A stretch of 45,069 nucleotides of DNA from a virus: IMG/VR virus record IMGVR_UViG_3300029607_000014. One strand, given 5' to 3'. Shown here piece after piece: positions 1-45,069 of this stretch. The position numbers and the translations under genes were made by a program. Each line of letters begins with the position of its first letter. Position 1 is the stretch's first letter. The notes below the pieces were generated by a model. The model was not told where the DNA came from, did no database searches, and saw only the letters and a list, made by a program, of their open reading frames with translations.

Positions 1-99
1 AAAAGGTAATTATAGGAAAAATTAAATACTTATGTTACACGTTACACATTCAAGGGGGAAGAAATGGCAAGCGTAAGAAAAGATGATATTCCAATGATG
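1..99. repeat. Terminal overlap copy 1 (identical to 44971..45069); contig closes into a 44,970-bp circle
   Basis: nt 1-99 (aaaaggtaattatagg...ttccaatgatg) recur verbatim as the last 99 nt; repeat ends inside ORF 64..309. Confidence 0.95.
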
Positions 100-309
100 G
101 CAATGTTTATGCCTAAATTATGGGAATTAATAAAAGAGTTTTACCTGGTTGAGCTCACAGATGAATATTCAAAAGCAGCTTATGACCGCTGTATGGAATT
201 GATAGAAATATATTCAGATCCATTAGCAAAAGAATTTGTTTTAGCATTTTGCAAATTTATTGATTCCAAACAAAAGGAGTTGAGAAAGAATGTACAGCAC
301 GAAGAATAG
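64..309 (+). CDS. hypothetical early protein (81 aa)
   Basis: ATG preceded by AGGGGGAAG RBS; first gene after iteron/AT-rich region. Confidence 0.6.
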   Translation: MASVRKDDIPMMAMFMPKLWELIKEFYLVELTDEYSKAAYDRCMELIEIYSDPLAKEFVLAFCKFIDSKQKELRKNVQHEE

Positions 310-547
310 ATATGAACAGGGACAGGCTCTTAGAAGAGAAATCTACATGTATGTAGTAAGCTACTTTAAACTTGTTGGATATGCACCATCGGTCAGCGAG
401 ATTTGTGAGAAGGTAGACGCAAGCAGAGCTACCATCTGGAGACATTTAAACCAGCTTATTGATGATGGGTTGCTTAAAACAGCACACCCCAGTACTGATA
501 GAGCCTATGCTCCGACAGGATACGGGTTCGGAAAGGTGAAGAAATGA
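290..547 (+). CDS. LexA-N-terminal-like winged-HTH DNA-binding protein (85 aa)
   Basis: GYAPSVSEICEKVDASRATIWRHLNQLIDDGLL resembles LexA/MarR-type wHTH; AAGGAG upstream. Confidence 0.6.
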   Translation: MYSTKNRYEQGQALRREIYMYVVSYFKLVGYAPSVSEICEKVDASRATIWRHLNQLIDDGLLKTAHPSTDRAYAPTGYGFGKVKK

Positions 548-939
548 ACAAAATGCGTGAATATGAACGTGGCAGGGAAGATGGTCTTGACCTTGCTAGA
601 CGAATCACCAGAGAGGGCGGTCTTGAAGCCCTCGAAAAGGAATGCAGATTCAGGGGAGTAACAGGAATACATACTTCCCTGGCAAGAAAGGACCTGGACA
701 AAGCATCTGAGAAGATCAAACAGATTGTATCTGAATGCTGCGTGATCATGGCAATAGCTGTCCTGCATGATGAATTTGGATTCGGTCAGAAAAGATGCCA
801 GAAGTTCATGGCAGGCATGGACAAAGCTTCGGACTATATCGACCAGGGCTTGGCTGAATGGATTGATTATGTGCAGGCTATCAAGGAAGAACTGGGAATT
901 GAATTAAGCTTTTCAGGAGAAATAAAAAGACATGATTGA
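544..939 (+). CDS. hypothetical protein (131 aa)
   Basis: ATGA start/stop coupling with upstream ORF; same-strand operon. Confidence 0.6.
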   Translation: MNKMREYERGREDGLDLARRITREGGLEALEKECRFRGVTGIHTSLARKDLDKASEKIKQIVSECCVIMAIAVLHDEFGFGQKRCQKFMAGMDKASDYIDQGLAEWIDYVQAIKEELGIELSFSGEIKRHD

Positions 940-2308
940 TAATCTGATTATAGACGCATTTGCAGGCGGCGGTGGAGCATCAGTTGGAATTGAGATGGCT
1001 CTTGGAAGACCAGTAGACATAGCGATTAACCATGATCCTGACGCTATCCTGATGCACAAGACGAATCATCCCGGAACGCTGCATCTGACAGAAGATATTT
1101 TCAAAGTAGACTTGCAGAAATATGTTGGGAACCAGCACGTAGCGTTGATGTGGGCTTCGCCAGATTGTACGAGCCATTCAAAAGCGAAAGGCGGTCAGCC
1201 GAGAAAGCAGGGACTTCGTATTCTTCCGTGGGCTGTATATAAGCACGCAAAGGCGATTCTCCCAGATGTAATCATTATGGAGAATGTAGAAGAAATTCAG
1301 CAATGGGGACCATTGGACGAGGAAGGACATCCTATCAAGGAAAGAGCCGGTGAAGATTATCGAAAATTTATTTCAGCAATGGTAAATATTGGATATGAAT
1401 TTGATAGCCGGGAACTCGTAGCTGCGGATTATGGAGCACCGACTACAAGAAAGCGTTGGTATGCGGTGTTTCGTAGGGATGGAAAGCAGATAGTATGGCC
1501 AAAGCCTACGCATAATCGCTTGGGGACAGACGGTCTGAAGCCATACGAACAGTGTGGAGATTACATTGATTGGTCAGACTTAGGTAAAAGTATATTTGAC
1601 CGTCCGAAACCATTAGCAGAAGCAACACAGAAGCGCATTGCAAATGGAATCAAGAAATATATCGTTGATAATCCAGATCCGTATATTGTACGGAATAAAG
1701 ATGCACTGGCATTTATCATTCAGTATCATGGAGAAACCAGACAAGGAGATTCCAGAGGACAATTGCTAACTGAACCGATAAAAACCATTGATACCTCGAA
1801 CAGATACGGACTTGTGACAGCTTTTATCACGAAATATTACAAGACCGGAATCGGTCAAGGATGTGATGAGCCATTGCATACGATAACAACTTCGCCCGGC
1901 CACTTCGGTGTGATATCCGCTTTTCTGGTCAAATATTATGGGACAGGATGCGGACAGGTGCTTAATGAGCCACTTGGAACCATTACCACAAAAGATAGGT
2001 TCGGACTGGTAAATGTTCTGGTTGATATTCACGGGGAGAAATACATCATATCAGATATTTTTCTCAGAATGCTAAAGCCGGAAGAATTAAAGGTGATGCA
2101 GGGATTTCCAAAAGATTACATTATTGATCGGGATTACAAATGGAGAAATTACCCGATTGCAAAACAAGTAGCAAGAATCGGAAACAGCGTTGTGCCAGTT
2201 ATGGCAGAAGCACTTGTGAAAGCTAATTGCCCGTATCTGAAAGTCGGAGAGCGAAAAGCTGCACCGATGATTTATATGCAGAATAACGGACAGGTAGCAT
2301 TTGGCTAA
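932..2308 (+). CDS. DNA (cytosine-5)-methyltransferase, orphan
   Basis: C5-MTase motifs in order: DAFAGGGG (I), ASPDCTSHS (IV, catalytic Cys), ENV (VI), TTRKRWY (VIII), GNSVVP (X); large variable region with 3 tandem repeats. Confidence 0.9.
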   Translation: MIDNLIIDAFAGGGGASVGIEMALGRPVDIAINHDPDAILMHKTNHPGTLHLTEDIFKVDLQKYVGNQHVALMWASPDCTSHSKAKGGQPRKQGLRILPWAVYKHAKAILPDVIIMENVEEIQQWGPLDEEGHPIKERAGEDYRKFISAMVNIGYEFDSRELVAADYGAPTTRKRWYAVFRRDGKQIVWPKPTHNRLGTDGLKPYEQCGDYIDWSDLGKSIFDRPKPLAEATQKRIANGIKKYIVDNPDPYIVRNKDALAFIIQYHGETRQGDSRGQLLTEPIKTIDTSNRYGLVTAFITKYYKTGIGQGCDEPLHTITTSPGHFGVISAFLVKYYGTGCGQVLNEPLGTITTKDRFGLVNVLVDIHGEKYIISDIFLRMLKPEELKVMQGFPKDYIIDRDYKWRNYPIAKQVARIGNSVVPVMAEALVKANCPYLKVGERKAAPMIYMQNNGQVAFG

Positions 2309-2327
2309 ATGAAAGTGAGGATGAGAA

Positions 2328-2723
2328 ATGAAAATTATGTTAAAAGAAATCAGCAGAGACGATTTAAAGGTAGGAGATACCGTTGGAATTGCCAGGGAAG
2401 TAAGATGTGGGTGGGGAACCAGCTTCCGACACAGACGTATTTATCCGGCGACGATTGTAAAAATCACCACAAAGAGAACCAAAATCGAGACAGACCAGTT
2501 CGGAGAACATGATAAATACGAAATATTCTACGAATATGACAATAACGCCAAGAAAGAAACAGAGTTGGCAGAGAAGTTCGTGAAGATAAAAAATGCAATA
2601 TATAAACTTGACCAGTTCAGGAACGTACCTGGACTGAGACATCTTAGAGATGAAGACATTCTCGAAATGGCGGATTACGCAGAAAAAATAATGGAAATTT
2701 TAGACAGTTACAGAAATGAATAA
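2328..2723 (+). CDS. hypothetical protein (131 aa)
   Basis: GAGGATGAG RBS; followed by hairpin cctcgg-taaa-ccgagg (2729..2744). Confidence 0.6.
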   Translation: MKIMLKEISRDDLKVGDTVGIAREVRCGWGTSFRHRRIYPATIVKITTKRTKIETDQFGEHDKYEIFYEYDNNAKKETELAEKFVKIKNAIYKLDQFRNVPGLRHLRDEDILEMADYAEKIMEILDSYRNE

Positions 2724-2850
2724 CGAATCCTCGGTAAACCGAGGTTGTATCAAAATTAGAATGGTGAATTGATACATAAATAAATACAGAAATCATGGAG
2801 GACTGCACAATAGCGTGCCAGTTGCTTACATGGGGAAAGTGAGGATGGAA

Positions 2851-3078
2851 ATGGGAAAATTAAAACCTTGTCCGTTTTGCGGAAAAGAGATAGATACAGA
2901 GAAAAATGTATACATTCCAGACAGAGACTGGGCACCGTCTTTTTACGATCCTGACAGCGGGGGAAATCCAATAGCCATTCACTGTGAATGCGGATTAACA
3001 TTTTGCACAGACACATGGGATTGGAAGGAAGCTGTTGAAATATGGAATAAAAGAGTAAACAAGGAGGACGCAAAATGA
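2851..3078 (+). CDS. Lar-family restriction-alleviation-like small Zn-ribbon protein
   Basis: MGKLKPCPFCG...IHCECG...EAVEIWNKR matches the Lar-family pattern (N-terminal KPCPFCG, C-terminal WNxR); start moved to ATG 6 nt after GTGAGG. Confidence 0.6.
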   Translation: MGKLKPCPFCGKEIDTEKNVYIPDRDWAPSFYDPDSGGNPIAIHCECGLTFCTDTWDWKEAVEIWNKRVNKEDAK

Positions 3079-3359
3079 AATTCAAAAGTAATGCAAAATA
3101 CAACAAAGAACTTAAAACCGGAAGTATTTTCTCTTTAAAAAGCAATTCTCTGGGAATCGTTATTCACAAATATGTTGGTTGTGGAGATTCGCTGTTTCTT
3201 AGTAGCAGCACACTGAACATTGACAACTACGATCTTGAAACAGAAGATTTTGACGAAGCTGTCAGTAAAGCGAAAGAAATTATCATGAGTAAAGTTAAGA
3301 AAATCAGAGAGGATGCTTACAAATTCTATTCAGACAACAATATTGAATTTGACAGATAA
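3075..3359 (+). CDS. hypothetical protein (94 aa)
   Basis: AAGGAGG RBS, ATGA coupling with upstream stop. Confidence 0.6.
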   Translation: MKFKSNAKYNKELKTGSIFSLKSNSLGIVIHKYVGCGDSLFLSSSTLNIDNYDLETEDFDEAVSKAKEIIMSKVKKIREDAYKFYSDNNIEFDR

Positions 3360-3373
3360 GAGGAGGACAAAAA

Positions 3374-3541
3374 ATGAGCTACTGTGACGGAACTTGTAAG
3401 TATCTGAATGCAAGAAAACACAAATGCGAATTGACAGGAGAAAAACTCGCATACATGAAATACAGTAATGCTGTAATTAAGTGTTCAGTGCATGAACACA
3501 GGGGATTCTGTGAGAAAGACAAGGAGGACGCAAAATGTTAA
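3374..3541 (+). CDS. small Cys-rich hypothetical protein (55 aa; below ORF-track cutoff)
   Basis: AGGAGGA RBS at 3361; MSYCDGTCKYLNARKHKCELTG...CSVHEHRGFCEK; stop overlaps next start. Confidence 0.55.
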   Translation: MSYCDGTCKYLNARKHKCELTGEKLAYMKYSNAVIKCSVHEHRGFCEKDKEDAKC

Positions 3542-3834
3542 TCAGAAGTCAGAATAGAGAAGTATTGATTGATCTCAATTCTATGGCAGGCACTGAAATT
3601 GCGGAAGGACCTATAAAAACAATTATAACATCATACATAACCGGATGTAGTTATCTGCTAGGAGAATATTCGGATAAAGCAAAAGCCATGAAAGTACTGG
3701 ATATGATTCAGGAAGCTTATAGTGAATATCAAATCATGTTGAATTTCAGTGTAAGTTATCTTCACGAATTTAAAGAAAAAACAGATGGATTTGCTATCTT
3801 TCAGATGCCAGAAGATTCGGAGGTGGAAGAATGA
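3535..3834 (+). CDS. hypothetical protein (99 aa)
   Basis: Same 19-nt RBS/start string as gene at 3075. Confidence 0.6.
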   Translation: MLIRSQNREVLIDLNSMAGTEIAEGPIKTIITSYITGCSYLLGEYSDKAKAMKVLDMIQEAYSEYQIMLNFSVSYLHEFKEKTDGFAIFQMPEDSEVEE

Positions 3835-4124
3835 AATACAGAAAGAAGCCGGTCGTAATTGATGCAGTACAGTGGACTGGTACAAATCATCGAGAAATGT
3901 TCGATTTTCTGACGGACTATCAGTGTACAGACCAGTACATGTCGGCAGAAGGTAAGAATTTCTATATTGACCATTGGAAGGTTCTGGGTGGATTGGTTAT
4001 TAAGACACTAGAGGGCGAACATCTGGCGAATATTGGTGATTATATCATCCGCGGTGTACACGGTGAATTTTATCCGTGTAAGCCAGATATATTCAAGGAA
4101 ACCTATGAGGAGGTGGAAGCATGA
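3831..4124 (+). CDS. conserved phage hypothetical protein (97 aa)
   Basis: KKPVVIDAVQW...GDYIIRGVHGEFYPCKPDIFKETYEEV, a pattern common in phage early regions; ATGA coupling. Confidence 0.65.
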   Translation: MKYRKKPVVIDAVQWTGTNHREMFDFLTDYQCTDQYMSAEGKNFYIDHWKVLGGLVIKTLEGEHLANIGDYIIRGVHGEFYPCKPDIFKETYEEVEA

Positions 4125-4222
4125 TTACATTCTTATTAGGATTCACCATTGGAACCATATTTGGAATGGTTGGTCTTGCATGTGTGGCGATCATGTACGA
4201 TAAGCACCACCCAGACGATTAG
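4121..4222 (+). CDS. 33-aa single-pass membrane peptide (not in ORF track)
   Basis: ATGA coupling to upstream stop; MITFLLGFTIGTIFGMVGLACVAIMYDKHHPDD. Confidence 0.45.
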   Translation: MITFLLGFTIGTIFGMVGLACVAIMYDKHHPDD

Positions 4223-4235
4223 AAAGGAGAACGGT

Positions 4236-4577
4236 ATGCTGACAAGGAATAAAAAGCTGAAAGACTACGGTATTCCGGCAGAGGACATTGAAAAATTAAA
4301 TACGATACTAAAAGACTTTCCAGCAAAGTACGGATACCTGCTTTCCAGTGCTGCCTTGTCAGCTTGCCCGAAGAACACGGTGATAGCGGATATGGTTATC
4401 GAGAATATCCTACACCGGAAAAGTTACAGGAAAATCAGCAAAGAAAGATATATCCCGATGAATCCGAAAGACTTCTACGGATACAGACGCAAGACCGTCG
4501 CTGTACTGTATGAGAGAATGCGGTTGTTGGGAGTGTGGGGAGGAATAAGAGGGCAAAATGGAAAAAAGTTTGTTTAG
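4236..4577 (+). CDS. small sigma-region-4/ArpU-RinA-like putative transcription activator, paralog of 7160..7456
   Basis: GAAAGGAG RBS before ATG 4236; shares LxDYG(I/V)PxxDI...IPxxxxDFYGY(R/K)R with 7160..7456. Confidence 0.55.
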   Translation: MLTRNKKLKDYGIPAEDIEKLNTILKDFPAKYGYLLSSAALSACPKNTVIADMVIENILHRKSYRKISKERYIPMNPKDFYGYRRKTVAVLYERMRLLGVWGGIRGQNGKKFV

Positions 4578-4989
4578 CAGCAATTCCGATCAATGGGCTA
4601 CACCTAAATATATTTTCGATGAATTAAACAAAGAGTTTGATTTCACACTAGACCCATGTGCGGACGCAAAAAACCATAAATGCGAGAAATTTTTTACTAA
4701 AAATGAAAATGGTCTTATACAGGATTGGGGAGGAATGCGAGTATTTTGCAACCCACCCTACGGAAGAGAAATATATCAATGGGTTGAAAAAAGCTATCAG
4801 GAAGGACATAAAGAGAATACGCTCGTTGTTTTACTAGTTCCGGCAAGGACAGACACGAAGTGGTTTCAAGATTTTGTATATCACAGATCTGAGATTAGAT
4901 TTTTAAGAGGAAGGTTAAAATTCGGAGACAGTAAGAATAGCGCACCGTTTCCGTCAATGATAGTAATTTTTAGAGGACCTAAAATGTAA
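4558..4989 (+). CDS. phage-type DNA N6-adenine methyltransferase, orphan
   Basis: QWATPKYIFDEL..DPCA...VFCNPPYG (NPPY catalytic motif) ...LVPARTDTKWF. Confidence 0.85.
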   Translation: MEKSLFSSNSDQWATPKYIFDELNKEFDFTLDPCADAKNHKCEKFFTKNENGLIQDWGGMRVFCNPPYGREIYQWVEKSYQEGHKENTLVVLLVPARTDTKWFQDFVYHRSEIRFLRGRLKFGDSKNSAPFPSMIVIFRGPKM

Positions 4990-5006
4990 GCACAGGGAGG
5001 AATCAG

Positions 5007-5270
5007 ATGAGTAGACTGATAGATGCAGATAAGTTGAAACATGTAATACATTGTGCATATTCTGATGATTTAGAGATTCTTGAAAAGATTGACGAACAGC
5101 CGACAGTTTTTGATGTAGATAAGGTTGTGGAGCGGTTAGAAGAAGAAAAGAAGAGAACATTTAAACTATGTTTGGGAACTAATGACAGCACGCAAAGGCT
5201 GAAATACATTGAAAAAGAACAGACGATAGCTTTAGCAATCGAAATTGTAAAAGGTGGTGGAGTTGAATGA
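5007..5270 (+). CDS. hypothetical protein (87 aa)
   Basis: GGGAGGA RBS. Confidence 0.6.
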   Translation: MSRLIDADKLKHVIHCAYSDDLEILEKIDEQPTVFDVDKVVERLEEEKKRTFKLCLGTNDSTQRLKYIEKEQTIALAIEIVKGGGVE

Positions 5271-5746
5271 GAGAAATTCTTTTCAAGGCAAAGCGGATTG
5301 ATAATGGTGAATGGATTGAGGGAAGTCTCATAGATTTAGATATTGACAGCGGATATTGTTATATTGTTCCGCCGTATAAAAAAGCAAGTATATTGCCAAT
5401 CAACTTTTTGATAACAGGCAGAATGGAATTGGTTGCTTCAGAAACCATCTGCCAGTTCACGGGACTTTACGACAAGAACGGTAAAAGAATCTGGGAGAAT
5501 GATATTATCAAATATCATTTCGGAGAAATCTGTGCTCCAATCAAATATGGATGCTATCAAAATTGTTTTGATTCTCAGAAAACAGAACATGTCGGATTCT
5601 ATGTAGATTGGTCGGATGACAAATGCCTTAGAAAAGATTTAGGGTTTTGGATTAACATGGTAGGCACTATGCAAGTTGGAAACATTTTCGACAATCCAGA
5701 GTTATTACAGGAGGAATCAAATGAGAAAATCAGTATTAGTGATTGA
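5267..5746 (+). CDS. YopX-family protein
   Basis: MREILFKAKRIDNGEWIEG...QFTGLYDKNGKRIWENDII...VGNIFDNPELL is the classic YopX pattern. Confidence 0.85.
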   Translation: MREILFKAKRIDNGEWIEGSLIDLDIDSGYCYIVPPYKKASILPINFLITGRMELVASETICQFTGLYDKNGKRIWENDIIKYHFGEICAPIKYGCYQNCFDSQKTEHVGFYVDWSDDKCLRKDLGFWINMVGTMQVGNIFDNPELLQEESNEKISISD

Positions 5747-5972
5747 CACACCAGAGAATTGCGGAAAATGTAAATTTATAAGCGGATTTTGGTGCAGAGC
5801 GATGGGTGACAGAAGAGTTCCAAACAATGATGCAATCTCCGGATGGTGTCCATTGAAGCCATTGCCGGAGGAGAAAAAAGAGGAATATTGGAGAAGTAAA
5901 CTTAGTCTTGCATGGATTCGAGGTTGGAACACTTGTATTAGCAAAATTAAAGGAGGAAACACAGATGATTGA
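5721..5972 (+). CDS. small Cys-rich hypothetical protein (83 aa)
   Basis: AGGAGGA RBS before ATG 5721; CGKCKF...WC...WCP. Confidence 0.55.
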   Translation: MRKSVLVIDTPENCGKCKFISGFWCRAMGDRRVPNNDAISGWCPLKPLPEEKKEEYWRSKLSLAWIRGWNTCISKIKGGNTDD

Positions 5973-6516
5973 TTTAAGAAATACATATATCTTGGTTAAG
6001 ACAGAAGAAGAAAATGAAATGCTTCTCAAAGAAGCTGAGAAGCAGGAATTTCATTGGTATTCGAAAGGCAATTGTAAACCATTACCAGGACAACATTTTC
6101 CAGATATTTTAAAATTTTGTAATAACAAAGATGTGGTGCACAGCGTACGTATCGGAGTAGAGTATGATGCTTTCTACGAAGCTTCAGAACTCCTCGGGAC
6201 AAAAGAAATGACGGCAAGAGAGTTTGCTAATCGTATTGCAGATATAAGCAATTGCAACGGAGATTGTTCAGAATGCGTATTGTACTTCACGAACACTAAG
6301 TGTAACTGTAGTTTGTGTAATGTCTGCAACTGGAAAGATGACATTGATGAACTTCTTGAAATTGCGAAAGCAGGAAAAGCGACAGTTCTTACGCCTAAAG
6401 AGAAAGCAATTGAAGATATTGAAAAATTTATCGAGGATCCAGATCGTACAGCGTTGAATGATGAATTTGTAGAGTCATTGAAGCTGGCAGTCGAGAAACT
6501 GAAAGAGGTGAAGTAA
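5965..6516 (+). CDS. hypothetical Cys-rich protein (183 aa)
   Basis: AAAGGAGGA RBS before ATG 5965; CNGDCSECVLYFTNTKCNCSLCNVC cluster. Confidence 0.6.
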   Translation: MIDLRNTYILVKTEEENEMLLKEAEKQEFHWYSKGNCKPLPGQHFPDILKFCNNKDVVHSVRIGVEYDAFYEASELLGTKEMTAREFANRIADISNCNGDCSECVLYFTNTKCNCSLCNVCNWKDDIDELLEIAKAGKATVLTPKEKAIEDIEKFIEDPDRTALNDEFVESLKLAVEKLKEVK

Positions 6517-6951
6517 ATGGATAGATGGACTGAAAGATTTACTAGTGATGGCGAAAAAGCTATTGCAATACATGACGGAAGTGATTTTCCGAATGTTTGT
6601 TTCGAGGGAGAAAGAGAATATGATGTAATGGATGCGCTTGCCGAATACGAAGACTTAGAAGAACAGGGCTTGCTTGTGAGATTACCGTGTAAGGTTGGAG
6701 ACACGGTTTGGGTGGTAACATCGCCAATTAATGTGTTTGGTTATGATGAATATGATGGAGATGCGGAATATGAAGTATATGAATCTTTTTTATCAAGCGT
6801 ATCTTATTATGCGTCTGGAGAACAATTCAGAATTTACGCAAAAGTAACGAATAGTTTTATTGTGGCATACTTTAGAGAATGTGATTTTGGTGAATCATTA
6901 TTTCTCACCCGTGAAGAAGCTGAAAAGAAGTTGGAGGAACTCAAAAAATGA
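6517..6951 (+). CDS. hypothetical protein (144 aa)
   Basis: Abuts upstream stop; RBS GAAAGAGGTG. Confidence 0.6.
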   Translation: MDRWTERFTSDGEKAIAIHDGSDFPNVCFEGEREYDVMDALAEYEDLEEQGLLVRLPCKVGDTVWVVTSPINVFGYDEYDGDAEYEVYESFLSSVSYYASGEQFRIYAKVTNSFIVAYFRECDFGESLFLTREEAEKKLEELKK

Positions 6952-7163
6952 AATTTAAAGAATTCACAAATTGGTGTAATGAAAGAGCCTGTGATGGATG
7001 TTGGGGAATGCTGGAAGCAATGGCGTGTATTAATTTAATGGATGAGATTAGAAAAACTCCATTTTGGAAAGGAGAAAAATTCTGGAAAGAAAATTATGAA
7101 CATCAGGTATTGGAAGAGATTATTAATCCGATAGAGAAGAAGTTGGAGAAGATGATTAAATGA
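6948..7163 (+). CDS. hypothetical protein (71 aa)
   Basis: ATGA coupling, GGAGGA RBS. Confidence 0.55.
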   Translation: MKFKEFTNWCNERACDGCWGMLEAMACINLMDEIRKTPFWKGEKFWKENYEHQVLEEIINPIEKKLEKMIK

Positions 7164-7456
7164 ATCTTAGAAAAGCTACACTAACCGACTATGGAGTGCC
7201 GCCGGATGATATACCGGCGCTTCAAAGTCATTTCAGACACCTTGACGAGAATGACAAGTACAATCTTCTGCAAGTGTCAATCAAATATGCGCCAGGCATA
7301 GAAACGCAGATATACGACAGCATAGTGAACTGCATAGGATACCGGACAATGGAACGATTCCGGGATATTCCAGTATCCGAAAATGATTTCTACGGATACA
7401 AGCGCAGGATCATGGCAGAATATTATCACTTGGCAAAATTGACCGGAAGATTATAA
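7160..7456 (+). CDS. small sigma-region-4/ArpU-RinA-like putative late-gene activator (paralog of 4236..4577)
   Basis: Last gene before the late-promoter motif and terminase, the position RinA/ArpU-type activators occupy; DFYGYKRR motif. Confidence 0.55.
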   Translation: MNLRKATLTDYGVPPDDIPALQSHFRHLDENDKYNLLQVSIKYAPGIETQIYDSIVNCIGYRTMERFRDIPVSENDFYGYKRRIMAEYYHLAKLTGRL

Positions 7457-7471
7457 AATTGATAAAAAACT

Positions 7472-7512
7472 AAAAGTGGTGTAGAGGTACATAACCCCTA
7501 GTGTGGTATTAT
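7472..7512 (+). promoter_or_regulatory. late promoter P-late1: AAAAGTGGTGTAGAGGTA-N17-TATTAT (TGg extended -10)
   Basis: Near-identical motif at 15818..15858 and degenerate copy at 31444..31482, each at a fixed 16-17 nt from a -10 box. Confidence 0.6.
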
Positions 7513-7579
7513 AGTATATATAACTATAACTATGCTAGGGTGTTTTAATTCAGAAAGGATATGATTGGATGTTGATAGG

Positions 7580-9130
7580 ATGGCAAACGAGGAAAATTTA
7601 AAACCATTTACAAGCAATCAAAGCCGTGAGGAAGCCGTGAGAAACGGACAAAAAGGCGGTATTGCATCTGGATATTCTAGGCGACAAAAAAAAGCCCTTT
7701 CTGATTATGTAAAAATTATAGCCGAAAGTCCTGCATCAAGTACTGCAAAAAAGAAACTTGCAAAAATGGGGATTGCTGACGAAGACGCAAATAACATGGC
7801 AGTCGTAGCAACTTCTCTGTATAAAAAAGCGGCAGATGGAAATATACAGGCTATCGAAAAATGGGAGCAGCTAACAGCAGCTTCAAAAGACGATGATGAA
7901 AAATATGAACTTCCTGCCAGAGTACTTGGCAAGGCATTCGTGGATATTAACCGACAGATTAAGCCTAATATTGAATATGTATTTGAGGGCGGTCGAGGTG
8001 GTCTGAAATCTTCATTTGTGGCCTTTAAGATTGTTGAACTTATCAAGAATAATCCTCAGATGCACGCCTGCATTACAAGACAGGTGGCCGGTACTCTGAA
8101 AGATTCTGTATACGCTAACATGAAATGGGCTATCAACGAACTTGGATTGACGGAAGAATTTGAATGCAAGGTGTCACCACTTGAAATCAAGTATATTAAG
8201 ACTGGACAGACAATATACTTCCGCGGTCTGGACGATGAAACCAAACTGAAATCTATTAAGCCAGAGTTTGGATACATTGGAATCCTCTGGAAAGAGGAAA
8301 AAGATCAAATGAAGGGAGACGCTCAGGAGCGTTCTGTTAATCAGTCAGTGCTTCGTGGTGGCGATGAATCCTATGATTTTTCATCATATAACCCACCAAA
8401 ATCAAAATCAAACTGGGTAAACAGGATCAAGCTCACGCCTAACCCGAAAAGAGTTATCCATCATTCGAGTTATCTGGAAGCTCCGGCGGAGTGGCTCGGA
8501 CAGAAGTTTATTGACGATGCAGCGCATCTGAAAGAAATCAATCCAGAAGCCTATGAGCATGAATACCTGGGTGTTCCAAATGGTGACGGTGGAAACGTAT
8601 TTGAATATCTGGAAATCAGAGATATTACAGATGAAGAGATCAGTCACATGGACAAAATATTTCAGGGGTGTGACTGGGGATTTTTTCCTGATCCGTATGC
8701 TTTTATTCGTTTGTATTACAATCATAACACTGAAAAGATATATCTCATTGATGAAATTTGCGAAAATAAATGGAGCAATAGGAAATCAGCAGACGAGATT
8801 CTAAAAAGAAAATATGATGATTATACTATTACTTGCGATTCTGCTGAACCTAAATCAATCAATGATTATAGAGATTTTGGACTCCCGGCAAGGGGCGCAA
8901 TAAAAGGGCCTGGGAGTGTGGAATATTCTATGAAATGGCTTCAAACAAGAACTATTGTTATTGACCCTAAGAGAACGCCTAATGCTTATAAAGAGTTTTC
9001 GGAATACGAATACGAAAGAGATAAAGACGGAAACGTTATAAGCGGATATCCTGATGAGAATAACCATTTAATCGATGCCTGTAGATATGCAACAGAGTCG
9101 CTATGGAGGAGAAGAGGAAACAATGCATAA
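7580..9130 (+). CDS. terL: terminase large subunit (PBSX/XtmB-like) with ~115-aa basic N-terminal extension
   Basis: Walker-A-like FEGGRGGLKSS, nuclease-half motifs (CDWGFFPDP, DSAEP, HLIDACRYA); TTG at 7565 is an alternative start. Confidence 0.9.
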   Translation: MANEENLKPFTSNQSREEAVRNGQKGGIASGYSRRQKKALSDYVKIIAESPASSTAKKKLAKMGIADEDANNMAVVATSLYKKAADGNIQAIEKWEQLTAASKDDDEKYELPARVLGKAFVDINRQIKPNIEYVFEGGRGGLKSSFVAFKIVELIKNNPQMHACITRQVAGTLKDSVYANMKWAINELGLTEEFECKVSPLEIKYIKTGQTIYFRGLDDETKLKSIKPEFGYIGILWKEEKDQMKGDAQERSVNQSVLRGGDESYDFSSYNPPKSKSNWVNRIKLTPNPKRVIHHSSYLEAPAEWLGQKFIDDAAHLKEINPEAYEHEYLGVPNGDGGNVFEYLEIRDITDEEISHMDKIFQGCDWGFFPDPYAFIRLYYNHNTEKIYLIDEICENKWSNRKSADEILKRKYDDYTITCDSAEPKSINDYRDFGLPARGAIKGPGSVEYSMKWLQTRTIVIDPKRTPNAYKEFSEYEYERDKDGNVISGYPDENNHLIDACRYATESLWRRRGNNA

Positions 9131-9459
9131 TGAGTAAAATAGGAATAGAACTACCGAAAGAGTATTCGGATAGATTTGACAAATTGCGTCAGAATCGAGT
9201 AGAAGTCAGCTTTTACAAATATGGCACAGCAGCAGACAACTTTGGAATGAAATTAGTAGATGCACTTGAATCACACGATATGTGCATTAAAAAATATAAA
9301 GAAACTGGAAACACAGAATATCTTTGCGATGCAGCAAATTATCTCATGTTTGAATTTATGTATCCACAGATTCCGAATGCATTTTTCAAAGCAACAGATA
9401 GCGGAGAGAGTGCCGGAGTTGCCGGGACGCCAATAAATCAGCTAAAAGAAAAATGGTGA
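9130..9459 (+). CDS. hypothetical protein (109 aa) between terminase and portal
   Basis: TAATG coupling with terL stop. Confidence 0.55.
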   Translation: MSKIGIELPKEYSDRFDKLRQNRVEVSFYKYGTAADNFGMKLVDALESHDMCIKKYKETGNTEYLCDAANYLMFEFMYPQIPNAFFKATDSGESAGVAGTPINQLKEKW

Positions 9460-9463
9460 CTAA

Positions 9464-10909
9464 ATGGGACTTATAACAACACTAAAAAGGTGGTTTAACA
9501 TGATATTCAAAAAACAAGCCGAAGAGGATTTTAATATCCAGGCGGCAGAATTCCCAGAAATGGAATCACTGATTAACCGGTGCGCGAACATTTACAGGGG
9601 AGTGCCGGAATGGCTGGATGAAAAGAATAATATCAAGACGATTAATTTTGCGAAATCCGTCTGCTCAGAGACAGCTCGGCTTGCAACATTGGCGATCGGC
9701 ATTCAGATAGATGGCTCTGCAAGGGCAGCATGGTTGCAGGAGCAGATTGACAAGGTATATTTTCAAATCCGGCACTGGGTAGAATATGGCTGTGCTTACG
9801 GAACAGTGTTCATTAAGCCAAACGGTGAGAGCCTTGACATATTCACTCCGGCAGATGTGATGATTGTGGATTACGACAATCAGGAGATCAAAGGGATTAT
9901 ATTCAAGGATTCTTATACTGTTGGACGAAAATACTACACAAGGCTCGAATATCATAGATTTGTTGAGACTACAATAGATGGTGTGACAACTTATCCGTAT
10001 TATGTTTCTAACAGAGCCTATGTATCAAAATCTCCTCAAAGCATCGGAGACAAGATTGACCTTAAACAGACAAAGTGGGCTGACCTAATGGCAGACACTC
10101 CGCCGATTATTAAGGCGAACGGTGAGAAGCTGGACGGGCCTCTGTACGGAGTACTGCGGACACCGCAGGCAAATAACGTGGATATTAGTACGCCACTGGG
10201 ACTTCCGATATTTGCCGAAGCCATTGAGGAGTTAAAAGACCTCGACATTGCATATAGCAGGAACGCAAAAGAAATTCTTGATTCTAAGCGAACTGTTCTG
10301 GCAGATGACAGATTGTTGATGCCGAGTGGCTCACCTGTCTCCGCTATGACACCACAGGCAATGGAACATAGATGCTTAGAAATGAGCTTACCAGATTATG
10401 TAAAGAATGTATTCGGACAGGACGAAAAAGAGTTTTATCAAGAAATCAATCCGGTCCTCAACACAGATACCCGTATAAGCGGCATAAACGCCCTCCTTGG
10501 ACAGATTGGATATAAGGTCGGATTCTCTAATGGATATTTTGTATTTAATGAAAAAAGCGGAATACAAACAGCCACAGAGGTAGAAGCAGGACAACAGAGG
10601 TCTGTACAATTTATCAAGGACGTAAGAGACCAATTAGACAAAAGCATAAAACAAGTAGTATATGCGTTGAGCGTATATGCAGATTTATATGGATTGGCTC
10701 CAGTCGGTGCATATAAAGTTCAGTGCAACTTTGGCGAAATGGCATATTCTTATGAGAGAGACCGAGACAATTGGTGGAAGTATCGCTTACAGGGTGACTG
10801 TCCTCCTTGGATGTATTATGTCAAATTCGAAAATATGACAGAATCCGAAGCGAAAGCAATGGTCAAAGAAGCCCAGCCAGACGAACCAAAACTGTTTGGA
10901 GATGAATAG
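9464..10909 (+). CDS. portal protein
   Basis: 481 aa, immediately after terminase and before the MuF-like gene; acidic C-terminus. Confidence 0.75.
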   Translation: MGLITTLKRWFNMIFKKQAEEDFNIQAAEFPEMESLINRCANIYRGVPEWLDEKNNIKTINFAKSVCSETARLATLAIGIQIDGSARAAWLQEQIDKVYFQIRHWVEYGCAYGTVFIKPNGESLDIFTPADVMIVDYDNQEIKGIIFKDSYTVGRKYYTRLEYHRFVETTIDGVTTYPYYVSNRAYVSKSPQSIGDKIDLKQTKWADLMADTPPIIKANGEKLDGPLYGVLRTPQANNVDISTPLGLPIFAEAIEELKDLDIAYSRNAKEILDSKRTVLADDRLLMPSGSPVSAMTPQAMEHRCLEMSLPDYVKNVFGQDEKEFYQEINPVLNTDTRISGINALLGQIGYKVGFSNGYFVFNEKSGIQTATEVEAGQQRSVQFIKDVRDQLDKSIKQVVYALSVYADLYGLAPVGAYKVQCNFGEMAYSYERDRDNWWKYRLQGDCPPWMYYVKFENMTESEAKAMVKEAQPDEPKLFGDE

Positions 10910-10911
10910 TT

Positions 10912-12198
10912 ATGTTAAGCCCAGAATATTTACGGCAAATTACAGAGGGCAGTGAACAGATAGCAGAAGAACTGCATCAGTACATCATCTCTGAGATTGT
11001 ATCTCGAATGATGACAAGAATTGGCAGAGGTGAGGACTATATTCTGACCAATGCCGATGCGTGGAGAATCAGAACACTACAGGAATCTGGTGAGCTGCTA
11101 GAGGACATTCTGGCAGAATTATCCAGATACACCAAACGTGAACAGCAGGAACTCCTTGAGGCGTTTGAGGATGCTGGAATTACTGCGATGAACTACGATG
11201 ACAAGGTATACAAGGAGGCAGGACTTAGCCCTGCACCACTCGAACAGTCACCAGCTATGATAAGACTCATGGAGCGGAATATGCTTGCGACTATGGGCGA
11301 GTGGAAGAACTTTACACGAACAACTGCAAGTGCCGCTCAGAGGCTCTATATTGAGCAATGCGACCTTGCCTATAATCATGTAATGACTGGGGCAGTTGGA
11401 TATACGCAAGCCATCAAAGAGGCAGTTAATAACGTTGTGAGTAATGGCGTTACTGTCATATATCCATCTGGCAGAAAAGACACGATCGAAACAGCAGTAG
11501 CACGTTCTGTCAGAACCGGAGTCGCACAGGCGTGTGCTGATATTCAGTTAGCAAGAATGAAAGAAATGGGATACGGTTTAGTATTGACATCGGCGCACAT
11601 AGGAAGTCGCCCAAGTCATGAAGTATGGCAAGGGCAGGTATTTTCCATAGACTGGAAAAAATTAAAAGAAATCAAGCCGGAGTTCTTTCAGGAACGAGAT
11701 ACACCAGAATATCGTAGAATGCTGGAGCGAAAAGCAAGCCACTATCCAGATTTTATTGAAAACTGTCATTATGGCGAAGCTGATGGAATATGTGGAGTAA
11801 ATTGCAGACATCATTTTTCAGTTTGGGCGGAAGGAATGCCGAATCCCTACGCAGAACTATCGGCACAGGATAAAGCCAACAAAGGCGAACAATACGAAAA
11901 AGAGCAAAAACAACGTACTTACGAACGCAGAATCCGCAAAACAAAAAGAGAGGTTCTTGGACTGCAAGCAGGAGTTGACAATGCACCGAACGAAAAGGCG
12001 AAATTCGCATTACAACAAGACCTCGACCGGAAGTCTTATCTTTTGCAGAAACAAAATGCTGCATACAAGGCTTACTGCAAGCAGAACGACCTGAGGGAAC
12101 TGCAAGACCGGCTCATGATAGCGAAGTGGAACCGCCAGAATGCCGCAAAAGCCAGAGGAGCGGCGAAGAGATATAAAACAGCAAAGGGGATTGACTGA
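10912..12198 (+). CDS. head-morphogenesis / minor capsid protein (Mu F / SPP1 gp7-like)
   Basis: Position after portal; GVNCRHHF motif typical of the MuF-like C-terminal core; basic coiled-coil tail. Confidence 0.75.
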   Translation: MLSPEYLRQITEGSEQIAEELHQYIISEIVSRMMTRIGRGEDYILTNADAWRIRTLQESGELLEDILAELSRYTKREQQELLEAFEDAGITAMNYDDKVYKEAGLSPAPLEQSPAMIRLMERNMLATMGEWKNFTRTTASAAQRLYIEQCDLAYNHVMTGAVGYTQAIKEAVNNVVSNGVTVIYPSGRKDTIETAVARSVRTGVAQACADIQLARMKEMGYGLVLTSAHIGSRPSHEVWQGQVFSIDWKKLKEIKPEFFQERDTPEYRRMLERKASHYPDFIENCHYGEADGICGVNCRHHFSVWAEGMPNPYAELSAQDKANKGEQYEKEQKQRTYERRIRKTKREVLGLQAGVDNAPNEKAKFALQQDLDRKSYLLQKQNAAYKAYCKQNDLRELQDRLMIAKWNRQNAAKARGAAKRYKTAKGID

Positions 12199-12578
12199 TG
12201 GATAGATGGGAATATTACAATCCGAATCCTGCCGGTAATCGAGTCGGAGATTGCGTTGTCCGAGCAATATGCAAAGCAACTGGTCTTGACTGGGAAACGG
12301 TATTTGCCGGATTAATGATACAGGCGTGCGCTCTGTCAGATATGCCAAGCGCAAATTATGTCTGGGGAGCGTACCTCTATAAACGTGGGTACAGACGCAA
12401 ACTGATTGAACAATCAGAACGATATATCTATACAGTCAATGATTTTTGCACAGACCATCCGACAGGCACGTACATTCTCTGCATAGATGGTCATGTGGTG
12501 ACAGTACGGGATGGAAAATATTACGATACATGGGATTCCGGAAATGAAGTCCCGGTATATTACTGGGAAAAGGAGTAG
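12198..12578 (+). CDS. hypothetical protein with Cys/His/Asp triad-like arrangement (possible papain-fold enzyme)
   Basis: NRVGDCVVRAI ... CIDGHVVTV..GKYYDTWDSG; TGATG coupling to MuF gene. Confidence 0.5.
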   Translation: MDRWEYYNPNPAGNRVGDCVVRAICKATGLDWETVFAGLMIQACALSDMPSANYVWGAYLYKRGYRRKLIEQSERYIYTVNDFCTDHPTGTYILCIDGHVVTVRDGKYYDTWDSGNEVPVYYWEKE

Positions 12579-12582
12579 CTAA

Positions 12583-12888
12583 ATGAGCATATCAGAATTT
12601 GTACAGATTTTCCTTTCTATCTGCGGAGGGGTGTCTATTGTCGGAGGGGCGGCAGCCGTAATCTTTAAATGGATTACCCCGGCATTCCGACTTAATAAGC
12701 GAGTAGAGACGCTGGAAGAACATGATAGACGAGATTATGAAAGTCTTCGGAGAATCGCAGAACGAGATTCATTAATTCTGGAAGTGTTGTCGACCATGCT
12801 GGATAGTCAGATTAGTGGGAATAATGTAGAAGAATTAAAAAAAACAAAACAGAAGCTTACAAATTATCTTGCGCAGAATCAACGTTAG
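12583..12888 (+). CDS. N-terminally membrane-anchored coiled-coil protein (101 aa)
   Basis: FVQIFLSICGGVSIVGGAAAVIF TM segment; AAAGGAG RBS. Confidence 0.55.
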   Translation: MSISEFVQIFLSICGGVSIVGGAAAVIFKWITPAFRLNKRVETLEEHDRRDYESLRRIAERDSLILEVLSTMLDSQISGNNVEELKKTKQKLTNYLAQNQR

Positions 12889-12908
12889 CATTAATAAGGG
12901 GTATGCTC

Positions 12909-13109
12909 ATGAAATTATATGTGTTCACAAAGAAAGATATAGACAGGTTCTTGATAGAGTGTAATTTCACACCGGACGAAGAAAGATTGTTCCGGTTGAG
13001 GTGTAAGGAATATACACTCGAATACTGCGCTGAGCAGATGAACGTGAGTATATCCACGGCGAAACGATTAAGCCGGAGGGTGAACAATAAAATAATTAAA
13101 GTGTGCTGA
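12909..13109 (+). CDS. sigma-70 region-4-like HTH protein (66 aa)
   Basis: TPDEERLFRLRCKEYTLEYCAEQMNVSISTAKRLSRRVNNKI resembles sigma r4/LuxR-type HTH. Confidence 0.55.
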   Translation: MKLYVFTKKDIDRFLIECNFTPDEERLFRLRCKEYTLEYCAEQMNVSISTAKRLSRRVNNKIIKVC

Positions 13110-13130
13110 TACTTTTTGGATACTAATTAG

Positions 13131-13163
13131 AGCCAGAAACGACCTGTTTCCGGTTCTTTTTTT
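13131..13163 (+). terminator. rho-independent terminator
   Basis: ccagaaac-gacct-gtttccgg stem (one mismatch) followed by a T-rich tract (ttcttttttt). Confidence 0.65.
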
Positions 13164-13197
13164 ATGTAAAAATATAATCAGAAAGGCGGTGTATAAG

Positions 13198-13668
13198 ATG
13201 GCATTATATAACAATCCTTATCAATATAGTTTTGGCGTTCCTGGGCAGATGAACCAGTTTCAGCAACAGCCTGTCCAGATGCCGGCTCAATCAGTACAGC
13301 AACCACAGCAAAATAATAGCGGTATCCTGTGGGTATCCGGCGAAGTCGGCGCAAAATCCTATCTGGTAGCACCTGGGACAAGTGTTTTGCTAATGGATTC
13401 AGAATCAGAGAAATTTTATATAAAATCCACAGATGTATCCGGTATGCCACAGCCACTGCGGACATTTGAATACCACGAGGTGGGCTCTCAGATGCCGCCT
13501 AAACAGCCTGTTCAGAACATGGACAGTAAATATGTTACTCGACAGGAATACGATGATTTGAAAGGCAAATACGAAGCTATTATAAACCGATTAAATTCAT
13601 TTTCTGAACCTGTTAGGGCTAATACCGTACAGGAATCAGCAGTCAAGGGAGGAAACGCAGATGAGTAA
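13198..13668 (+). CDS. Gln/Pro-rich hypothetical protein (156 aa)
   Basis: GAAAGG RBS; QFQQQPVQMPAQSVQQPQQ low-complexity N-terminus, then GILWVSGEVGAKSYLVAPGTSVLLMD core. Confidence 0.6.
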   Translation: MALYNNPYQYSFGVPGQMNQFQQQPVQMPAQSVQQPQQNNSGILWVSGEVGAKSYLVAPGTSVLLMDSESEKFYIKSTDVSGMPQPLRTFEYHEVGSQMPPKQPVQNMDSKYVTRQEYDDLKGKYEAIINRLNSFSEPVRANTVQESAVKGGNADE

Positions 13669-13882
13669 TCCATTATTTAACGCCCTCGGTGGCGGGATGC
13701 CGCAGGGAAATGGACCAATGCAGATGATACAGCAGTTCATGCAGTTCAAACAGAATTTTAAGGGAGATCCGAAAGCAGAAGTTGAGAAAATGTTACAGTC
13801 TGGGAAGATTTCTCAGCAGCAACTTAATCAGGTCCAACAGATGGCAGGGCAGTTTCAACACATGTTGAAAGGAATGAAATAG
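13661..13882 (+). CDS. Gln/Met-rich small hypothetical protein (73 aa)
   Basis: GGGAGGA RBS; overlaps upstream stop. Confidence 0.55.
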   Translation: MSNPLFNALGGGMPQGNGPMQMIQQFMQFKQNFKGDPKAEVEKMLQSGKISQQQLNQVQQMAGQFQHMLKGMK

Positions 13883-13933
13883 TACATTACAATCTGGCCA
13901 GATTGATGTAAATACAATAAAGGAGATTATATT

Positions 13934-14713
13934 ATGGATGGAAATTATAGCTTAGCAGATATTGCCGCTGCTACTGGAAATGGTAGAAATAATGACGGCA
14001 TGTTTGGTGGAGATGGTAGCTGGTGGATTATTGTTTTATTCATTTTTGCTTTCTTCGGATGGGGAAACAACGGCTGGGGAAATAATGGAAACGGCGGCGG
14101 ATATGCAGCCACGGCAGCTACTCAGGCGGATATTCAGAGAGGATTCGACAATTCTGCAGTGATCAGCAAGCTTGACGGAATCAATAGCGGCCTGTGCGAT
14201 GGCTTCTATGCCATGAATAATGGTATGCTTACCGGATTCAACGGAATCAACACAAACATCATGCAGACTGGTTTCGGCATTCAGCAGGCTATTAACGCTG
14301 ACACTGTAGCAAATATGCAGAATACCAATGCACTCCAGGCACAGCTTGCGAACTGTTGCTGCGAAACCAGAGAAGCAATTCAGGGCGTAAACTACAATAT
14401 GGCGCAGAACACCTGTGCATTACAGAACACCATGAACAGCAACACAAGAGATATCATTGACAGCCAGAACGCTGGGACAAGAGCCATTCTCGACTATCTT
14501 TGCAATGAAAAGATTTCTAACCTGCAGGCTGAAAATAACGACCTCAGACGTGCTGCTTCTCAGGACCGTCAGAGCGCACTTCTCACAACTGCAATGGCTT
14601 CACAGACACAGCAGCTCATTAATGCGATTAATCCGGCACCGATTCCGGCATATCAGGTTCCTAATCCGAACACATTTTACGGATGCGGATGCAACACTGG
14701 ATGTAATTGCTGA
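13934..14713 (+). CDS. single-pass membrane protein with GWGNNG repeats, N/Q-rich body and Cys-rich C-terminus
   Basis: AAAGGAG RBS; WWIIVLFIFAFFGWGNNGWGNNGNGGG; ANCCCE; ...YGCGCNTGCNC end. Confidence 0.65.
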   Translation: MDGNYSLADIAAATGNGRNNDGMFGGDGSWWIIVLFIFAFFGWGNNGWGNNGNGGGYAATAATQADIQRGFDNSAVISKLDGINSGLCDGFYAMNNGMLTGFNGINTNIMQTGFGIQQAINADTVANMQNTNALQAQLANCCCETREAIQGVNYNMAQNTCALQNTMNSNTRDIIDSQNAGTRAILDYLCNEKISNLQAENNDLRRAASQDRQSALLTTAMASQTQQLINAINPAPIPAYQVPNPNTFYGCGCNTGCNC

Positions 14714-14776
14714 TAACTTCATATCGAGAGTATCTTTCGATTGATTCGGATGTCGGCTTATGCCGTATTACACAGA

Positions 14777-14801
14777 GGGCAGGCTGAGACCTGTCCTTTT
14801 G
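14777..14801 (+). terminator. rho-independent terminator
   Basis: gggcagg-ctgaga-cctgtcc (one G-U) followed by tttt. Confidence 0.6.
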
Positions 14802-14822
14802 TGATATGAAAGGAGTATTTTT

Positions 14823-15245
14823 ATGGCAGAATTTACAAATGTAGCTGCTCAGACTGTAGCAGCAAATGGAAACGTAGTATTTTCAAGCACAGCAGTTAAA
14901 GGTTCTAACTGTATTCAGCACAGAGAGGGAAGTGGAATTATTACGCTGAGAGGACTGACTAATCAGTGCAAAGCGAGATTCTTCGTGGATTTTTCTGGCA
15001 ATATCGCAATTCCAACAGGCGGTACTGTCGGAGCTATTTCTCTGGCTATTGCAATCTCTGGTGAGCCGGTTCTTTCTTCACAGATGATTTCCACACCGGC
15101 AGCAGTAGACCAGTATAATAATGTGTCCTCTGGCATTTATATTGATGTACCTCGTGGATGTTGCGTTAACATCGCAGTAGAGAATACAAGCAATCAGGCT
15201 GTTTCTGTTGCAAATGCAAACATTGTTGTGACCAGAGAAGCGTAG
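14823..15245 (+). CDS. 140-aa beta-rich hypothetical protein (possible C1q/BclA-C-terminal-like jelly roll)
   Basis: GAAAGGAG RBS; alternating hydrophobic beta pattern ...FFVDFSGNIAIPTGGTVGAISLAIAISGEPV...CCVNIAVENTS...ANIVVTREA. Confidence 0.6.
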   Translation: MAEFTNVAAQTVAANGNVVFSSTAVKGSNCIQHREGSGIITLRGLTNQCKARFFVDFSGNIAIPTGGTVGAISLAIAISGEPVLSSQMISTPAAVDQYNNVSSGIYIDVPRGCCVNIAVENTSNQAVSVANANIVVTREA

Positions 15246-15256
15246 GAGGTGTGATT

Positions 15257-15811
15257 ATGAGAGATATTAAAGACTTATGCGCAAGAATCGAAGATGAACT
15301 TTCCAAAATCGCTGATAATGGACTGACCACCGGAAATCTGGAAATGACATACAAACTGATTGATATGTACAAAGATATCAAGAACACTCAGTACTGGGAT
15401 AAGAAAGTAGAGTACTACAACACTGTCCTTGATGAAATGCGTGGCGGATACAATGACGATTACAGCGAGCGGGGAAGAAAGCGGGACAGCATGGGGAGAT
15501 ACAGCGCAAATGATGGCAGAATGATGCCGGATTACGACAGGGGCAATTCTTATGCCAGACGTGGTGAACATTATGTCAGAGGGCATTACAGTCGCTCTGA
15601 TGGGCGAGATGCTTACGATGACTACATGACGCAGAAGCAAAGCTATCGTTCCGGCAAGTCTGAAGACTGCAAGAGGAAGATGCTTGCCGCTCTGGAAGAA
15701 CATCTGGACGAACTTACAACAGAAATGAGCGATATGTCCAAGGACGCAGAGTGCCGGGAAGAACGTGATCTTGTCAAGAGATACGTGGAAAAACTTCGCG
15801 ATATGCTCTAA
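15257..15811 (+). CDS. hypothetical protein with helical ends and an R/D/Y/G/S-rich disordered core (184 aa)
   Basis: AGGAGG 7 nt before ATG 15257; RGRKRDSMGRYSANDGRMMPDYDRGNSYARRGEHYVRGHYSRSDGRDAYDDY. Confidence 0.6.
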   Translation: MRDIKDLCARIEDELSKIADNGLTTGNLEMTYKLIDMYKDIKNTQYWDKKVEYYNTVLDEMRGGYNDDYSERGRKRDSMGRYSANDGRMMPDYDRGNSYARRGEHYVRGHYSRSDGRDAYDDYMTQKQSYRSGKSEDCKRKMLAALEEHLDELTTEMSDMSKDAECREERDLVKRYVEKLRDML

Positions 15812-15817
15812 AAACGC

Positions 15818-15858
15818 AAAAAGTGGTAGAGAGGTAGTTAAAAGAAATCTGTTATAAT
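15818..15858 (+). promoter_or_regulatory. late promoter P-late2: AAAAGTGGTAGAGAGGTA-N16-TATAAT (TGt extended -10)
   Basis: 16/18 identity with motif at 7472..7489, same spacing to the -10. Confidence 0.6.
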
Positions 15859-15943
15859 GTAATTGTGCAGCAGGAAGCACAAGTAAAACGGTTGTTTTGA
15901 CATTTTCGTTTTAATCCTCCTTTCTTTAATTTTTGTAGCTGGT

Positions 15944-15992
15944 GCGCACGCTTTAACGGAAAGTTAAGCAGGTTCGAGTCCTGCCGTGCGTA
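15944..15992 (+). ncRNA. truncated tRNA-like module (acceptor stem + T arm + one hairpin; no D arm)
   Basis: gcgcacg/cgtgcgt 7-bp acceptor (one G-U), gcagg-TTCGAGT-cctgc T arm, ttaac-ggaaa-gttaa hairpin. Confidence 0.45.
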
Positions 15993-16141
15993 TTTGTCAT
16001 CTGGCACGCAAGATGGCTCACCTCCTTGATTAAGGTTTTTGTTATTCATACTTTTCTTTTAAAAAAGAAATAAATATCCGAAACAACTCGTGGTAGGCAT
16101 AACACGTTAAATACCTTGCTAACCCGGGAATCCGGGTTATG

Positions 16142-16214
16142 TGGAATGTAGCTCAGTAGGAAGAGCGGAGATGCTGAATTCTTGACGTCAGAGGTTCAAG
16201 TCCTCTCATTCCAT
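16142..16214 (+). tRNA. tRNA-like gene, 73 nt, canonical acceptor/D/T arms but poorly paired anticodon stem (possible pseudo-tRNA; anticodon unassignable)
   Basis: tggaatg/cattcca acceptor; gctc-agtaggaa-gagc D arm; agagg-TTCAAGT-cctct T arm; anticodon stem gagat/tcttg has only 2 pairs. Confidence 0.5.
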
Positions 16215-16290
16215 TACCCTGCCAGTGGTCTAACTGGCTTAATCCATTTACCTGCGGCGGCAGGTCAATAAACACGACCAGGAGGATGTT

Positions 16291-16923
16291 ATGCAGAAAC
16301 TTATTGACACATTAAAATCATTTGGAATCGAAATCCCGGAAGATAAACAGGCAGATGTGAAGAAAGCACTCTCTGAGCATTACAAAAATGCTAAGGAAGT
16401 AGCAAAAACCCTGTCGAAAGTCGAGGGTGAACGTGATGACTGGAAAGAACGTGCTGAAGCAGCAGAAGAGACCCTGAAAGGTTTTGACGGTATCGACCCG
16501 GCAAATGTTAAAACCGAGTTAGAGACTTGGAAACAGAAAGCGGCAGATGCAGAGAAAGAATTCAACGCAAAAATCTATGACCGTGATTTCTCAGATGCAC
16601 TTAAAACAGCACTCGATGATGTTAAATTTTCCAGTGAGGCTGCAAAGAAATCAGTCATGGCAGACATCAAAGAAGCTGGATTAAAACTGAAAGACGGTAA
16701 AATCCTTGGACTGAACGATCTGATCGAGCAGATGAAGCAGTCTGACGCATCCGCTTTTGTGGATGAATCTCAGCAGCAGGCTCAGCAGAATCAGGCGAGA
16801 TTTACAACACATGTTGGACAGCAGCAGACACCGGGAAACATGACAAAGAAAGATATCGAAGCAATCAAAGACCCGTCCGAGAGACAGGCTGCAATTGCTC
16901 AGAATATCCAGTTATTCCAGTGA
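16291..16923 (+). CDS. scaffolding protein (phage GP20-like)
   Basis: 210 aa, highly charged helical (K/E/A/D), Q-rich tail, directly upstream of major capsid gene. Confidence 0.7.
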   Translation: MQKLIDTLKSFGIEIPEDKQADVKKALSEHYKNAKEVAKTLSKVEGERDDWKERAEAAEETLKGFDGIDPANVKTELETWKQKAADAEKEFNAKIYDRDFSDALKTALDDVKFSSEAAKKSVMADIKEAGLKLKDGKILGLNDLIEQMKQSDASAFVDESQQQAQQNQARFTTHVGQQQTPGNMTKKDIEAIKDPSERQAAIAQNIQLFQ

Positions 16924-16932
16924 TTTTTTTAC

Positions 16933-16996
16933 ACCGACTATACATCAGAGTATAGCCGCTAACCCAATACCTTAACAATTATGGGTAGAAAGGATT
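16933..16996 (+). promoter_or_regulatory. conserved 5' leader element A (hairpin + CGCTAACC + ..TAGAAAGGA RBS) before capsid gene
   Basis: gactatac-atcaga-gtatagc hairpin then CGCTAACC; homologous to 20429..20493. Confidence 0.55.
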
Positions 16997-17003
16997 TTTT
17001 TAT

Positions 17004-18173
17004 ATGGCAGCAAAAGCTAATCTTATTATGACTAATGATATTCAGGTAAAGGCACGTGAGATTGACTTTGTTACCAGATTCGAAAGAAACTGGCAGCACT
17101 TACGTGATATTCTGGGCATCATGAGACCTATCAAAAAACAGCCGGGTGCTGTACTGAAATCTAAGTACGCAGAGGGTACTTTGCAGAGCGGAAATGTTGG
17201 TGAGGGCGAGGAAATCCCTTACAGCAAATTCACTGTAAAAGAAAAGAACTATGCGGAAATGACTATCGAGAAGTACGCAAAGGCTGTATCTATCGAAGCA
17301 ATCAAGGATCACGGTTACGAGAACGCTGTTCAGATGACTGATGATGAATTTCTTTTCCAACTTCAGACTGACGTTACCGGCAGATTCTATGATTATCTGA
17401 AAACCGGTACGCTTACTTCCACAGAAACAACATTCCAGATGGCTCTGGCAATGGCTAAAGGTCGTGTTGAAAACAAATTCAAACAGATGCACAGAAATGT
17501 GACTGGTGTTGTTGGATTTGTGAACATTCTGGACGTATATGAATATCTCGGAGCGGCCGAGATTACTATTCAGAACCAGTTCGGATTCCAGTATATGAAG
17601 GACTTTATGGGATTCAATACAATCTTCCTGTTATCCGACAGCGAAATCCCGAGAGGACAGGTTATCGCTACTCCTGTTGAGAACATCGTACTTTACTATG
17701 TTGACCCGAACGAATCTGACTTCGCAAGAGCAGGTCTTGTATACACTGTGTCTGGCGAGACAAATCTGATCGGATTCCATACTCAGGGCAACTACCACAC
17801 AGCAGTATCCGAAGCGTTTGCGGTCATGGGTCTTACTCTTTTCGCAGAGTACATTGACGCAATCGCAGTAATTACCATTGACGAGACACCTACACTCGGT
17901 ACTCTGACAGTAAATTCTGTAGCAGGTTCAGCGACCGGAGATACAAAAATCACTGTAAATCCGGCTAAGGAAAATGCCGGCAATGTGTATAAATACAAAG
18001 TTGCAGCAGAAGCAGTAACTGTCGGATATGGACAGAATCTCAGAAACTGGACTACTTGGGACGGAAAAGCTGATATTAAGGCGGCAACCGGACAGAAGAT
18101 CACAGTGGTTGAGTGCGACGGAACATACAAAGCACTGAACGCCGGAAGTGCAAGCGTAACAGCGAAATCATAA
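17004..18173 (+). CDS. major capsid protein with C-terminal Ig-like extension
   Basis: 389 aa after scaffold; C-terminal TLGTLTVNSVAGSATGDTKITVNP...KITVVECDG resembles a Big_2-type domain. Confidence 0.75.
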   Translation: MAAKANLIMTNDIQVKAREIDFVTRFERNWQHLRDILGIMRPIKKQPGAVLKSKYAEGTLQSGNVGEGEEIPYSKFTVKEKNYAEMTIEKYAKAVSIEAIKDHGYENAVQMTDDEFLFQLQTDVTGRFYDYLKTGTLTSTETTFQMALAMAKGRVENKFKQMHRNVTGVVGFVNILDVYEYLGAAEITIQNQFGFQYMKDFMGFNTIFLLSDSEIPRGQVIATPVENIVLYYVDPNESDFARAGLVYTVSGETNLIGFHTQGNYHTAVSEAFAVMGLTLFAEYIDAIAVITIDETPTLGTLTVNSVAGSATGDTKITVNPAKENAGNVYKYKVAAEAVTVGYGQNLRNWTTWDGKADIKAATGQKITVVECDGTYKALNAGSASVTAKS

Positions 18174-18191
18174 ATGCAGGAGGTAACTGGC

Positions 18192-18686
18192 ATGGCTTAT
18201 GCAGATTATGAATTTTACACAACTTCATATTTCGGTTCAGTTGCGCCAGAAGCCGACTTCCCACGACTGGCGGAAAGAGCCAGTGATTTCGTGGACACAA
18301 TGACATTTGACAGACTGGTGGATGGACTGCCAACAAACGAACGCTCACAGAAGCGTATCAAAAAGGCGGTCTGTTCATTGGCTGAATTAATGTATCAGAT
18401 TGAGCTTGCTGAAAAGAATGCAATCAATCAGGCGTCAGCAAATGTGACCGACATAAATGCCGGTGGCAAATCAACAGGCATTGTAACATCTGTATCATCC
18501 GGCAGTGAATCCATCTCTTACGCAACACCTCAGCAGATTGGAGCGAGTGCAAAAGAGTGGAGTGCAGTGTATGCCGTCGCGGGAGATGCACAAAAAACGA
18601 ACGACTTGCTCTTAAAGACAGCTTTACCACTTCTGATGGGAGTAAGGACGGATAATGGAATACCAGTATTATATGCAGGAGTGTGA
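18192..18686 (+). CDS. head-tail connector (gp6-like adaptor)
   Basis: AGGAGG before ATG 18192; first gene after capsid; YADYEFYTTSYFG N-terminus typical of adaptor proteins. Confidence 0.6.
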   Translation: MAYADYEFYTTSYFGSVAPEADFPRLAERASDFVDTMTFDRLVDGLPTNERSQKRIKKAVCSLAELMYQIELAEKNAINQASANVTDINAGGKSTGIVTSVSSGSESISYATPQQIGASAKEWSAVYAVAGDAQKTNDLLLKTALPLLMGVRTDNGIPVLYAGV

Positions 18687-18690
18687 TTAT

Positions 18691-18960
18691 ATGGACATTT
18701 CAACATTAGGCTCATGTATAGCAATCGTTATGATCTGCTACATTGTAGGAATGGGCTGCAAAGCATCAAAGAGAATCTCTGACGAATGGATTCCAGTAAT
18801 CATGGCGGTTATTGGTGGAATTCTCGGAGCAGTCGGAATGGGAGTTATTCCAGACTTTCCGGCAACGGACTATATCACGGCAGTTGCGGTCGGCATGTTT
18901 AATGGATTGTCGGCTACTGGTGTGAATCAGGTTATTAAGCAGACAGTGCAGAAAGAATAA
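18691..18960 (+). CDS. holin-like small membrane protein (Hol44/phage_holin_5-like, 89 aa)
   Basis: Hydrophobic segments IAIVMICYIVGMG, IPVIMAVIGGILGAVGMGV, AVAVGMFNGLSATG; basic C-terminus KQTVQKE. Confidence 0.55.
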   Translation: MDISTLGSCIAIVMICYIVGMGCKASKRISDEWIPVIMAVIGGILGAVGMGVIPDFPATDYITAVAVGMFNGLSATGVNQVIKQTVQKE

Positions 18961-18976
18961 TTAAGGAGAGGGTATC

Positions 18977-19438
18977 ATGTACGAAAAAACTGTGACGATT
19001 TTTGATTATTATGAATCAGCCACGACAGGAGATGCGTACTGGTATCCTCATGTGCTATCCGGTATTGATCTCATTACGGACAAAGGAGCAATCCTTAAAA
19101 AGTACGGGCCAGACGCAACAGACAACGCACAGTTACACATCCATTATACTGTCCAGAACGGCGATATAACCATTGCTGACAGGAATGGCAAGATTCTCCC
19201 ATATGTACCGCCTAAAGAGTGGAAAAGACAGATTAACAACGCTCTGGAAGACACTATCACATTCTCAGATGAATCGTTCTTCTGGGAGGGTGAGTGGACT
19301 GGCGGAATAGTAACCGATGGCGATTACCGAAATGGATTCTATCAGTACATGAATCAAAATAAAGACAATGTATTCAAAATCACAAGCGTGGGTGGACCGT
19401 ACAGCCTGATTCCACACTTTGAAATTCTTGGTAAATAG
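18977..19438 (+). CDS. head-closure / head-tail joining protein
   Basis: Synteny between connector and tail genes; AAGGAGAGGG RBS. Confidence 0.5.
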   Translation: MYEKTVTIFDYYESATTGDAYWYPHVLSGIDLITDKGAILKKYGPDATDNAQLHIHYTVQNGDITIADRNGKILPYVPPKEWKRQINNALEDTITFSDESFFWEGEWTGGIVTDGDYRNGFYQYMNQNKDNVFKITSVGGPYSLIPHFEILGK

Positions 19439-19439
19439 C

Positions 19440-19931
19440 ATGAGCAGAACAAAGCATTTTAAAGGTTTTTCTATCGTTGATGGAGACATGAAAGTTAATC
19501 TGAATATGAGTCGTTTTTCAAGGCAGTACCAGGAAGCACAGTATCTCCTTGACGGAATGGTCATGGACAGCATGGTTCCATTCATGCCAATGATTACATC
19601 AAACTTTATTAACCGTACAAGAGCAGAAAGTACATCTTTACAAGGCAGTGGAAAAGTATGCGCGGCGGCGGCTCCTTACGGGCGTTTTCTGTACGAAGGA
19701 AAAGGAATGGTTGATGAAGCAACTGGAAGTCCCTACGCAAGACGTGGAGCAAAGAAAGTTCTCGTTAGTCAGTTTTCTGGTCAGACAGCTGCAAAGGAGA
19801 ATCTTGAATACACCAGACAGGTTCACCCACGGGCACAGGCAAAGTGGTTTGATGCCGCTAAACGACAATACGGCAGTACGTGGATTCGCAAAGTAAAAGC
19901 ACAAGCAGGAGGTGGACGACATGGCAGATAA
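19440..19931 (+). CDS. head-tail joining / minor capsid protein (HK97 gp10-like position)
   Basis: Synteny; start uncertain (TTG 19419 alternative). Confidence 0.5.
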   Translation: MSRTKHFKGFSIVDGDMKVNLNMSRFSRQYQEAQYLLDGMVMDSMVPFMPMITSNFINRTRAESTSLQGSGKVCAAAAPYGRFLYEGKGMVDEATGSPYARRGAKKVLVSQFSGQTAAKENLEYTRQVHPRAQAKWFDAAKRQYGSTWIRKVKAQAGGGRHGR

Positions 19932-20421
19932 GCCAATTGGCAAAGATGCAACCGGATATGAAATTTTGACAGACGCCATGAAGGCACTTCTGAACCAGTA
20001 TCCCGGGCTATACGAAAATGAAACAATCAAATTTGAGGAACTCGGCAAAGAATCCGGAATCGCTTTCTCAGCAGACAACGGAGCTTTAGTCTATTCGGAA
20101 AAAGAAGATGTATGTGGAGTAATGCATCAGGTATGCCAGTACCCATTTTATGTAGTATACCGCACAGCATCCGACAAGGAGCGACAGAAGTTATCTGTTC
20201 AGAAATTCCTTGACAATCTCGGCAAATGGATATGCCGGGAACCAGTTATCATAAACGGCTCTGAGACGCGCTTAAATGCTTTTCCAGAGCTTTCACAGGG
20301 GCGAGTGATAAAACGTATAACCCGTGATAATTCCTATGGTTTAGAGCCACAGGAGAACGGCGTACAGGACTGGTTATTACCATTATCAGTACGCTACGAA
20401 AACACTTATGAAGTAATATAA
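19921..20421 (+). CDS. tail completion / terminator-like protein
   Basis: AGGAGG before ATG 19921; last gene before major tail gene. Confidence 0.5.
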   Translation: MADKPIGKDATGYEILTDAMKALLNQYPGLYENETIKFEELGKESGIAFSADNGALVYSEKEDVCGVMHQVCQYPFYVVYRTASDKERQKLSVQKFLDNLGKWICREPVIINGSETRLNAFPELSQGRVIKRITRDNSYGLEPQENGVQDWLLPLSVRYENTYEVI

Positions 20422-20428
20422 CGTAACA

Positions 20429-20493
20429 ACCGACTATCAATTAGAGATAGTCGCTAACCTACACAGCCTTTTAAAAATGATAGGCAGAAAGGA
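20429..20493 (+). promoter_or_regulatory. conserved 5' leader element B (hairpin + CGCTAACC + ..GGCAGAAAGGA RBS) before major tail gene
   Basis: gactatc-aattaga-gatagtc hairpin then CGCTAACC; homologous to 16933..16996. Confidence 0.55.
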
Positions 20494-20500
20494 CATTTCT

Positions 20501-21001
20501 ATGCCAGTAACAGGAAAAATTGACCGTAAATATATGGCTCATTACATTGATGCCGGTTCTCTTTGTGGGGGACTGACGCCGAAGTTTGAACGTCTTGGAA
20601 AGGACCTGGAAGAGTACAACATCGAACTCAACCCGGATACCGAAACATCTAAAAATATTCTTGGAGAATCCACATTCAAGCATAACGGCTATGAAGTTTC
20701 TTCTGACGCTGATCCGTTCTATGCAGACACTACTTCTGATCTGTTCACAGCATTACAGAAGATTGTAGATGGACGTCTCAAAGACGATAACCTCAAGACA
20801 AAAGCAGTTGAGGTTCATCTTTGGACAGAAGCCACAGCGGGCAAGTATGAAGCATACCAGCAGGATTGCTACGTTGTGCCGACCTCCTACGGCGGTGATA
20901 CATCTGGATATCAGATTCCATTTACCGTGAACTATGTTGGAGAACGTACAAAAGGAAAATTTGATATCAGTTCCGGTACGTTCACAGCCGACAGTGAATA
21001 A
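20501..21001 (+). CDS. major tail protein
   Basis: 166 aa, position before two chaperone genes and tape measure. Confidence 0.7.
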   Translation: MPVTGKIDRKYMAHYIDAGSLCGGLTPKFERLGKDLEEYNIELNPDTETSKNILGESTFKHNGYEVSSDADPFYADTTSDLFTALQKIVDGRLKDDNLKTKAVEVHLWTEATAGKYEAYQQDCYVVPTSYGGDTSGYQIPFTVNYVGERTKGKFDISSGTFTADSE

Positions 21002-21027
21002 ACACATATACAAGGAGGGCGCGCTAA

Positions 21028-21453
21028 ATGGCAAAAGTAATTAATACCAAAATTGATGATGGAATTTTCATATTCACGTTTACCAACAATGAAGACGAAG
21101 TTTTTTCTTCTTTCAAATTGAACCCAACCGATATCAATGTGGCAGCACGTGCAGAAGAACTGGCAGAATATTTTGAGCAGCTCAAAGATTCCATTCAGAA
21201 AGTCACTTCCGGTAAAGAGATGGCTGAACTCAATAAACAGATTGAAGACAAAATCAACTATCTGCTCGGATATGAAGCGTCCAAAGATCTGTTCAAAGAA
21301 CCAATCACAGCAACTACTGTGTTCGGCAATGGTCAGGTATTCGCTTATATCGTTCTGGATAAGATCGCAGAAGCAATTGCGCCGGAAATCGAAAAGAGAA
21401 AAAAGAAAATGCAGGCAGCAGTTAATAAGTATACGGAGAAGTATACAAAATGA
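21028..21453 (+). CDS. tail assembly chaperone
   Basis: Acidic 141-aa protein between major tail and TMP. Confidence 0.6.
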   Translation: MAKVINTKIDDGIFIFTFTNNEDEVFSSFKLNPTDINVAARAEELAEYFEQLKDSIQKVTSGKEMAELNKQIEDKINYLLGYEASKDLFKEPITATTVFGNGQVFAYIVLDKIAEAIAPEIEKRKKKMQAAVNKYTEKYTK

Positions 21454-22022
21454 CCGCCTATGAGCTTCCCACCTCACTAAATATCAGTGGGGTGGATTTT
21501 TCTATCAGAACAGATTTTCGTGCGATTATTGATATTCTAATTGCCATGAATGATCCGGAATTAGACGAGCAGGCAAAAGCAGTTGTTATGTTGCAGATTC
21601 TGTTCGAGGATTGGCAGAGTATACCGCCGGAACACTTATCTGAAGCCTGTCAGAAGGCGTGTGAATTTATTGACTGTGGTCAGACTGATGATAACTCAAA
21701 CAAGCCAAAGCCCCGTTTGATGGACTGGGAACAGGACGGAGATATGATCGTACCGGCAGTAAACAAGGTTGCTGGAAAAGAAATCAGGTCCGTTCCGTAT
21801 ATGCATTGGTGGACGTTCTTCGGATACTTCATGGAATCCGGTGAATGCCTGTTCAATACGGTCGTTGGAATTCGTTCAAAAAAGGTAAAGGGCGAAAAGC
21901 TCGATAAATGGGAGAAGAAATTCTATCAAGAGAACAAGAATATTATTGATATAAAAACACGTCTCAGCGACGAGGAGCAAGCTTATAAAGATAAGCTGAA
22001 TGAGATGTTGAACCTTAAATAG
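21450..22022 (+). CDS. phage Gp15-family protein (second tail chaperone position)
   Basis: ATGA coupling; SGVDFSIRTDFRAIIDILIAMNDPEL pattern of Gp15-like proteins upstream of TMP. Confidence 0.6.
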   Translation: MTAYELPTSLNISGVDFSIRTDFRAIIDILIAMNDPELDEQAKAVVMLQILFEDWQSIPPEHLSEACQKACEFIDCGQTDDNSNKPKPRLMDWEQDGDMIVPAVNKVAGKEIRSVPYMHWWTFFGYFMESGECLFNTVVGIRSKKVKGEKLDKWEKKFYQENKNIIDIKTRLSDEEQAYKDKLNEMLNLK

Positions 22023-22037
22023 TTAGGAGGTGGACAC

Positions 22038-22538
22038 ATGGCTGCTGATGGCTCAGTCATTATTGATACCAGAATGGACACATCAGGCGTGCAAAACGGC
22101 GTATCAGCAATCAGACAGTCTTTTAACGGACTTGGCAGCGTAGTAAAAAAATTAGGTGTACTGATTGGCGGAGCATTCGCAATTGGGAAACTGGCCCAGT
22201 TTGGGCAAGAGTGCATAGAACTTGGCTCTAATCTGGCAGAAGTGCAAAACGTGGTCGATGTTACATTTACCACCATGTCGGATAAGGTTAATGAATTCGC
22301 AAAGAACGCCATGACCTCAGCCGGATTGTCCGAAACAATGGCTAAACGATATGTCGGTACGTTCGGAGCAATGTCAAAGTCGTTCGGATTCTCAGAAGCA
22401 CAGGCTTACGACATGTCAACGGCTCTAACACAGCTGACTGGTGATGTAGCATCATTTTACAACATTTCACAAGACTTGGCTTATATAAAACTGAAGTCGG
22501 TTTTTACAGGAGAAACGGAAACACTTAAAGACTTGGGT
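22038..22538 (+). CDS. tail tape-measure protein, exon 1
   Basis: Ends ...LTGDVASFYNISQDLAYIKLKSVFTGETETLKDLG then in-frame TAA at the proposed 5' splice site. Confidence 0.8.
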
Positions 22539-22656
22539 TAACAATTAGCTCCCTTACACAGCAATGTGTATTGAATAACATGGTGAACGAAGAAATCTTC
22601 GGTGTGTTGCTTTATGAGCAATGCTAACGGTAAAAGCCTAAAATTATTTAAAAAAC

Positions 22657-22685
22657 TTGTGGTTATGACACCTATATGATATAAT
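22657..22685 (+). promoter_or_regulatory. intron-internal promoter for the HNH ORF
   Basis: TTGTGG-17 nt-TATAAT with TGa extended -10, followed by AGGAGG. Confidence 0.5.
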
Positions 22686-22705
22686 ATTTATAGGAGGTGA
22701 TTTCC

Positions 22706-23248
22706 ATGAGTGAAGAAATTTGGAAAGATATTAAAGGCTATGAGGGTCTGTATCAAGTAAGTAATCTGGGAAGAATAAAAAGCCTTGAGCGTAGATGTAA
22801 AGCAAGATGGTATACAAGAAAAGTACCAGAGAAAATTTATTCTCCTGCGCTTGATACTTACGGCTATCCAATAGTCTCTTTGCATAAAGACGGCAAAAAG
22901 AAAACAATTACAATTCATAAATTGGTTGCAAATGCTTTTCTTAAAAAGCCGGACGGTTGCAATTCTATTAATCACATTGACGAAAACAAACAGAATAATT
23001 GCGTTGAAAATCTTGAATGGTGTACCGTTCAGGAAAACAATGCTTATGGAACGAGAGTAGAACGGCTAAGGAAAACTCAGCAAAGAGCAGTTTTACAATG
23101 TGATTTAGACGGAAACGTAATCAAAGAATGGGAAGGAATGAACTTCCTTTGCAGAGAGACAGGATACGATCAAGGTCTAATATCTAAAGTATGCAACAAT
23201 GTTTATAGGCATCGCACTGCATATGGGTTCAAATGGAAATTTAAATAA
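22706..23248 (+). CDS. HNH homing endonuclease (NUMOD4-like N-terminus + HNH_3-like)
   Basis: WKDIKGYEGLYQVSNLGRIKS; INHIDENKQNNCVENLEWCTVQENN. Confidence 0.85.
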   Translation: MSEEIWKDIKGYEGLYQVSNLGRIKSLERRCKARWYTRKVPEKIYSPALDTYGYPIVSLHKDGKKKTITIHKLVANAFLKKPDGCNSINHIDENKQNNCVENLEWCTVQENNAYGTRVERLRKTQQRAVLQCDLDGNVIKEWEGMNFLCRETGYDQGLISKVCNNVYRHRTAYGFKWKFK

Positions 23249-23275
23249 TCATGGTAATACCGTGCTAAGCATCGA

Positions 23276-23301
23276 AGAGTCTCGTTAAGAGGCTCTTTTT
23301 T
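23276..23301 (+). terminator. hairpin + U5 after HNH ORF (terminator-like or intron peripheral stem)
   Basis: agagtctc-gttaa-gaggctct then ttttt. Confidence 0.35.
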
Positions 23302-23437
23302 GATGAAAGTGTAACGACTATTCCGCGAGGAAGTAGGTTTAAGGTGAAATTCCCTATTCCGAAGTGCCATGCATCCTATTTGGATGAAGAGATAGTCTAC
23401 TCCCCTAATAAATATCGGGAAACCGAGGGTATAAAGG

Positions 23438-26038
23438 GTCGTTATGACACAAAGCGCACTTGATCAGTACGCACTTGCTAATGGTTATGGGAAAACCACA
23501 TCTGAAATGACAGAGCAGGAGAAAGTGGCTCTCCGCCTGGCTTTTGTACAGAAACAGTTGTCTGCCGCATCTGGTGATTTCATCCGAACATCTGACAGTT
23601 GGGCGAACCAGGTGCGAGTGATGCAGTTACAGCTGCAATCTCTCAAGGCAACAGTCGGACAGGGATTAATCAACCTCTTTACTCCTGTTCTGAAAGTTAT
23701 CAATATCTTACTCGGTAAGTTAGCAACTCTGGCAAATGCCTTCAAGTCATTTACGGAATTGATTACCGGAAAGAAGTCTTCTGGACAAACAGGCGCGAGT
23801 GGCGCAGGCCTTGCCGGAACGGATGCAATAGCCGACACAGCCGATCAATACGGAGAAGCTGCCGATAATGCTGAAAAGCTGGCAGATGCAACAAATGATA
23901 CAGCGGACGCAACTAAAAAAGCTACTAAAGCGGCAAAAGGGTATCTTAGTCCCCTCGACGAAATAAATAATTACTCAACGGATAAAAGCGCAGATTCATC
24001 GTCAAAAGTACCGGGTGCAACCGGCGGACTTGCGGATCAGATGAAAGATGCTGTACAAAATGTTGATTACGGAAAGTTGGCAGAGGGTGAGACAGTTCTT
24101 GATAAAATGTCAAAACCGCTAAAAAAGATAATCGACAGATTTAAACAGCTGGCCAAGTTAATCGCAAAAGGATTCTGGGATGGATTGGGAGATTACGAGC
24201 CAATTTTTGACGGAATAAAGAAAGATCTCGATTCCATATGGAAATCTTTAAAGGATATCTTCACTGATTCAGAAGTTACTAAAGCAGCAAATAATTTTTT
24301 CGATTCATTTGCATATGCAATTGGACAAGTTGCTGGCTCATTTGCCAGAATCGGATTGACAATTGCGCAAAACATTATAGGCGGAATCGAGAAGTTTCTA
24401 AAGCAGAACGCGCAAAGAATAAAGAACTATCTGATAGATATGTTCAACATCGGTGCTGAAATTTCACAAATCGCAGGAAATCTTGCAGTTGCTTTCGCAG
24501 ATGTTTTCTCAGTTTTTGGTGGAGAAACCGCGCAGCAGATCACAGCAGATTTAATTGGGATTTTTGCTGAAATTGGAATGACCGTCACGGAAACGGCTGC
24601 AAAACTTGGCAGAGATATCCTTAACATGATTGCACAGCCTTTTATCGACAACAAGGACATTTTAAAGTCAGCAATCGAGGGTAGCCTCGGAGTAATAGAA
24701 ACCGTAACAAGTGGGGTCTTAACAGTTGTTCAAAACCTTAGTGACGCAGTATCAAGATTATACGATGAGCATGTAAAACCGTTCTTTGATTCTATAGCAG
24801 ATGGATTATCAAGTATACTTGAAACTCTAATAACTGGATATAACACATACATTCTTCCGGTGTTACAAGGACTGGCAGAGCAAATTAAAGGGTTGTTAGA
24901 GGGACCATTAGGGGACGCGATTTTAAAGATAGAAACATTCCTCGGAAAACTCATTGATTCTCTGAAGCTTCTGTGGGAGTCGGTATTAGTGCCTTTAATT
25001 AACTGGATAATCGCGAATTTGCTTCCAGTTGTGGCAGAAGTAATTGACGTTGTAGGCACTGTGGCAATCAAAGTCATAAAATCATTAATTAAAATTATTG
25101 GTGATGTAGCAGACACTCTGAGCGGAATCATTGATTTCCTTGTAGGCGTTTTTACGGGAGACTGGGAACTGGCTTGGCAAGGAATAAAAGAGATTGCAGA
25201 TGGAGCATGGAACTTTATCAAAGATGCTGTGTCAGGTGCGTGGGAGATAATTAAAACCGTAACAAAAGGTGCACTGAACATAATAAAGACCGTCATTAGC
25301 ACTGCCTGGAACGCAATCAAGACAGCAACTTCAACAGTCTGGAATGCCATTAAAAAAACTCTTTCCGGATTATGGAATGCTCTTAAAACCACGGCAAAAA
25401 CAGTGTTTGACGCAATTAAGGCCAAAGTTACGGGCGTTTGGGACAAAATAAAAGACAAGACATCCCGAACATGGGAAAGCATTACTACTTTTGTGTCTAC
25501 TAAAGTCGAAGCGATAAAAACCGCCATTACCGATAAGTTTAATGCTGCCAGGGATGCGGTCAAATCAGCATTTGAAGGTATCGTGGATTTTATCAAAAGG
25601 CCAATTAATCAGGCAATTAATATCGTCAATAATGCAATCGGAGTAATCAACAACGCAATTGGTGGAATCGAATCAGCGTTTTCTTTTGGCCCATGGAATG
25701 TACCTACACCATTCGGAACAAAGAGAATCGGGTTCCATGCAACATTTCCACGTGTCGGAACTATTCCGTATCTGGCCAGCGGTGCAGTTATTCCACCGCG
25801 AAGTGAATTTCTCGCAGTATTAGGAGACCAGAAGAAAGGGAATAACCTGGAAGCACCGGAAAGCTTACTGCGACAGATCGTCCGGGAAGAGTCAGGGAAA
25901 GGACAGGGAAATGGAAACACTTACAATGTTACAGTCAATGCATCTGGCAGAAAACTATTAGACATTATCATTGATGAAGCAGAGCTTAGGAGACGCAGAA
26001 ATGGCGGTCAGAATCCATTCTTGTTAGGAGGTGTATAA
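23438..26038 (+). CDS. tail tape-measure protein, exon 2
   Basis: VVMTQSALDQYALANGYGKTTSEMTEQEKVALRL...DFIRTSDSWANQVRV continues the conserved TMP core; long helical body with 11-aa Trp periodicity. Confidence 0.85.
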   Translation, partial: VVMTQSALDQYALANGYGKTTSEMTEQEKVALRLAFVQKQLSAASGDFIRTSDSWANQVRVMQLQLQSLKATVGQGLINLFTPVLKVINILLGKLATLANAFKSFTELITGKKSSGQTGASGAGLAGTDAIADTADQYGEAADNAEKLADATNDTADATKKATKAAKGYLSPLDEINNYSTDKSADSSSKVPGATGGLADQMKDAVQNVDYGKLAEGETVLDKMSKPLKKIIDRFKQLAKLIAKGFWDGLGDYEPIFDGIKKDLDSIWKSLKDIFTDSEVTKAANNFFDSFAYAIGQVAGSFARIGLTIAQNIIGGIEKFLKQNAQRIKNYLIDMFNIGAEISQIAGNLAVAFADVFSVFGGETAQQITADLIGIFAEIGMTVTETAAKLGRDILNMIAQPFIDNKDILKSAIEGSLGVIETVTSGVLTVVQNLSDAVSRLYDEHVKPFFDSIADGLSSILETLITGYNTYILPVLQGLAEQIKGLLEGPLGDAILKIETFLGKLIDSLKLLWESVLVPLINWIIANLLPVVAEVIDVVGTVAIKVIKSLIKIIGDVADTLSGIIDFLVGVFTGDWELAWQGIKEIADGAWNFIKDAVSGAWEIIKTVTKGALNIIKTVISTAWNAIKTATSTVWNAIKKTLSGLWNALKTTAKTVFDAIKAKVTGVWDKIKDKTSRTWESITTFVSTKVEAIKTAITDKFNAARDAVKSAFEGIVDFIKRPINQAINIVNNAIGVINNAIGGIESAFSFGPWNVPTPFGTKRIGFHATFPRVGTIPYLASGAVIPPRSEFLAVLGDQKKGNNLEAPESLLRQIVREESGKGQGNGNTYNVTVNASGRKLLDIIIDEAELRRRRNGGQNPFLLGGV

Positions 26039-26416
26039 ATGGCACAGGAACAGTTTAAGATTGATGGGGTCACTATAAAGGCCCCTGACACATATAAGCC
26101 GGTATTCGCAACTACATCAACGGAAAGTTCTAAGAGAAGCCAGGATCTTGTTATGCACAACACTCCGATGGGAACTATTGCCGGATATGACATGGAATGG
26201 GGCGAACTTAAATGGGGAGAGATTGCAACGATTCTCAACTCTATGATTAACAAAAGTCAGTTCACATTTCATCACAAAGACCCTCGAACCCCCGGCAAAT
26301 GGATTGACAAGACGTTCTATGCATCTAATTTCAACATGGCAGCGCAAACACTCAAGGATAATGAGGAACGATGGACAGGATTAACTATTAATGTAAGGAG
26401 CATTCGACCGGTATGA
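26039..26416 (+). CDS. small tail component in the distal-tail-protein position (125 aa)
   Basis: Immediately after TMP; AGGAGG RBS. Confidence 0.5.
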   Translation: MAQEQFKIDGVTIKAPDTYKPVFATTSTESSKRSQDLVMHNTPMGTIAGYDMEWGELKWGEIATILNSMINKSQFTFHHKDPRTPGKWIDKTFYASNFNMAAQTLKDNEERWTGLTINVRSIRPV

Positions 26417-29400
26417 TTAATGTTACAAATCAGTTAAAGACGGAATCTCTCTTAAATAGCAACTATTATGTTACGGCGAATGTGGTGCTGCGTGATGGGA
26501 CAATTTTAAGCCTGGGAAAAGAAGATTTCTACCTTGACGGAAACGGCATTGTAGATTCTTCTGATTCCGGGGACTTCCCTGTTGGTGTAGCAATTGAGAA
26601 AACGGCCACTTTAGCATTGGTTAATGATGATGACAGATTTACAGGATATAATTTTGCTGGAGCACAGTTCACTCTATTTTTAAATTTGCAGCTGTCTGAT
26701 AGATTGGAGACTATTCGCCGCGGCACATTCATTGTATCAAAAAAACCCGCCACGTCCGATGAGATTAATCTCACTTTGCTGGACTATATGAGCAAGGCAG
26801 AGTCAGATTACAACACAAATCTTATTTTTCCATGCTCTGCCAGAGAAGTTTTAGAGGATGCTTGTCAGCAGACCAGGATTGTGTTGGGTGACGCAGTATT
26901 TAAAAATGCAGACTATCAGGTGCAAAAGAAACCGGAGAACACCACTTTTAGAGCAGTAATTGGTATGGTTGCGGCTTTGGCAGGTGGTAACGCTCGCATT
27001 GACGAGAACGATAATTTGCGAATTATCACTTTTGACGATGGTGTTGATACCATAACCTTAGAAACAATTCCATGGTATGACATTAACGGAAACACTATTC
27101 TTGACATTGATAGTAACGAGATTGAGACAATTCTCGAGCGAAAAGGATTTAAGCCTAATTTTATCAATAACCTTACTTATGATGTTGATGATGTAGTTGT
27201 CACCGGGGTCAAATATGTGAATAATGAAACGGAATATAAGTACGGCACGGACGGATATGTCATCACGATTGACAACAAGCTTCTGACAGGAAATGAGCAA
27301 GTCGGTGTAGATTTGATCGGAAAAGAACTGGTCGGCATGAGACTAAGGCCATTCTCTTGTGACAGCATAGCAATCGGATACGCCACATTCGGAGATAAAA
27401 TTACATTTTCCGACATTAAAGGCAATATTTACTATTCATATCTGACAGATGTAGACTTCGCATTCTCTGGCAGTACAAGCTTCTCTTGTAATGCAAAGAG
27501 CATGGAAGATATTGACGCAGATTATCCCGACAGTATGCAGGTAGAAGTTGATAACCTTAAGAAAGATTCCGAAAAGAAAATCACCGCTTACGATGCAAAA
27601 TTAAAGCAGATGAACGAATTAGCTGCAAACACACTTGGATTTTATTTTACTGAGGAAATTCAGCCGGACGGGTCTTCAATATCATATCGTCATGACAAAC
27701 CATCCTTGAAAGATTCAAAAGTGATTTATAAAACAGGTGTAGATGGATTCTTCTTGTCAGTAGACGGAGGCCGGACTTGGAAAGCCGGATTTGACAGCAA
27801 CGGTGATGCAGTGCTGAACATTCTGTATGCTATCGGTATACAGTCGGATTGGATCAATACAAGAGGATTCACAGCAAAAGACAATGACGGAAACATTACG
27901 TTCCGCATTGATGCAGAGACAGGGGCTGTCAATCTTAATGCTACAGAACTCACGATCAAAGGAAAAACGCCTGAAAATGTCGCAAATGCCGAGGTTGAGA
28001 AATTTATTACAGAAGTGTATTCTCCACAGATTAAGGTTCTTCAGGAGCAGATTGACGGGCAGATAGAAGCATTCTTTGGAGACTATGTTCCTGATGGTAA
28101 CAATGAACCGGCATCCACTTGGGCAGATGATACAACCAAAGAGAAACACTTAGGTGACCTGTTTTATATTGTAAACAACGAAGAATATGGCGGGCAGGCT
28201 TACAGGTATGCAAAGATTAATGGCGAATACAAGTGGGATTATGTAAAAGACACTGCGGTGGTCAAAGCTCTGGCTGATGCAGCACAGGCACAAAACACGG
28301 CAAATGCAAAGAAGAGAATTTTCGGAGCAGAGCCGGTGCCGCCTTACGATATTGACGATTTATGGGTTCAGGGAAAGACAGGGGACATTCTTAAGTGTCA
28401 AAAGGCAAAGGCAGAGGGCGCAAGCTATGACGCCGATGACTGGGTGAGAGCATCTAAGTATACAGATGATTCAGCAGTTACAGCCTTTATCAAGGGCGTT
28501 TTTGCCGATACGATTGAAAGCCTCCAAGAGCAACTTGATGGTAAGATTCAGACCTGGAGCCAGGATACAGACCCGGCGCTTGAATGGACAGAAACAGAAG
28601 AGATTCCGTGGACAGATGTTGATGGCAATTCCATTCTGGACGTAGGCGGAAATGAGATTTTAATTGTTTGGGAAAAAGGTAAATATATCCACAAAGGAGA
28701 CCTTTGGCAGAATACTGCAAATAACACGCGTTGGCGTTGGGATGGAAATAAATGGGTAGAACAGGAAGTACCAGACTATCTGTTTGATAAGATTGATGGA
28801 AAAGCGGCAGTTTATTTTGAACAGCCTAAGCCACCATACAACATGGGAGATTTCTGGGTCACATCAAAAGCAGACGGCGAAGCTTCTATTAAAACAGCGG
28901 TTAGAAGTCGGTCGGATGGTGCATTTACCGATACTGACTGGATTGATTTCAAATATGTGGACAAAACCGATATTGATAATGCAGTCAAAGAGTATGACAC
29001 AAGTCTTGGACAGGATGAAGTATTTAATAAGCTTACTAATGGCGGTGAAGAGCAAGGCATATATATCAAGGACAAGAAGCTGTATATTAATGCAAATTAT
29101 ATCCTTGCTGGTGTCCTTGCAGGAAAATTTATAAACGCTAAAGGTATTAAGGTTATTGACAGCGATAACCAAATCACGCTCCATATTGATGACAATGGAA
29201 AGGTACACATTGCCGCGACAGAGTTTTCGTTAAAAGGAAAAGCTGTATCCGAAATAGCAAAAGATACAGCGTCTAATACCGCGACTGAAATCGCGACAAA
29301 ATACGCTACATTGAGCGTACTGCTATCAAATGAATTCCAAGGAATTCCAACAGATTCATCTGGCAAATATACTACATTTCCGACATGCAAAACTACGGTA

Positions 29401-30810
29401 ACTGTACTGTATGGTGCTGAGAACGTGACCGCACAGTCAAATATTTCATTCTCTGCGGAAAACGGAATAAGTGGTTCTGCGTCAGGGGCAACGTACACGG
29501 TCTCTGGACTGTCCGTGGACAGTGGCACAATCACAGCAACTGCAACTTACAATGGGATGACCGCAAAGAAAGAATTTGTAGTTGTAAAGCAAAAGCAAGG
29601 TGATACCGGAAATGGAATCTCGAAGATTGTACAACATTATCTCGCTACGTCCAGTTCATCTGGCGTATCAACAAGTAGTTCTGGATGGACAGAAGCTGTG
29701 CAGACTCCAACACCGGACAAGCGGTACTTATGGAACTATGAGGAGACTTTCTTTACAAACGGGTCTAAGACAACAACACTTCCTCACGTGATTGGCGTAT
29801 ACGGAGAAAAAGGTAAAGACGGGCAGGATGGAAAAGATGCCAGTGAAATGACCCAGTTGGATATTTTTAATAAATTAACCAACAACGGGGAAACACAGGG
29901 GCTATATCTTTATAATAACAGGATATATCTGAATGCTTCGTACATTGACACTGGCGAGCTAGCGGGATGGGAAGTCGGATATAAAAAACTTTCGGCAAAA
30001 AATGGCACGTATGGAGAAGTAACGCTAGACGCTTCAGCTGGGGAAATCTATTCAAAGACGGATACAGGAGTATATGTGCCGGGGTACGGGACGTTATATG
30101 GAACACGAATTAGGGGAATTGATCTTTACACAGGAACCGTGCATGCGGGATCAATCTCGGTTAATACCAGTGTCTCGGCGGCCAGTGTTTCGGCTGGTGT
30201 TATTAGCACAACAAAGACCATTGAAGCGGACGGAATTATTAAATCTAATAGTCATATCGAAGCAAGAAATAACGGCCATTTTTACAGCGAAGGTACTGGC
30301 ACAGATTTAGCTGATGCATCTATTCGAGGAGATTTAATCGTAGCCGGAGTAAGTCGCCTAAATAAAAGCGTGCAAATGAAAAACATTGGTACTGGATCAG
30401 GTACTGATTTAGTATTAACCTCATTATCAATGACAGGCGGCGGTTTTGTATTTAAAAAGGCTTCTTCATCAAAACGATACAAAAAACATTTGTCTTTCAT
30501 GGAAGAATCAGATGTAAAAAATCTTTATGATTTACGACCAGTATTCTTCGAATACAAAGAAGGCTATTTGATGGAAAACGACCCTGATAATAAGCGCAAG
30601 ATACCCGGATTTTACGCAGAACTTGTGGAAAAGTATTTTCCTGATGCTGTCAAATACAATGAAAAAGGACAAGTTGAGGACTGGGATCCAAAAAAACTCC
30701 TTCCGGCAGTGTTCGAGTTGGTACGACTACAGAAACAGCAGCTAGATTCACAGCAGGAAACTATTAATAATCTTATTGGAAGAATTGAAAAATTAGAAAA
30801 GGAGATTTAA
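26413..30810 (+). CDS. tail-associated / anti-receptor fibre protein with C-terminal S74 intramolecular-chaperone domain
   Basis: 1465 aa; N-terminus like prophage-tail (Tal) proteins; FNKLTNxGExQG(I/L)Y repeats; C-terminal SSSKRYKKHL...LRPVFFEYK...GFYAELVEKYFPDAV. Confidence 0.8.
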   Translation: MINVTNQLKTESLLNSNYYVTANVVLRDGTILSLGKEDFYLDGNGIVDSSDSGDFPVGVAIEKTATLALVNDDDRFTGYNFAGAQFTLFLNLQLSDRLETIRRGTFIVSKKPATSDEINLTLLDYMSKAESDYNTNLIFPCSAREVLEDACQQTRIVLGDAVFKNADYQVQKKPENTTFRAVIGMVAALAGGNARIDENDNLRIITFDDGVDTITLETIPWYDINGNTILDIDSNEIETILERKGFKPNFINNLTYDVDDVVVTGVKYVNNETEYKYGTDGYVITIDNKLLTGNEQVGVDLIGKELVGMRLRPFSCDSIAIGYATFGDKITFSDIKGNIYYSYLTDVDFAFSGSTSFSCNAKSMEDIDADYPDSMQVEVDNLKKDSEKKITAYDAKLKQMNELAANTLGFYFTEEIQPDGSSISYRHDKPSLKDSKVIYKTGVDGFFLSVDGGRTWKAGFDSNGDAVLNILYAIGIQSDWINTRGFTAKDNDGNITFRIDAETGAVNLNATELTIKGKTPENVANAEVEKFITEVYSPQIKVLQEQIDGQIEAFFGDYVPDGNNEPASTWADDTTKEKHLGDLFYIVNNEEYGGQAYRYAKINGEYKWDYVKDTAVVKALADAAQAQNTANAKKRIFGAEPVPPYDIDDLWVQGKTGDILKCQKAKAEGASYDADDWVRASKYTDDSAVTAFIKGVFADTIESLQEQLDGKIQTWSQDTDPALEWTETEEIPWTDVDGNSILDVGGNEILIVWEKGKYIHKGDLWQNTANNTRWRWDGNKWVEQEVPDYLFDKIDGKAAVYFEQPKPPYNMGDFWVTSKADGEASIKTAVRSRSDGAFTDTDWIDFKYVDKTDIDNAVKEYDTSLGQDEVFNKLTNGGEEQGIYIKDKKLYINANYILAGVLAGKFINAKGIKVIDSDNQITLHIDDNGKVHIAATEFSLKGKAVSEIAKDTASNTATEIATKYATLSVLLSNEFQGIPTDSSGKYTTFPTCKTTVTVLYGAENVTAQSNISFSAENGISGSASGATYTVSGLSVDSGTITATATYNGMTAKKEFVVVKQKQGDTGNGISKIVQHYLATSSSSGVSTSSSGWTEAVQTPTPDKRYLWNYEETFFTNGSKTTTLPHVIGVYGEKGKDGQDGKDASEMTQLDIFNKLTNNGETQGLYLYNNRIYLNASYIDTGELAGWEVGYKKLSAKNGTYGEVTLDASAGEIYSKTDTGVYVPGYGTLYGTRIRGIDLYTGTVHAGSISVNTSVSAASVSAGVISTTKTIEADGIIKSNSHIEARNNGHFYSEGTGTDLADASIRGDLIVAGVSRLNKSVQMKNIGTGSGTDLVLTSLSMTGGGFVFKKASSSKRYKKHLSFMEESDVKNLYDLRPVFFEYKEGYLMENDPDNKRKIPGFYAELVEKYFPDAVKYNEKGQVEDWDPKKLLPAVFELVRLQKQQLDSQQETINNLIGRIEKLEKEI

Positions 30811-30813
30811 GGT

Positions 30814-31287
30814 ATGCCAAAGTGGACAGATTATACTATAAAAACTACAGTAGCTGATAATGATGAAGTAATGGTACTTGATACGGCAGGAAAGGCAAAT
30901 AAACGCCTTTCGCTGTCTACTCTTTCAGACTGGGTACTTGGAAAAATTGCCGACAAAGTATTCGAGAAGCTTCAGACGAACGACAAAACGATTCTGGGCG
31001 CAATTAATGAATTAAATAGTAACACTATGAAGCATGTTTCTGCTAATTCTGATATAACACCATTGATTGATTCTGCTAAGCGATTTAACCGAAAACTGAT
31101 TTCTTTTGATGCGTATGACATTCCTGATTTTTTTCCATCCAGTTCAAATTGGTGGATGGGATTTATTGCACTCAACAGCTCTGGTACATATGGCACAATG
31201 ATTGCATTTTCATTTTCTGATAACGTAATTTATAAATGTTGTTGGAACGGATCAACAGATAGAAACGATTGGGTAAAAATTAGTTAG
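30814..31287 (+). CDS. hypothetical tail-fibre-associated protein (157 aa)
   Basis: AAAAGGAG RBS; follows fibre gene. Confidence 0.5.
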   Translation: MPKWTDYTIKTTVADNDEVMVLDTAGKANKRLSLSTLSDWVLGKIADKVFEKLQTNDKTILGAINELNSNTMKHVSANSDITPLIDSAKRFNRKLISFDAYDIPDFFPSSSNWWMGFIALNSSGTYGTMIAFSFSDNVIYKCCWNGSTDRNDWVKIS

Positions 31288-31413
31288 TCTTCCCATTTAA
31301 TTCATTAAAAAATGGAAAATTTTCGTAAAACCTCTACCTATTTATAGGGAACAGTGCAAAGGTTAATCAAGAGTCGGTCAGATACAATCATCACAAATAT
31401 GTTATTTAGCATT

Positions 31414-31443
31414 ATCCGGCAGGCAATCACCTGTCGGATTTTT
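31414..31443 (+). terminator. rho-independent terminator
   Basis: atccggcagg-caatca-cctgtcggat (10 bp, one G-U) + tttt. Confidence 0.75.
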
Positions 31444-31482
31444 AAATTGGTACAGAGATGCCTTAACGCTAAATGCTATAAT
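31444..31482 (+). promoter_or_regulatory. late promoter P-late3 (degenerate): AAATTGGTACAGAGATG-N16-TATAAT (TGc extended -10)
   Basis: Aligns to P-late2 with one inserted nt; same 16-nt spacing. Confidence 0.45.
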
Positions 31483-31521
31483 CAGAATTAGGTAAGAATC
31501 TTTGCGAAAGGAGCGGACAAC

Positions 31522-32949
31522 ATGACAACTGAACAAAAGAACGTCCTGAGAAAGATTATTTATGCAGTCGAAACCGGCGGACAGGTTTATGGACAGCAGG
31601 ATTATTCAGACTTCACAGAAGCCTACACCAATTCTTCTGAAGAACACGCAATTACAATCGGTGCCGGACAGTGGTACGCAACCGAAGCACAAACACTTTT
31701 GAAACGGATTCATGATGCAGATACGGAAGCGTGGGACCGGTTAGACAATATTGGATTATGGGAGCAGGTGCAGGAGGCAGATTGGTCTTGTTTTAATATT
31801 TCCAGAAACAGCCAGTTTGCAAATTTAATCGTACGGCTCATATCGTCCAAAACAGGCGTTAAATGCCAAGATAGCCTTATGGATGAACAATTAGCCACCT
31901 ATGCAGATGAAGCCCTTAAACAGGGCGTTACTGACGCCAGAGCGAAAGCTATGTGTGTGAACTTTAGACACCAAGGTGGACAGGGAGCAGTAACGAGGAT
32001 TCTGGCAAAGACTCAGAAACCATATACATTGGACAATCTCTATGCGGCTTGCCAGACGGACACAGGGAACCAAGTCGGGGCATATAAGGACAGGCAAAGA
32101 TTTGTTTATAACGCATTAAAAACATATTTTCCAGAAAGCGAGGAAACAGGTATGAACGCAATTGACAAATTAATCCAGATCGCAAAGAATGAAGTTGGAT
32201 ATCTTGAAAAGGCAAGCAATAGCCAACTTGATAGCAAAACTGCAAATGCCGGAGAAAATAATTACACAAAATATTGGCGAGATATTAAGCCGGATTATCA
32301 GGGACAGCCGTGGTGTGCAGCGTTTGTTTCGTGGTGCATGATGAAAGCATTCGGCTTAGACACAGCAAAGAAACTTTTAAAACATTGGCCATACGTTTAC
32401 TGCCCGACAATGGCGGATTTATTTACTTTGAACAGCAATCCGAAAACTGGTGATATTGTAATTTTCAAACATAATGGAGAATTTACGCACACTGGAATCG
32501 TAATCAAAGTGTCAGGAGATCGGTTCTGGACAGTCGAAGGAAATACTTCTGGTGGCTCTACAATTATTGCAAATGGCGGTGGTGTGTGCCAAAAAAGTTA
32601 CTACAACAGCAACCTCCCGGGAACAAAATTCTGCACTCCAAACTACAATTTAGTTAAAAATACAACATCAGTTTCAGACTCAGATACAGTCAAAAAGCAG
32701 AACACAAGAGCCTACATTGCACAGATAAAAAAGGACACAAAATGTTATACAAAATCAAACAAAAATAGCCTATCTAAACTGTTTCCGAAGTTGAAAAAAG
32801 GTGCAGTTGTAGAGGTGATGAAGTACACAGAAACTGACAGTTCCGGGCTGAAATGGTACTTCATCCGCATCCCACATCCGACAGAAGGGTTTGTTTTTGA
32901 ATTTGTCCCAAAAGGAACATTTACCAGAATTTCAGAAATTCATAAATAA
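31522..32949 (+). CDS. endolysin: unassigned N-terminal domain + CHAP amidase/peptidase + C-terminal SH3-like binding region
   Basis: CHAP signature QPWCAAFVSWC ... GDIVIF..NGEFTHTGIVI ... WTVEGNTS. Confidence 0.8.
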   Translation: MTTEQKNVLRKIIYAVETGGQVYGQQDYSDFTEAYTNSSEEHAITIGAGQWYATEAQTLLKRIHDADTEAWDRLDNIGLWEQVQEADWSCFNISRNSQFANLIVRLISSKTGVKCQDSLMDEQLATYADEALKQGVTDARAKAMCVNFRHQGGQGAVTRILAKTQKPYTLDNLYAACQTDTGNQVGAYKDRQRFVYNALKTYFPESEETGMNAIDKLIQIAKNEVGYLEKASNSQLDSKTANAGENNYTKYWRDIKPDYQGQPWCAAFVSWCMMKAFGLDTAKKLLKHWPYVYCPTMADLFTLNSNPKTGDIVIFKHNGEFTHTGIVIKVSGDRFWTVEGNTSGGSTIIANGGGVCQKSYYNSNLPGTKFCTPNYNLVKNTTSVSDSDTVKKQNTRAYIAQIKKDTKCYTKSNKNSLSKLFPKLKKGAVVEVMKYTETDSSGLKWYFIRIPHPTEGFVFEFVPKGTFTRISEIHK

Positions 32950-32952
32950 AAA

Positions 32953-32976
32953 CTCCCGGGGATAGTACCCCGGGAA
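32953..32976. terminator. GC-rich hairpin at end of late operon (weak U tract)
   Basis: tcccgggg-atagta-ccccggga. Confidence 0.45.
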
Positions 32977-33029
32977 TCATGCTTCTTATAACATATTGTA
33001 TCATTTCGTTTTGTAAATCCTATTAGTTC

Positions 33030-33300
33030 GTTGGACACACGTTGGTCACAAATAAGAAAAAATATTTCCTAATTAAATATCCTCTAAAGTACTGTATTTA
33101 AAGGACTTTTTGACATTTGCATAGTTCTAATTTAATGCCCTAATTAAATACAATTAGAATAATGAAAATGAAATGAGTGAATTCCTTGCAAAATCGCTGA
33201 GAATGTTGATTTTACAAGGGTTTCACGCGTTTTTATGTTCTGAATTGTGATGAATAAAATTGATAAAATAAGATTCCGTTAGTCACAGTTAGTCACAAAT
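33030..33300. repeat. attP-like region with arm-type repeats
   Basis: Tandem GTTGGACACA-c-GTTGGTCACA (33030..33050) and GTTAGTCACA x2 (33278..33297); CCTAATTAAATA x2 (33068, 33139); inverted ttctaatt/aattagaa. Confidence 0.5.
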
Positions 33301-34460
33301 GGGACTTTTATTTTCTCAATCTCTGTTCGGAGTTCTTCCAATGTCCTGTGTCCATATACCGCGTTTGTAACATCTCCACCAAAAGAGTGACCCAGCATTC
33401 GCTTCCGGTCGTTCTCCCGGACGCCGTATTTTTCGCACAGCGCAGAAAAGGTGTGTCGACAATCGTGCGGCGTGTGCTTCGGATCACCGACTATTCCTAA
33501 ACGTTCCAGTGTAGGATAGAACAACGCTTTTCTGTGATGCTGCTGAGTATACACGCATAATTTTCCATCTTGTGTCAGCACTTTCTGTTCGACAAAATGG
33601 TATATAGCGGGATGTATCGGGACAATTCTGTTTTTACCGGCTTTTGTTTTGATGCCGCCTTGAAAGTATCCTTCTTCTAAGTTGGTTGTAAGTTTTAACA
33701 CTTCACCGATTCTCCAGCCGGAGTAACACATAATAAGAATGAGCTGTACTTCTTGATTGTCGGTATTATTCCACAGCACTTGCATTTCCTGATCAGAAAA
33801 GGGCGTTCCATGTTCGGTGTCATTATCAGCATTGACATGGACATATAACGCCTTGTTTTCCGTTACAATTTCTGAGTAAACAGCATATTTATACATCTGC
33901 TTGAACAGCGTAAGAATCGCCATGAGACTCTGACGCTTTAACGGGCAGTCATCAATTACCTTTTGCAGATCAGGCGCTTTTAAATCCTCAAAGATACGAT
34001 TGTACAGAGTCGTACAGTTCGAGTAAGCGGTCTGGTAAGCTATTTTTGAACTATAAGAAAGTTTTGAACCCTCTGGAAATTTCCATGCGTAAAACTTCTT
34101 ATATACCTCTGAAAACGTCAATTTCTTGATTTCCGGGTGTTTATCCTCGACACCCTTGATTGTGTTGTAGTCAGCAATCAAACGAGTAACAAGGGTATCT
34201 ACGTCCGTTGTAGGTGATATCTCAAGGTCTCGTTCCATCCCTGGCTGATATGTTCCTGCCTTGTATGCGGTCAGTACAGTAAATCCTTTAATCCAGTCGT
34301 CTACATAGCAGATTGCAGGCGGTCGGACGGGCTTTCCGGTCTTTTCATCCAGCACTGCCGGAGGATGAACCGCAAACGGATTTCTGCGGTTGCCGCCCAG
34401 GTGCCGTATTGTTCCGAAACTGTTAGGGAGCTTCGGGTATTTCTTTCTTTTCTTCGCCAT
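33279..34460 (-). CDS. int: tyrosine integrase
   Basis: C-terminal catalytic pattern HDCRHTF...MLGH...VYGHRT; AGAGGGA RBS before internal ATG 34460. Confidence 0.9.
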   Translation of the reverse strand: MAKKRKKYPKLPNSFGTIRHLGGNRRNPFAVHPPAVLDEKTGKPVRPPAICYVDDWIKGFTVLTAYKAGTYQPGMERDLEISPTTDVDTLVTRLIADYNTIKGVEDKHPEIKKLTFSEVYKKFYAWKFPEGSKLSYSSKIAYQTAYSNCTTLYNRIFEDLKAPDLQKVIDDCPLKRQSLMAILTLFKQMYKYAVYSEIVTENKALYVHVNADNDTEHGTPFSDQEMQVLWNNTDNQEVQLILIMCYSGWRIGEVLKLTTNLEEGYFQGGIKTKAGKNRIVPIHPAIYHFVEQKVLTQDGKLCVYTQQHHRKALFYPTLERLGIVGDPKHTPHDCRHTFSALCEKYGVRENDRKRMLGHSFGGDVTNAVYGHRTLEELRTEIEKIKVPFVTNCD

Positions 34461-34631
34461 TTTTATTCCCTCTTTCTGTAGCTGTATTTTAGGTATAAAA
34501 ATAACAGCCGAACAAACTTTCTGACTTGCCCGACTGCTCCGAAGATGATACAATATGTTTTGCCAGAATATTACATTTCTTCGGAGATGTATAAACGCCA
34601 CCTCGGTACGCTAATGCCGGGGTGGTTTTTA

Positions 34632-34931
34632 TTAATTATGCGATTTCCAATTGACTCTCATTACAATTCCTACAATCCAATAAATTCCACCAGTGAAGAT
34701 TCCTAAAATGAAAATCCAAAACCAACTTAAATACCATGGCATTTTCCGTCTTATATATGGCGTACCTGAACTTGCCGCTGAGGACGCAGAGGAAGACGCA
34801 GAATTGTTAATGACGATGTCTCTGTTGTTAGAAGTCAACTGCTCTACTTGCTTTCCGCACTTAGGACACACTACGCAGTCGTCGTCGATAAGTTCTCCGC
34901 AGTGCTTACAATATTTTTTCTTTTCATTCAT
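34632..34931 (-). CDS. zinc-ribbon + two-TM membrane protein (lysogeny-module cargo)
   Basis: CKHCGELIDDDCVVCPKCG; Ser-rich linker; WYLSWFWIFILGIFTGGIYWIVGIVM. Confidence 0.65.
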   Translation of the reverse strand: MNEKKKYCKHCGELIDDDCVVCPKCGKQVEQLTSNNRDIVINNSASSSASSAASSGTPYIRRKMPWYLSWFWIFILGIFTGGIYWIVGIVMRVNWKSHN

Positions 34932-35160
34932 GATAAACACCCTCCCGATATGTTTTCACCACGTTTCGCACTTTTTATGCGGATTATGTATTTTGTACCG
35001 CTGATTTTGCAATATTATGTAAAGTAAGGTTATTCGTGGTATTTTTATTTTATCATTTTAAGAGCATATTGTAAAGATTTAGAATGAAATAGAGTGATTT
35101 AGATGAAAAAGAAATGTTTTTTTCTGTAAAATAGTGAGAGTTCATGTGTATCATTGGCAG

Positions 35161-35189
35161 TTGCCAAGAGTTGGAATAGGTGGTATAAT
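35161..35189 (+). promoter_or_regulatory. near-consensus sigma-A promoter
   Basis: TTGCCA-17 nt-TATAAT with TGg extended -10. Confidence 0.55.
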
Positions 35190-35278
35190 AGCAAAAGCGA
35201 ACTAATGTTCGGTTCTATTTCCCACAAGCCGGACATATACTGTAGTGTAGGCGGTAGTTGTGACAGGGAGGGTTGTTT

Positions 35279-35395
35279 ATGGATTATAAGAAAGAGATTA
35301 TTGAAATGATACAGAAAATACATAGTGAATCAATGATAAAATTTATTTACGGGTGCGTAAAAAGGGCTTATAAAGAAGAAAGGGCAGGAAAATAA
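35279..35395 (+). CDS. 38-aa hypothetical peptide (below ORF-track cutoff)
   Basis: GGGAGGG RBS 6 nt upstream; MDYKKEIIEMIQKIHSESMIKFIYGCVKRAYKEERAGK; followed by hairpin shared with the cI 3' end. Confidence 0.45.
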   Translation: MDYKKEIIEMIQKIHSESMIKFIYGCVKRAYKEERAGK

Positions 35396-35411
35396 TTCCT
35401 ACCCTTGTGCT

Positions 35412-35789
35412 TTAGAAAATAAACTTCTCAAAAAAATCACATAACAAATCTTTTTTATCGGGCGGCAGGTTATCGTATTCAAGAATGATTCTTTTGAAAC
35501 GAGGGTCTGACTGCTCGATTTTTGTAACTACATCTCCAAATTCAATATCAGGGTCTTGATTCTCTTTTAAATCTGTCAAATCTGACATTCTTATTCGGAA
35601 ATAATCGGCTAAGGCTCTAATCTTTCCGGTTCCCGGCATCGAATTACCTTTGCACCACATATTAAATGTAGATGCATTTGTTCCAATGGCTTCAGCAATT
35701 TCTTTTTGCTGCTTCCCACTTCTTGAAATGTACTTATTAAGATTATTCGAGAAGATCTTTTTCTGTTCTTCAGTTGTCATGGTTGTCAT
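35412..35789 (-). CDS. CI-like XRE-family repressor
   Basis: HTH SGKQQKEIAEAIGTNASTFNMWCKGNSMP; divergent from cro-like gene. Confidence 0.8.
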   Translation of the reverse strand: MTTMTTEEQKKIFSNNLNKYISRSGKQQKEIAEAIGTNASTFNMWCKGNSMPGTGKIRALADYFRIRMSDLTDLKENQDPDIEFGDVVTKIEQSDPRFKRIILEYDNLPPDKKDLLCDFFEKFIF

Positions 35790-35848
35790 GATTCTTTTCC
35801 TCCTTACATTTTGTATTGTACATCATATTTATAAAAAATTCAATAGTT

Positions 35849-35902
35849 AATTCAATTAATTTGAATTTTGGTGTTGACAATTCAATACGGTTGAATTATA
35901 AT
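35849..35902. promoter_or_regulatory. switch region: operators AATTCAA-N5-TTGAATT x2 overlapping consensus rightward promoter
   Basis: Palindromes 35849..35867 and 35879..35897; TTGACA (35874)-17-TATAAT (35897). Confidence 0.7.
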
Positions 35903-35933
35903 AAGCTCAGAAGTTAAGAAAGGAGATGAGCAA

Positions 35934-36137
35934 ATGCCAAAAATTTCATTAGAAGCTGTTCGAGTGAACGCAGGATGCAATCAGAAAGAATGGGCTGAAA
36001 TATTCGGTATTTCCAATGCAACTGTAGTTAATTGGGAAAAAGGAAAAACAGAGCCGACATTATCACAGCTCAGAAAAATGAGTGAGCTTTCTGGAATTCC
36101 TATGGACTTTATTTTTGTGCCAAATAACTTCAATTAA
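35934..36137 (+). CDS. Cro-like XRE-family HTH protein
   Basis: NQKEWAEIFGISNATVVNWEKGKTEP; GAAAGGAG RBS. Confidence 0.8.
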   Translation: MPKISLEAVRVNAGCNQKEWAEIFGISNATVVNWEKGKTEPTLSQLRKMSELSGIPMDFIFVPNNFN

Positions 36138-36166
36138 ATTGAATTATAAAAGAAGGGAGCGTATAG

Positions 36167-36715
36167 TTGAAACGTAAAGTATATGTCATGGATTGTGGCG
36201 ATTTTGTAAAAATCGGTGTCTCTGGAAATGTTGAACAGAGGTCAACACAGATTCCATACAAAGTAAATCAAATCTTTTCAACAGACGAGATAGAAGACGC
36301 TTTTAAATTAGAACGTGAAATGCACATGTTATTTGATGAAGATAGAGTTCCAGAGGCGCAAGGAAGAGAATATTTTAATGTTCCTTTTGATATTGCCATA
36401 TCTGAATTAAAGAAAAGAGCAGATGAACGAAAAAATGTAGAATCTGTAAAACCAATACCTAGAAAGTCACTTACTATCAGCGAAAAACAGAAAGTCATAC
36501 TCAAATTGATTCCGCTACTTAAATATGTTGATGATTTTGACCTCGGATACATGCTCGGCGTAGCAGAGGAGAAAAGCAAATCAAAAAACATGGAAGAATC
36601 TGAATATGATTTCCTGCAAGATGGTATCTCCTCTCTGTTATCCCTCAATGAGGATGATTTACGGATGACTTTGGGTTACGCAATCGCATTGAGGGATAAA
36701 GAACAAAGGAGGTGA
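36167..36715 (+). CDS. T5orf172 (GIY-YIG-like) domain protein
   Basis: VYVMDCGDFVKIGVSGNVEQRSTQI...EREMHMLF...GREYFNV; TTG start after AAGGGAG. Confidence 0.6.
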   Translation: MKRKVYVMDCGDFVKIGVSGNVEQRSTQIPYKVNQIFSTDEIEDAFKLEREMHMLFDEDRVPEAQGREYFNVPFDIAISELKKRADERKNVESVKPIPRKSLTISEKQKVILKLIPLLKYVDDFDLGYMLGVAEEKSKSKNMEESEYDFLQDGISSLLSLNEDDLRMTLGYAIALRDKEQRR

Positions 36716-36725
36716 AAAAAAAACA

Positions 36726-37085
36726 GTGAAGCGCAAGAAAAAAGAAATCGACAAAACAATTTCTGACCTGTGGAATCGTATCTGGGATTTGCAAGACCAG
36801 ACAAACAAAATCAAGAAAGCAGTTCTGACAGGTGAAAAAGGTGATTTAAAGATGCCAGAAAGAAGGATTGTTCCTCCAGATGAGCCTATTCCGTTTGGCG
36901 GGGCAGTAGATATGGACTGTATCTTTGAGAAAGAACCATGTGAACAGGTAGACGTTGAATTTACAGTGAAAGAAACTTTGCAAATGTATTCACATTATGT
37001 AGATTCATTGTCTACCGATACACATGTATTGGGAGTTATTGCAATAGTTTCTCTAATAATTGCAATAGTGGCTCTGCTTGTATAG
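36726..37085 (+). CDS. hypothetical protein with C-terminal TM helix
   Basis: GTG start uncertain; VLGVIAIVSLIIAIVALLV tail. Confidence 0.4.
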   Translation: MKRKKKEIDKTISDLWNRIWDLQDQTNKIKKAVLTGEKGDLKMPERRIVPPDEPIPFGGAVDMDCIFEKEPCEQVDVEFTVKETLQMYSHYVDSLSTDTHVLGVIAIVSLIIAIVALLV

Positions 37086-37347
37086 AAATTGAGAAAAGAC
37101 TGGTAATCAGCGCAATGATTGACAGAATAGTTGTTATCCAAAATCTGGATATATCTTGAAAATATGCTTTCATGGCGACTTCACCCGCTTGTGTGATTTC
37201 ATATGCGTGGTCTTGCGACCTTGAACGCATAAAGCACTTTTTACTGAAAAGGTATCTGCAAGCATCTGCTTCACGCTGATTACTAGGTGTAAATCCAAAA
37301 TTTCTTAAAGCTTTTTTCAATATTTTATATTGATATCTTGTTATCAA
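37036..37347 (-). CDS. opposite-strand hypothetical membrane-anchored protein (103 aa)
   Basis: AAGGAGG 6 nt before TTG 37347; TGaTATACT extended -10 upstream; C-terminal TM FWITTILSIIALITSLF. Confidence 0.45.
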   Translation of the reverse strand: MITRYQYKILKKALRNFGFTPSNQREADACRYLFSKKCFMRSRSQDHAYEITQAGEVAMKAYFQDISRFWITTILSIIALITSLFSISIQAEPLLQLLEKLLQ

Positions 37348-37396
37348 ATGAACACCTCCTTTGCAGGAGAGTATATCACAAGAAAGGAGTGAGCGC

Positions 37397-37555
37397 ATGT
37401 CTGAAAAAGAAAAAAGAATCGTTGAAAAGCTGAAAAACGCGATTCCTAATATGTCAGAATTTGACAAAGGATATATTCTCGGTAAGACGGAAAGCTTTTC
37501 CGAGAATAATCTGGAGAAAAAATCAGATAAGAAAGAAGTAGTTAATTCAAATTAG
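37397..37555 (+). CDS. hypothetical small protein (52 aa)
   Basis: AAAGGAG RBS before ATG 37397. Confidence 0.45.
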   Translation: MSEKEKRIVEKLKNAIPNMSEFDKGYILGKTESFSENNLEKKSDKKEVVNSN

Positions 37556-37566
37556 AAAGGAGAAAC

Positions 37567-38259
37567 ATGAACGAATTACAGATTTTTAATTCAGAAGAGT
37601 TCGGGGACATCCGAACAGCAGAAATTGACGGGAAACCGTATTTTGTTGGAGCTGACGTTGCGAAAGCTCTTGGCTACAAGGACACGGTTAATGCACTTAA
37701 ACAGCATTGCCGTGGGGTGGTAAAACACCACCTCACAGATTCTCTCGGCAGGAATCAGGAAGCGAGTTTCATAACAGAGGGAGATTTGTACCGCTTGATT
37801 ATGAAATCGAAACTTCCATCGGCAGAGAAATTCGAATCATGGGTTATGGATGAAGTTCTTCCAACAATCAGAAAGACAGGCTCATACCAGAAGCCACTGA
37901 CGACAGTTGAACAGATACAGGTTATTGCGACAGGATTCTTAGATCACGAAGAGCGGCTTAACAGACTTGAAAATACTATGACTATTGACTACGCACAGCA
38001 GGAATCTATTAGAGACTTAGTGTCAAGTGTCGTAATTGCTCACCTTGGTGGGAAAGAGTCAAATGCTTACAAGGAAATTGGCAAGAAAGTATTTGCTGAA
38101 TGCAACAGGGATATAAAGACTTACTTCGCAGTAAACGCCCGTAATAACATCCCTAAGCTGAGATTTAAAGAATCTATGGAATATGTCAGAAATTGGCATC
38201 CATGCACCAATACAGTAATGTGCATCAGGGACTGCAATGCTCAAATGTGTATTGAGTAG
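37567..38259 (+). CDS. antirepressor (BRO-N/ORF6N N-terminal domain)
   Basis: LQIFNSEEFGDIRTAEIDGKPYFVGADVAKALGY...DLYRLIMKSKLPSAEKFESWVMDEVLPTIRKTGSY. Confidence 0.85.
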   Translation: MNELQIFNSEEFGDIRTAEIDGKPYFVGADVAKALGYKDTVNALKQHCRGVVKHHLTDSLGRNQEASFITEGDLYRLIMKSKLPSAEKFESWVMDEVLPTIRKTGSYQKPLTTVEQIQVIATGFLDHEERLNRLENTMTIDYAQQESIRDLVSSVVIAHLGGKESNAYKEIGKKVFAECNRDIKTYFAVNARNNIPKLRFKESMEYVRNWHPCTNTVMCIRDCNAQMCIE

Positions 38260-38271
38260 AAAGGAGCATAA

Positions 38272-38592
38272 ATGGACGCATTACAATTTAATAAAGCCGT
38301 CAGCCAGCACTGCAAAGAATCTGGTGGAGACTGTTGCAAATGTGACCTACGGCTTTACTGTTACCTATCGCCAAGTGAGCGACCAGATGAGTTAGTAAGC
38401 CTGGTTATTGATTTTTTGCATAACCACATTGAAAACCATGGTCATTATACCCATCACAGTGCGGCTTCATTTCCGTGTATTGATGATATGGACATGAGCA
38501 CCGCAGTAGGCGGCGACTGTTACCAGAAACCTCATACTCTTCATAAACAGTCACATGCTTGTGAATCTTGTGGCAGTGATACAGTCGAGTGA
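38272..38592 (+). CDS. Cys/His-rich hypothetical protein (106 aa)
   Basis: GAAAGGAG RBS. Confidence 0.55.
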   Translation: MDALQFNKAVSQHCKESGGDCCKCDLRLYCYLSPSERPDELVSLVIDFLHNHIENHGHYTHHSAASFPCIDDMDMSTAVGGDCYQKPHTLHKQSHACESCGSDTVE

Positions 38593-38693
38593 TTGTTTCA
38601 ACCATATAATTCCCCTTTCGTTATACTCGGCATGTCGGTGCCTGTAAAAGCATTATAGGTAGAGGGGAAAGGAAATACAATAGGTGATAAATA

Positions 38694-38816
38694 ATGGGAG
38701 CAAATAATTTTACGCATTTTACCGGAAAGAAATCTCCATTCAAAACTCAAAAGAGAAAGAAGAAAGCAAAGGTAAAAAAAATTCATAAAAACAAATATGA
38801 AAGGAGCATGAAATGA
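38694..38816 (+). CDS. 40-aa highly basic peptide (below ORF-track cutoff)
   Basis: AGGTGA RBS; ...KTQKRKKKAKVKKIHKNKYERSMK; stop overlaps next start. Confidence 0.3.
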   Translation: MGANNFTHFTGKKSPFKTQKRKKKAKVKKIHKNKYERSMK

Positions 38817-39142
38817 GTGAAGTTGATACTTACATCAAAGAAAATGCAGAAGTTCATCAGTTCGCCGCAGAAGTGGCAAGAATCATATCTGGCATTCCAC
38901 AGATGCCAGAGTTTTCAAACGAACGCCTGACAGTATCAGATGTGAGCAAAATGACAGGCATTCCTACGCCATCTGTCAGAGCAGGAATCATCTATGGATG
39001 GTTGCCTATCGGTACGGCGTATCGTGGGAATAAAGTGATTCACGACAGAAAAGGTTCTGGAAGAATAGAATTTGTTATCTCTCCAAGAAAACTCTGGGAA
39101 GAAACAGGATATGTCTGGAGAGGGAAAGAAGCATTAAAGTGA
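38813..39142 (+). CDS. hypothetical HTH-like protein (possible excisionase/regulator)
   Basis: LTVSDVSKMTGIPTPSVRAGIIYGWLPIG resembles MerR/Xis-type HTH. Confidence 0.45.
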   Translation: MSEVDTYIKENAEVHQFAAEVARIISGIPQMPEFSNERLTVSDVSKMTGIPTPSVRAGIIYGWLPIGTAYRGNKVIHDRKGSGRIEFVISPRKLWEETGYVWRGKEALK

Positions 39143-39271
39143 TAGTGCCCCGGCGGTGAAGCCCCACCAACCGGAGCGTTGCACTTACTAATCTACGCTT
39201 AGTAGGTACAGGTTAATTATAACTTCGTATCTGCTAATTGTAAATACCAAAAAAGGAGAAATTAGCACGAT

Positions 39272-39457
39272 ATGAGCAGAAATAGCACAAATAAATGTGA
39301 AAATGTTCCGACATGGGACGAACTTGAGTTCATTCTTGCGACAGAAATTGTCGAAGAAAGTAGAAAAAAAGCAAGAAAATGGTTCACGGCATGGATTGTG
39401 ACCGCAGCCGCACTGGTAGCAAGCAATCTGGCGTGGATTATGGGAGAAATGAAATGA
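39272..39457 (+). CDS. small membrane protein (61 aa)
   Basis: WFTAWIVTAAALVASNLAWIMG TM. Confidence 0.5.
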   Translation: MSRNSTNKCENVPTWDELEFILATEIVEESRKKARKWFTAWIVTAAALVASNLAWIMGEMK

Positions 39458-39585
39458 AAGAGTATGCGCTGATTGCTGTTTGTATGCTTGCCGGGAAATA
39501 TGTCGATGTGCCTATCTGGCTGAACATCTTTTTTGGCATCTCGGCAGCATGGGCGGTGCGCCAGATGAAAGCAGACTGGCAGTAG
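39454..39585 (+). CDS. small membrane protein (43 aa)
   Basis: ATGA coupling; two hydrophobic segments. Confidence 0.45.
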   Translation: MKEYALIAVCMLAGKYVDVPIWLNIFFGISAAWAVRQMKADWQ

Positions 39586-39605
39586 GAAATAAGGAGGATA
39601 AAGAA

Positions 39606-39887
39606 ATGTTCGAGAAAGAAATTGACGAAATTTATGGACTCTGTAAAAGAGTTGTGAATGAAGTTCCGACAGCAAATGCCTCGTTCAATTATTCAATTTA
39701 TGGCATGAGCGTATGTGGACTTAGAAGAAAGGAAGATGTTAGTCTTCCCGAAGACAAATTTAAATGGGATTTGTATCAGAATGTATCTTTTAATCCGTTT
39801 TACGAAAAAGAAAGTCGTGAAAGTCTCAAAATAATCAAAGCTTTCTTGCTGGAACTTCTGATAGATGGGAAGTGTCCAAATGAGTAA
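39606..39887 (+). CDS. hypothetical protein (93 aa)
   Basis: AAGGAGGA RBS before ATG 39606. Confidence 0.55.
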   Translation: MFEKEIDEIYGLCKRVVNEVPTANASFNYSIYGMSVCGLRRKEDVSLPEDKFKWDLYQNVSFNPFYEKESRESLKIIKAFLLELLIDGKCPNE

Positions 39888-40077
39888 GCAGATAGCGATT
39901 ATGAAACTTCTTCCCAGTCTGGAGATAGCAGGATGCATTAACGAATTGCTCAGAGAGCTTCAGTCCAGAGGGGATCACATTTTGGATTATGAGAACTGTG
40001 ACATGTCTCTGGATCATATCGAATGTCATGAGACGGATACATTGTATTGTTTCTTTAAAAGAGAGGAGAAAAGATAA
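39880..40077 (+). CDS. hypothetical protein (65 aa)
   Basis: Overlaps upstream stop; operon context. Confidence 0.45.
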   Translation: MSKQIAIMKLLPSLEIAGCINELLRELQSRGDHILDYENCDMSLDHIECHETDTLYCFFKREEKR

Positions 40078-40538
40078 TGAAATTGTACGAAATTGATAAC
40101 GCAATTATGGATTGTGTAGACATGGAAACAGGAGAAATCATTGACGTTGAGAGGCTTTCTGCTCTTCAGATGGAAAGAGATCAGAAGATTGAGGGTATCG
40201 GTTGTTGGATTAAAAATCTTCTGTCAGATGCAAAAGCCTTAAAAGAAGAAAAAGATAACCTTGCAGCACGTCAAAAAGTTGCTGAGAACAAAGCAGCTTC
40301 ATTAAAAGAATTTCTTTCAAAATATCTGGACGGTGAGAAATTTAAGACTGCAAAGGTATCAATTTCTTACAGAAAAAGTGATTCTGTAGATATTTCAGCG
40401 AATGCAACTGTTCCTGAGGAGTTCCTTAAATATGCAGAGCCTACACCTGACAAAATCGGATTGAAAGCTGCATTGAAAGCCGGAAAAGAATTTCCGGGAA
40501 TTTCACTAAAAACTTCTCAGAATATTCAGATTAAGTAG
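40077..40538 (+). CDS. siphovirus Gp157-family protein
   Basis: MKLYEI...AIMDCVDMETGEI..., coiled middle, ...KVSISYRKSDSVDI pattern of Gp157-like proteins. Confidence 0.7.
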   Translation: MKLYEIDNAIMDCVDMETGEIIDVERLSALQMERDQKIEGIGCWIKNLLSDAKALKEEKDNLAARQKVAENKAASLKEFLSKYLDGEKFKTAKVSISYRKSDSVDISANATVPEEFLKYAEPTPDKIGLKAALKAGKEFPGISLKTSQNIQIK

Positions 40539-40547
40539 GAGAGCGCT

Positions 40548-40748
40548 ATGAGTGATTTTGAAATCCATATTTCGGCAAGGAAGAAGCAGGCAATAGCCGA
40601 AAAAGACGCAGCAGTAAAAGTAACAGGCGAGGCGTATAATGCGCTGACAGAAATTTACAATGAAAGTACATTATCAATGCGCCAGATCGCGAGCATTCTG
40701 ATTATAGAAGGAAGCAAACATATTGTTTATGACAAGGTGGGGTGTTAG
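40548..40748 (+). CDS. hypothetical protein (66 aa)
   Basis: TAGGAGAG RBS. Confidence 0.5.
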   Translation: MSDFEIHISARKKQAIAEKDAAVKVTGEAYNALTEIYNESTLSMRQIASILIIEGSKHIVYDKVGC

Positions 40749-40750
40749 CT

Positions 40751-41392
40751 ATGGCAAATTTAATCGGCATTATGGGTGAACCCGGAAGTGGTAAAAGTAC
40801 ATCCCTTCGCAATCTCAATCCAGAAGAAACTTATTACTGTGATTGCGATGGGAAAGGACTGAATTGGAAAGGGTGGAGAGATCAGTATTCCGTTGATAAG
40901 AACAATTATGTAAAAACCAGTTTTCCACAGACTATAGTCAAATATCTTTTAAACATTGCAGAAAAAGCACCACATATCCATTATTTCGTTGTTGATACCG
41001 TAAATAACTTAATGGTATCAGACGAAATGAGAAGATGCAAAGAGAAAGGCTATGACAAGTGGATGGACCTCGCCTCGAGCATCTGGGACTTGGTAGATAT
41101 TCCGTCAAAGCTCAGAGATGATCTGACAGTGATCCTGCTGTTCCACACGCAAACAGAAATGACTGACGCAGGATATGAGTTTACCAGAATCAAAACCAAT
41201 GGAAGAAAGACTGAGAAAAACAACATCGACAGTAAGTTTAACTGGTTGCTCAGATCAATGAAGCAGGAGAACACCTATTGTTTTTCAACCACTTCTCATA
41301 ATGACACCGCAAGAACGCCACTGGGAGCATTTGAAGAGGAATATATTCCGAATGATATTGTGAAGGTCATTGAAGTTATGAAGGAGTTTTGA
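40751..41392 (+). CDS. Sak4-like AAA/RecA-fold ATPase
   Basis: Walker A GEPGSGKST near N-terminus; Walker B-like YFVVDTV; typical partner of Gp157 and SSB-like gene. Confidence 0.75.
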   Translation: MANLIGIMGEPGSGKSTSLRNLNPEETYYCDCDGKGLNWKGWRDQYSVDKNNYVKTSFPQTIVKYLLNIAEKAPHIHYFVVDTVNNLMVSDEMRRCKEKGYDKWMDLASSIWDLVDIPSKLRDDLTVILLFHTQTEMTDAGYEFTRIKTNGRKTEKNNIDSKFNWLLRSMKQENTYCFSTTSHNDTARTPLGAFEEEYIPNDIVKVIEVMKEF

Positions 41393-41574
41393 TGAGAGAA
41401 CAAAACTGGTATGTATTTTTAATAGGCCGGTACGCCTATCGGATAAGATGCGAATCGTATTATATCCGTCAATTATACCGTGATAAAGCAATTCGTGAGT
41501 ACAGGAAATGTGCGAGCAAAGAAGAAGCCATTTCTATGTGCTATGACTATAACAAATATTTTAAAAGGAGATAA
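41389..41574 (+). CDS. hypothetical protein (61 aa)
   Basis: ATGA coupling. Confidence 0.45.
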   Translation: MMREQNWYVFLIGRYAYRIRCESYYIRQLYRDKAIREYRKCASKEEAISMCYDYNKYFKRR

Positions 41575-41579
41575 AAAAC

Positions 41580-42170
41580 ATGGCAATTAAAAGATTTGGA
41601 GATTACGAAAAAACACAGGCTTACGGAGATTACGAAGTGCTTCCAAAAGGCGGCTATGTGGTGAAAATTCTTGGAGCCGAAGTTTGTAACAACAGTGTAG
41701 GTCAGTATGTAAAAATCAGTTGCGATATTGCAGAAGGCGAATATGCGGGCTTCTATGCAAAAGAATATAAAGCCCAGCAGAGCGAGGATAAGAAATGGCA
41801 CTGCAATTATCTTCTGAATATTCCGAATGATGACGGATCAGAGAAAGATAACTGGACAAAGAGACGCTTTAAAACATTTACAGAAGCTCTTGAAGAATCC
41901 AATCCGGGATACCACTTTGACTGGGATGAACAGAAATTCAAAGGTAAGATTGCCGGCGGTCTTTTTAATGAAAGAGAATATGAAAAGAATGATGGAAGTG
42001 TTGGAAGAGCCACCAATCTGGCATCCTTCTGTAAAGTCGATAAAATTCGCTCCGGTGATTACAAGCTCCCAAAAGACAAAATCTTAGGTAGCAATAATTC
42101 TTCACGCGCTAATTCAGATGATTTCATGAGTGTTCCAGACGGTGCAGATGAGGAGATGCCATTCAACTAA
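41580..42170 (+). CDS. phage ssDNA-binding-like protein (DUF669-type position) with acidic SSB-like tail
   Basis: C-terminus DGADEEMPFN mimics the SSB DDDIPF tip; sits after Sak4-like ATPase. Confidence 0.55.
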   Translation: MAIKRFGDYEKTQAYGDYEVLPKGGYVVKILGAEVCNNSVGQYVKISCDIAEGEYAGFYAKEYKAQQSEDKKWHCNYLLNIPNDDGSEKDNWTKRRFKTFTEALEESNPGYHFDWDEQKFKGKIAGGLFNEREYEKNDGSVGRATNLASFCKVDKIRSGDYKLPKDKILGSNNSSRANSDDFMSVPDGADEEMPFN

Positions 42171-42733
42171 TGGATATTTTTGATCAAAAAGAAGTCTTAA
42201 AGTCTTTCCAGATTCTTGTTGATTCCAGGGAACAAGCGACCGAACGAGCGGAGAAGCGGTATAAATCCTTTTCCGCTCCATATAGTCGAGCAACATTGGA
42301 TTATGGTGACTACACCTATAATGCAGTATTGCCGAGTGGTGAGTTGCTGTTTGATACCAATAGCACAATTAAGCCATTCTGCGTGGTGGAACGGAAAATG
42401 AATTTAGATGAATTGGCTGCATGTTTTACCAGGGGGCGTGAGAGATTCAAAAGAGAGTTTGAACGGGCATTAGATCAGCAGTGTAGGATTTACCTCATCT
42501 GTGAAAATTCGAGCTGGGAAAACCTTTTGAACGGTAAATATCGAAGCAAATTCAACTCCAATGCGTTTTTAGCTTCCAGTGTTGCATGGATGGTCCGATA
42601 CAACATGAATGTGGTTTTTTGCAAAGAGGAAACATCTGGAAGATTGATAAAAGAAATTTTATACAGAGATTTAAAAGAAAGACTTGAAAGGGGTGAGTTT
42701 GATGGTTGTAAATTCGATTCAACTCACAGGTGA
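42170..42733 (+). CDS. ERCC4-domain nuclease (structure-specific/resolvase-like)
   Basis: ILVDSREQ ... GDYTY ... VVERKMNLDEL (GDxn-ERKxxxD signature). Confidence 0.75.
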   Translation: MDIFDQKEVLKSFQILVDSREQATERAEKRYKSFSAPYSRATLDYGDYTYNAVLPSGELLFDTNSTIKPFCVVERKMNLDELAACFTRGRERFKREFERALDQQCRIYLICENSSWENLLNGKYRSKFNSNAFLASSVAWMVRYNMNVVFCKEETSGRLIKEILYRDLKERLERGEFDGCKFDSTHR

Positions 42734-42738
42734 TAGCA

Positions 42739-44838
42739 ATGAGTGAATATCCAAGTATGTATGATGCGGCTATCGAATATGCCAAAAAAGGATTTGCTGT
42801 CTTCCCGTTAAAGTACCGCGATAAAGTTCCACTTACTAGGAATGGATGTAAGGATGCAACTACAGACGCAGCTCAGATAAAAGCTTGGTGGCAGAAATAT
42901 CCAAATGCAAACATAGGTCTTGCGACTGGTTCAGTTAGCCAGAATGTATTTGTAATTGATTTAGACATTGACGAAGATCGCGGAATAGATGGGTACCATT
43001 CACTTGAAGATTGGCAGCGTGAACACGGTGATTTCCCAGAAACATGGACGGCTATCACAGGGCGTGGCGGATACCATTTGTACTATCGTGGAAATGGCAA
43101 AATAAAGAACCGAGCCGGAATTATTGATGGTGTAGATATTCGTGGAAATGGCGGGTATGTAGTAGCTCCTCCATCAATACATAAGAATGGCAATCGGTAT
43201 GAATGGGAATATTCACCGGATGAATTTGAAATTGCAAAGGCCGATAACAATGTAGAATACTTCTTGAACCATGACGATCAGAAACAAGGCGCAGCTTTTA
43301 CCATGCCAAATATCGTGGCAGCAGGACAAAGAAATCAGATGCTTTTTCGTTTTGCGTGTATGATGCAGGCGAAAGGAGCGTCAGATCAATCAGTGTTCGC
43401 TGCTACCATGGCTGAGAATGAAAGTTCCTGCTCGCCTCCATTAACTGAACAGGAAGTCAAAGTCATTGTATCAAGCGCAACTAAATATGATAAAGGAAAG
43501 CCCATTCACATTGACTCAGAGGGGGTTGCAACGCAAGGGTGGAGAGAGCCGGAGTTTGATTTTACAGAAAAAGGAACAATGATTCAGAGCATTAAGAATA
43601 TGTGTGAAGCCATTGAATACGACCCTGATTTGTATGGACATATTAAATATAACGAGTTATCATACGCGCCCTTTGTTTGTGGAAGTCTCCCGTGGGAGCA
43701 TGTAAACATGTATAGGGAATGGAGTAACAGCGATGACAGTAATTTGAAGTCGTACATTGAATCAAAATACGGGCTAAAGAGTCTGGAGAAGATCATGGAA
43801 GCACTTAATATCGTGGCAAACAGAAACAGATTCAATCCTGTTGTTGATATGCTTACCGACATTCATAAGAATAAGTGGAATAAAAAGACGGGATATATCA
43901 GCAAATTACTTCCAGAATATCTGGGAGTGGAAGACACAGAGTATTCCAGGGAGTGTATGAAACTGTTTATGTTGGGTGCAATCAGCAGGGCATTCCATCC
44001 GGGATGCAAGTTTGACTACATGCCAGTATTATACGGCTCACAGGGAATTGGAAAATCTACATTTCTGAGACTCTTATCACTCAATAATGCATGGTATAAC
44101 GACAATTTCAATACAGTCGAGGGCGACAAAGCCCCGGAAAAGCTGCGCGGTATGTGGATGGTGGAACTGGCAGAACTGCTGGCTACTAAAAAAGCAAAAG
44201 AAGTTGAGAGCATCAAAGCATTTTTAACGTCCACAGTGGACACGTACAGGCCTCCATATGGGCGCAGAACAGAGCAGAGACCAAGAGTGTGTGTATTTGC
44301 TGGAACAACCAACAATGACCGTTTCCTGACTGATAGAACAGGCAATAGACGATTCCTTCCGATAGTCACGAGAAAAGAACATGTCCTGAAATCCATGTTT
44401 GATGATCCACAAGCCGTAGCGTCAGACTTTACAAACGCTTGGGGAGAAGCCATGGAGCTTTTTGAAAGGGCCGATAGAACACCTAAGTTAATTCTTCCAA
44501 AGAATTTACAGCGATATATAGAGGACAAACAGGAGGAATTTATGGAGGAGGACGTGAGAGTTGGAATTATTCAAGAATGGCTAGACCATACAGCGGAACC
44601 TCGCGTTTGCGTCGCAATGCTATATGAACAGGCGCTGGGTAACGAGGGCCGCAAGCCCACAAGGTTCGAGTCCAACGAAATTCACTCCATCATGCAGAAC
44701 TGCATTGACGGATGGGAAAGGGAAAATGGTGGGAAACGGGTGAGATGTGGAAAGTATGGTCCGCAGATATGCTACAAAAAAGTCAGAAAATTAAGTGAAT
44801 TTGAAAAAATGTGTGAGTGTGAGATACCATTTGACTAG
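42739..44838 (+). CDS. bifunctional primase-polymerase (PrimPol) fused to PriCT and VirE/D5-like NTPase
   Basis: GFAVFPL..KVP...VIDLDID...GGYHLYY...DIRGNGGYVVAPPSIH; QRNQMLFRFACMM; Walker A GSQGIGKST. Confidence 0.85.
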   Translation: MSEYPSMYDAAIEYAKKGFAVFPLKYRDKVPLTRNGCKDATTDAAQIKAWWQKYPNANIGLATGSVSQNVFVIDLDIDEDRGIDGYHSLEDWQREHGDFPETWTAITGRGGYHLYYRGNGKIKNRAGIIDGVDIRGNGGYVVAPPSIHKNGNRYEWEYSPDEFEIAKADNNVEYFLNHDDQKQGAAFTMPNIVAAGQRNQMLFRFACMMQAKGASDQSVFAATMAENESSCSPPLTEQEVKVIVSSATKYDKGKPIHIDSEGVATQGWREPEFDFTEKGTMIQSIKNMCEAIEYDPDLYGHIKYNELSYAPFVCGSLPWEHVNMYREWSNSDDSNLKSYIESKYGLKSLEKIMEALNIVANRNRFNPVVDMLTDIHKNKWNKKTGYISKLLPEYLGVEDTEYSRECMKLFMLGAISRAFHPGCKFDYMPVLYGSQGIGKSTFLRLLSLNNAWYNDNFNTVEGDKAPEKLRGMWMVELAELLATKKAKEVESIKAFLTSTVDTYRPPYGRRTEQRPRVCVFAGTTNNDRFLTDRTGNRRFLPIVTRKEHVLKSMFDDPQAVASDFTNAWGEAMELFERADRTPKLILPKNLQRYIEDKQEEFMEEDVRVGIIQEWLDHTAEPRVCVAMLYEQALGNEGRKPTRFESNEIHSIMQNCIDGWERENGGKRVRCGKYGPQICYKKVRKLSEFEKMCECEIPFD

Positions 44839-44843
44839 AACTG

Positions 44844-45017
44844 GTTACACTTAGTTACATTTAGTTACACCCCAAGATACACCTCAAACCCTTATAAATA
44901 CTGTATTTTTTACTTAGTGTAACTAATGTAACTAATATTTTACTATAAAGTATATTTTAATAATTATATAAAAAGGTAATTATAGGAAAAATTAAATACT
45001 TATGTTACACGTTACAC
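44844..45017. repeat. iteron array GTTACA(C/T): 3 direct, 2 inverted, 2 direct, around an AT-rich spacer (candidate ori)
   Basis: 44844, 44854, 44864 (10-bp phase); inverted 44917, 44926; 45004, 45011 (= 34, 41 at window start). Confidence 0.6.
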
Positions 45018-45069
45018 ATTCAAGGGGGAAGAAATGGCAAGCGTAAGAAAAGATGATATTCCAATGATG
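44971..45069. repeat. Terminal overlap copy 2 (identical to 1..99)
   Basis: Verbatim repeat of nt 1-99. Confidence 0.95.

Follow-up and report, generated by a model that had tools for sequence, protein, structure and literature searches.

What lies between the MuF and scaffold genes of this phage, and does it belong to the head? The window, by which we mean the whole stretch of viral DNA analysed here (IMGVR_UViG_3300029607_000014, 45,069 nucleotides), carries a head module whose order of portal, MuF, scaffold and capsid had been described, in a sequence-only reading, as broken by an island of unusual proteins. Our annotation agrees, placing eight ORFs and a tRNA-Gln in the 4 kb from MuF to scaffold (12198-16290; Table 1). 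The start of g126 overlaps the stop of MuF, B overlaps A by 8 nt, and E is followed by 480 nt without coding genes that hold the tRNA-Gln(CTG), a slot occupied by other tRNAs in related loci, and then by the scaffold gene. Nucleotide composition does not mark the island as foreign, since the GC (0.43-0.47) and GC3 (0.32-0.53) of the inserted genes fall in the same range as those of the flanking head genes. The window phage, a gut phage, is temperate, judging from its integrase gene.

Table 1 Genes and signals of the window in and around the interrupted head module
Feature	Position	Strand	Match
TerL	7565-9130		
Portal	9464-10909		
MuF/Phage_min_cap2	10912-12198		Pfam, E 6e-80
g126 ORF	12198-12578	+	phrog_3754, E 4e-37
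g101 ORF	12583-12888	+	
g68 ORF	12903-13109	+	phrog_1190 sigma factor, E 2e-6
Hairpin 1 + U7, terminator-like, between g68 and A	13129-13166	+	
A ORF	13198-13668	+	phrog_21718, E 2e-38
B ORF	13661-13882	+	phrog_22984, E 5e-27
C ORF	13934-14713	+	phrog_16490, E 1e-57
Hairpin 2 + UUUUG, terminator/attenuator after C	14765-14806 (core 14777-14801)	+	
D ORF	14823-15245	+	phrog_20016
E ORF	15257-15811	+	phrog_28802, E 1e-63
Extended -10 promoter-like element TGTTATAAT, upstream of tRNA and scaffold gene	15850-15858	+	
tRNA-Gln(CTG), between cassette and scaffold gene	16141-16215	+	ARAGORN; Rfam, 43.7 bits
Scaffold	16291-16923		PF06810, E 7e-23
Capsid gene	17004-18173		
Integrase of the window phage	33279-34601		

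Iterated HMM searches covering 92 sources recovered a recurrent gene set made up of g68, g126, A, B, C, D (or an unrelated D') and E, most commonly in the order g68-g126-A-B-C-D-E. C, the core gene of this cassette, is present in all 92 sources, A in 83, E in 72, g68 in 68 and g126 in 56. Among the 54 fully flanked loci (at least 3 kb on each side) A occurs in every one, g68 adjoins the cassette in 47, E or a substitute is found in 45, and g126 accompanies the cassette in 37. D (35 loci) and D' (18 loci), the latter a Cys-rich protein unrelated to D that replaces it in about a third of cassettes, account for 53 of the 54 and never occur together. B was found in 29 of 29 loci where g126 lies upstream and in 0 of 25 otherwise, an association that may just mark a sub-lineage. 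The small g101 product, with its N-terminal hydrophobic helix and coiled-coil tail, is a lineage-specific passenger found in just three loci. The five-gene unit proposed earlier was too small, as both g126 and g68 also travel with the cassette.

One could suppose instead that unrelated small ORFs have gathered at a permissive site and that the hairpins among them are incidental; most of the products have no known domain, and the Flavonifractor phage Chenonceau carries different small genes at its own MuF/scaffold junction. Against this, gene content and order are conserved over the 54 fully flanked loci and several phyla, the alignments of C, D, g126 and E contain invariant residues, and homologues of C run into the thousands (at least 8,000 clusters at 90% identity and 2,136 at 50%, carrying no annotation), so that this explanation is in practice refuted and retains next to no probability. 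What had looked like a collection of oddities or ORFans is one conserved system.

The position inside the head module is that of a minority. Just 12-13 of the 54 fully flanked loci, about a quarter, have the cassette between MuF and scaffold, and the remainder mostly have it after an endolysin or before an integrase. Its upstream neighbours include MuF (9), amidase, GH25 or CHAP endolysins (10) and also a holin, and its downstream neighbours scaffold (10), tyrosine integrases (10) and serine recombinases (3). The cassette follows an antirepressor in an early-looking region of C. perfringens phages, stands directly after the holin and lysis-regulator genes in crAss-like phages, and follows the lysis genes in Dulem virus 33, whose head module is free of it. 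A presence/absence comparison at the MuF/scaffold junction, as the sequence-only reading had proposed, revealed relatives with related head genes and no cassette there: in Blautia phage Montmirail MuF and scaffold are separated by a 40-aa ORF, and Dorea phage DO134P1 has just two small ORFs at this point. The junction is an insertion hot spot, and the recurrence of the same set at quite different genome positions upholds the view that these genes are inserted cargo, not parts of head morphogenesis. Since the same cassette occupies many genome positions and is absent from relatives at MuF/scaffold, it moves horizontally. Its hosts are mostly Clostridia, with Bacilli and Collinsella MAGs and a 557-kb Prevotella scaffold in addition, and a further 91 copies were examined, 11 in phage records and 80 in genomes or MAGs; wherever their neighbours were scanned these included phage genes, and no copy stood in a clearly cellular context. 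These data establish that the segment 12198-15811 is a copy of a gene cassette that is conserved, carried by phages and passed on horizontally, and that shows no detectable relationship to capsid assembly proteins; that it is a mobile accessory unit, not capsid machinery, is very probable.

The peculiar make-up of the five products described earlier was borne out, A being rich in Q/P, B in Q/M and E in R/D/Y, with GWGNNG repeats and a Cys tail in C and an all-beta D. Searches of A-E for scaffold, decoration and protease families gave no match in Pfam or NCBIfam and only PHROGs of unknown function, in line with the claim that none of the five is a canonical head, decoration or protease protein. 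A consists of a low-complexity, Q/P/Y-rich N-terminus, a conserved middle that, read by eye, may form a small beta domain, and a C-terminal helix, and matched nothing in Pfam or the PDB. B (73 aa, helical, 20% Q and M-rich) carries the pattern MxNPLFNxxGG...LLQSGxxSQQQLNQ and repeatedly produced sub-threshold matches to the XPC-binding domain of RAD23 (E 0.07-1.5). The centre of E is R/D/Y/G-rich and of low complexity, with conserved RRDSxGRYS and GxYS motifs, and its N- and C-terminal stretches, which are not of low complexity, look helical by eye. N-termini resembling signal peptides were absent from A (0/82), B (0/48), E (0/73) and g126 (0/57), and were seen once in D (1/53).

The two genes upstream of A can be given candidate functions. 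The g68 product is a 68-aa helix-turn-helix protein that resembles sigma-70 region 4 only (TIGR02937, E 9e-5; Sigma70_r4, E 0.007; both short of the model cut-offs), and is a candidate regulator of the cassette. In g126 (126 aa), 31 homologues share invariant Asp18-Cys19, Arg22 and His99, with Asp110 in about 90%. Papain-fold Cys-His-Asp enzymes, a class that covers C39 double-glycine peptidases, transglutaminases and Gln deamidases, have these three residues in the same order within about 125 aa, with a similar spacing in C39 domains, and this makes g126 a candidate member; it differs from them in having no sequence match in Pfam or the PDB and no match to a peptidase or transglutaminase profile.

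C (259 aa) is a predicted single-pass membrane protein that begins with an acidic N-tail and a hydrophobic helix at about residues 30-43, contains a Gly/Trp/Asn segment with GWGNNGWGNNG, and continues into long N/Q-rich helices. An invariant CCC is found at 141-143; the protein also has a PxPAY motif, and its C-terminus is rich in Cys, with a GCGCNTGCNC tail. The alignment of C takes in a crAss-like homologue, the median number of cysteines per protein is 12, and the AF2 model is helical at low confidence (pLDDT 52). The hydrophobic helix is flanked by 1.6 acidic residues on its N side and 0.14 on its C side, with no K/R bias; from these charge statistics, and the lack of signal peptides, the long domain of C would face the cytoplasm.

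Two known kinds of protein resemble C in layout. Like the bitopic coiled-coil proteins encoded next to lysis genes, of which the i-spanin Rz and XhlA of PBSX are examples, C has a single transmembrane helix, behind which come long helices that contain conserved cysteines, and its gene is often found downstream of a holin or endolysin gene, in crAss-like phages too. It shares no sequence similarity with them, however, and A accompanies it in every case and D and E in most. We rejected C as a spanin, since spanin hosts are diderm whereas most cassette hosts are monoderm Clostridia, which have no need of spanins, a reading of the translations turned up no lipoprotein partner, and cr109_1 already has a separate Rz/LysB-like gene. 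YjcZ (TIGR01732), to which the island had been likened, is also Gly-rich around a hydrophobic helix and contains cysteines, but C is about five times longer than the 40-50 aa or so of that family, has a conserved helical domain and gave no NCBIfam match at E values up to 1, so the likeness did not hold.

The product for which structure prediction was most informative is D. Following the earlier suggestion of AlphaFold and Foldseek, we obtained an all-beta jelly roll (pLDDT 91, pTM 0.86), which also includes a conserved GCC motif, and whose closest structural relatives are exosporium proteins. The best PDB match is the C-terminal domain of F-BclA (9h38, E 1.5e-6, TM 0.73-0.76), followed by ExsFA (7r1m) and BxpB (8d02) and then by EDA, 4-1BBL and C1q; the fold shared with the BclA, F-BclA and ExsFA/BxpB domains corresponds to TM 0.73-0.77, an rmsd of about 3 Å and E values of 1e-6 to 1e-4. 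Altogether 79 PDB chains matched at E ≤1e-3, with TM up to 0.77, and the best 50 of these are nearly all BclA-CTD, ExsF/BxpB, TNF-family or C1q structures, with a few phage fibre or spike domains among them. In the BFVD the matches are gut-phage proteins, some of them named BclA. The model points to D being a stand-alone C1q/TNF-like jelly roll; D is probably a trimer.

This fold, together with hosts that are mostly Clostridia, could indicate a module directed at spores, which would mimic or modify the coat or exosporium by means of a GerE-like regulator, Cys- and Tyr-rich proteins like those of coats, a D resembling ExsFA/BxpB and a g126 resembling Tgl or YabG. ExsFA/BxpB, like D, are stand-alone proteins of about 140-170 aa without signal peptide, and the cassette proteins resemble coat proteins in lacking signal peptides and in being Cys-, Tyr- and Gln-rich. 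At the sequence level, however, D (140 aa) cannot be counted as a BclA or ExsFA/BxpB member: it has no Pfam match, is 11-14% identical to the exosporium proteins, is phage-encoded, and contains no GXX repeats, collagen-like region or stalk, or exosporium leader, and the scores of TNF and C1q proteins are almost as high. Matches to YjcZ, GerQ, Cot or Tgl were absent, D' takes the place of D in many cassettes, and the Prevotella scaffold, MAGs of Collinsella and Bacilli, and crAss-like phages all contain copies, although their hosts do not sporulate. The likeness to exosporium proteins therefore stands at the level of fold and for D only; it does not extend to the other four products, and a spore-specific role is very improbable.

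The same jelly roll bears on whether the cassette could be an accessory module of the virion, with D or D' as a trimeric decoration or adhesin, C as an ejection protein and the others packaged or ejected. C1q/TNF-like domains occur at phage fibre tips (cyanophage A-1(L), 8ke9; phi812 spike, 9eul), D-like folds are also known from decoration-like proteins, the exchange of D for D' resembles the turnover of decoration or receptor-binding modules, about a quarter of loci lie in the head module, and the copies are phage-associated wherever their neighbours were scanned. Yet phages whose architectures are unrelated, siphovirus-like temperate ones at one end and crAss-like ones at the other, carry the same cassette, and structural modules are not its only place: it can follow lysis genes or the integrase, and in C. 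perfringens phages it lies in an early-looking region. D also has no N-terminal stalk or anchor, a hydrophobic transmembrane C with three low-complexity proteins would be unusual in virions, and there are no structural PHROG annotations, all of which makes a place in the virion rather improbable.

How the cassette is expressed depends on the signals around it. The two hairpins noticed earlier at 13131 and 14777 were both confirmed, folding far better than shuffled sequences, and each pairs a stable GC-rich stem with a U tract, as predicted for intrinsic terminators; a generic consensus scan listed neither, and our own hairpin and T-tract scan found both. Hairpin 1 (about 13129-13157, then T7) has a stem of 11 bp with one internal mismatch and folds at -17.7 kcal/mol (z -3.75, 0/200 shuffles as good; -12.3 kcal/mol plus TTTTTTAT in our scan), and lookalikes with a related loop (ACGAnCTGT) are found in loci L030, L036, L048, L052 and L057. 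Hairpin 2 has a GGGCAGG/CCTGTCC core of 10 bp followed by TTTTG, and the 108-nt intergenic region between C and D that contains it folds at -39 kcal/mol (z -4.7, 0/200 shuffles). With just four consecutive U it is the weaker terminator of the two, and it may fail to terminate. A hairpin with a T-tract lies 3' of C in 48 of 88 loci (34 of 54 C-D and 14 of 34 C-D' junctions), as against 10 of 81 inside A to C, and these post-C hairpins have unrelated stem sequences.

Between hairpin 1 and A we found no sigma-70-like promoter; just 31 nt separate the end of the T-tract from the start codon there, apparently leaving no room for one, and the cassette is probably expressed by transcription that runs on from the late head operon. 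The promoter reported after the island survives in part: a perfect extended -10 is present at 15850, one of six TGnTATAAT matches in the window (2.4 expected; four on the + strand), with an equivalent upstream of scaffold in just 5 of 15 related loci. The 40-nt late-promoter motif of which it was said to be a copy could not be reproduced, as no second copy exists in the window at up to three mismatches.

This arrangement recalls morons, a concept that comes from lambdoid phages such as HK97. Like them, the cassette lies between genes that are adjacent in relatives, is present in some relatives and absent from others, is flanked by terminator-like hairpins and followed by a promoter-like element, and uses permissive junctions near lysis or integrase genes. 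Morons, however, comprise one or two genes, whereas the cassette has seven to eight that are conserved across host phyla, shares the composition of its host phage and has no evident promoter of its own before A. As cargo expressed from the prophage, it would serve lysogenic conversion, superinfection exclusion or anti-phage defence, with g68 as regulator and C as effector. The temperate lifestyle of the window phage fits this, as do the terminators flanking A-B-C, the classical moron site formed by the endolysins common upstream and the integrase or recombinase found next downstream in at least 13 of 66 loci, and the dedicated HTH gene and the membrane protein, which many exclusion systems have as well. 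But crAss-like phages are regarded as virulent, and their carrying the cassette argues against a classical prophage-expressed moron; the cassette is moreover always co-oriented with the late genes, and its 31-nt gap and unremarkable composition point the same way. Enzymes typical of defence, such as nucleases or ATPases, are missing from it, and membership of a known anti-phage defence system was rejected, as PADLOC returned just a chance-level ZorA coiled coil (E 0.007) and AbiC (E 0.63). Taken together, a role as prophage-expressed cargo appears unlikely.

On balance we lean, with modest confidence, towards a mobile, late-transcribed accessory module that assembles on the host membrane from the cytoplasmic side. 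Late transcription is suggested by the late-gene strand, the short gap before A and the presence in crAss-like phages. Polymerases reading through hairpin 1 would transcribe the cassette together with the late genes, and the recurring terminator after C would attenuate D-E relative to A-B-C. C would insert in the cytoplasmic membrane by its single helix, with the acidic N-tail outside and the long Cys-rich, N/Q-rich helical domain in the cytoplasm, where this domain could oligomerise and recruit the soluble partners A, B, E and D, the last probably as a trimer, while g126 might process or cross-link a partner, most likely B. The product would be a membrane-anchored protein assembly acting on the host envelope late in infection, and we regard this part of the proposal, a late-expressed assembly facing the cytoplasm, as tentative. 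Its role would be to modulate the lysis or egress step, or the state of the membrane just before it, and not to form part of the virion; the link to lysis or egress is doubtful, and the adjoining lysis genes may just reflect the end of the late operon as a permissive insertion site. For the phage itself, the split in its head genes is one copy of a very common, uncharacterised seven-gene cassette.

With a perfect 99-nt direct repeat at its ends, the window represents one complete temperate phage genome, circular or circularly permuted and 44,970 bp long. That the usual portal, MuF, scaffold and capsid order is broken, as the sequence-only reading had proposed, was confirmed from the gene calls. 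The break is real because eight ORFs and a non-coding stretch with a tRNA separate MuF from the scaffold gene, and it spans about 4.1 kb. The GC and GC3 of this island do not differ from those of the neighbouring genes. Hol44 (PF16079, E 2e-23), the sole recognisable holin of the window, is encoded in the head-tail connector region at a distance of 12.5 kb from the CHAP endolysin gene, and Dulem virus 35 has an annotated holin at the same position.

Positions of the features discussed, in the window and in other records (L numbers are handles for the other loci or phage records examined)
Feature	Record	Coordinates	Strand
Terminal direct repeat	window	1-99 = 44971-45069	
TerL	window	7565-9130	
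Portal	window	9464-10909	
MuF/Phage_min_cap2	window	10912-12198	
Eight ORFs between MuF and scaffold	window	12198-15811	
g126	window	12198-12578	
g68	window	12903-13109	
Hairpin 1, then U7	window	~13129-13157	
A	window	13198-13668	
B	window	13661-13882	
C	window	13934-14713	
Hairpin 2 (core), then UUUUG	window	14777-14801	
D	window	14823-15245	
E	window	15257-15811	
Non-coding stretch, 480 nt, containing the tRNA	window	between the ORFs and scaffold	
Perfect extended -10	window	15850-15858	
tRNA-like element	window	15937-16000	+
tRNA-Gln(CTG), just upstream of scaffold	window	16141-16215	+
Scaffold	window	16291-16923	
Major capsid protein	window	17004-18173	
Holin Hol44	window	18655-18960	+
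CHAP endolysin	window	31522-32949	+
Integrase	window	33279-34601	minus
TGnTATAAT with upstream TGGTA or TTGGCA	window	15820-15858	+
TGnTATAAT with upstream TGGTA or TTGGCA	window	31445-31482	+
TGnTATAAT with upstream TGGTA or TTGGCA	window	35152-35189	+
tRNA upstream of scaffold	L005	12633-12706	
tRNA upstream of scaffold	L031	10387-10462	
tRNA upstream of scaffold	L043	9882-9955	
tRNA upstream of scaffold	L051	9934-10009	
tRNA upstream of scaffold	L055	9759-9834	
tRNA upstream of scaffold	L058	2222-2295	
tRNA upstream of scaffold	L065	9815-9889	
Endonuclease gene between B and C	L007 (Dulem virus 33)	9178-9729	minus
Gene upstream of the C homologue	L011 (crAss-like cr109_1)	4096-4701	
C homologue	L011 (crAss-like cr109_1)	4734-5717	
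MuF/scaffold junction	L094 (Blautia phage Montmirail)	8218-8354	
MuF/scaffold junction	L093 (Flavonifractor phage Chenonceau)	3902-6310	

The five products A to E have the odd compositions previously described for them, but they are not a mere set of oddities: they form one conserved cassette. Each falls in a PHROG family of unknown function (E 5e-27 to 1e-63), C as a tblastn query matched 45 phage records, and iterated HMM searches of ORFs from 92 sources showed that g68 and g126 also travel with the five genes. Among the 54 loci flanked on either side by 3 kb or more, A was present in all, g68 in 47, E or a substitute in 45, g126 in 37 and D in 35, while 18 carried D', an unrelated alternative to D. 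D and D' never occurred together, and one locus had neither. A, D and E, the partners of C, are similar to it in abundance and co-travel with it. Searches of the eight island proteins against Pfam, NCBIfam and PADLOC gave nothing usable except weak sigma-region-4 signals for g68.

Some cassettes hold further genes. In L004, L005, L009 and 14 further loci, E is followed, often as the last gene, by an HExxH protein of about 110 aa with a weak DUF2268/SprT-like metallopeptidase match (E 9e-4); the window lacks it. An alternative last gene in some cassettes was considered ferritin-like, without Pfam support. In Dulem virus 33 an annotated endonuclease gene on the opposite strand may represent a homing endonuclease inside the cassette.

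The same ordered genes occupy unrelated positions across annotated genomes: between the minor capsid gene and scaffold in Dulem virus 35 and MT835516, after holin and endolysin in bajarodcaudo virus 5 and Dulem virus 33 (where they also adjoin the integrase), after the receptor-binding protein in Dulem virus 36, after the integrase in Dulem virus 39, after an antirepressor in an early-looking region of C. perfringens phages, and directly 3' of the holin and lysis-regulator genes in crAss-like phages. Only 12-13 of the 54 loci show the MuF-to-scaffold placement. Pfam scans of two ORFs either side of the cassette found MuF (9), endolysin domains (10) and a holin upstream, and scaffold (10), tyrosine integrases (10) and serine recombinases (3) downstream. 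Further neighbours were AgrB-like (PF04647) ORFs just upstream at four loci among L012-L091, metallophosphoesterase ORFs just upstream at four others, and a Spo0A_C-domain ORF downstream at one; small adjoining coiled-coil membrane genes, considered as XhlA-like, lacked Pfam support.

Comparison with relatives, suggested in the sequence-only reading, turned up phages with related head genes and no cassette at the MuF/scaffold junction. Since Montmirail and Dorea phage DO134P1 have nearly nothing there, and Chenonceau holds other small genes (about 2.4 kb), among them those for an HTH protein and an Arc-like repressor, this junction is an insertion hot spot. The region is a mobile, conserved, phage-specific cassette and not capsid machinery. 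A scan of one genome per species yielded 175 relatives of C, most in Lachnospiraceae, Oscillospiraceae, Ruminococcus and other Clostridia, with further ones in Collinsella, Erysipelotrichaceae and Bacilli MAGs, and one on a 557-kb Prevotella scaffold. Phages phiCP39O and CP26F were not among the tblastn matches of the C homologue, and a literature search found no experimental data on cassette-bearing C. perfringens phages. Cultivable carriers include a prophage of Lachnospira intestinalis CLA-AA-H89B (L012) and the C. perfringens phages HMD-PC1, XP41-N3 and 17DYC.

These placements bear on what the cassette does. We tentatively prefer a reading, itself unlikely, in which the cassette acts on the envelope of the host at about the stage of lysis or egress. 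Three points speak for it: the cassette often adjoins lysis genes in both Firmicutes and crAss-like phages, its carriers include temperate phages and also crAss-like ones, which are regarded as virulent, and it is independent of virion architecture. Prophage-expressed exclusion or defence, first among the rivals, is to be set beside the integrase neighbours on the one hand and the crAss-like carriers on the other; a virion decoration or ejection module, the second, beside the minority of loci that lie between head genes.

Both hairpins described earlier as terminators are real and far stabler than shuffled sequence. Hairpin 1, between g68 and A, reaches -17.7 kcal/mol (z -3.75), and the intergenic stretch around hairpin 2, between C and D, has a z of -4.7; a generic consensus scanner missed both, and a purpose-written hairpin and T-tract scan recovered them. 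A stable hairpin and T-tract lies directly 3' of C at 34 of 54 C-D and 14 of 34 C-D' junctions, against only 10 of 81 cases inside A..C. Many of these post-C hairpins are at -15 to -22 kcal/mol and, since they are kept by position while their stem sequences are unrelated, they constitute a positionally conserved element, in keeping with a functional attenuator between A-B-C and D-E. At 41 of 80 loci a hairpin and T-tract also precedes A; the loop ACGAnCTGT recurs there among closer relatives of the window, and this hairpin might also be a binding site for the adjacent HTH protein. With only 31 nt from the T-tract to the start codon of A in the window, A-B-C are probably transcribed by read-through from the late head operon, and expression of the cassette would be late.

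The copy of a late-promoter motif proposed between E and scaffold did not hold up, as the 40-mer has no second copy within the window. The site contains a perfect extended -10, TGTTATAAT, an equivalent of which precedes scaffold at only 5 of 15 related loci. TGnTATAAT occurs six times in the genome (2.4 expected), including 5' of gene blocks at 22677, 31474 and 35181, and the element at 31474, TGCTATAAT, is the endolysin's own. In three of the four plus-strand elements, TGGTA or TTGGCA lies 21 nt before the TG; at that distance it does not suit a standard -35 and may be a phage-specific upstream promoter element.

A tRNA gene just upstream of scaffold is found in many related phages with varying identity, reading Ile-TAT, Gly-TCC, Lys-TTT or Thr-TGT in those listed. 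Glutamine codons in the window are CAG over CAA by 19 to 0 in C, 18 to 0 in scaffold and 15 to 1 in capsid. Further upstream, an acceptor-like stem of 7 bp surrounds a short hairpin together with a perfect T-arm, GCAGGTTCGAGTCCTGC; this element has no D arm, is not called by ARAGORN (even relaxed) or Rfam, and may be a tRNA remnant or tRNA-like element. Rfam at E <=1 returned only the tRNA between 12800 and 16400.

Protein C is the product of the core gene of the cassette. Its alignment takes in a crAss-like homologue, with an invariant Trp31, a Trp-Gly after the hydrophobic helix, a triple cysteine at 141-143, Ser-Gln at 209-210, a PxPAY motif and a C-terminal CxC; these positions therefore reflect homology and not shared composition alone. 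The family comprises at least 8,000 clusters at 90% identity and 2,136 at 50%, none with a Pfam domain or informative name. C has no solved relative, and its low-confidence AF2 model (pLDDT 52) shows no more than one transmembrane helix followed by long helices. Profiles from the alignments of A, B, C, D' and g126 had no significant match among PDB sequences. Across 90 homologues of C the median cysteine count is 12, and the helix has an acidic N flank (1.6 D/E versus 0.14 in the C flank) with no K/R bias. C would sit in the membrane with its N-terminus out and C-terminus in, given this acidic tail, as in YidC-inserted coat proteins, and its cytoplasmic partners; signal-peptide-like N-termini are almost absent from A, B, D, E and g126. 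So placed, C could nucleate a membrane-anchored assembly of A, B, D or D', and E. In cr109_1 the C homologue has two in-frame stops under table 11, consistent with stop-codon recoding, and the gene upstream has an R/D/Y/E-rich tail resembling E.

D is predicted with high confidence to be a C1q/TNF-like jelly roll (AF2 pLDDT 91, pTM 0.86). Its best structural matches in the PDB were the F-BclA C-terminal domain (9h38), ExsFA (7r1m), BxpB (8d02) and the ExsF complex (9h3d), followed by TNF-family ligands and C1q; in BFVD it matched uncharacterised gut-phage proteins, some named BclA. The endospore-appendage papers cover structures matching D and do not mention phages. The suggested likeness to spore-coat, exosporium or YjcZ proteins thus survives in the fold of D only, and neither YjcZ membership nor spore specificity was borne out. 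That fold is all that favours spore-directed mimicry, third among the rivals, which hosts that do not sporulate contradict, as does the absence of any match to the YjcZ, Cot or GerQ families. D', Cys-rich and beta-rich by eye with three conserved N-terminal cysteines, showed no relationship to D in hhalign and no Pfam match to Ena/DUF3992 or another family.

In g126 an Asp-Cys pair, an Arg and a His are invariant and one further Asp is nearly so; Cys, His and Asp come in that order over some 125 residues, and no profile matched the protein. The window type of B was found at all 29 loci with g126 upstream and at none of the other 25, and g126 would act on a partner, most likely B. g68 resembles sigma-70 region 4 alone. 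A has a Q/P/Y-rich N-terminus, a conserved middle region and a C-terminal helix; B is small, helical and Q/M-rich, and its profile repeatedly but faintly matched, always below threshold, the RAD23 XPC-binding (STI1-like) domain in the PDB; in E, an R/D/Y/G-rich centre with the conserved motifs RRDSxGRYS and GxYS is flanked on each side by a stretch judged helical by eye.

Taken together as an unrecognised phage system across host phyla, a more speculative and decidedly improbable reading, these proteins would assemble, at a late stage of infection, into a coat-like layer lining the inside of the host membrane. C would be the anchor, A, B and E the low-complexity matrix, and D a C1q/TNF-like trimer with D' as its analogue, cross-linked via cysteines and possibly glutamines; g126 would be a candidate dedicated papain-fold processing or cross-linking enzyme, and g68 a region-4-only sigma-like regulator. 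Such a layer would be the viral counterpart of a spore coat or exosporium under assembly, with a purpose new to phage biology. Seen as an insert, the island varies the familiar moron or accessory-cassette theme and may have an ordinary accessory role; for its composition as a system, no described match was found in profile libraries, the PDB or literature searches.

Because temperate phages of Clostridia, Bacilli, Actinobacteria and Bacteroidota, as well as crAss-like phages, keep the module whole, it likely serves a general gut-phage step absent from current models. If so, seven "hypothetical proteins" per genome would become a single testable system and a recognisable marker for annotators, and the MuF/scaffold and lysis/integrase junctions would be identified as its landing sites. 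Should the cassette turn out to be an accessory of lysis or egress, or an exclusion device, this would bear on gut phage-host dynamics and on the engineering of Clostridia phages. Wholly uncharacterised so far, it is abundant and kept across phyla, and carriers that can be grown in culture make it open to direct tests.

Follow-up and report, generated by a model that had tools for sequence, protein, structure and literature searches.

The phiX174 H protein combines a Gly-rich N-terminal transmembrane (TM) segment with a long coiled-coil tube lined with Gln and Asn, i-spanins have a long coiled coil behind their N-terminal TM segment and bear Pro and Cys close to the C-terminus, and several known exclusion proteins have an N-terminal anchor followed by an extended helical domain. 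In the exosporium nap of Bacillus, the Pro-rich terminal peptide of a trimeric fibre is bound by ExsF trimers, and the Pro-rich 'exosporium leader' of BclA/F-Anchor docks into the clefts of the ExsF trimers (PMC12357932). Here, a gene denoted T is described from the virus record IMGVR_UViG_3300029607_000014 (45,069 nt, the whole stretch analysed and hereafter the window), which shares features with each of these systems and is the centre of a mobile, self-contained phage cassette of partner genes. T belongs to PHROG 16490, a family already catalogued without an assigned function or structure, and the existence of the protein is not new; new here are the cassette, the fold of one partner protein and the spread across domains of life.

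The open reading frame that the first-pass annotation had placed at 13934-14713 was recovered with exactly these coordinates on the plus strand, with an ATG start and a length of 259 aa (Table 1). Its match to PHROG 16490 (E=1.4e-57, 196.6 bits) spans aa 8-259 and positions 12-281 of the 286 in the profile, and a weaker match was obtained to PHROG 9288. The T family comprises 2136 representatives at 50% identity (E<=1e-3) and more than 8000 close database clusters, and the 90%-identity cluster group of the window T itself holds thousands of member sequences. Comparison of T with four to five homologues gave 0.13-0.24 non-synonymous differences per site as against 0.72-0.80 synonymous ones, the latter being saturated, which points to strong purifying selection on T as a protein. 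Although the biased composition (N, G, Q, A) would fit a chance open frame in low-complexity DNA, that reading, to which we assign practically no probability, is already refuted by the conservation data: thousands of homologues with conserved motifs, the low rate of non-synonymous change and the conserved synteny, to which a ribosome-binding site is added. A sigma-70-like sequence, TTGAAA-17-TACAAT, was found upstream of T by sequence scan (13865-13893); such sites are no more frequent near T than in shuffled sequence, and promoter and terminator scans around T likewise performed no better than on shuffled sequence.

Table 1. Features of gene T and of the neighbouring cassette genes in the window.
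Feature	Coordinates	Strand	Basis
Gene T, 259 aa, member of PHROG 16490	13934..14713	+	ORF list, ATG start; PHROG match E=1.4e-57
Ribosome-binding site AAAGGAG, 8 nt 5' of the T ATG	13919..13925	+	read in sequence
T aa 1-28, acidic N-terminal segment: motif S-L-A-D-I-A-A-x-T-G, then Gly-rich linker	13934..14017	+	alignment consensus
T aa 29-44, predicted hydrophobic membrane-anchor segment SWWIIVLFIFAFFGWG, Trp-bracketed	14018..14065	+	hydropathy, AF2, alignment
T aa 42-56, Gly/Trp/Asn-rich linker GWGNNGWGNNGNGGG	14057..14101	+	read in sequence
T aa 62-100, most conserved block: Q68-R69-(G70)-F71-D72, then KLDG..GLCDGFY	14117..14233	+	invariant alignment columns
T aa 101-232, long N/Q-rich alpha-helix, presumed coiled-coil stalk	14234..14629	+	AF2, periodicity
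Cys-Cys-Cys triplet C141-C143 inside the helix	14354..14362	+	invariant in 35 diverse homologues
T aa 233-246, Pro-rich motif N-P-A-P-I-P-A-Y-Q-V-P-N-P-N, proposed docking peptide	14630..14671	+	alignment
T aa 250-259, Cys-rich C-terminal tail GCGCNTGCNC	14681..14710	+	read in sequence
c6, 126 aa, invariant D18-C19, H99, D110 (papain-like triad pattern)	12198..12578	+	alignment
68-aa helix-turn-helix (HTH) protein, sigma-70 region 4-like	12903..13109	+	NCBIfam TIGR02937 E=9e-5, below family cut-off
c1, 159 aa: Q/N/P/Y-rich N-terminus, small beta-rich domain, C-terminal helical tail	13189..13668	+	PHROG 21718, E=4.6e-38
c7, 73-aa Met/Gln-rich helical protein directly upstream of T	13661..13882	+	PHROG 22984, E=4.7e-27
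c3, 140-aa TNF/C1q-type jelly roll, PHROG 20016	14823..15245	+	AF2 model, Foldseek
c8, 186 aa: helical ends around an Arg/Gly/Tyr/Asp-rich low-complexity middle	15251..15811	+	PHROG 28802, E=1.1e-63

Searches with T gave little beyond its own family. Single-sequence searches of Pfam, NCBIfam (E<=0.1) and PDB sequences returned no match, a PDB profile search (E<=10) and a Pfam scan with 35 members returned weak, non-significant matches only, mostly to coiled-coil proteins, and PADLOC listed the ZorA coiled coil as sole match, a weak one (E=0.007). Foldseek comparison of the T model with the PDB gave zero hits, the model being little informative as it consists more or less of one long helix of low confidence. 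The architecture, described at first pass as unusual, thus matched no characterised family in Pfam, NCBIfam, PADLOC, PDB or Foldseek. Methanomassiliicoccales-virus and crAss-like homologues bear labels in the databases: the former is labelled PHROG 16490 in its own record, and the latter 'spike protein/glycoprotein' and 'outer capsid protein/viral fiber', labels that nothing reproducible here supports. Literature searches turned up nothing relevant on PHROG 16490, on the crAss 'spike/fibre' labels or on Cys-rich coiled-coil prophage proteins.

The translation contains the elements that had been noted from the sequence alone, namely a Gly-rich N-terminus, one strong predicted TM helix (the hydrophobic stretch WWIIVLFIFAFFGW, aa 30-43), GWGNNG repeats (within GWGNNGWGNNGNGGG), an N/Q-rich segment (N 14.7%, Q 7.3%, A 12.4%) and the terminal YGCGCNTGCNC. 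In the AF2 model, of low confidence overall (mean pLDDT 60.7), aa 7-13 form a short helix and aa 30-41 a second one within the hydrophobic segment, whose maximum Kyte-Doolittle mean over 15 aa is 2.07. A hydrophobic anchor is present in 35/35 aligned homologues with a core of 13.7 aa on average (range 10-20), which is short and marginal for spanning a bilayer. Its N-side flank is strongly acidic (18 K/R vs 100 D/E over the 35 homologues) and an R or K often follows directly after it, as in GRNG or NRNG, while the C-side flank holds 47 K/R vs 67 D/E; because this C-side bias is weak, the topology assigned from the flank charges is soft. An equivalent G/W/F/N-rich linker was found in every homologue aligned, and the lowest entropy among 116 close homologues falls at aa 62-100, where AF2 confidence is low. 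Downstream, the segment first described as 'N-x-x-M/N' repeats retains its N/Q-rich composition and can be refined to one long predicted alpha-helix, as aa 101-232 were modelled as a single helix (pLDDT 80-92 over aa 160-240) with a peak of hydrophobic periodicity at 3.65 residues.

Across 35 diverse members no change is seen at Q68, R69, F71, D72, C141-143 and P245, P236 and P238 are conserved in at least 90% of the same alignment, and C161 and C251 are nearly invariant across the family. The Cys clusters emphasized in the first-pass annotation were confirmed as ten Cys (88, 141-143, 161, 190, 251, 253, 257 and 259), of which C141-143 alone are invariant family-wide. The triplet and the Pro-rich motif are also kept in a crAss-like and a Bacteroides-phage homologue, and two copies of the CCC-containing unit are present in the archaeal-virus homologue, from which the Pro/Cys tail is missing, as well as in the family representative P0209. 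Typical of the family are the PxPxPAYxVxNP motif and a Cys-rich tail of variable length, and the window T carries all hallmarks: anchor, Q-R-G-F-D, C-C-C, and PxPxPAYxVxNP with the Cys tail. The long or odd representatives P0183, P0124 and P0232 are apparently chimeras of assembly or frameshift origin and were set aside as not informative about domain fusions.

T keeps the same neighbours, in the order c1 - c2/c7 - T - c3/c9 - c5/c8, at 63 genome loci as well as in cultured phages. The partners in this order are a Q-rich protein (159 aa in the window), a Met/Gln-rich one of ~75 aa, then, behind T, a β protein of ~140 aa and one rich in Arg, Gly and Tyr. Counted over the 42 loci with enough flanking sequence, c1 was present in 36, c3 or c9 in 36, c2 or c7 in 34 and c5 or c8 in 30; a putative peptidase was present in 30, either c4 (HExxH; 15 loci) or c6 (Cys-His-Asp pattern; 15 loci), never both together. 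The gene c1 lies two genes upstream of T in 43 loci, position -1 is taken by c2 or c7 in 43 loci (N+Q making up 27% of c7), and homologues of the 68-aa HTH protein lie upstream of the cassette in 9-13 loci. The cassette is divided into two co-inherited lineages, c2/c5/c4 vs c7/c8/c10/c6. Matches to described families were scarce: c1 profile searches of PDB and Pfam, the c6 profile against PDB, and c6 with 14 relatives against Pfam (E<=1) gave no match, representatives of c9, c5, c10 and c2 gave nothing usable in Pfam and PHROGs, and for T, c1, c7 and c8 no Pfam or NCBIfam family was matched, exosporium families included. Representatives of c4 gave weak IrrE/SprT and 'metallo-protease' hints in Pfam and PHROGs, whereas the assignment of c6 as a candidate peptidase follows from its invariant residues. 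The components are small, oligomerising or of low complexity, with no recognisable enzymatic domain except the peptidase, and no ABC exporter or other transporter is encoded in the cassette. A hydrophobic N-terminus is absent from all partner proteins, and the cassette proteins have no signal peptides; the partners should therefore be cytoplasmic.

For the partner c3, the AF2 model reached a pLDDT of 85.4 and a pTM of 0.80. Foldseek matched it to 9h38, 1wck, 8d02 and 7r1m with TM 0.72-0.79, that is to F-BclA-CTD, BclA-CTD, BxpB and ExsFA, and the ExsF/BxpB-type structures 8d02 (BxpB), 7r1m (ExsFA) and 9h3d (ExsF) gave TM 0.66-0.77 with E values of 2e-5 to 8e-5. On the basis of the model, c3 can confidently be predicted to share the stand-alone TNF-like jelly-roll fold with ExsF/BxpB, the identity of 10-13% indicating a common fold and not family membership. 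Other matches (Foldseek, BFVD) include a 'BclA protein', C1q-like proteins and collagen/C1q proteins of viruses, as well as the CBD of the cyanophage A-1(L) tail fibre and the phi812 central spike. The Cys residues C49, C113 and C114 are conserved in c3. Between the C-terminal motif of T and the partner type (c3 or c9) no co-variation was visible; given the two co-inherited cassette lineages, such co-variation would mostly reflect ancestry.

The resemblance to the Bacillus exosporium nap and F-ENA thus concerns the BclA-CTD/BxpB/ExsFA fold of a neighbouring protein, a long and probably oligomeric stalk, one end of which bears a conserved Pro-rich peptide, the Cys-rich components and the lack of signal peptides. 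Contrarily, the T stalk is predicted to be alpha-helical and has no collagen-like GXY repeats, T lacks the exosporium leader TIGR03720 (NCBIfam, E<=0.1) and has no C-terminal TNF/C1q jelly roll of its own, the fold residing in the separate downstream protein c3. Moreover, T has a predicted membrane anchor, and its hosts include non-spore-formers and archaea.

Members of the T family are found in Bacteroides phages, crAss-like ones included, and in viruses assigned to methanogens of the gut, hence their hosts comprise archaea as well as monoderm and diderm bacteria; Lachnospiraceae, Oscillospiraceae and Clostridium make up many of the host bins, and most hosts are monoderm Clostridia. Cultured carriers are Butyrivibrio phage Ceridwen, Bacteroides phage C3_41T2LP and several Clostridium perfringens phages. 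The genes concerned are 23571-24398 and 24411-24866 in Ceridwen and gene 00036 in C3_41T2LP. In the window, on the late-gene strand, and in at least 8 further loci, the cassette is flanked by the genes for a MuF-like minor capsid protein and the scaffold; T had been taken at first pass for a gene of the head module. This placement proved not to be general: in Ceridwen (host Butyrivibrio fibrisolvens) the full cassette is located after the lysin, in C. perfringens phage HMD-PC1 the cassette has early, recombination and replication genes around it, the T homologue of C3_41T2LP lies among replication genes, and that of vir215 (assigned to Methanomassiliicoccales) adjoins a reverse transcriptase and an integrase. 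T is better described as part of a self-contained, differently placed cassette. In cr116_1 only a few kb separate the T gene from genes with a major capsid protein annotation, and a holin and an L,D-carboxypeptidase lie about 1.2 kb away from it. At the crAss-like, Bacteroides-phage and archaeal loci, profile HMMs found T alone, plus a weak c4 match in a Bacteroides phage, and the putative partner equivalents there were assigned by reading the sequences.

We propose tentatively, and at clearly less than even confidence, that T is a membrane-inserted coiled-coil stalk which docks the c3 jelly-roll trimer via its Pro/Cys tail, within a proteolytically matured assembly encoded by the cassette of five to seven genes. 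The short Trp-bracketed segment aa 29-44 would insert into the cytoplasmic membrane, leaving the small acidic N-terminus outside and the bulk of the protein in the cytoplasm in the manner of the Pf3 coat protein, and aa 101-232 would form an oligomeric, probably trimeric, hendecad-type coiled coil of about 19 nm. At its far end, the Pro-rich motif and the Cys-rich tail may dock a neighbouring c3 trimer, paralleling the BclA/F-Anchor leader in the ExsF trimer clefts, followed by metal or disulfide locking. The Met/Gln-rich upstream protein of the c7 type may shield the hydrophobic segment before insertion, and the single cassette peptidase, of the HExxH or the Cys-His-Asp type, might mature one component. 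Anchor and stalk are proposed on the basis of the AF2 helices at aa 30-41 and 101-232, the anchor shared by all 35 homologues and the helical periodicity, the N-out orientation on the basis of the acidic N-side flank, the R/K directly after the anchor and the expected cytoplasmic location of the partners, and docking by analogy, on the basis of the ExsF precedent, the P-x-P...P motif beside the Cys tail and the three conserved c3 Cys. The conserved gene order, the fold modelled for c3 and the structural character of the components likewise favour an assembly. The disulfide- or metal-linked surface protein considered in the first-pass annotation receives indirect support from the family-wide Cys motifs and the exosporium-like fold of the neighbour. 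On the other hand, a spread over monoderm, diderm and archaeal hosts would be more natural for a function of the virion or one facing the environment. Also to be set against the proposal are the short hydrophobic core, the weak C-side charge bias, the lack of visible co-variation between the C-terminal motif of T and the partner type, the archaeal-virus homologue without a Pro/Cys tail, the loci at which profile HMMs found little besides T, and the low overall AF2 confidence for T.

The main rival places T on the virion, either as an accessory fibre for adhesion, borne on the capsid or tail and made up of the T stalk and a c3 knob and held by the hydrophobic N-terminus, or as an internal ejection or pilot protein which, like phiX174 H, would insert into the target membrane during DNA delivery; we regard it as unlikely. 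The occurrence of the family in tailed viruses of Bacillota, Bacteroidota and gut methanogens fits a function linked to the particle or the gut habitat more than to one type of cell envelope, signal peptides are missing from the cassette proteins as from virion proteins, the cassette adjoins the minor capsid and scaffold genes in the loci mentioned, and the cr116_1 gene is close to major capsid protein genes. Moreover, TNF/C1q jelly rolls are common knobs of phage fibres, as seen from the A-1(L) and phi812 matches, a maturation peptidase is typical of virion assembly, and the Met/Gln-rich protein encoded upstream could serve to hold the hydrophobic segment in solution until packaging. T resembles phiX174 H in its Gly-rich hydrophobic N-terminal segment and very long N/Q-rich helix with a periodicity of about 11/3. 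It differs from H by its conserved Cys motifs and Pro/Cys tail, H was not matched in the PDB profile search (E<=10) or by Foldseek, and the carriers of T are tailed phages which already possess tape-measure proteins. Against a virion location also speak the cassettes outside structural modules in Ceridwen, HMD-PC1, C3_41T2LP and vir215, the strongly hydrophobic Trp-bracketed segment, which is expected to enter the membrane of the producing cell, and the searches with T, in which no solved virion protein emerged as similar in sequence or fold; a literature search found no virion proteome data for the carrier phages. A lysis accessory of the spanin, holin or antiholin type, perturbing or fusing membranes at the end of infection, is quite improbable. 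T shares with the replication organiser phi29 p16.7 and with Rz-type i-spanins the layout of a single N-terminal TM segment, predicted in T, a coiled coil behind it and a C-terminal end with a function, and its C-terminal Pro and Cys recall the i-spanins in particular; the cassette follows the endolysin in Ceridwen, the cr116_1 gene is near a holin and an L,D-carboxypeptidase, and membrane disruption is needed in all hosts. However, the CHAP lysin of the window is 17 kb away from T, most hosts, being monoderm Clostridia, have no outer membrane to fuse, no o-spanin lipoprotein partner was seen when the neighbouring sequences were read, and the acidic N-flank tends to argue against the N-in/C-out topology of i-spanins. 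Known lysis systems do not include partners of the jelly-roll or low-complexity kind, and T shares no sequence similarity with p16.7 or i-spanins, is much longer and has an entourage of five genes. The location among replication and recombination genes in HMD-PC1 and C3_41T2LP is reminiscent of p16.7, whereas no DNA-binding domain was recognised in T.

Superinfection exclusion or alteration of the host envelope by T, with accessory or unrelated neighbours, is improbable in our view. Besides the N-terminal anchor and the extended helical domain, it would explain the moron-like character of the cassette, with its variable position and own small HTH gene, and the classical moron position after the lysis genes in Ceridwen. 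In the prophage-expressed form considered at first pass it is weakened by the position of T outside the lysogeny module, the integrase being encoded at 33279-34601 on the opposite strand; unlike Sie/Ltp prophage exclusion proteins, T lies between minor capsid and scaffold genes on the late-gene strand, and homologues occur in crAss-like phages, whose records have no lysogeny genes near T. Exclusion proteins are, furthermore, usually single genes specific to one host and phage type, whereas T is tightly linked to four or five genes across host phyla, and PADLOC gave nothing apart from the weak ZorA match. A spore- or exosporium-directed T, by which the phage would add a BclA/ExsF-like layer to host spores, appears very improbable. 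The fold of c3 is closest to exosporium proteins, T and c3/c9 are Cys-rich like proteins of the exosporium basal layer, many host bins are Lachnospiraceae, Oscillospiraceae or Clostridium, and cytoplasmic assembly without signal peptides would fit assembly in the mother cell. The spore-surface-like factor suggested at first pass is in this respect indirectly supported through c3, but a literal spore role cannot apply throughout the T family, as its members are also found in Bacteroides phages and archaeal viruses; neither Bacteroides nor Methanomassiliicoccales nor Butyrivibrio fibrisolvens, the host of a phage with the full cassette, is known to form spores. T also lacks the collagen-like region and the exosporium leader, and no gene was recognisable as a sporulation sigma factor, the 68-aa HTH protein matching sigma-70 region 4 alone and below the cut-off. 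Hardly credible is a secreted Gly-rich bacteriocin-like toxin precursor with a leader removed by the Cys-His-Asp peptidase, although S-L-A-D-I-A-A-V-T-G-(G/N) is loosely similar to double-glycine leaders, the segment is Gly/Trp-rich and hydrophobic, and the spacing of the c6 triad (C19, H99, D110) resembles that of C39 peptidases. The double-glycine-leader/C39 reading was set aside for want of profile support, as neither c6 nor its 14 relatives contain a C39 domain recognisable in Pfam even at E<=1. In contrast to class II bacteriocin systems the cassette has no transporter, half of the cassettes have the HExxH protein in place of c6, and 259 aa with a conserved long helix are unlike known bacteriocins; the bacteriocin-like role suggested at first pass gained no positive evidence.

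Beyond the stalk docked to c3 that we favour for T, the cassette as a whole may be an undescribed accessory structural module, horizontally spread in the gut virome among viruses of Bacillota, Bacteroidota and methanogens, which builds a Cys- or metal-locked fibre, a view we hold as doubtful. T would be tipped by or seated on a C1q/BclA-like trimer, accompanied by matrix proteins rich in Q/N or in R/G/Y and by a dedicated peptidase for maturation, forming a viral counterpart of the exosporium nap on the particle or the infected cell, selected by the gut habitat and not by the host. The T family is among the larger unexplained protein families of gut phages, and knowing what the cassette builds would assign a function to five or six genes at once that are now 'hypothetical' across thousands of gut phage genomes. 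Since cultured carriers exist, this question is directly testable, and a habitat-selected surface structure, if true, would add a new mode by which gut viruses interact with cells, mucus or each other.

The gene under study (T), a member of PHROG 16490, is a genuine gene. Its exact ORF (ATG start, 259 aa) and translation bear out the first-pass annotation in its coordinates and in all the sequence features that it listed, including the Gly-rich N-terminus. The remainder of the protein is N/Q/A/T-rich (N 14.7%, A 12.4%, G 11.2%, Q 7.3%), and its ten Cys residues lie at positions 88, 141-143, 161, 190, 251, 253, 257 and 259. More than 8000 close database clusters and, at E<=1e-3, 2136 representatives after 50% identity clustering were found, although these automated family sizes and the apparent domain 'fusions' should be treated with caution. 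Many of the 50%-cluster representatives are frameshifted or chimeric gene calls (P0122, P0124, P0127, P0128, P0140, P0183, P0232), for example with T joined to the neighbouring HTH gene, to the cassette gene c8 or to an SGNH-like esterase, or translated in a different frame. The match to PHROG 16490 spans the full length of T (E=1.4e-57). Comparison with homologues from five bacterial genome loci gave 0.13-0.24 non-synonymous differences per site, whereas synonymous differences were saturated at 0.72-0.80. The reading that the ORF is not a gene is refuted by these conservation data and retains virtually no probability.

Features of gene T, its cassette and other parts of the window (nt positions refer to the window unless stated; c-numbers are ORF clusters among the neighbours of T)
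Feature	Position	Strand	Remarks
T	13934-14713	+	259 aa
Ribosome-binding site of T	8 nt 5' of ATG	+	AAGGAG; from sequence
Hydrophobic stretch of T	aa 30-43		WWIIVLFIFAFFGW; maximum Kyte-Doolittle 15-aa mean 2.07
Sequence in T translation			GWGNNGWGNNGNGGG
c6	12198-12578		often upstream of cassette core
101-aa protein	12583-12888	+	between c6 and HTH gene
Small HTH protein	12903-13109		often upstream of cassette core
c1	13189-13668		two genes 5' of T in 43 loci
c2 or c7	13661-13882		~75 aa; directly 5' of T in 43 loci
Hairpin	14773-14803	+	between T and c3
c3 (alternative c9)	14823-15245 (c3)		3' of T
c5 or c8	15251-15811		after c3/c9
c4 or c10			after c5/c8; c4 ~107 aa, HExxH motif
tRNA-Gln (anticodon CTG)	16141-16215	+	between cassette end (15811) and scaffold gene (16291)
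Presumed major capsid protein	17004-18173	+	SbsC-like domain at aa 306-387
ORF	22697-23248		flanks stretch 23194-23419
Intron-like stretch	23194-23419	+	putative
Tape-measure ORF	23444-26038		flanks stretch 23194-23419
Insert in Butyrivibrio phage Ceridwen	24928-25722 of L066		264 aa, Cys-rich
T homologue of virus vir215	5878-6759 of L067		two CCC units

In T, an anchor of the membrane type is combined with a long helix and with Cys and Pro motifs that are conserved. In an alignment of 35 diverse full-length members (37-64% identity to the window protein) the acidic N-terminal segment, often S-L-A-D-I-A-A-V-T-G, is followed by a Gly-rich linker, a short, highly hydrophobic core between Trp residues (mean 13.7 residues, range 10-20) and, C-terminal of this core, a second linker of Gly/Trp/Asn. 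Then come an invariant Q68-R69-(G70)-F71-D72 block, KLDG..GLCDGFY, a helical region of varying length, the invariant C141-C142-C143 with near-invariant A157 and C161, another helical stretch and N-P-x-P-[IV]-P-[AS]-[YF]-x-V-x-N-P, a motif in which P245 is invariant while P236 and P238 are conserved to at least 90%; the tail that ends the protein is rich in Cys and varies in length. In a set of 116 close relatives variability was lowest at aa 67-150 and highest at aa 191-235. The AlphaFold2 model built with the 35-member alignment predicts a helix at aa 30-41 and an unbroken single helix at aa 101-232, with pLDDT of 80-92 across aa 160-240 and low values elsewhere (mean 60.7), a predicted picture that is the usual one for an oligomeric coiled-coil subunit. 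Moreover, the hydrophobic periodicity of aa 100-235 peaks clearly at 3.65 residues, near 11/3. The single sequence had no match in Pfam, NCBIfam or the PDB, a PDB profile search and a Pfam scan of the 35 members returned weak, non-significant matches, mostly to coiled-coil proteins, PADLOC gave a weak coiled-coil match to ZorA and nothing else, and Foldseek found zero PDB matches for the model. The CCC-containing helical unit is doubled in the Methanomassiliicoccales virus vir215 (..SCCCN..DCCCQ..) and in the family representative P0209 (..DCCCKTQ..QCCCDNR..); the CCC block is thus a duplicable module.

Scanning one genome per species yielded 63 loci carrying T, mostly from Lachnospiraceae, Oscillospiraceae, Ruminococcus and Clostridium; some lie in bins that carry the labels Bacilli, Collinsella, Bacteroidales or Absconditabacterales. 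Neighbourhoods were analyzed by tBLASTn with the window proteins and by de novo clustering of all locus ORFs, and revealed the fixed order c1 - c2/c7 - T - c3/c9 - c5/c8 - c4/c10. Profile HMMs were run on those 42 loci in which T is flanked by at least 2.5 kb of upstream and 3 kb of downstream sequence, and detected c1 in 36, c3 or c9 in 36, c2 or c7 in 34 and c5 or c8 in 30; a peptidase-like protein was present in 30 (c4 in 15, c6 in 15, never both). The surrounding phage genes were not conserved. Genetic linkage firmly ties T to one protein of the BclA/ExsF fold, to three proteins that are helical or of low complexity and, in these 30 loci, to either of the two peptidase-like proteins, and the cassette moves as one unit between unrelated phages. 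In the window, a tRNA-Gln occupies the slot of c10 or c4 in other cassettes. The imperfect GC-rich hairpin between T and c3, read by eye and followed by TTTT (AGGGCAGG-ctgaga-CCTGTCCTTTT), is absent from the terminator scan output; it may act as an attenuator of transcription running on into the cassette genes 3' of it. The Cys-rich gene inserted between c3 and c8 in Ceridwen, judged by reading its sequence, looks like a homing endonuclease; its presence there shows that the cassette tolerates insertions with gene order kept. In the 101-aa protein the N-terminal segment is hydrophobic (Kyte-Doolittle mean 2.14) and the tail helical and charged; other loci encode in a similar place another TM protein, c13, in which a GDGGNANYIGNDGDIYNG motif occurs.

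Regarding the partner proteins, c3, modelled from homologues at 60-97% identity, was confidently predicted as an all-beta jelly roll (pLDDT 85.4, pTM 0.80). Its best PDB matches, at 10-13% sequence identity, were the F-BclA C-terminal domain (9h38; TM 0.77-0.79, E=3e-7), BclA-CTD (1wck, 2r6q; TM 0.75-0.78), BxpB (8d02) and ExsFA/ExsF (7r1m, 9h3d), followed by TNF-family ligands and C1q heads, and BFVD returned 'BclA protein', C1q and collagen-like viral proteins. C49, C113 and C114 of c3 are conserved, and c9, which takes the same slot, has a Cys-rich N-terminus (e.g., MSCKNVCKLC) and a beta-rich body. The c6 invariants D18-C19, R22, H99 and D110 follow a papain-like triad pattern, for which database searches gave no supporting match, and mark c6 as a putative peptidase; c4 gave weak IrrE/SprT and 'metallo-protease' hints. 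The c2 and c7 proteins are small, helical and Met/Gln-rich, c5 and c8 are helical at their ends, with a middle part rich in Arg, Gly, Tyr and Asp, and c1 has a Q/N/P/Y-rich N-terminus. None of the window partners has a hydrophobic N-terminus, and they thus look non-secreted.

The cassette lies between a MuF-like minor capsid protein and the scaffold gene in the window and in loci L056-L063, 3' of the endolysin in Ceridwen and amid early genes in C. perfringens phage HMD-PC1. The T gene stands amid RecT, YqaJ and resolvase genes in Bacteroides phage C3_41T2LP, between lysis plus small-terminase genes and capsid genes in crAss-like phage cr116_1, and next to reverse transcriptase and integrase genes in vir215. 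Since the position differs between phages, the 'head module' setting of the first-pass annotation is incidental; the cassette is a self-contained accessory module. In homologues from crAss-like and Bacteroides phages, neither the anchor nor the CCC triplet nor the PxPxPAYxVxNP-Cys tail has been lost. By eye, their neighbours resemble the Firmicutes cassette in character: a beta-rich Cys-containing protein (136-180 aa), a protein with a small beta domain and coiled-coil tail (168-177 aa), an Arg/Asp/Tyr/Glu-rich protein (74-77 aa) and an HExxH protein. In these loci, HMMs from Firmicutes-type cassettes detected T alone, apart from a weak match to c4 in C3_41T2LP. The homologue in vir215 (E=2.5e-15 with the HMM; its own record labels it phrog_16490) has the anchor without the Pro/Cys tail.

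Elsewhere in the window, the presumed major capsid protein matches the Pfam 'S-layer protein SbsC C-terminal domain' (E=1.1e-16); this fused domain could be exposed at the surface and serve in decoration or adhesion. Within 23194-23419, a stretch of ~90-130 bp shares 76-89% identity with more than 200 Staphylococcus, Listeria, Enterococcus, Bacillus and Brochothrix phages, in which the counterparts fall within genes annotated, e.g., as terminase large subunit. The stretch gives a weak, sub-threshold match to Rfam group I introns (RF00028; 18.4 bits, E=0.019) and may represent a small intron of this group, or what is left of one, splitting or adjoining the tape-measure gene.

The N-flank of the T anchor is strongly acidic (18 K/R vs 100 D/E in the 35 sequences) and R or K often directly follows the anchor; with the cytoplasmic-looking partners, this favours N-out/C-in insertion. 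Following this, we propose that the anchor would be inserted like Pf3 coat protein, leaving the stalk in the cytoplasm. In the exosporium, BclA and F-Anchor form trimeric fibres whose Pro-rich leader peptide is held by ExsF trimers in inter-subunit clefts (PMC12357932); by analogy, the Pro-rich motif of T may dock the c3 trimer. Neighbouring Cys clusters of T and c3 might lock the complex through metal under the anoxic conditions of the hosts, or through disulfides after release, the Met/Gln-rich protein encoded upstream would be a candidate holdase for the hydrophobic segment, and the one peptidase of the cassette might mature a component. As a whole, this mechanism is the leading reading, put forward tentatively, as possible rather than probable.

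A place in the virion, with T as a fibre bearing a C1q-like knob or as an ejection/pilot protein of phiX174 H-like architecture, would suit the spread of the family over monoderm, diderm and archaeal hosts, the missing signal peptides and the location beside head genes in some phages; nevertheless, the cassette occupies early or accessory regions in others and the anchor is strongly hydrophobic, and we consider this role rather unlikely. Superinfection exclusion appears improbable for T, which stands outside the lysogeny module and in tight linkage to several other genes, and a lysis accessory function more improbable still, given that the window lysin lies 17 kb from T, that hosts are mostly monoderm and that none of the neighbours was recognised as a lipoprotein partner. 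A spore-directed factor is very unlikely in a family carried by Bacteroides, Butyrivibrio and methanogen viruses, and even less credence is given to a bacteriocin-like precursor, for which neither a C39 profile match nor an exporter was found.

The closest mechanistic analogue is the exosporium BclA-ExsF pair. Nonetheless, T lacks the collagen stalk and the TIGR03720 leader of BclA and its chain does not contain the jelly-roll domain, and thus T is not a BclA member; i-spanins, phi29 p16.7 and phiX174 H resemble it in outline only. Its sole true membership is PHROG 16490, which is catalogued without function. Our literature search found no paper on the T family or the cassette, and as a system the cassette matches nothing characterised, although the protein family is already catalogued; the function proposed here is inferred. 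The T family is abundant, oddly built and spread across host domains, and its cultured carriers make it testable.

What the first reader, a model, noticed from the sequence alone, without database searches (positions are those of the whole stretch)
15859..16290. A ~430-nt structured non-coding leader with two tRNA-like modules that keep acceptor/T arms but have defective anticodon or D regions, plus two anti-Shine-Dalgarno mimics
There is no credible ORF between P-late2 and the scaffold gene. The region contains the following.

(a) 16142..16214 is a 73-nt element with exact tRNA geometry. It has a perfect 7-bp acceptor stem, a canonical D arm (gctc-agtaggaa-gagc) and a T arm (agagg-TTCAAGT-cctct). 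Its anticodon stem (gagat/tcttg) forms only 2 of 5 pairs, and position 33 is not U.

(b) 15944..15992 is a 49-nt mini-module. It has a 7-bp acceptor stem, a perfect T arm (gcagg-TTCGAGT-cctgc) and a single hairpin (ttaac-ggaaa-gttaa). It has no D arm.

(c) There are extra perfect hairpins at aacccgg-gaat-ccgggtt (16121..16138), gccagt-ggtcta-actggc and acctgc-ggcg-gcaggt.

(d) Two strings match the 16S 3' end: CCTCCTTTCT (15916..15925) and CACCTCCTT (16019..16027). These could pair with AGGAGG sites such as the scaffold RBS at 16280..16285.

Keeping only the RNase P/Z recognition half (acceptor plus T arm) suggests mRNA punctuation or processing signals, or decoys for tRNA-targeting host defences. 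Ordinary decoding tRNAs seem less likely.
Basis: partly seen in the sequence, partly recalled or inferred. Interest (0 to 1): 0.7.

Follow-up and report, generated by a model that had tools for sequence, protein, structure and literature searches.

The report
Non-decoding tRNA-like modules in phage leader
The untranslated leader in front of a gut phage's capsid genes carries two conserved tRNA-shaped RNA modules that cannot read codons; they sit where sister phages carry real tRNAs, ROOL RNA or RAGATH-21 RNA, and most likely act as cut-here signals for tRNA-processing enzymes.

Summary
Window 15812-16290 is a non-coding leader ahead of the scaffold and major-capsid genes of a temperate Lachnospiraceae siphophage.

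- **16142-16214** is tRNA-derived (Rfam tRNA 43.7 bits). Its anticodon arm is 16 nt (4-bp stem, 8-nt loop, no U33). ARAGORN's "Gln-CUG" is a forced call.
- **15944-15992** is a 49-nt acceptor plus T-arm mini-module. It falls below the Rfam threshold but is 99% paired across 34 variants, with compensatory changes.

Comparison with more than 250 related loci changes the picture. This leader is the smallest allele of a cassette island that in sister phages holds 1-4 tRNAs, ROOL and RAGATH-21.

- All 80 unbiased relatives carry a tRNA-shaped cassette against an invariant "UUACC + two hairpins + AGGAGGAU" junction. In 36 of them the anticodon loop is non-canonical.
- The window-type body is about 80 times less diverse than neighbouring synonymous sites, and variation concentrates in the anticodon arm.
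- The mini-module and RAGATH-21 are mutually exclusive at one position.
- Two CCUCC boxes are conserved and are predicted to sequester the scaffold Shine-Dalgarno site.

Best model (inferred, not shown): the modules are RNase P/Z processing handles that free a hairpin-capped, translatable capsid mRNA. I rate it a new variant of a known kind.

The parts
15851..15859 (+). Putative start of the leader transcript, about 15866.
   Evidence: Seen directly in the sequence. Both leader architectures keep TGNTAnAAT at the aligned position. The full sigma-70 scan found no -35/-10 pair here, so this is inferred, not shown.
15863..15899 (+). Two small 5'-proximal hairpins: UUGUGC...GCACAA (15863-15882) and AAAACG...UGUUUU (15884-15899). 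The first has a purine-rich loop, AGCAGGAAG.
   Evidence: Fold at -9.1 kcal/mol, z = -1.8. AGGAAG-type purines are invariant columns between the W and R leader types.
15914..15925 (+). Anti-Shine-Dalgarno box 1, AUCCUCCUUUCU. Its first 8 nt are the exact complement of the scaffold Shine-Dalgarno region AGGAGGAU.
   Evidence: Present in 80/83 leaders of both architectures. Predicted to pair with the Shine-Dalgarno site at P = 0.27 in the window and 0.5-0.98 in 10 relatives. Mutating both boxes raises the unpaired probability of the site from 0.105 to 0.449.
15944..15992 (+). 49-nt mini tRNA-like module. Acceptor stem 15944-15950 / 15985-15991. Hairpin 15953-15957 / 15963-15967 with loop GGAAA. 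T arm 15968-15972 / 15980-15984 with loop UUCGAGU. Discriminator A at 15992. No D arm, no anticodon arm, no encoded CCA.
   Evidence: Minimum-free-energy fold. Rfam tRNA 17.7 bits, below threshold. 34 distinct variants are 99% paired, with compensatory G-C to A-U changes in the acceptor and T stems. Found in at least 119 IMG/VR contigs. Mutually exclusive with RAGATH-21.
15996..16017 (+). Hairpin GUCAUCU-GGCACGCA-AGAUGGC, immediately before box 2.
   Evidence: Fold. 99.6% paired across 34 variants, with G-U / A-U / G-C alternation at two pairs. An analogous hairpin precedes box 2 in R-type leaders.
16019..16028 (+). Anti-Shine-Dalgarno box 2, CACCUCCUUG. Six nucleotides are complementary to AGGAGG.
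   Evidence: ACCTCCTTG is present in 76/83 leaders. The centroid fold pairs it with 16280-16285, and the ensemble gives P = 0.47 in the window.
16089..16139 (+). Constant upstream flank of the tRNA slot: hairpin CGUG...CACG (16089-16106) and hairpin UAACCCGG-GAAU-CCGGGUUA (16120-16139).
   Evidence: Fold. Segment 16078-16140 is present in 82/82 relatives. Nucleotide diversity 0.045 against 0.234 at synonymous sites.
16142..16214 (+). 73-nt tRNA-derived cassette with intact acceptor (UGGAAUG/CAUUCCA), D arm (GCUC-AGUAGGAA-GAGC) and T arm (AGAGG-UUCAAGU-CCUCU). The anticodon arm (16167-16184) is non-decoding: 16 nt, 4-bp stem, 8-nt loop, G at position 33. CCA-less.
   Evidence: Rfam 43.7 bits with the arm unaligned. 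Forced ARAGORN call. The identical arm occurs in 33 IMG/VR contigs in at least 4 flank contexts. Body diversity 0.003 against 0.081 for the arm and 0.234 for synonymous sites. The cassette also occurs at a non-terminal position.
16215..16270 (+). Constant junction UACC(C/U) followed by hairpin 1 (GCCAGU-GGUCUA-ACUGGC, 16221-16238) and hairpin 2 (ACCUGC-GGCG-GCAGGU, 16250-16265). Proposed 5' cap of the processed mRNA.
   Evidence: Fold z = -2.8. Present in 82/82 relatives. Diversity 0.012. Hairpin 1 shows two independent compensatory variants (GGCAG/CUGCC, GCCCG/CGGGC) and one wobble variant.
16280..16293 (+). Shine-Dalgarno sequence AGGAGGAU (16280-16287) and the scaffold start codon ATG (16291).
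   Evidence: Sequence. The ORF 16291-16923 matches PHROG head scaffolding protein, followed by the major head protein at 17004-18173. The Shine-Dalgarno region is invariant in 267 locus copies.

Best explanation
What it is (well supported). The interval is the 5' leader of the scaffold and major-capsid operon of a temperate Lachnospiraceae siphophage. It is the smallest allele of a cassette-type structured-RNA island. In sister phages the same leader holds 1-4 tRNAs, ROOL RNA and RAGATH-21. Here it holds two tRNA-derived modules that cannot decode:
- a 73-nt tRNA body with a shortened anticodon arm that lacks U33;
- a 49-nt acceptor plus T-arm mini-module that sits where RAGATH-21 sits in the other leader type.

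How it most likely works (inferred).
1. The modules are kept because they present the acceptor / T-arm / elbow shape that RNase P (5' side) and RNase Z (3' side of CCA-less precursors) recognise.
2. The primary transcript starts near 15866. In it, two conserved CCUCC boxes pair with the scaffold Shine-Dalgarno sequence AGGAGGAU.
3. Cutting at the tRNA-shaped modules severs the boxes from that site.
4. This leaves an mRNA that begins at the invariant UACC junction, is capped by two conserved hairpins, and has an accessible Shine-Dalgarno sequence.

In siblings the same cuts would release ROOL, RAGATH-21 and real tRNAs. Decoding ability is optional for the slot, so anticodon arms drift, shrink or are swapped while the body is conserved.
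For: Shown by tool results
- tRNA-derived but non-decoding: Rfam 43.7 bits with the arm unaligned; forced ARAGORN geometry; no canonical register.
- Not a one-off or a sequencing error: the identical arm occurs in 33 contigs and at least 4 flank contexts.
- Constraint on the body, not the arm. Diversity is 0.003 for the body, 0.081 for the arm and 0.234 for scaffold third codon positions. Ten of the 12 segregating sites lie in the 18-nt arm.
- Slot occupancy is universal, decoding is not. All 80 unbiased relatives have a tRNA-shaped cassette. Of these, 36 lack a canonical anticodon loop, 28 are canonical, and 16 are Gln-UUG with an inserted variable arm.
- A divergent sub-family and a Lachnospiraceae prophage (scaffold 56% identical) keep the arrangement "non-decoding tRNA-like + UUACC + two hairpins + AGGAGGAU". 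One has a roughly 50-nt mini element in the slot itself. ARAGORN calls no tRNA gene at any of these slot elements; its one call in the four sub-family leaders is an undetermined tRNA-??? far upstream.
- Mini-module: 99% paired over 34 variants with compensatory pairs. It is mutually exclusive with RAGATH-21, 37 versus 38 loci with none carrying both, within a shared framework.
- In relatives ROOL is abutted on both sides by tRNA(-like) genes: L048 2218-2291 | 2284-2843 | 2839-2923.
- Every slot cassette examined lacks an encoded CCA and is followed by U-rich UUACC/CUACC.
- Anti-Shine-Dalgarno boxes are conserved. The unpaired probability of the Shine-Dalgarno site is 0.015-0.12 in 11 full leaders and 0.33-0.57 after a cut at the tRNA 3' end. 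Controls: box mutants give 0.449; shuffled upstream sequence gives 0.29 +/- 0.12, with 1.7% at or below the native value.

From established knowledge
- RNase P cleaves acceptor / T-stem / T-loop model hairpins, phage RNAs and mRNAs (review PMC11143913).
- ROOL and GOLLD lie near tRNA islands in phages (PMC5737381, PMC12286853).
Against: - No RNA-end, expression or cleavage data exist. Processing is entirely inferred.
- Low diversity of the cassette could reflect recent horizontal spread by recombination rather than purifying selection. Most contigs come from one large gut dataset.
- The long-range pairing between the boxes and the Shine-Dalgarno site (260-365 nt apart) rests on thermodynamic prediction only. 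The minimum-free-energy structure does not contain it; only the centroid and ensemble do. No covariation is possible because both partners are invariant.
- The divergent prophage L171 lacks CCUCC boxes.
- Some non-canonical cassettes (loop YRYAUAG) keep perfect 5-bp stems with compensatory changes. That implies constraint on the anticodon arm which a pure processing role does not explain.
- The promoter is inferred from a motif. The sigma-70 scan did not call it.
Confidence: 0.45

Rival explanations
1. Decaying tRNA pseudogenes. The leader is a recombination hot spot for accessory tRNA genes, and the two modules are non-functional remnants (an indel-damaged anticodon arm and an internally deleted tRNA) that merely hitch-hike.
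For: - Sister phages have ordinary tRNAs in the same slot.
- Cassettes are swapped between otherwise similar genomes.
- One variant shows a homopolymer length polymorphism in the loop, CAAAAAA versus CAAAAAAA.
- L038 carries a 75-nt four-arm version from which the 49-nt module could derive by deletion.
Against: - No slot is empty in 80/80 unbiased relatives, nor in the divergent sub-family.
- Body diversity is 0.003 against 0.234 at synonymous sites, and damage is confined to the anticodon arm.
- Stems of the mini-module and of other non-decoding cassettes show compensatory changes.
- Unrelated mini elements arose independently.
- The identical element occurs in 33 contigs.
Confidence: 0.2
2. 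Anti-defence function. The tRNA-shaped RNAs are decoys or nuclease-resistant variants aimed at host tRNA-targeting defences (anticodon nucleases, acceptor-end nucleases), and the anticodon arm diversifies under an arms race.
For: - Variation is concentrated in the anticodon arm on a conserved body.
- A purine recurs at position 33, with conserved loops YRYAUAG maintained by compensatory stem changes.
- Phage tRNAs are known to counter tRNA-targeting defences through anticodon-loop changes (PMC10264068, PMC11555353).
Against: - Known cases are functional decoders with 7-nt loops. Here the loops are 5, 6 or 8 nt, or absent altogether, so they cannot mimic an anticodon loop.
- PMC10264068 does not mention decoys or U33 changes.
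- The idea does not explain the fixed position against the UUACC/hairpin/Shine-Dalgarno junction or the RAGATH-21 exchange.
- No cognate nuclease has been identified.
Confidence: 0.12
3. Unusual but functional decoders, for example an 8-nt anticodon loop tRNA used for frameshifting or quadruplet reading, or a Gln-CUG tRNA as ARAGORN calls it.
For: - ARAGORN calls tRNA-Gln(CUG) and does not flag it as a pseudogene.
- The Rfam score is above the gathering threshold.
- The D/T elbow nucleotides (G18, G19, U54, U55, C56) are intact.
Against: - The call needs non-standard geometry, with 3 G-U pairs and a mismatch in the stem and G at position 33.
- The arm folds at only -1.8 kcal/mol.
- Sister variants on the same body have unrelated loops (UGAUGAAU, CAAAAAA, CAAAAAAA), so no anticodon is conserved.
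- The 49-nt module has no anticodon arm at all.
Confidence: 0.05
4. A purely cis-regulatory leader, in which the tRNA shape is incidental. Candidate roles are translational control by the anti-Shine-Dalgarno boxes, antitermination or mRNA stabilisation by hairpins, or a platform that binds a phage or host protein such as EF-Tu, the CCA-adding enzyme or modification enzymes.
For: - The CCUCC boxes are conserved and are predicted to sequester the Shine-Dalgarno site.
- The flanking hairpins are invariant.
- The whole leader folds better than shuffled versions (z = -1.88).
Against: - It does not explain why the variable element is always tRNA-shaped (80/80).
- It does not explain why real tRNAs and ROOL are accommodated at the same place.
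- There is no intrinsic terminator in the window leader.
Confidence: 0.13

Closest known systems
Phage/prophage tRNA islands carrying ROOL or GOLLD RNAs (Weinberg 2017, PMC5737381; Kretsch 2025, PMC12286853)
   Same: The homologous leader in sister phages contains ROOL (375-384 bits) flanked directly by tRNA(-like) genes, plus 1-4 tRNAs. It is a phage context and the elements are probably co-transcribed.
   Different: The window itself has no ROOL. Its tRNA-shaped members are non-decoding. The island has a fixed position as the leader of the scaffold/capsid operon, with a constant junction and anti-Shine-Dalgarno boxes. I found no description of these features in the papers read.
RAGATH-21 RNA (Rfam RF03097)
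   Same: It occupies exactly the position of the 49-nt mini-module in the alternative leader type, between box 1 and the hairpin plus box 2. The two are mutually exclusive. They share the 5' strand GGUGCG...CUUAA..GAAA and a 3' hairpin with a 7-nt loop that abuts the closing stem.
   Different: The window shows no RAGATH-21 match even at E up to 10. RAGATH-21 has a 10-bp closing stem and three hairpins and lacks the GGUUCGAnUCC T-loop sequence. Its function is unknown, and I found no paper on it.
tRNA punctuation and tRNA-like processing signals: mitochondrial tRNA punctuation, plant mitochondrial t-elements, MALAT1 mascRNA, the E. coli tRNA-tufB operon (from my own knowledge)
   Same: tRNA or tRNA-like structures embedded in a longer transcript are cut by RNase P and RNase Z to define the ends of neighbouring RNAs. 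Non-decoding tRNA-like elements (t-elements, mascRNA) can do this.
   Different: Those systems are organellar or eukaryotic, or use genuine tRNAs. Here it would be a bacteriophage late-operon leader, possibly coupled to release of the Shine-Dalgarno site. Cleavage is not demonstrated.
RNase P minihelix model substrates (McClain, Guerrier-Takada and Altman 1987, as reviewed in PMC11143913)
   Same: The 49-nt module is essentially an acceptor stem stacked on a T stem-loop. That is the minimal domain shown to be cleaved correctly by bacterial RNase P.
   Different: The natural element carries an extra 5-bp hairpin and no 3' CCA. It has not been tested.
Phage tRNAs with anticodon-loop substitutions that evade anticodon nucleases (van den Berg 2023, PMC10264068)
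   Same: Phage-encoded, with variation focused on the anticodon loop.
   Different: Those remain canonical 7-nt-loop decoders. Here the loop lengths are 5, 6 or 8 nt or the arm is absent, and position 33 is not U.
Bacterial and phage tRNA-like non-coding RNAs such as YrlA Y RNAs, the tmRNA tRNA-like domain, and T4 tRNA-cluster species 1/2 RNAs (from my own knowledge)
   Same: Stable RNAs that mimic the acceptor/T/D part of tRNA without decoding.
   Different: There is no Rfam match to Y RNA or tmRNA families, and ARAGORN finds no tmRNA. The context is different: an mRNA leader.

Membership tests
Canonical tRNA (RF00005), element 16142-16214 | Covariance-model score at or above the Rfam gathering threshold | tested here: met
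   43.7 bits against a threshold of 29. This is well below the canonical tRNA-Asn in the same slot of a relative, 73.8 bits.
Canonical tRNA (RF00005), element 16142-16214 | 7-bp acceptor stem, D arm with G18 and G19, and T arm with a UUCRA loop | tested here: met
   UGGAAUG/CAUUCCA, GCUC-AGUAGGAA-GAGC and AGAGG-UUCAAGU-CCUCU.
Canonical tRNA (RF00005), element 16142-16214 | 5-bp anticodon stem and 7-nt loop with U33 and a purine at position 37 | tested here: not met
   The arm is 16 nt. The best fold is 4 bp with an 8-nt loop. ARAGORN's register has 3 G-U pairs, a mismatch and G33. No canonical register exists.
Canonical tRNA (RF00005), element 16142-16214 | 3' CCA addition, aminoacylation and decoding | not testable with these tools
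   No CCA is encoded; the sequence after the acceptor is U-UACC. Charged-tRNA sequencing would be needed.
Canonical tRNA (RF00005), element 15944-15992 | Score at or above threshold, with D and anticodon arms present | tested here: not met
   17.7 bits, E = 0.84. The D arm and anticodon arm are replaced by one 5-bp hairpin.
tRNA-like processing signal (punctuation / t-element type) | A conserved acceptor plus T-arm fold embedded in a longer transcript, at the boundary of functional RNAs | tested here: met
   Covariation in the mini-module. Body conservation. Universal slot occupancy against a constant junction. ROOL is abutted by tRNA(-like) genes in relatives.
tRNA-like processing signal (punctuation / t-element type) | Actual endonucleolytic cleavage by RNase P and RNase Z at the module ends | not testable with these tools
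   Needs end mapping or in vitro cleavage.
RAGATH-21 (RF03097) | Covariance-model match | tested here: not met
   No match in window 15700-16400 at E up to 10. 15 of the 20 relatives tested match at 75-94 bits.
ROOL RNA (RF03087) | Covariance-model match in the leader | tested here: not met
   Absent from the window. Present in relatives L027, L048 and L076.
Anti-Shine-Dalgarno sequestration (translational control by a leader) | Conserved complementarity between a leader segment and the Shine-Dalgarno site, with predicted pairing | tested here: met
   Box 1 gives 8 nt of exact complementarity. The boxes occur in 76-80 of 83 leaders. The unpaired probability of the site is 0.015-0.12.
Anti-Shine-Dalgarno sequestration (translational control by a leader) | Covariation of the two partners, or an experimental effect on translation | tested here: inconclusive
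   Both partners are invariant, so no covariation is possible. The minimum-free-energy structure lacks the pairing; only the centroid and ensemble have it.
tRNA-fragment attP site of a temperate phage | Adjacent to the integrase, and carrying only the 3' part of a host tRNA | tested here: not met
   The integrase is at 33279-34601 on the minus strand, about 17 kb away. The elements are complete stem-closed modules inside the head-gene cluster.
tmRNA / tRNA-like domain | ARAGORN or Rfam tmRNA detection | tested here: not met
   ARAGORN finds no tmRNA. There is no Rfam tmRNA hit in the window.

The most novel reading that the evidence does not exclude
In this very abundant family of gut Lachnospiraceae phages, a tRNA-shaped module that need not decode is an obligatory "cut-here" element of the capsid-operon leader. 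RNase P/Z cleavage at it both releases cargo RNAs (ROOL, RAGATH-21, real tRNAs) and switches on scaffold/capsid translation by separating 16S-tail-like anti-Shine-Dalgarno boxes from the Shine-Dalgarno site. RAGATH-21 would be a further tRNA-top-half mimic serving the same role. This would explain why ornate phage RNAs cluster with tRNAs.
Probability: 0.2. Interest if true: 0.8.

Novelty: new variant of a known kind. Interest (0 to 1): 0.6.

Why it matters
ROOL and GOLLD RNAs form giant RNA cages, and both their function and their puzzling association with tRNA islands are unexplained. This leader family offers a natural allelic series at one fixed position ahead of the capsid genes:
- a minimal allele, as in the window;
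- alleles with added real tRNAs;
- alleles with RAGATH-21;
- alleles with ROOL.

The series has hundreds of sequenced variants and comes from a cultivable host lineage (Dorea / Lachnospiraceae).

If the tRNA-shaped modules are processing handles, that would give a concrete and testable reason for the tRNA association. It would also be a bacterial-virus example of tRNA punctuation coupled to translational activation. And it would warn that many "phage tRNA genes" called by ARAGORN (here Gln, His, Phe, Tyr, Met) are not decoders, which affects codon-usage and anti-defence interpretations of phage tRNAs.

Tried and rejected
- **Minus-strand coding.** The reverse complements of the CCUCC boxes look like ribosome-binding sites, and there is a 65-aa ORF (15852-16049) and a 21-aa ORF. 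Indels of 1, 2 and 5 nt in relatives break the frame, and the two leader types share no peptide. Rejected.
- **attP or tRNA integration site.** The integrase lies about 17 kb away. Rejected.
- **Antisense target of the odd 8-nt loop.** The complement ATTCAGCA occurs 6 times against 3.1 expected, and never in the leader. Sister variants have unrelated loops. Rejected.
- **Other Rfam families in the window leader.** Only chance-level hits: SAM_alpha 14.6 bits, sR43 11.7 bits, and Plastid-ycf2 on the opposite strand of the tRNA-like element.
- **Sigma-70 promoter and terminator scan.** Nothing in the leader. The promoter therefore rests on the conserved extended -10 motif only.
- **Literature.** No paper mentions RAGATH-21. 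The supplement of the paper describing the 224 motifs is not held. The phage-tRNA anticodon-loop paper does not mention U33, pseudogenes or decoys.
- **The ~50-nt mini element of L278.** The Rfam tRNA model does not recognise it, and its minimum-free-energy fold does not show the T arm. Its tRNA-likeness rests on the closing stem plus the GGUUCGAUUCC sequence only.
- **Whole-leader minimum-free-energy structure.** It does not contain the box/Shine-Dalgarno pairing; only the centroid and the ensemble do.
- **tRNAscan-SE** was not available.
- **Sampling bias.** Loci L087-L170 were fetched with a pattern that selects the window-type body, so they were excluded from the census. Only L007-L086 plus the window were used.
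Full report
**1. Observation check**

*Element 16142-16214.* Rfam's tRNA model matches it at 43.7 bits (gathering score 29) but leaves the 17-nt anticodon arm unaligned. ARAGORN reports tRNA-Gln(CUG) at 16141-16215. Its drawing shows what that costs: an 8-bp acceptor, no nucleotide 26, an anticodon stem of three G-U pairs, one A-U pair and one mismatch, and G at position 33. The arm is 16 nt rather than 17. On its own it folds as GAGA/UCUU (4 bp) with the 8-nt loop UGCUGAAU, at only -1.8 kcal/mol. A scripted search found no register with a 5-bp stem, a 7-nt loop, U33 and a purine at 37.

*Element 15944-15992.* The minimum-free-energy fold is exactly the proposed one: acceptor, 5-bp hairpin and T arm (-19.2 kcal/mol, z = -2.46). 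The Rfam tRNA score is sub-threshold (17.7 bits, E = 0.84).

*Other features.* The hairpins and both CCUCC strings are at the stated coordinates. No + strand ORF of 30 aa or more lies in the leader.

**2. Context**

PHROG searches place the leader between genes of unknown function (12198-15811) and the head scaffolding protein (16291) and major head protein (17004). Large terminase, portal and minor head protein lie upstream. Tape measure, endolysin, an integrase (33279-34601, minus strand) and a primase/helicase lie downstream. The window is therefore an essentially complete temperate siphophage of about 45 kb.

The capsid protein has relatives in a Dorea sp. MAG contig and in a 323-kb Lachnospiraceae contig. 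A Lachnospiraceae host fits the strong AGGAGG Shine-Dalgarno sites. More than 513 IMG/VR stretches encode a relative of the scaffold protein, so the family is very abundant in human gut data.

**3. The 73-nt element sits in a cassette slot**

I aligned the 170 nt upstream of the scaffold ATG in 86 loci. The last 75 nt or so are almost invariant: UUACC, two hairpins and AGGAGGAU. The tRNA-sized segment just before them differs between otherwise 90-100% identical phages. ARAGORN names it Gln, Asn, Tyr, Met, Ser, His, Phe, Ile or Leu.

The intergenic leader ranges from 462 to 1588 nt.

I took a census of the unbiased set: 80 terminal slots chosen only by scaffold-protein similarity.
- Every genome has a tRNA-shaped cassette.
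- 28 have a canonical anticodon arm: Asn-GUU 10, Tyr-GUA 9, Met/Ile2-CAU 4, Ser-GCU 3, Ile-UAU 2.
- 16 are a Gln-UUG tRNA with a 17-nt insertion in the variable region.
- 36 are non-canonical:
  - window type, 8;
  - the same body with a poly-A loop, 1;
  - loop Y-R-Y-A-U-A-G with a purine at position 33, 17;
  - a 67-nt form with loop UGYAAAU, 7;
  - a 68-nt form with a 5-nt loop whose stem shows a compensatory change (CAGAG/CUCUG to CAGGG/CCCUG), 2;
  - a truncated arm, 1.

**4. The window-type element is stable and constrained in its body**

An IMG/VR scan for its D-arm and variable-loop signature, allowing any anticodon arm, returned 84 matching stretches (83 matches parsed). The exact window arm occurs in 33 of them, in at least four flank contexts. 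In six contigs the cassette is not terminal; it is followed by a 60-nt spacer and a tRNA-Tyr.

Nucleotide diversity among 25 distinct contigs with this body:

| Region | Diversity |
|---|---|
| Acceptor, D and T parts | 0.003 (2 of 55 sites segregate) |
| Anticodon arm | 0.081 (10 of 18 sites segregate) |
| Downstream junction | 0.012 |
| Scaffold third codon positions | 0.234 |

This is the opposite of what a decoder should show. It is also not what a freely decaying pseudogene should show, although recent horizontal spread of the cassette could contribute to the low diversity.

**5. Divergent relatives keep the arrangement without any decoder**

The Lachnospiraceae prophage L171 (scaffold 56% identical) and four IMG/VR contigs with a compensatory version of hairpin 1 share a short leader. 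It consists of an intrinsic terminator, UUUUGACAU, a CCCUCCUU box (in the IMG/VR contigs only), one or two tRNA-shaped elements, UUACCCC, two hairpins, AGGAGGAU and the scaffold ATG.

ARAGORN calls no tRNA gene at any of these slot elements; its one call in the four IMG/VR leaders is an undetermined tRNA-??? that lies far upstream of the slot.
- One slot element reaches 44.2 bits with the arm unaligned.
- L171's element folds with a 4-bp stem and 8-nt loop.
- L278 and L279 have an element of only about 50 nt (closing stem plus GGUUCGAUUCC) in the slot itself. It is unrelated in sequence to the window's mini-module.

Independent loss of the anticodon arm, with the acceptor/T half retained, argues that the shape is what is selected.

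**6. The 49-nt mini-module**

It is present in 37-39 of 82 relatives and in at least 119 IMG/VR contigs.

Over 34 distinct variants the proposed structure, plus the following hairpin, is paired in 99.0% of cells, against 31-47% when partners are slid. Twelve of 24 pairs vary, and two show changes on both sides: G-C to A-U in the acceptor, and A-U to G-C in the T stem. The caveat is that the sequences are closely related and most changes are transitions through G-U.

The other leaders carry RAGATH-21 (RF03097, 75-94 bits) at exactly this place. By signature, 37 loci have the mini-module, 38 have RAGATH-21 and none has both.

An alignment of the two leader types shows a shared framework:
- the extended -10 motif TGNTAnAAT;
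- box 1;
- the closing-stem 5' strand GGUGCG;
- CUUAA..GAAA.

The mini-module T arm aligns with RAGATH-21's 3' hairpin (CGGA-UGCAAUU-UCCG). Both abut the closing stem's 3' strand.

L038 carries a 75-nt four-arm version of the mini-module.

**7. ROOL**

Three of the 20 relatives tested carry ROOL (375-384 bits) in the leader. It is abutted by a tRNA-like gene upstream and tRNA-Ser downstream: L048 2218-2291 | 2284-2843 | 2839-2923. ROOL and GOLLD are known to lie near tRNA islands in phages, and their function is unknown (PMC5737381, PMC12286853).

**8. Anti-Shine-Dalgarno boxes**

- Exactly two CCTCC occur in 79 of 83 leaders. Box 1 is in 80 and box 2 in 76, in both architectures.
- Box 1 (AUCCUCCU) is the exact 8-nt complement of the Shine-Dalgarno region AGGAGGAU.
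- Partition-function folding of 11 leaders (462-739 nt) gives an unpaired probability for that site of 0.015-0.12. It pairs mostly with box 1; in the window it is split between box 1 (0.27) and box 2 (0.47). The value rises to 0.33-0.57 when the RNA starts at the tRNA 3' end.
- Mutating both boxes in silico gives 0.449. Single mutants compensate for each other. Shuffling the upstream part gives 0.29 +/- 0.12, with 1.7% of shuffles at or below the native 0.105.
- The centroid of the whole leader contains the box 2 pairing, but the minimum-free-energy structure does not.
- CCTCCTT is over-represented in the window (13 against 5.6 expected), but most of those copies are ribosome-binding sites read on the other strand.
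- Each box matches about 9-10 nt of the Firmicute 16S 3' tail (from my own knowledge). The UUUCU extension of box 1 is not explained by pairing with the Shine-Dalgarno site.

**9. Constant flanks**

Segments 16078-16140 and 16214-16290 are in 82/82 relatives. Hairpin 1 has two independent compensatory variants (GGCAG/CUGCC and GCCCG/CGGGC) and one G-U variant. Hairpin 2 and the Shine-Dalgarno region are virtually invariant in 267 locus copies. Every slot cassette examined lacks an encoded CCA and is followed by UUACC or CUACC.

**10. Mechanism**

*Shown.* The modules are tRNA-derived, non-decoding by every structural criterion I could test, conserved, and positioned at a fixed junction.

*Inferred.* They serve as RNase P/RNase Z handles.
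- RNase P cleaves acceptor / T-stem / T-loop model hairpins, phage RNAs and mRNAs (PMC11143913).
- RNase Z acts on CCA-less precursors with U-rich trailers in Bacillus (from my own knowledge).
- Cleavage would release the cargo RNAs of sibling alleles. It would sever the anti-Shine-Dalgarno boxes from their target and leave an mRNA that starts at UACC, protected by two hairpins.

Rivals are scored in the report sections: neutral pseudogenes, anti-defence decoys, odd decoders, and a purely cis-regulatory leader. The main facts the processing model does not explain are the conserved Y-R-Y-A-U-A-G loops with compensatory stems, and the UUUCU tail of box 1.

**11. Comparison and novelty**

The locus belongs to the known category of phage tRNA islands with ornate RNAs, and the proposed mechanism is the known tRNA-punctuation principle.

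The following appear new; I found no description of them in Rfam or in the papers searched:
- a slot that must be filled by a tRNA shape but not by a decoder;
- a conserved 49-nt mini tRNA-like module that is interchangeable with RAGATH-21;
- the conserved anti-Shine-Dalgarno boxes;
- the fixed hairpin-capped junction ahead of the capsid operon.

I therefore rate it a new variant of a known kind, with moderate-to-high interest. The function remains to be demonstrated.

Noticed in passing
L017:2839-2922, also L020, L021, L023, L025 and others (16 of 80 relatives): A tRNA-Gln(UUG) with an E. coli-like Gln D arm and a canonical anticodon loop, but with a 17-nt insertion in the variable region (GAGAGGAACACUCAUUC). 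The anticodon stem shows a compensatory change (CCGGG/CCCGG to CCGGA/UCCGG). A class-II-like Gln tRNA is unusual.
   Followed up: partly
L048:2218-2923 (also L027, L076): ROOL RNA (about 560 nt, 375-384 bits) lies in the capsid-operon leader. It is directly abutted by, and even overlaps by a few nucleotides, a purine-33 tRNA-like gene upstream and tRNA-Ser(GCU) downstream.
   Followed up: partly
e.g. L022:2851-2924, plus 44 or more IMG/VR contigs (L087-L170 set): A family of CAU/UAU "tRNAs" with anticodon loop Y-R-Y-A-U-A-G (purine instead of U at position 33, G at 38). They also have a 6-nt variable loop GACGUC and a conserved U6-U67 mismatch, and their stems are maintained by compensatory changes. 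ARAGORN calls them tRNA-Met.
   Followed up: partly
L022:2622-2710 and 14 other relatives: RAGATH-21 is flanked by the two CCUCC boxes. Its 3' hairpin loop UGCAAUU fits a T-loop-like U-G-N-R-A pattern and is stacked on the closing stem. RAGATH-21 may itself mimic the top half of a tRNA.
   Followed up: partly
L126:4240-4300, plus spacers in L014, L028 and L036: A recurrent spacer motif between tRNAs: GGUUA..CUUAUCCUG, a short hairpin, then GAAAAG, preceding the next tRNA. It may be a conserved processing or spacer module.
   Followed up: no
L028:1340-1470, plus equivalent stretches in L036 and L070: A conserved stretch of about 130-200 nt (UUUGAUUUGGUUAAAAUUAUGCUGUUUGUUUGCAGGCGGUCUAUGAUU...) follows the 68-nt tRNA-like element with the 5-nt loop. 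It has no Rfam match at gathering threshold and may be another structured RNA.
   Followed up: no
window 15869-15877, and aligned positions in R-type leaders (alignment A2): A purine-rich AGGAAG segment near the putative 5' end is conserved in both leader types. In the minimum-free-energy fold it pairs with box 1 (CCUCCUUUCU). It may act as an anti-anti-Shine-Dalgarno element, giving a three-way switch.
   Followed up: no
window 15898-15904, plus all leader types including L277-L280: UUUUGACAU is conserved about 10-30 nt upstream of box 1 in all three leader types. In the divergent sub-family it directly follows an intrinsic terminator, so it may be the -35 element of the true leader promoter there.
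   Followed up: no
window 10492, 10802, 35799, 37355 (+ strand): Four more + strand CCTCCTT copies lie outside the leader. Overall the motif occurs 13 times against 5.6 expected. I did not check whether they are ribosome-binding sites of minus-strand genes or further anti-Shine-Dalgarno elements.
   Followed up: no
L038:2600-2700: A 75-nt four-arm version of the mini-module with a duplicated hairpin region and a CUUUUAG-like loop. It may be the ancestral full-length form, or a duplication derivative.
   Followed up: partly

Follow-up and report, generated by a model that had tools for sequence, protein, structure and literature searches.

A siphovirus tape-measure gene very probably interrupted by a mobile group I intron with an HNH endonuclease gene

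Introduction

In the DNA stretch analysed here (45,069 nt, IMG/VR virus record IMGVR_UViG_3300029607_000014; in the following, the window), a gene for an HNH homing endonuclease lies between two open reading frames (ORFs) related to phage tape-measure proteins (TMP). This raises the question whether the locus comprises two separate TMP genes or one gene interrupted by an insertion that is removed from the RNA. An initial annotation had proposed a group I intron carrying an endonuclease gene with its own promoter. According to the present analysis, the segment 22539-23437 very probably represents a mobile intron (group I, phage IA type) within a single siphovirus TMP gene, for which we infer splicing and homing. 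The phage itself is a human-gut siphovirus, probably with a host among the Lachnospiraceae. All coordinates refer to the window, and all features lie on its plus strand.

Results

Compared to uninterrupted TMP alleles, the insertion comprises exactly 899 nt (22539-23437). The alignment to intron-less homologs, which the initial annotation had suggested, sets the insertion site to the base: window positions 22000-22538 correspond to positions 1908-2446 of the empty-site homolog L002, and window positions 23438-23965 resume at 2447. The ends of the insert are base-exact, and the reading frame is lost by a shift of 1 nt in either direction. The upstream ORF (22038-22541) ends ...VFTGETETLKDLG* with an in-frame TAA (22539-22541) adjoining the proposed 5' splice site, while the downstream ORF (23444-26038) starts with MTQSALDQYALANGYGK. 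Joining 22538 to 23438 gives ...ETLKDLG|VVMTQSALDQYAL..., a stretch that is contiguous in all 256 of 256 GenBank phage homologs. The junction is likewise uninterrupted in the best 80 prophage homologs and the best 80 IMG/VR homologs, and the stretch from exon 1 to exon 2 is also unbroken in the homologs L001-L003. The predicted sequence of the spliced RNA at the junction (22538|23438) is AAGACTTGGGT|GTCGTTATGAC and the predicted TMP peptide across it is DLGVVMTQSALDQYALANGYGK; the spliced translation comprises 1033 aa, its only stop being the terminal one.

Since a search of the spliced TMP N-terminus against Pfam and NCBIfam gave no domain, the continuity of the gene was judged from PHROG profile positions and tblastn. 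Both flanking ORFs match phrog_1535, and they do so at adjoining stretches: exon 1 (22038..22538, 167 codons, last base U22538) at profile positions 163-298 and exon 2 (23438..26038) at positions 305-1148 (E = 2.9e-125). Exon 2 and the tail genes downstream of it have open reading frames. Together with the empty-site alleles, the adjacent profile matches on both sides bear out the proposal of one TMP gene split at 22538|23438.

The intron, which begins with the in-frame TAA and ends with G23437, is delimited by the empty-site homolog L002, and covariation supports its structure. At its 5' end, P1 (22535..22551) is formed by GGGU|UAA (22535-41) and UUAGCUC (22545-51) with 7 bp; at the 5' splice site it includes the wobble U22538.G22548. 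Exon and internal guide covary, as seen in the pairs GGGU/GCCC in the intron of Staphylococcus phage PH15 and in the relative L055, GGCU/GGCC in L035 and GCCU/GGGC in L016. While base -1 is U in 9/9 intron-bearing alleles, it is C in 54/59 empty alleles, which can be explained by the requirement of the P1 wobble for U. Exon bases -1 and +6 both agree with the guide. P10, as judged by inspection, is weak, comprising 5/6 pairs displaced relative to P1. At the 3' end, the empty-site alignment identifies G23437 as the final intron base, and this position is homologous to the end of the annotated PH15 intron.

Downstream of P1, the P2 hairpin UACACA-GCAA-UGUGUA (22555..22570) carries a GNRA loop; all 6/6 pairs show compensatory changes. 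The 5' strand of P3, CAUGG (22579..22583), pairs with 23367-23371, is 100% paired in the 29 sequences of the test set described below and shows double changes in 5/5 pairs. Two hairpins follow in the interval between P3 and J3/4, namely H1 (22588-92/22597-22601; 85.5% paired, 4 pairs compensatory) and H2 (22604-10/22618-24; 95.2% paired, 5 pairs compensatory). The segment 22625..22652 then comprises J3/4 (UAA), the 5' strand of P4 (22627-32), J4/5 (AAA) and the 5' strands of P5 (22636-38) and P5a (22643-52). The corresponding 3' strands are found in 23240..23263: P5a at 23240-49, which includes the stop codon of the endonuclease ORF (23246-48), P5 at 23253-55 and P4 at 23258-63. P4 is 98.9% paired, with a double change from U-A to G-C in 5 sequences. 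The P5a stem is kept in PH15, L035 and L016, and in ORF-less relatives the P5/P5a arm ends in a short loop.

P6 (23264-65/23309-10 and 23270-73/23302-05) is 94.7% paired with compensatory changes in 4/4 pairs, and the segment 23264..23310 also holds P6a (23274-83/23289-98) and, 3' of it, a U run that is unpaired. The 5' strand of P7, GACUAU (23316-21), lies within the R-like string GUGUAACGACUAU and pairs with AUAGUC (23392-97). The interval from the P7 5' strand to the 3' strand of P3 holds P7.1 (UCC-GCGA-GGA; 23322-24/23329-31) and P7.2 (23336-37/23359-60 and 23342-44/23353-55, with conserved AGUA and GAAGYG strings at its borders), both of which show compensatory changes. The segment 23367..23397 is made up of the 3' strand of P3 (23367-71), P8 (23372-76/23382-86; 97.9% paired, 5/5 pairs compensatory), J8/7 (AAGAG) and the 3' strand of P7. 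The 3' part of the intron contains P9 (23402-04/23427-29; 84.5% paired) and P9.1 (UCGG-GAAA-CCGA, 23415-26; 75.2% paired), again with compensatory changes in both. The strings flanking P7, R (..ACGACUA..) and S (..AGAKAUAGUC..), are present, and Rfam aligns both at high posterior probability. In the window, none of the core helices is disrupted. The sequence features listed in the initial annotation were all found in place, and its assignments of P1 with U22538.G22548, of P2, of P7 and of the terminal G proved correct.

The structural model was evaluated with a test set of 29 relatives from which the ORF had been deleted. For the full model, 84.7% of cells were paired compared to 66.4% in shuffled and 37-43% in slid alignments, and compensatory changes were present in 65/84 pairs. 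The covariation score amounted to 0.380 compared to 0.129, and none of 500 shuffles attained any of the observed measures. With the adjoining profile matches of the two exons, this places the features well outside what chance would give. For P3, a test anchored independently of the alignment gave a mean of 4.64/5 pairs versus 2.47/5 in shuffled sequences, with 19/22 distinct strand combinations being perfectly complementary. P7 is 98.3% paired, but since it is invariant in the 29 sequences it yields no covariation signal; the same holds true for most of P4. The minimum free energy fold of the ORF-deleted RNA returned P2, P3, H1, H2, P4, P5, P5a, P6, P7.1 and P8 (z = -4.0), recovering 10/10 pairs of P5a, 3/3 of P5 and 6/6 of P4. 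The core thus shows the P3-P8 and P4-P6 domains together with the P3/P7 pseudoknot.

The Rfam search that the initial annotation had called for gave a divided result. At the gathering threshold, a tRNA was the sole match in the whole window; in permissive mode, the window reached 18.4 bits (E = 0.05) with the group I model RF00028, far below the gathering score of 50 bits. The ORF-less relative L116, in contrast, clears this threshold with 53.1 bits (E = 2e-10). Searches of the PH15, phi3T and EH93P1 loci gave no match at E<=0.01, although the PH15 intron is annotated as such and the other two loci contain intron-like spacers. Since the same model misses an annotated intron, the low score of the window is uninformative, and the initial view that a missing covariance-model hit would refute the intron was too strict. 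A like limit of sensitivity is on record for introns of phages that carry nuclease loops (PMC11878797). In the present case, the model takes the H1/H2 segment as an insertion and cannot align the two hairpins. The permissive alignment also used a second CAUGGU at 23250 as P3 strand; this string is not conserved in PH15 and was rejected as a decoy. Altogether, the reading as a group I intron with an endonuclease gene holds on the basis of the empty-site alleles, the covariation of the core including the P3/P7 pseudoknot, the homology to the PH15 intron and L116, and the full-length match of the ORF to I-HmuI.

With regard to the subgroup, the additional pairings P7.1 and P7.2 are typical of IA introns. 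The window intron probably shares CCGUGCUAA at P4/P6, GUG(U/C)AACGACUAU at J6/7-P7, GAUAUAGUC at P7' and P7.1/P7.2 with T4 td and Twort orf142-I2, two phage introns of the IA2 subgroup. In T4 td and Twort orf142-I2, the P3 5' strand directly adjoins J3/4. Instead of such a short IA2-like link of P3 and P4 by J3/4 only, the window shows two covarying hairpins (22588-22601 and 22604-22624), for which this is an unusual location. Named P3.1/P3.2 elements were looked for in the literature with no relevant result, and no published name was found for the hairpins. The intron can be assigned to the phage IA type and appears IA2-like by P7.1/P7.2, while H1 and H2 keep the exact subgroup from being fixed.

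The terminal loop of P5a holds the endonuclease gene (22706..23248, 180 aa), which belongs to the I-HmuI family and is preceded by the ribosome binding site AGGAGG (22692-97, within 22692-22699) upstream of its ATG at 22706. As proposed initially, the ORF combines NUMOD4 (PF07463, 1.8e-18) with an HNH domain (HNH_3, PF13392, 2.2e-6); it also matches phrog_59 (2.3e-47). Homology to I-HmuI (PDB 1U3E, E = 3.8e-18) spans residues 6-179 of 180, with the motif NHxDxNKxNNxxxNLxW conserved and with the NUMOD4-type motif, the HNH motif and the C-terminal DNA-binding region in colinear order. The ORF is intact in 8/8 copies, which differ by 19-46 nt but by 1-5 aa only, and judging by this strong excess of silent changes it is under purifying selection. 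In the same loop, 5' of the gene, lies a promoter-like element (22657..22685) composed of TTGTGG (22657-62), a 17-nt spacer and TG-n-TATAAT (22677-85). An exact TATAAT is present 10-51 nt 5' of the ORF in 7/10 independent ORF-bearing relatives. A consensus scan flagged neither this element nor the P6a hairpin; for the promoter this can be explained by the -35 hexamer, which matches at 3/6 positions only. It is plausible that the predicted internal promoter serves the endonuclease gene.

The initial annotation had put a hairpin with a following U run downstream of the ORF and ahead of the catalytic core's 3' half. The hairpin (7-10 bp, 23274-23298) is confirmed but its placement is not, as it is P6a of the ribozyme itself, located within the P4-P6 domain and 3' of the P4 3' strand (23258-63). 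P6a covaries among the relatives, including an ORF-less one, and P6a plus U6-7 recurs in PH15, L055 and the ORF-less L016, where the stem is built from another sequence; the hairpin energies range from -10.3 to -13.5 kcal/mol. The suggestion that the hairpin could attenuate exon 2 expression unless the intron folds first is incoherent, since the same local hairpin belongs to the folded intron. P6a with its U run resembles an intrinsic terminator within an essential late gene, an observation that counts against the intron explanation.

The population pattern was assessed with nine intron-bearing contigs. Their introns show a mean identity of 96.3% (ribozyme parts 98.0%, ORF 95%), while the flanking 600 nt of the same contigs show 84.2% on the upstream and 79.2% on the downstream side. 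Across the nine, identity of the ribozyme parts is 96-100%, with host genes down to 65-92%; this identity despite the divergence of the host genes points to recent spread and purifying selection. In L103, for example, flanks of about 65-68% identity to the others surround an intron of 94-95%. The site is polymorphic for the presence of the intron: it is empty in at least 80 alleles with 98-100% aa identity and occupied in at least 9-11 contigs, the intron-bearing allele being the minority. Conservation of the intron far above that of the flanking exons indicates homing, as far as can be read from sequence comparison. Only five flanking bases (-13, -1, +3, +6 and +12) separate intron-bearing from intron-less alleles. 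A 22-mer spanning the spliced junction matched six public contigs, all of them genomic DNA of 20-47 kb and none cDNA. These contigs were rejected as evidence of splicing; they are genomic empty sites with flanks of the intron-bearing type, and accordingly the five diagnostic bases also occur where the intron is absent.

Discussion

The following course of events is predicted for this locus. The late pre-mRNA would fold into the P1-P9 ribozyme, whereupon an exogenous guanosine bound at P7 would attack after U22538, the base that forms the U.G wobble of P1. Next, G23437 at the intron end would dock and the exons would be ligated at 22538|23438, giving an mRNA for the 1033-aa TMP. The I-HmuI-family enzyme, of the nicking HNH type, would be made from its own ribosome binding site and probably from its own promoter. 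In co-infections it may cut intron-less TMP alleles, the repair of which would copy the intron along with a few flanking bases. Splicing and its catalysis, the activity and specificity of the endonuclease, and the use of the promoter are thus predictions, whereas the insert boundaries, the covarying fold, the RNA and protein homologies, the polymorphism and the high conservation of the intron are observed.

A further, doubtful possibility goes beyond this mechanism: internal promoter, endonuclease gene and P6a with the conserved U6 might form an autonomous transcription unit, in which P6a and its U tract also act as a partial terminator of the late transcript, so that the intron throttles TMP. 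If this were true, the intron would be a built-in attenuator of the mRNA for full-length TMP and the downstream tail genes and no neutral passenger.

Among the rival explanations, the one that survives best assumes a group I intron by descent that now splices defectively or inefficiently; the element would be in decay, its carrier a defective phage or the remnant of a prophage, and TMP in these contigs a pseudogene. The terminator-like hairpin within the intron and the minority status of the intron-bearing allele (at least 11 contigs compared to at least 80) would fit this assumption. Decay would, however, hardly leave all core helices intact, the ribozyme parts 96-100% identical in nine contigs, the endonuclease ORF intact in 8/8 copies with silent changes in strong excess, exon 2 and the downstream tail genes open, and exon bases -1 and +6 in agreement with the guide. 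We therefore regard it as quite unlikely.

Slightly less probable still is the insertion of a free-standing HNH gene with no splicing (intronless homing), so that TMP would be a non-covalent assembly of two proteins with 167 aa and 864 aa. Phage genes split by free-standing endonuclease genes are on record (review PMC3984707). Moreover, exon 1 terminates at a stop codon, an in-frame ATG (23444) with a weak purine-rich stretch upstream lies near the start of exon 2, and the window scores below the Rfam gathering threshold. Yet the methionine at 23444 is also present in uninterrupted alleles (VVMTQ) and hence is no evolved start, and the same stretch is in one piece in the 256 homologs from GenBank phages as well as in the best 160 retrieved from prophages and viral contigs. 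A mere gene insertion would likewise leave unexplained that the non-coding sequence on both sides of the ORF, approximately 356 nt, folds into a covarying group I core with a pseudoknot, that conservation of this core (98%) exceeds that of the ORF (95%) and the host gene (79-84%), and that the insert ends as U|...G, as catalysis requires. An assembly chimera placing an intron fragment of another phage into TMP, conceivable for metagenome-like data, is effectively refuted by the same intron, site and exon flanks in at least 9-11 independent IMG/VR contigs with differing flank sequences and by the base-precise ends that keep the reading frame.

For the preferred reading as a mobile group I intron, the closest annotated counterpart is the intron in the terminase large-subunit gene of Staphylococcus phage PH15 (RefSeq NC_008723, join CDS, internal endonuclease gene), which belongs to the same RNA family. 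The 5' modules are 72% identical over 116 nt and the 3' modules 75% over 205-213 nt. Both introns share the P1 context GGGU|UAAC, a GNRA P2, the pair of hairpins that separates P3 from J3/4, the location of the ORF within the loop of P5a, a U6 tract after P6a, P7.1/P7.2 and a P9.1 hairpin with GAAA loop, while P3, P6, P6a and P8 differ through compensatory changes. The splice sites are at homologous positions, and the same splice-site rule reproduces the annotated join. In contrast to the window, the host gene of PH15 is a terminase and the ORF is of the GIY-YIG/SegB-like type instead of HNH.

An ORF-less intron of 317 nt from the same RNA family is present in another TMP, that of L016 (IMGVR_UViG_3300048923_000238). 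Both introns reside in one conserved TMP motif, FTGETE(S/T)LKDLGVVMTQ, but the splice site of L016 is located 13 nt upstream, in a Leu codon (CU|A), with the guide altered to fit (GCCU/GGGC). Its P5a ends in a 17-nt loop where the window has the ORF, and its P7.1/P7.2 region is unlike that of the window. For the SPO1 DNA-polymerase intron, likewise a group I intron of a Gram-positive phage, the comparison is at the protein level: its enzyme I-HmuI (PDB 1U3E) is a full-length homolog in which the N-terminal WKDIKGYEG.YQVSN and the HNH motifs are conserved, whereas the host gene is a DNA polymerase.

Introns in TMP genes have precedents. Prophages of the Bacillus cereus group carry the group I introns TMP-IVS1, -IVS2 and -IVS3 (IA1/IA2) at conserved sites in TMP genes (Tourasse & Kolsto 2008; PMC2504315), and related introns of this group occupy different TMP sites via changes in P1, spread by phages (PMC2504315). 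Compared by their published description, they differ from the window intron in host clade, TMP family and sites. While TMP-IVS3b and the tail-tube intron, the two elements named there in this respect, have no complete endonuclease gene (PMC2504315), that of the window is intact and evolves under purifying selection.

Group I introns, including those in TMP genes, are already known and the window adds one more; the general knowledge of group I introns and homing endonucleases is unchanged by the finding. For annotation, it means that gene calling would report a TMP such as this one as two genes along with a stray HNH gene, and that the standard Rfam model offers no rescue. The same RNA family is abundant in gut viromes and also present, although unannotated, in the deposited genomes of Enterococcus phage EH93P1 (terminase) and Bacillus phage phi3T (yonO). 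With a single site, many empty alleles and an intron conserved far above its host gene, the locus provides a clean snapshot of homing, and the hosts of TMP introns gain a human-gut phage lineage, probably one of Lachnospiraceae.

Boundaries of the insert in the tape-measure gene

Two ORFs, 22038-22541 (+; ending in ...VFTGETETLKDLG*) and 23444-26038 (+; N-terminus MTQSALDQYAL), match neighbouring stretches (163-298 and 305-1148) of one tape-measure protein (TMP) profile, phrog_1535. Between them lies a third ORF (22706-23248, +) with NUMOD4 and HNH_3 domains, a member of phrog_59. Every sequence feature listed in the initial annotation, which proposed a group I intron with an HNH endonuclease gene, was found at its position. 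Uninterrupted TMP alleles occur in three human-faecal phage contigs; in one of these, L002, positions 1908-2446 correspond to 22000-22538 of the window, and 23438-23965 resumes at L002 2447. The sequence ...ETLKDLGVVM(T/S)QSALDQYAL... is unbroken in all three. Since moving the junction by one base in either direction destroys the frame, the insert comprises exactly 22539-23437 (899 nt), the final exon base being U and the final insert base G. The spliced TMP has 1033 aa. The 135 aa spanning the junction are encoded unsplit in all 256 GenBank phages having a homolog, in the best 80 prophage matches (up to 87% identity; predominantly from Lachnospiraceae, others from Streptococcus) and in the best 80 IMG/VR matches (98-100% identity).

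Directly 5' of the TMP gene, the usual place of tail assembly chaperones, two ORFs with a 4-nt overlap were observed at 21028-22022 (+), encoding 141 aa (phrog_11299) and 190 aa (Pfam Phage_Gp15). A tRNA-Gln (anticodon CTG) was found at 16141-16215 (+) by Rfam (43.7 bits) and also by ARAGORN.

Assignment to the group I introns

With the general Rfam group I model (RF00028) the window remained below threshold, while a permissive search scored 23194-23419 at 18.4 bits and aligned the R and S strings. The initial annotation had regarded a missing covariance-model match as a refutation, but the same model also gave no match on the RefSeq-annotated terminase intron of Staphylococcus phage PH15, nor on two further relatives, so that this point had to be corrected. 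This weakness of Rfam has already been described for introns of phages in which a loop holds a nuclease gene (PMC11878797). The P3 strand chosen by Rfam, a second CAUGGU at 23250, was rejected as a decoy; this string is not kept in PH15.

Over its 3' 205 nt, the insert shares about 75% identity with the PH15 intron, and similarity to PH15 is likewise seen in the 5' part, namely in the P1 context, P2 and the GCUAACGGU string. Matches to the 3' 135 nt were found at loci of SPbeta/phi3T and Twort-like phages. Of the 62 paired 5'/3' modules obtained by a pattern scan of IMG/VR together with nhmmer, many are compact and lack an ORF. Among them is L116, which shares 84% identity with the 3' core of the window and passed RF00028 (53.1 bits, E = 2e-10). 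Applied to PH15 as a control, the splice-site rule of the window gave an in-frame terminase of 420 aa, in agreement with the annotated join ends. Altogether, the initial interpretation, corrected for the Rfam criterion and for the hairpin discussed below, is supported, and the intron is predicted to be catalytic.

Structure of the ribozyme

Helix coordinates were assigned by comparison. P1 (22535-41/22545-51) contains the pair U22538.G22548 and is followed by P2 (22555-60/22565-70), P3 (22579-83/23367-71), two hairpins, H1 (22588-92/22597-22601) and H2 (22604-10/22618-24), and J3/4 (UAA). The P4-P6 domain is formed by P4 (22627-32/23258-63), P5 (22636-38/23253-55), P5a (22643-52/23240-49), P6 (23264-65/23309-10 and 23270-73/23302-05) and P6a (23274-83/23289-98). 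The 3' part comprises P7 (23316-21/23392-97), P7.1 (23322-24/23329-31), P7.2 (23336-37/23359-60 and 23342-44/23353-55), P8 (23372-76/23382-86), P9 (23402-04/23427-29), P9.1 (23415-18/23423-26) and the terminal G at 23437.

This model is supported by an alignment-independent P3 anchor test, by pair counts on an alignment of 29 ORF-deleted introns and by a thermodynamic fold. In the anchor test, 19 of 22 distinct P3 strand pairs were perfectly complementary despite differing sequences, with a mean of 4.64 of 5 positions paired compared to 2.47 after shuffling (maximum 3.36 over 5000 shuffles). On the alignment, 84.7% of the cells of the whole model were paired, compared to 66.4% in shuffled and 37-43% in slid registers; compensatory changes occurred at 65 of 84 pairs, and the covariation score was 0.380 compared to 0.129, none of 500 shuffles attaining any observed measure. 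P3, P6 and P8 were 95-100% paired with every pair compensatory, five sequences carried a double change from U-A to G-C in P4, and P7 was without variation. The minimum free energy fold of the ORF-deleted RNA independently yielded P2, P3, H1, H2, P4, P5, P5a, P6, P7.1 and P8 (z = -4.0).

The sole structural oddity of the intron is the H1/H2 pair between P3 and J3/4 (22588-22624; alignment columns 60-104), which is common to at least 29 relatives and is bordered by the invariant strings (G)UGAAC and GGUGU in all 29 aligned introns. The Rfam model handles this segment as an insertion and mis-pairs P3. A literature search found no name for these covarying hairpins, and T4 td and Twort I2 are not known to have them.

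Endonuclease gene and its putative promoter

In ORF-less relatives the P5-P5a arm is capped by a short loop (17 nt in L016, described below); in the window this loop is occupied by the endonuclease gene, whose stop codon (23246-48) falls within the P5a 3' strand. The protein can be aligned over its full length to I-HmuI (PDB 1U3E, E = 3.8e-18), the HNH homing endonuclease from the group I intron of the SPO1 DNA-polymerase gene. The ORF is unbroken in all eight other copies, which differ by 19-46 nucleotides and merely 1-5 amino acids; its product is probably an active endonuclease.

The proposed promoter sequence TTGTGG-17-TGaTATAAT is located at 22657-85, where a consensus promoter scan flagged nothing, since the -35 hexamer agrees at only three of six positions. 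An exact TATAAT lies 10-51 nt 5' of the ORF start in seven of ten independent ORF-bearing relatives with differing endonuclease families, which would be comparative support for a promoter, not proof; the ORF may be transcribed from within the intron. It was also observed that the 3' strands of P5 and P4 could form a local 6-bp hairpin (23250-23265, CAUGGU-AAU-ACCGUG). Such a hairpin would rival the native long-range pairing of P4 and P5, and would be the only option in an internal-promoter transcript, in which the ribozyme 5' half is missing.

The hairpin with a U run, placed by the initial annotation between the ORF and the 3' half of the core as a possible attenuator of exon 2, is P6a, a ribozyme helix within the P4-P6 domain. 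It resembles a terminator on paper, because a hairpin with differing stem sequences followed by U6-7 recurs in PH15, in the relative L055 and in L016, with folding energies of -10 to -13.5 kcal/mol. The suggested escape by folding of the intron first is incoherent, since the folded intron itself includes this hairpin. The unpaired U run immediately 3' of P6a (window 23299-23301; PH15 locus L004 ~2088-2093; L055; L016) is kept in four lineages and may represent a structural bulge or a transcription terminator.

Relatives in other phages

An ORF-less 317-nt intron of the same family interrupts the TMP gene of another phage, L016 (IMGVR_UViG_3300048923_000238, reverse complement ~3298-3614). It lies in the same conserved motif as the window's intron but 13 nt upstream, at CU|A of a Leu codon (...GETESL|KDLGVVMT...), and its internal guide is altered in step with the shifted site; without the intron, the reading frame again extends over 893 aa or more.

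In Bacillus phage phi3T (KY030782, locus 2241-2655), the annotation divides a yonO homolog into two hypothetical proteins (phi3T_60 and phi3T_59, each described as "similar to SPbeta yonO") on either side of an ORF-less spacer of ~415 nt. This spacer, whose 3' part shares 75% identity with the intron core of the window, probably represents a group I intron missed in the annotation of yonO. The terminase large subunit of Enterococcus phage EH93P1 (OP172804, locus 927-3057) is annotated as CDSs 927-1748 and 2524-3057 with a GIY-YIG-like "hypothetical protein" (1817-2422; N-terminus MIIYQATNLINGKSYIGQT) between them. Since 5' and 3' modules of the family border this ORF, the gene holds an unannotated intron.

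Several family members per contig were observed in L078 and L082 (IMGVR_UViG_3300012979_000041) and in L012/L041, with three in ~6 kb of L078 (roughly 4385-4672, 4905-5192 and 10081-10407) and three in L012/L041. On L057, where a family member lies at ~737-978, Rfam calls a second, different group I intron at a distance of a few hundred bases (1462-1872, minus; 54.0 bits).

Mobility and comparison with published systems

The intron occupies this TMP site in at least 9-11 IMG/VR contigs. Among nine of them, its mean identity was 96.3% (ribozyme parts 98.0%, ORF 95.2%), compared to 84.2% and 79.2% for the 600 nt upstream and downstream. In L103, the TMP flanks are ~65-68% identical to those of other carriers and the intron 94-95%. 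Compared to 59 empty alleles, bases typical of occupied alleles were found within +-400 nt only at -13, -1, +3, +6 and +12, all silent. Position -1 is U in all nine occupied and C in 54 of the 59 empty alleles, which fits the wobble requirement of P1. A search with the spliced-junction 22-mer gave no evidence of splicing and matched six long genomic contigs, all intron-free; thus, occupied-type flanks occur at empty sites too. Homing is typically accompanied by co-conversion of flanking markers (PMC3984707).

Prophages of the B. cereus group carry IA1/IA2 group I introns at three sites of their TMP genes, including related introns retargeted via P1 to different TMP sites (Tourasse & Kolsto 2008, PMC2504315), and group I introns with looped phrog_59 NUMOD4/I-HmuI-type HNH genes are common in phages of Gram-positive bacteria (PMC11878797). 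Both TMP group I introns and looped HNH genes were therefore already known before the element described here.
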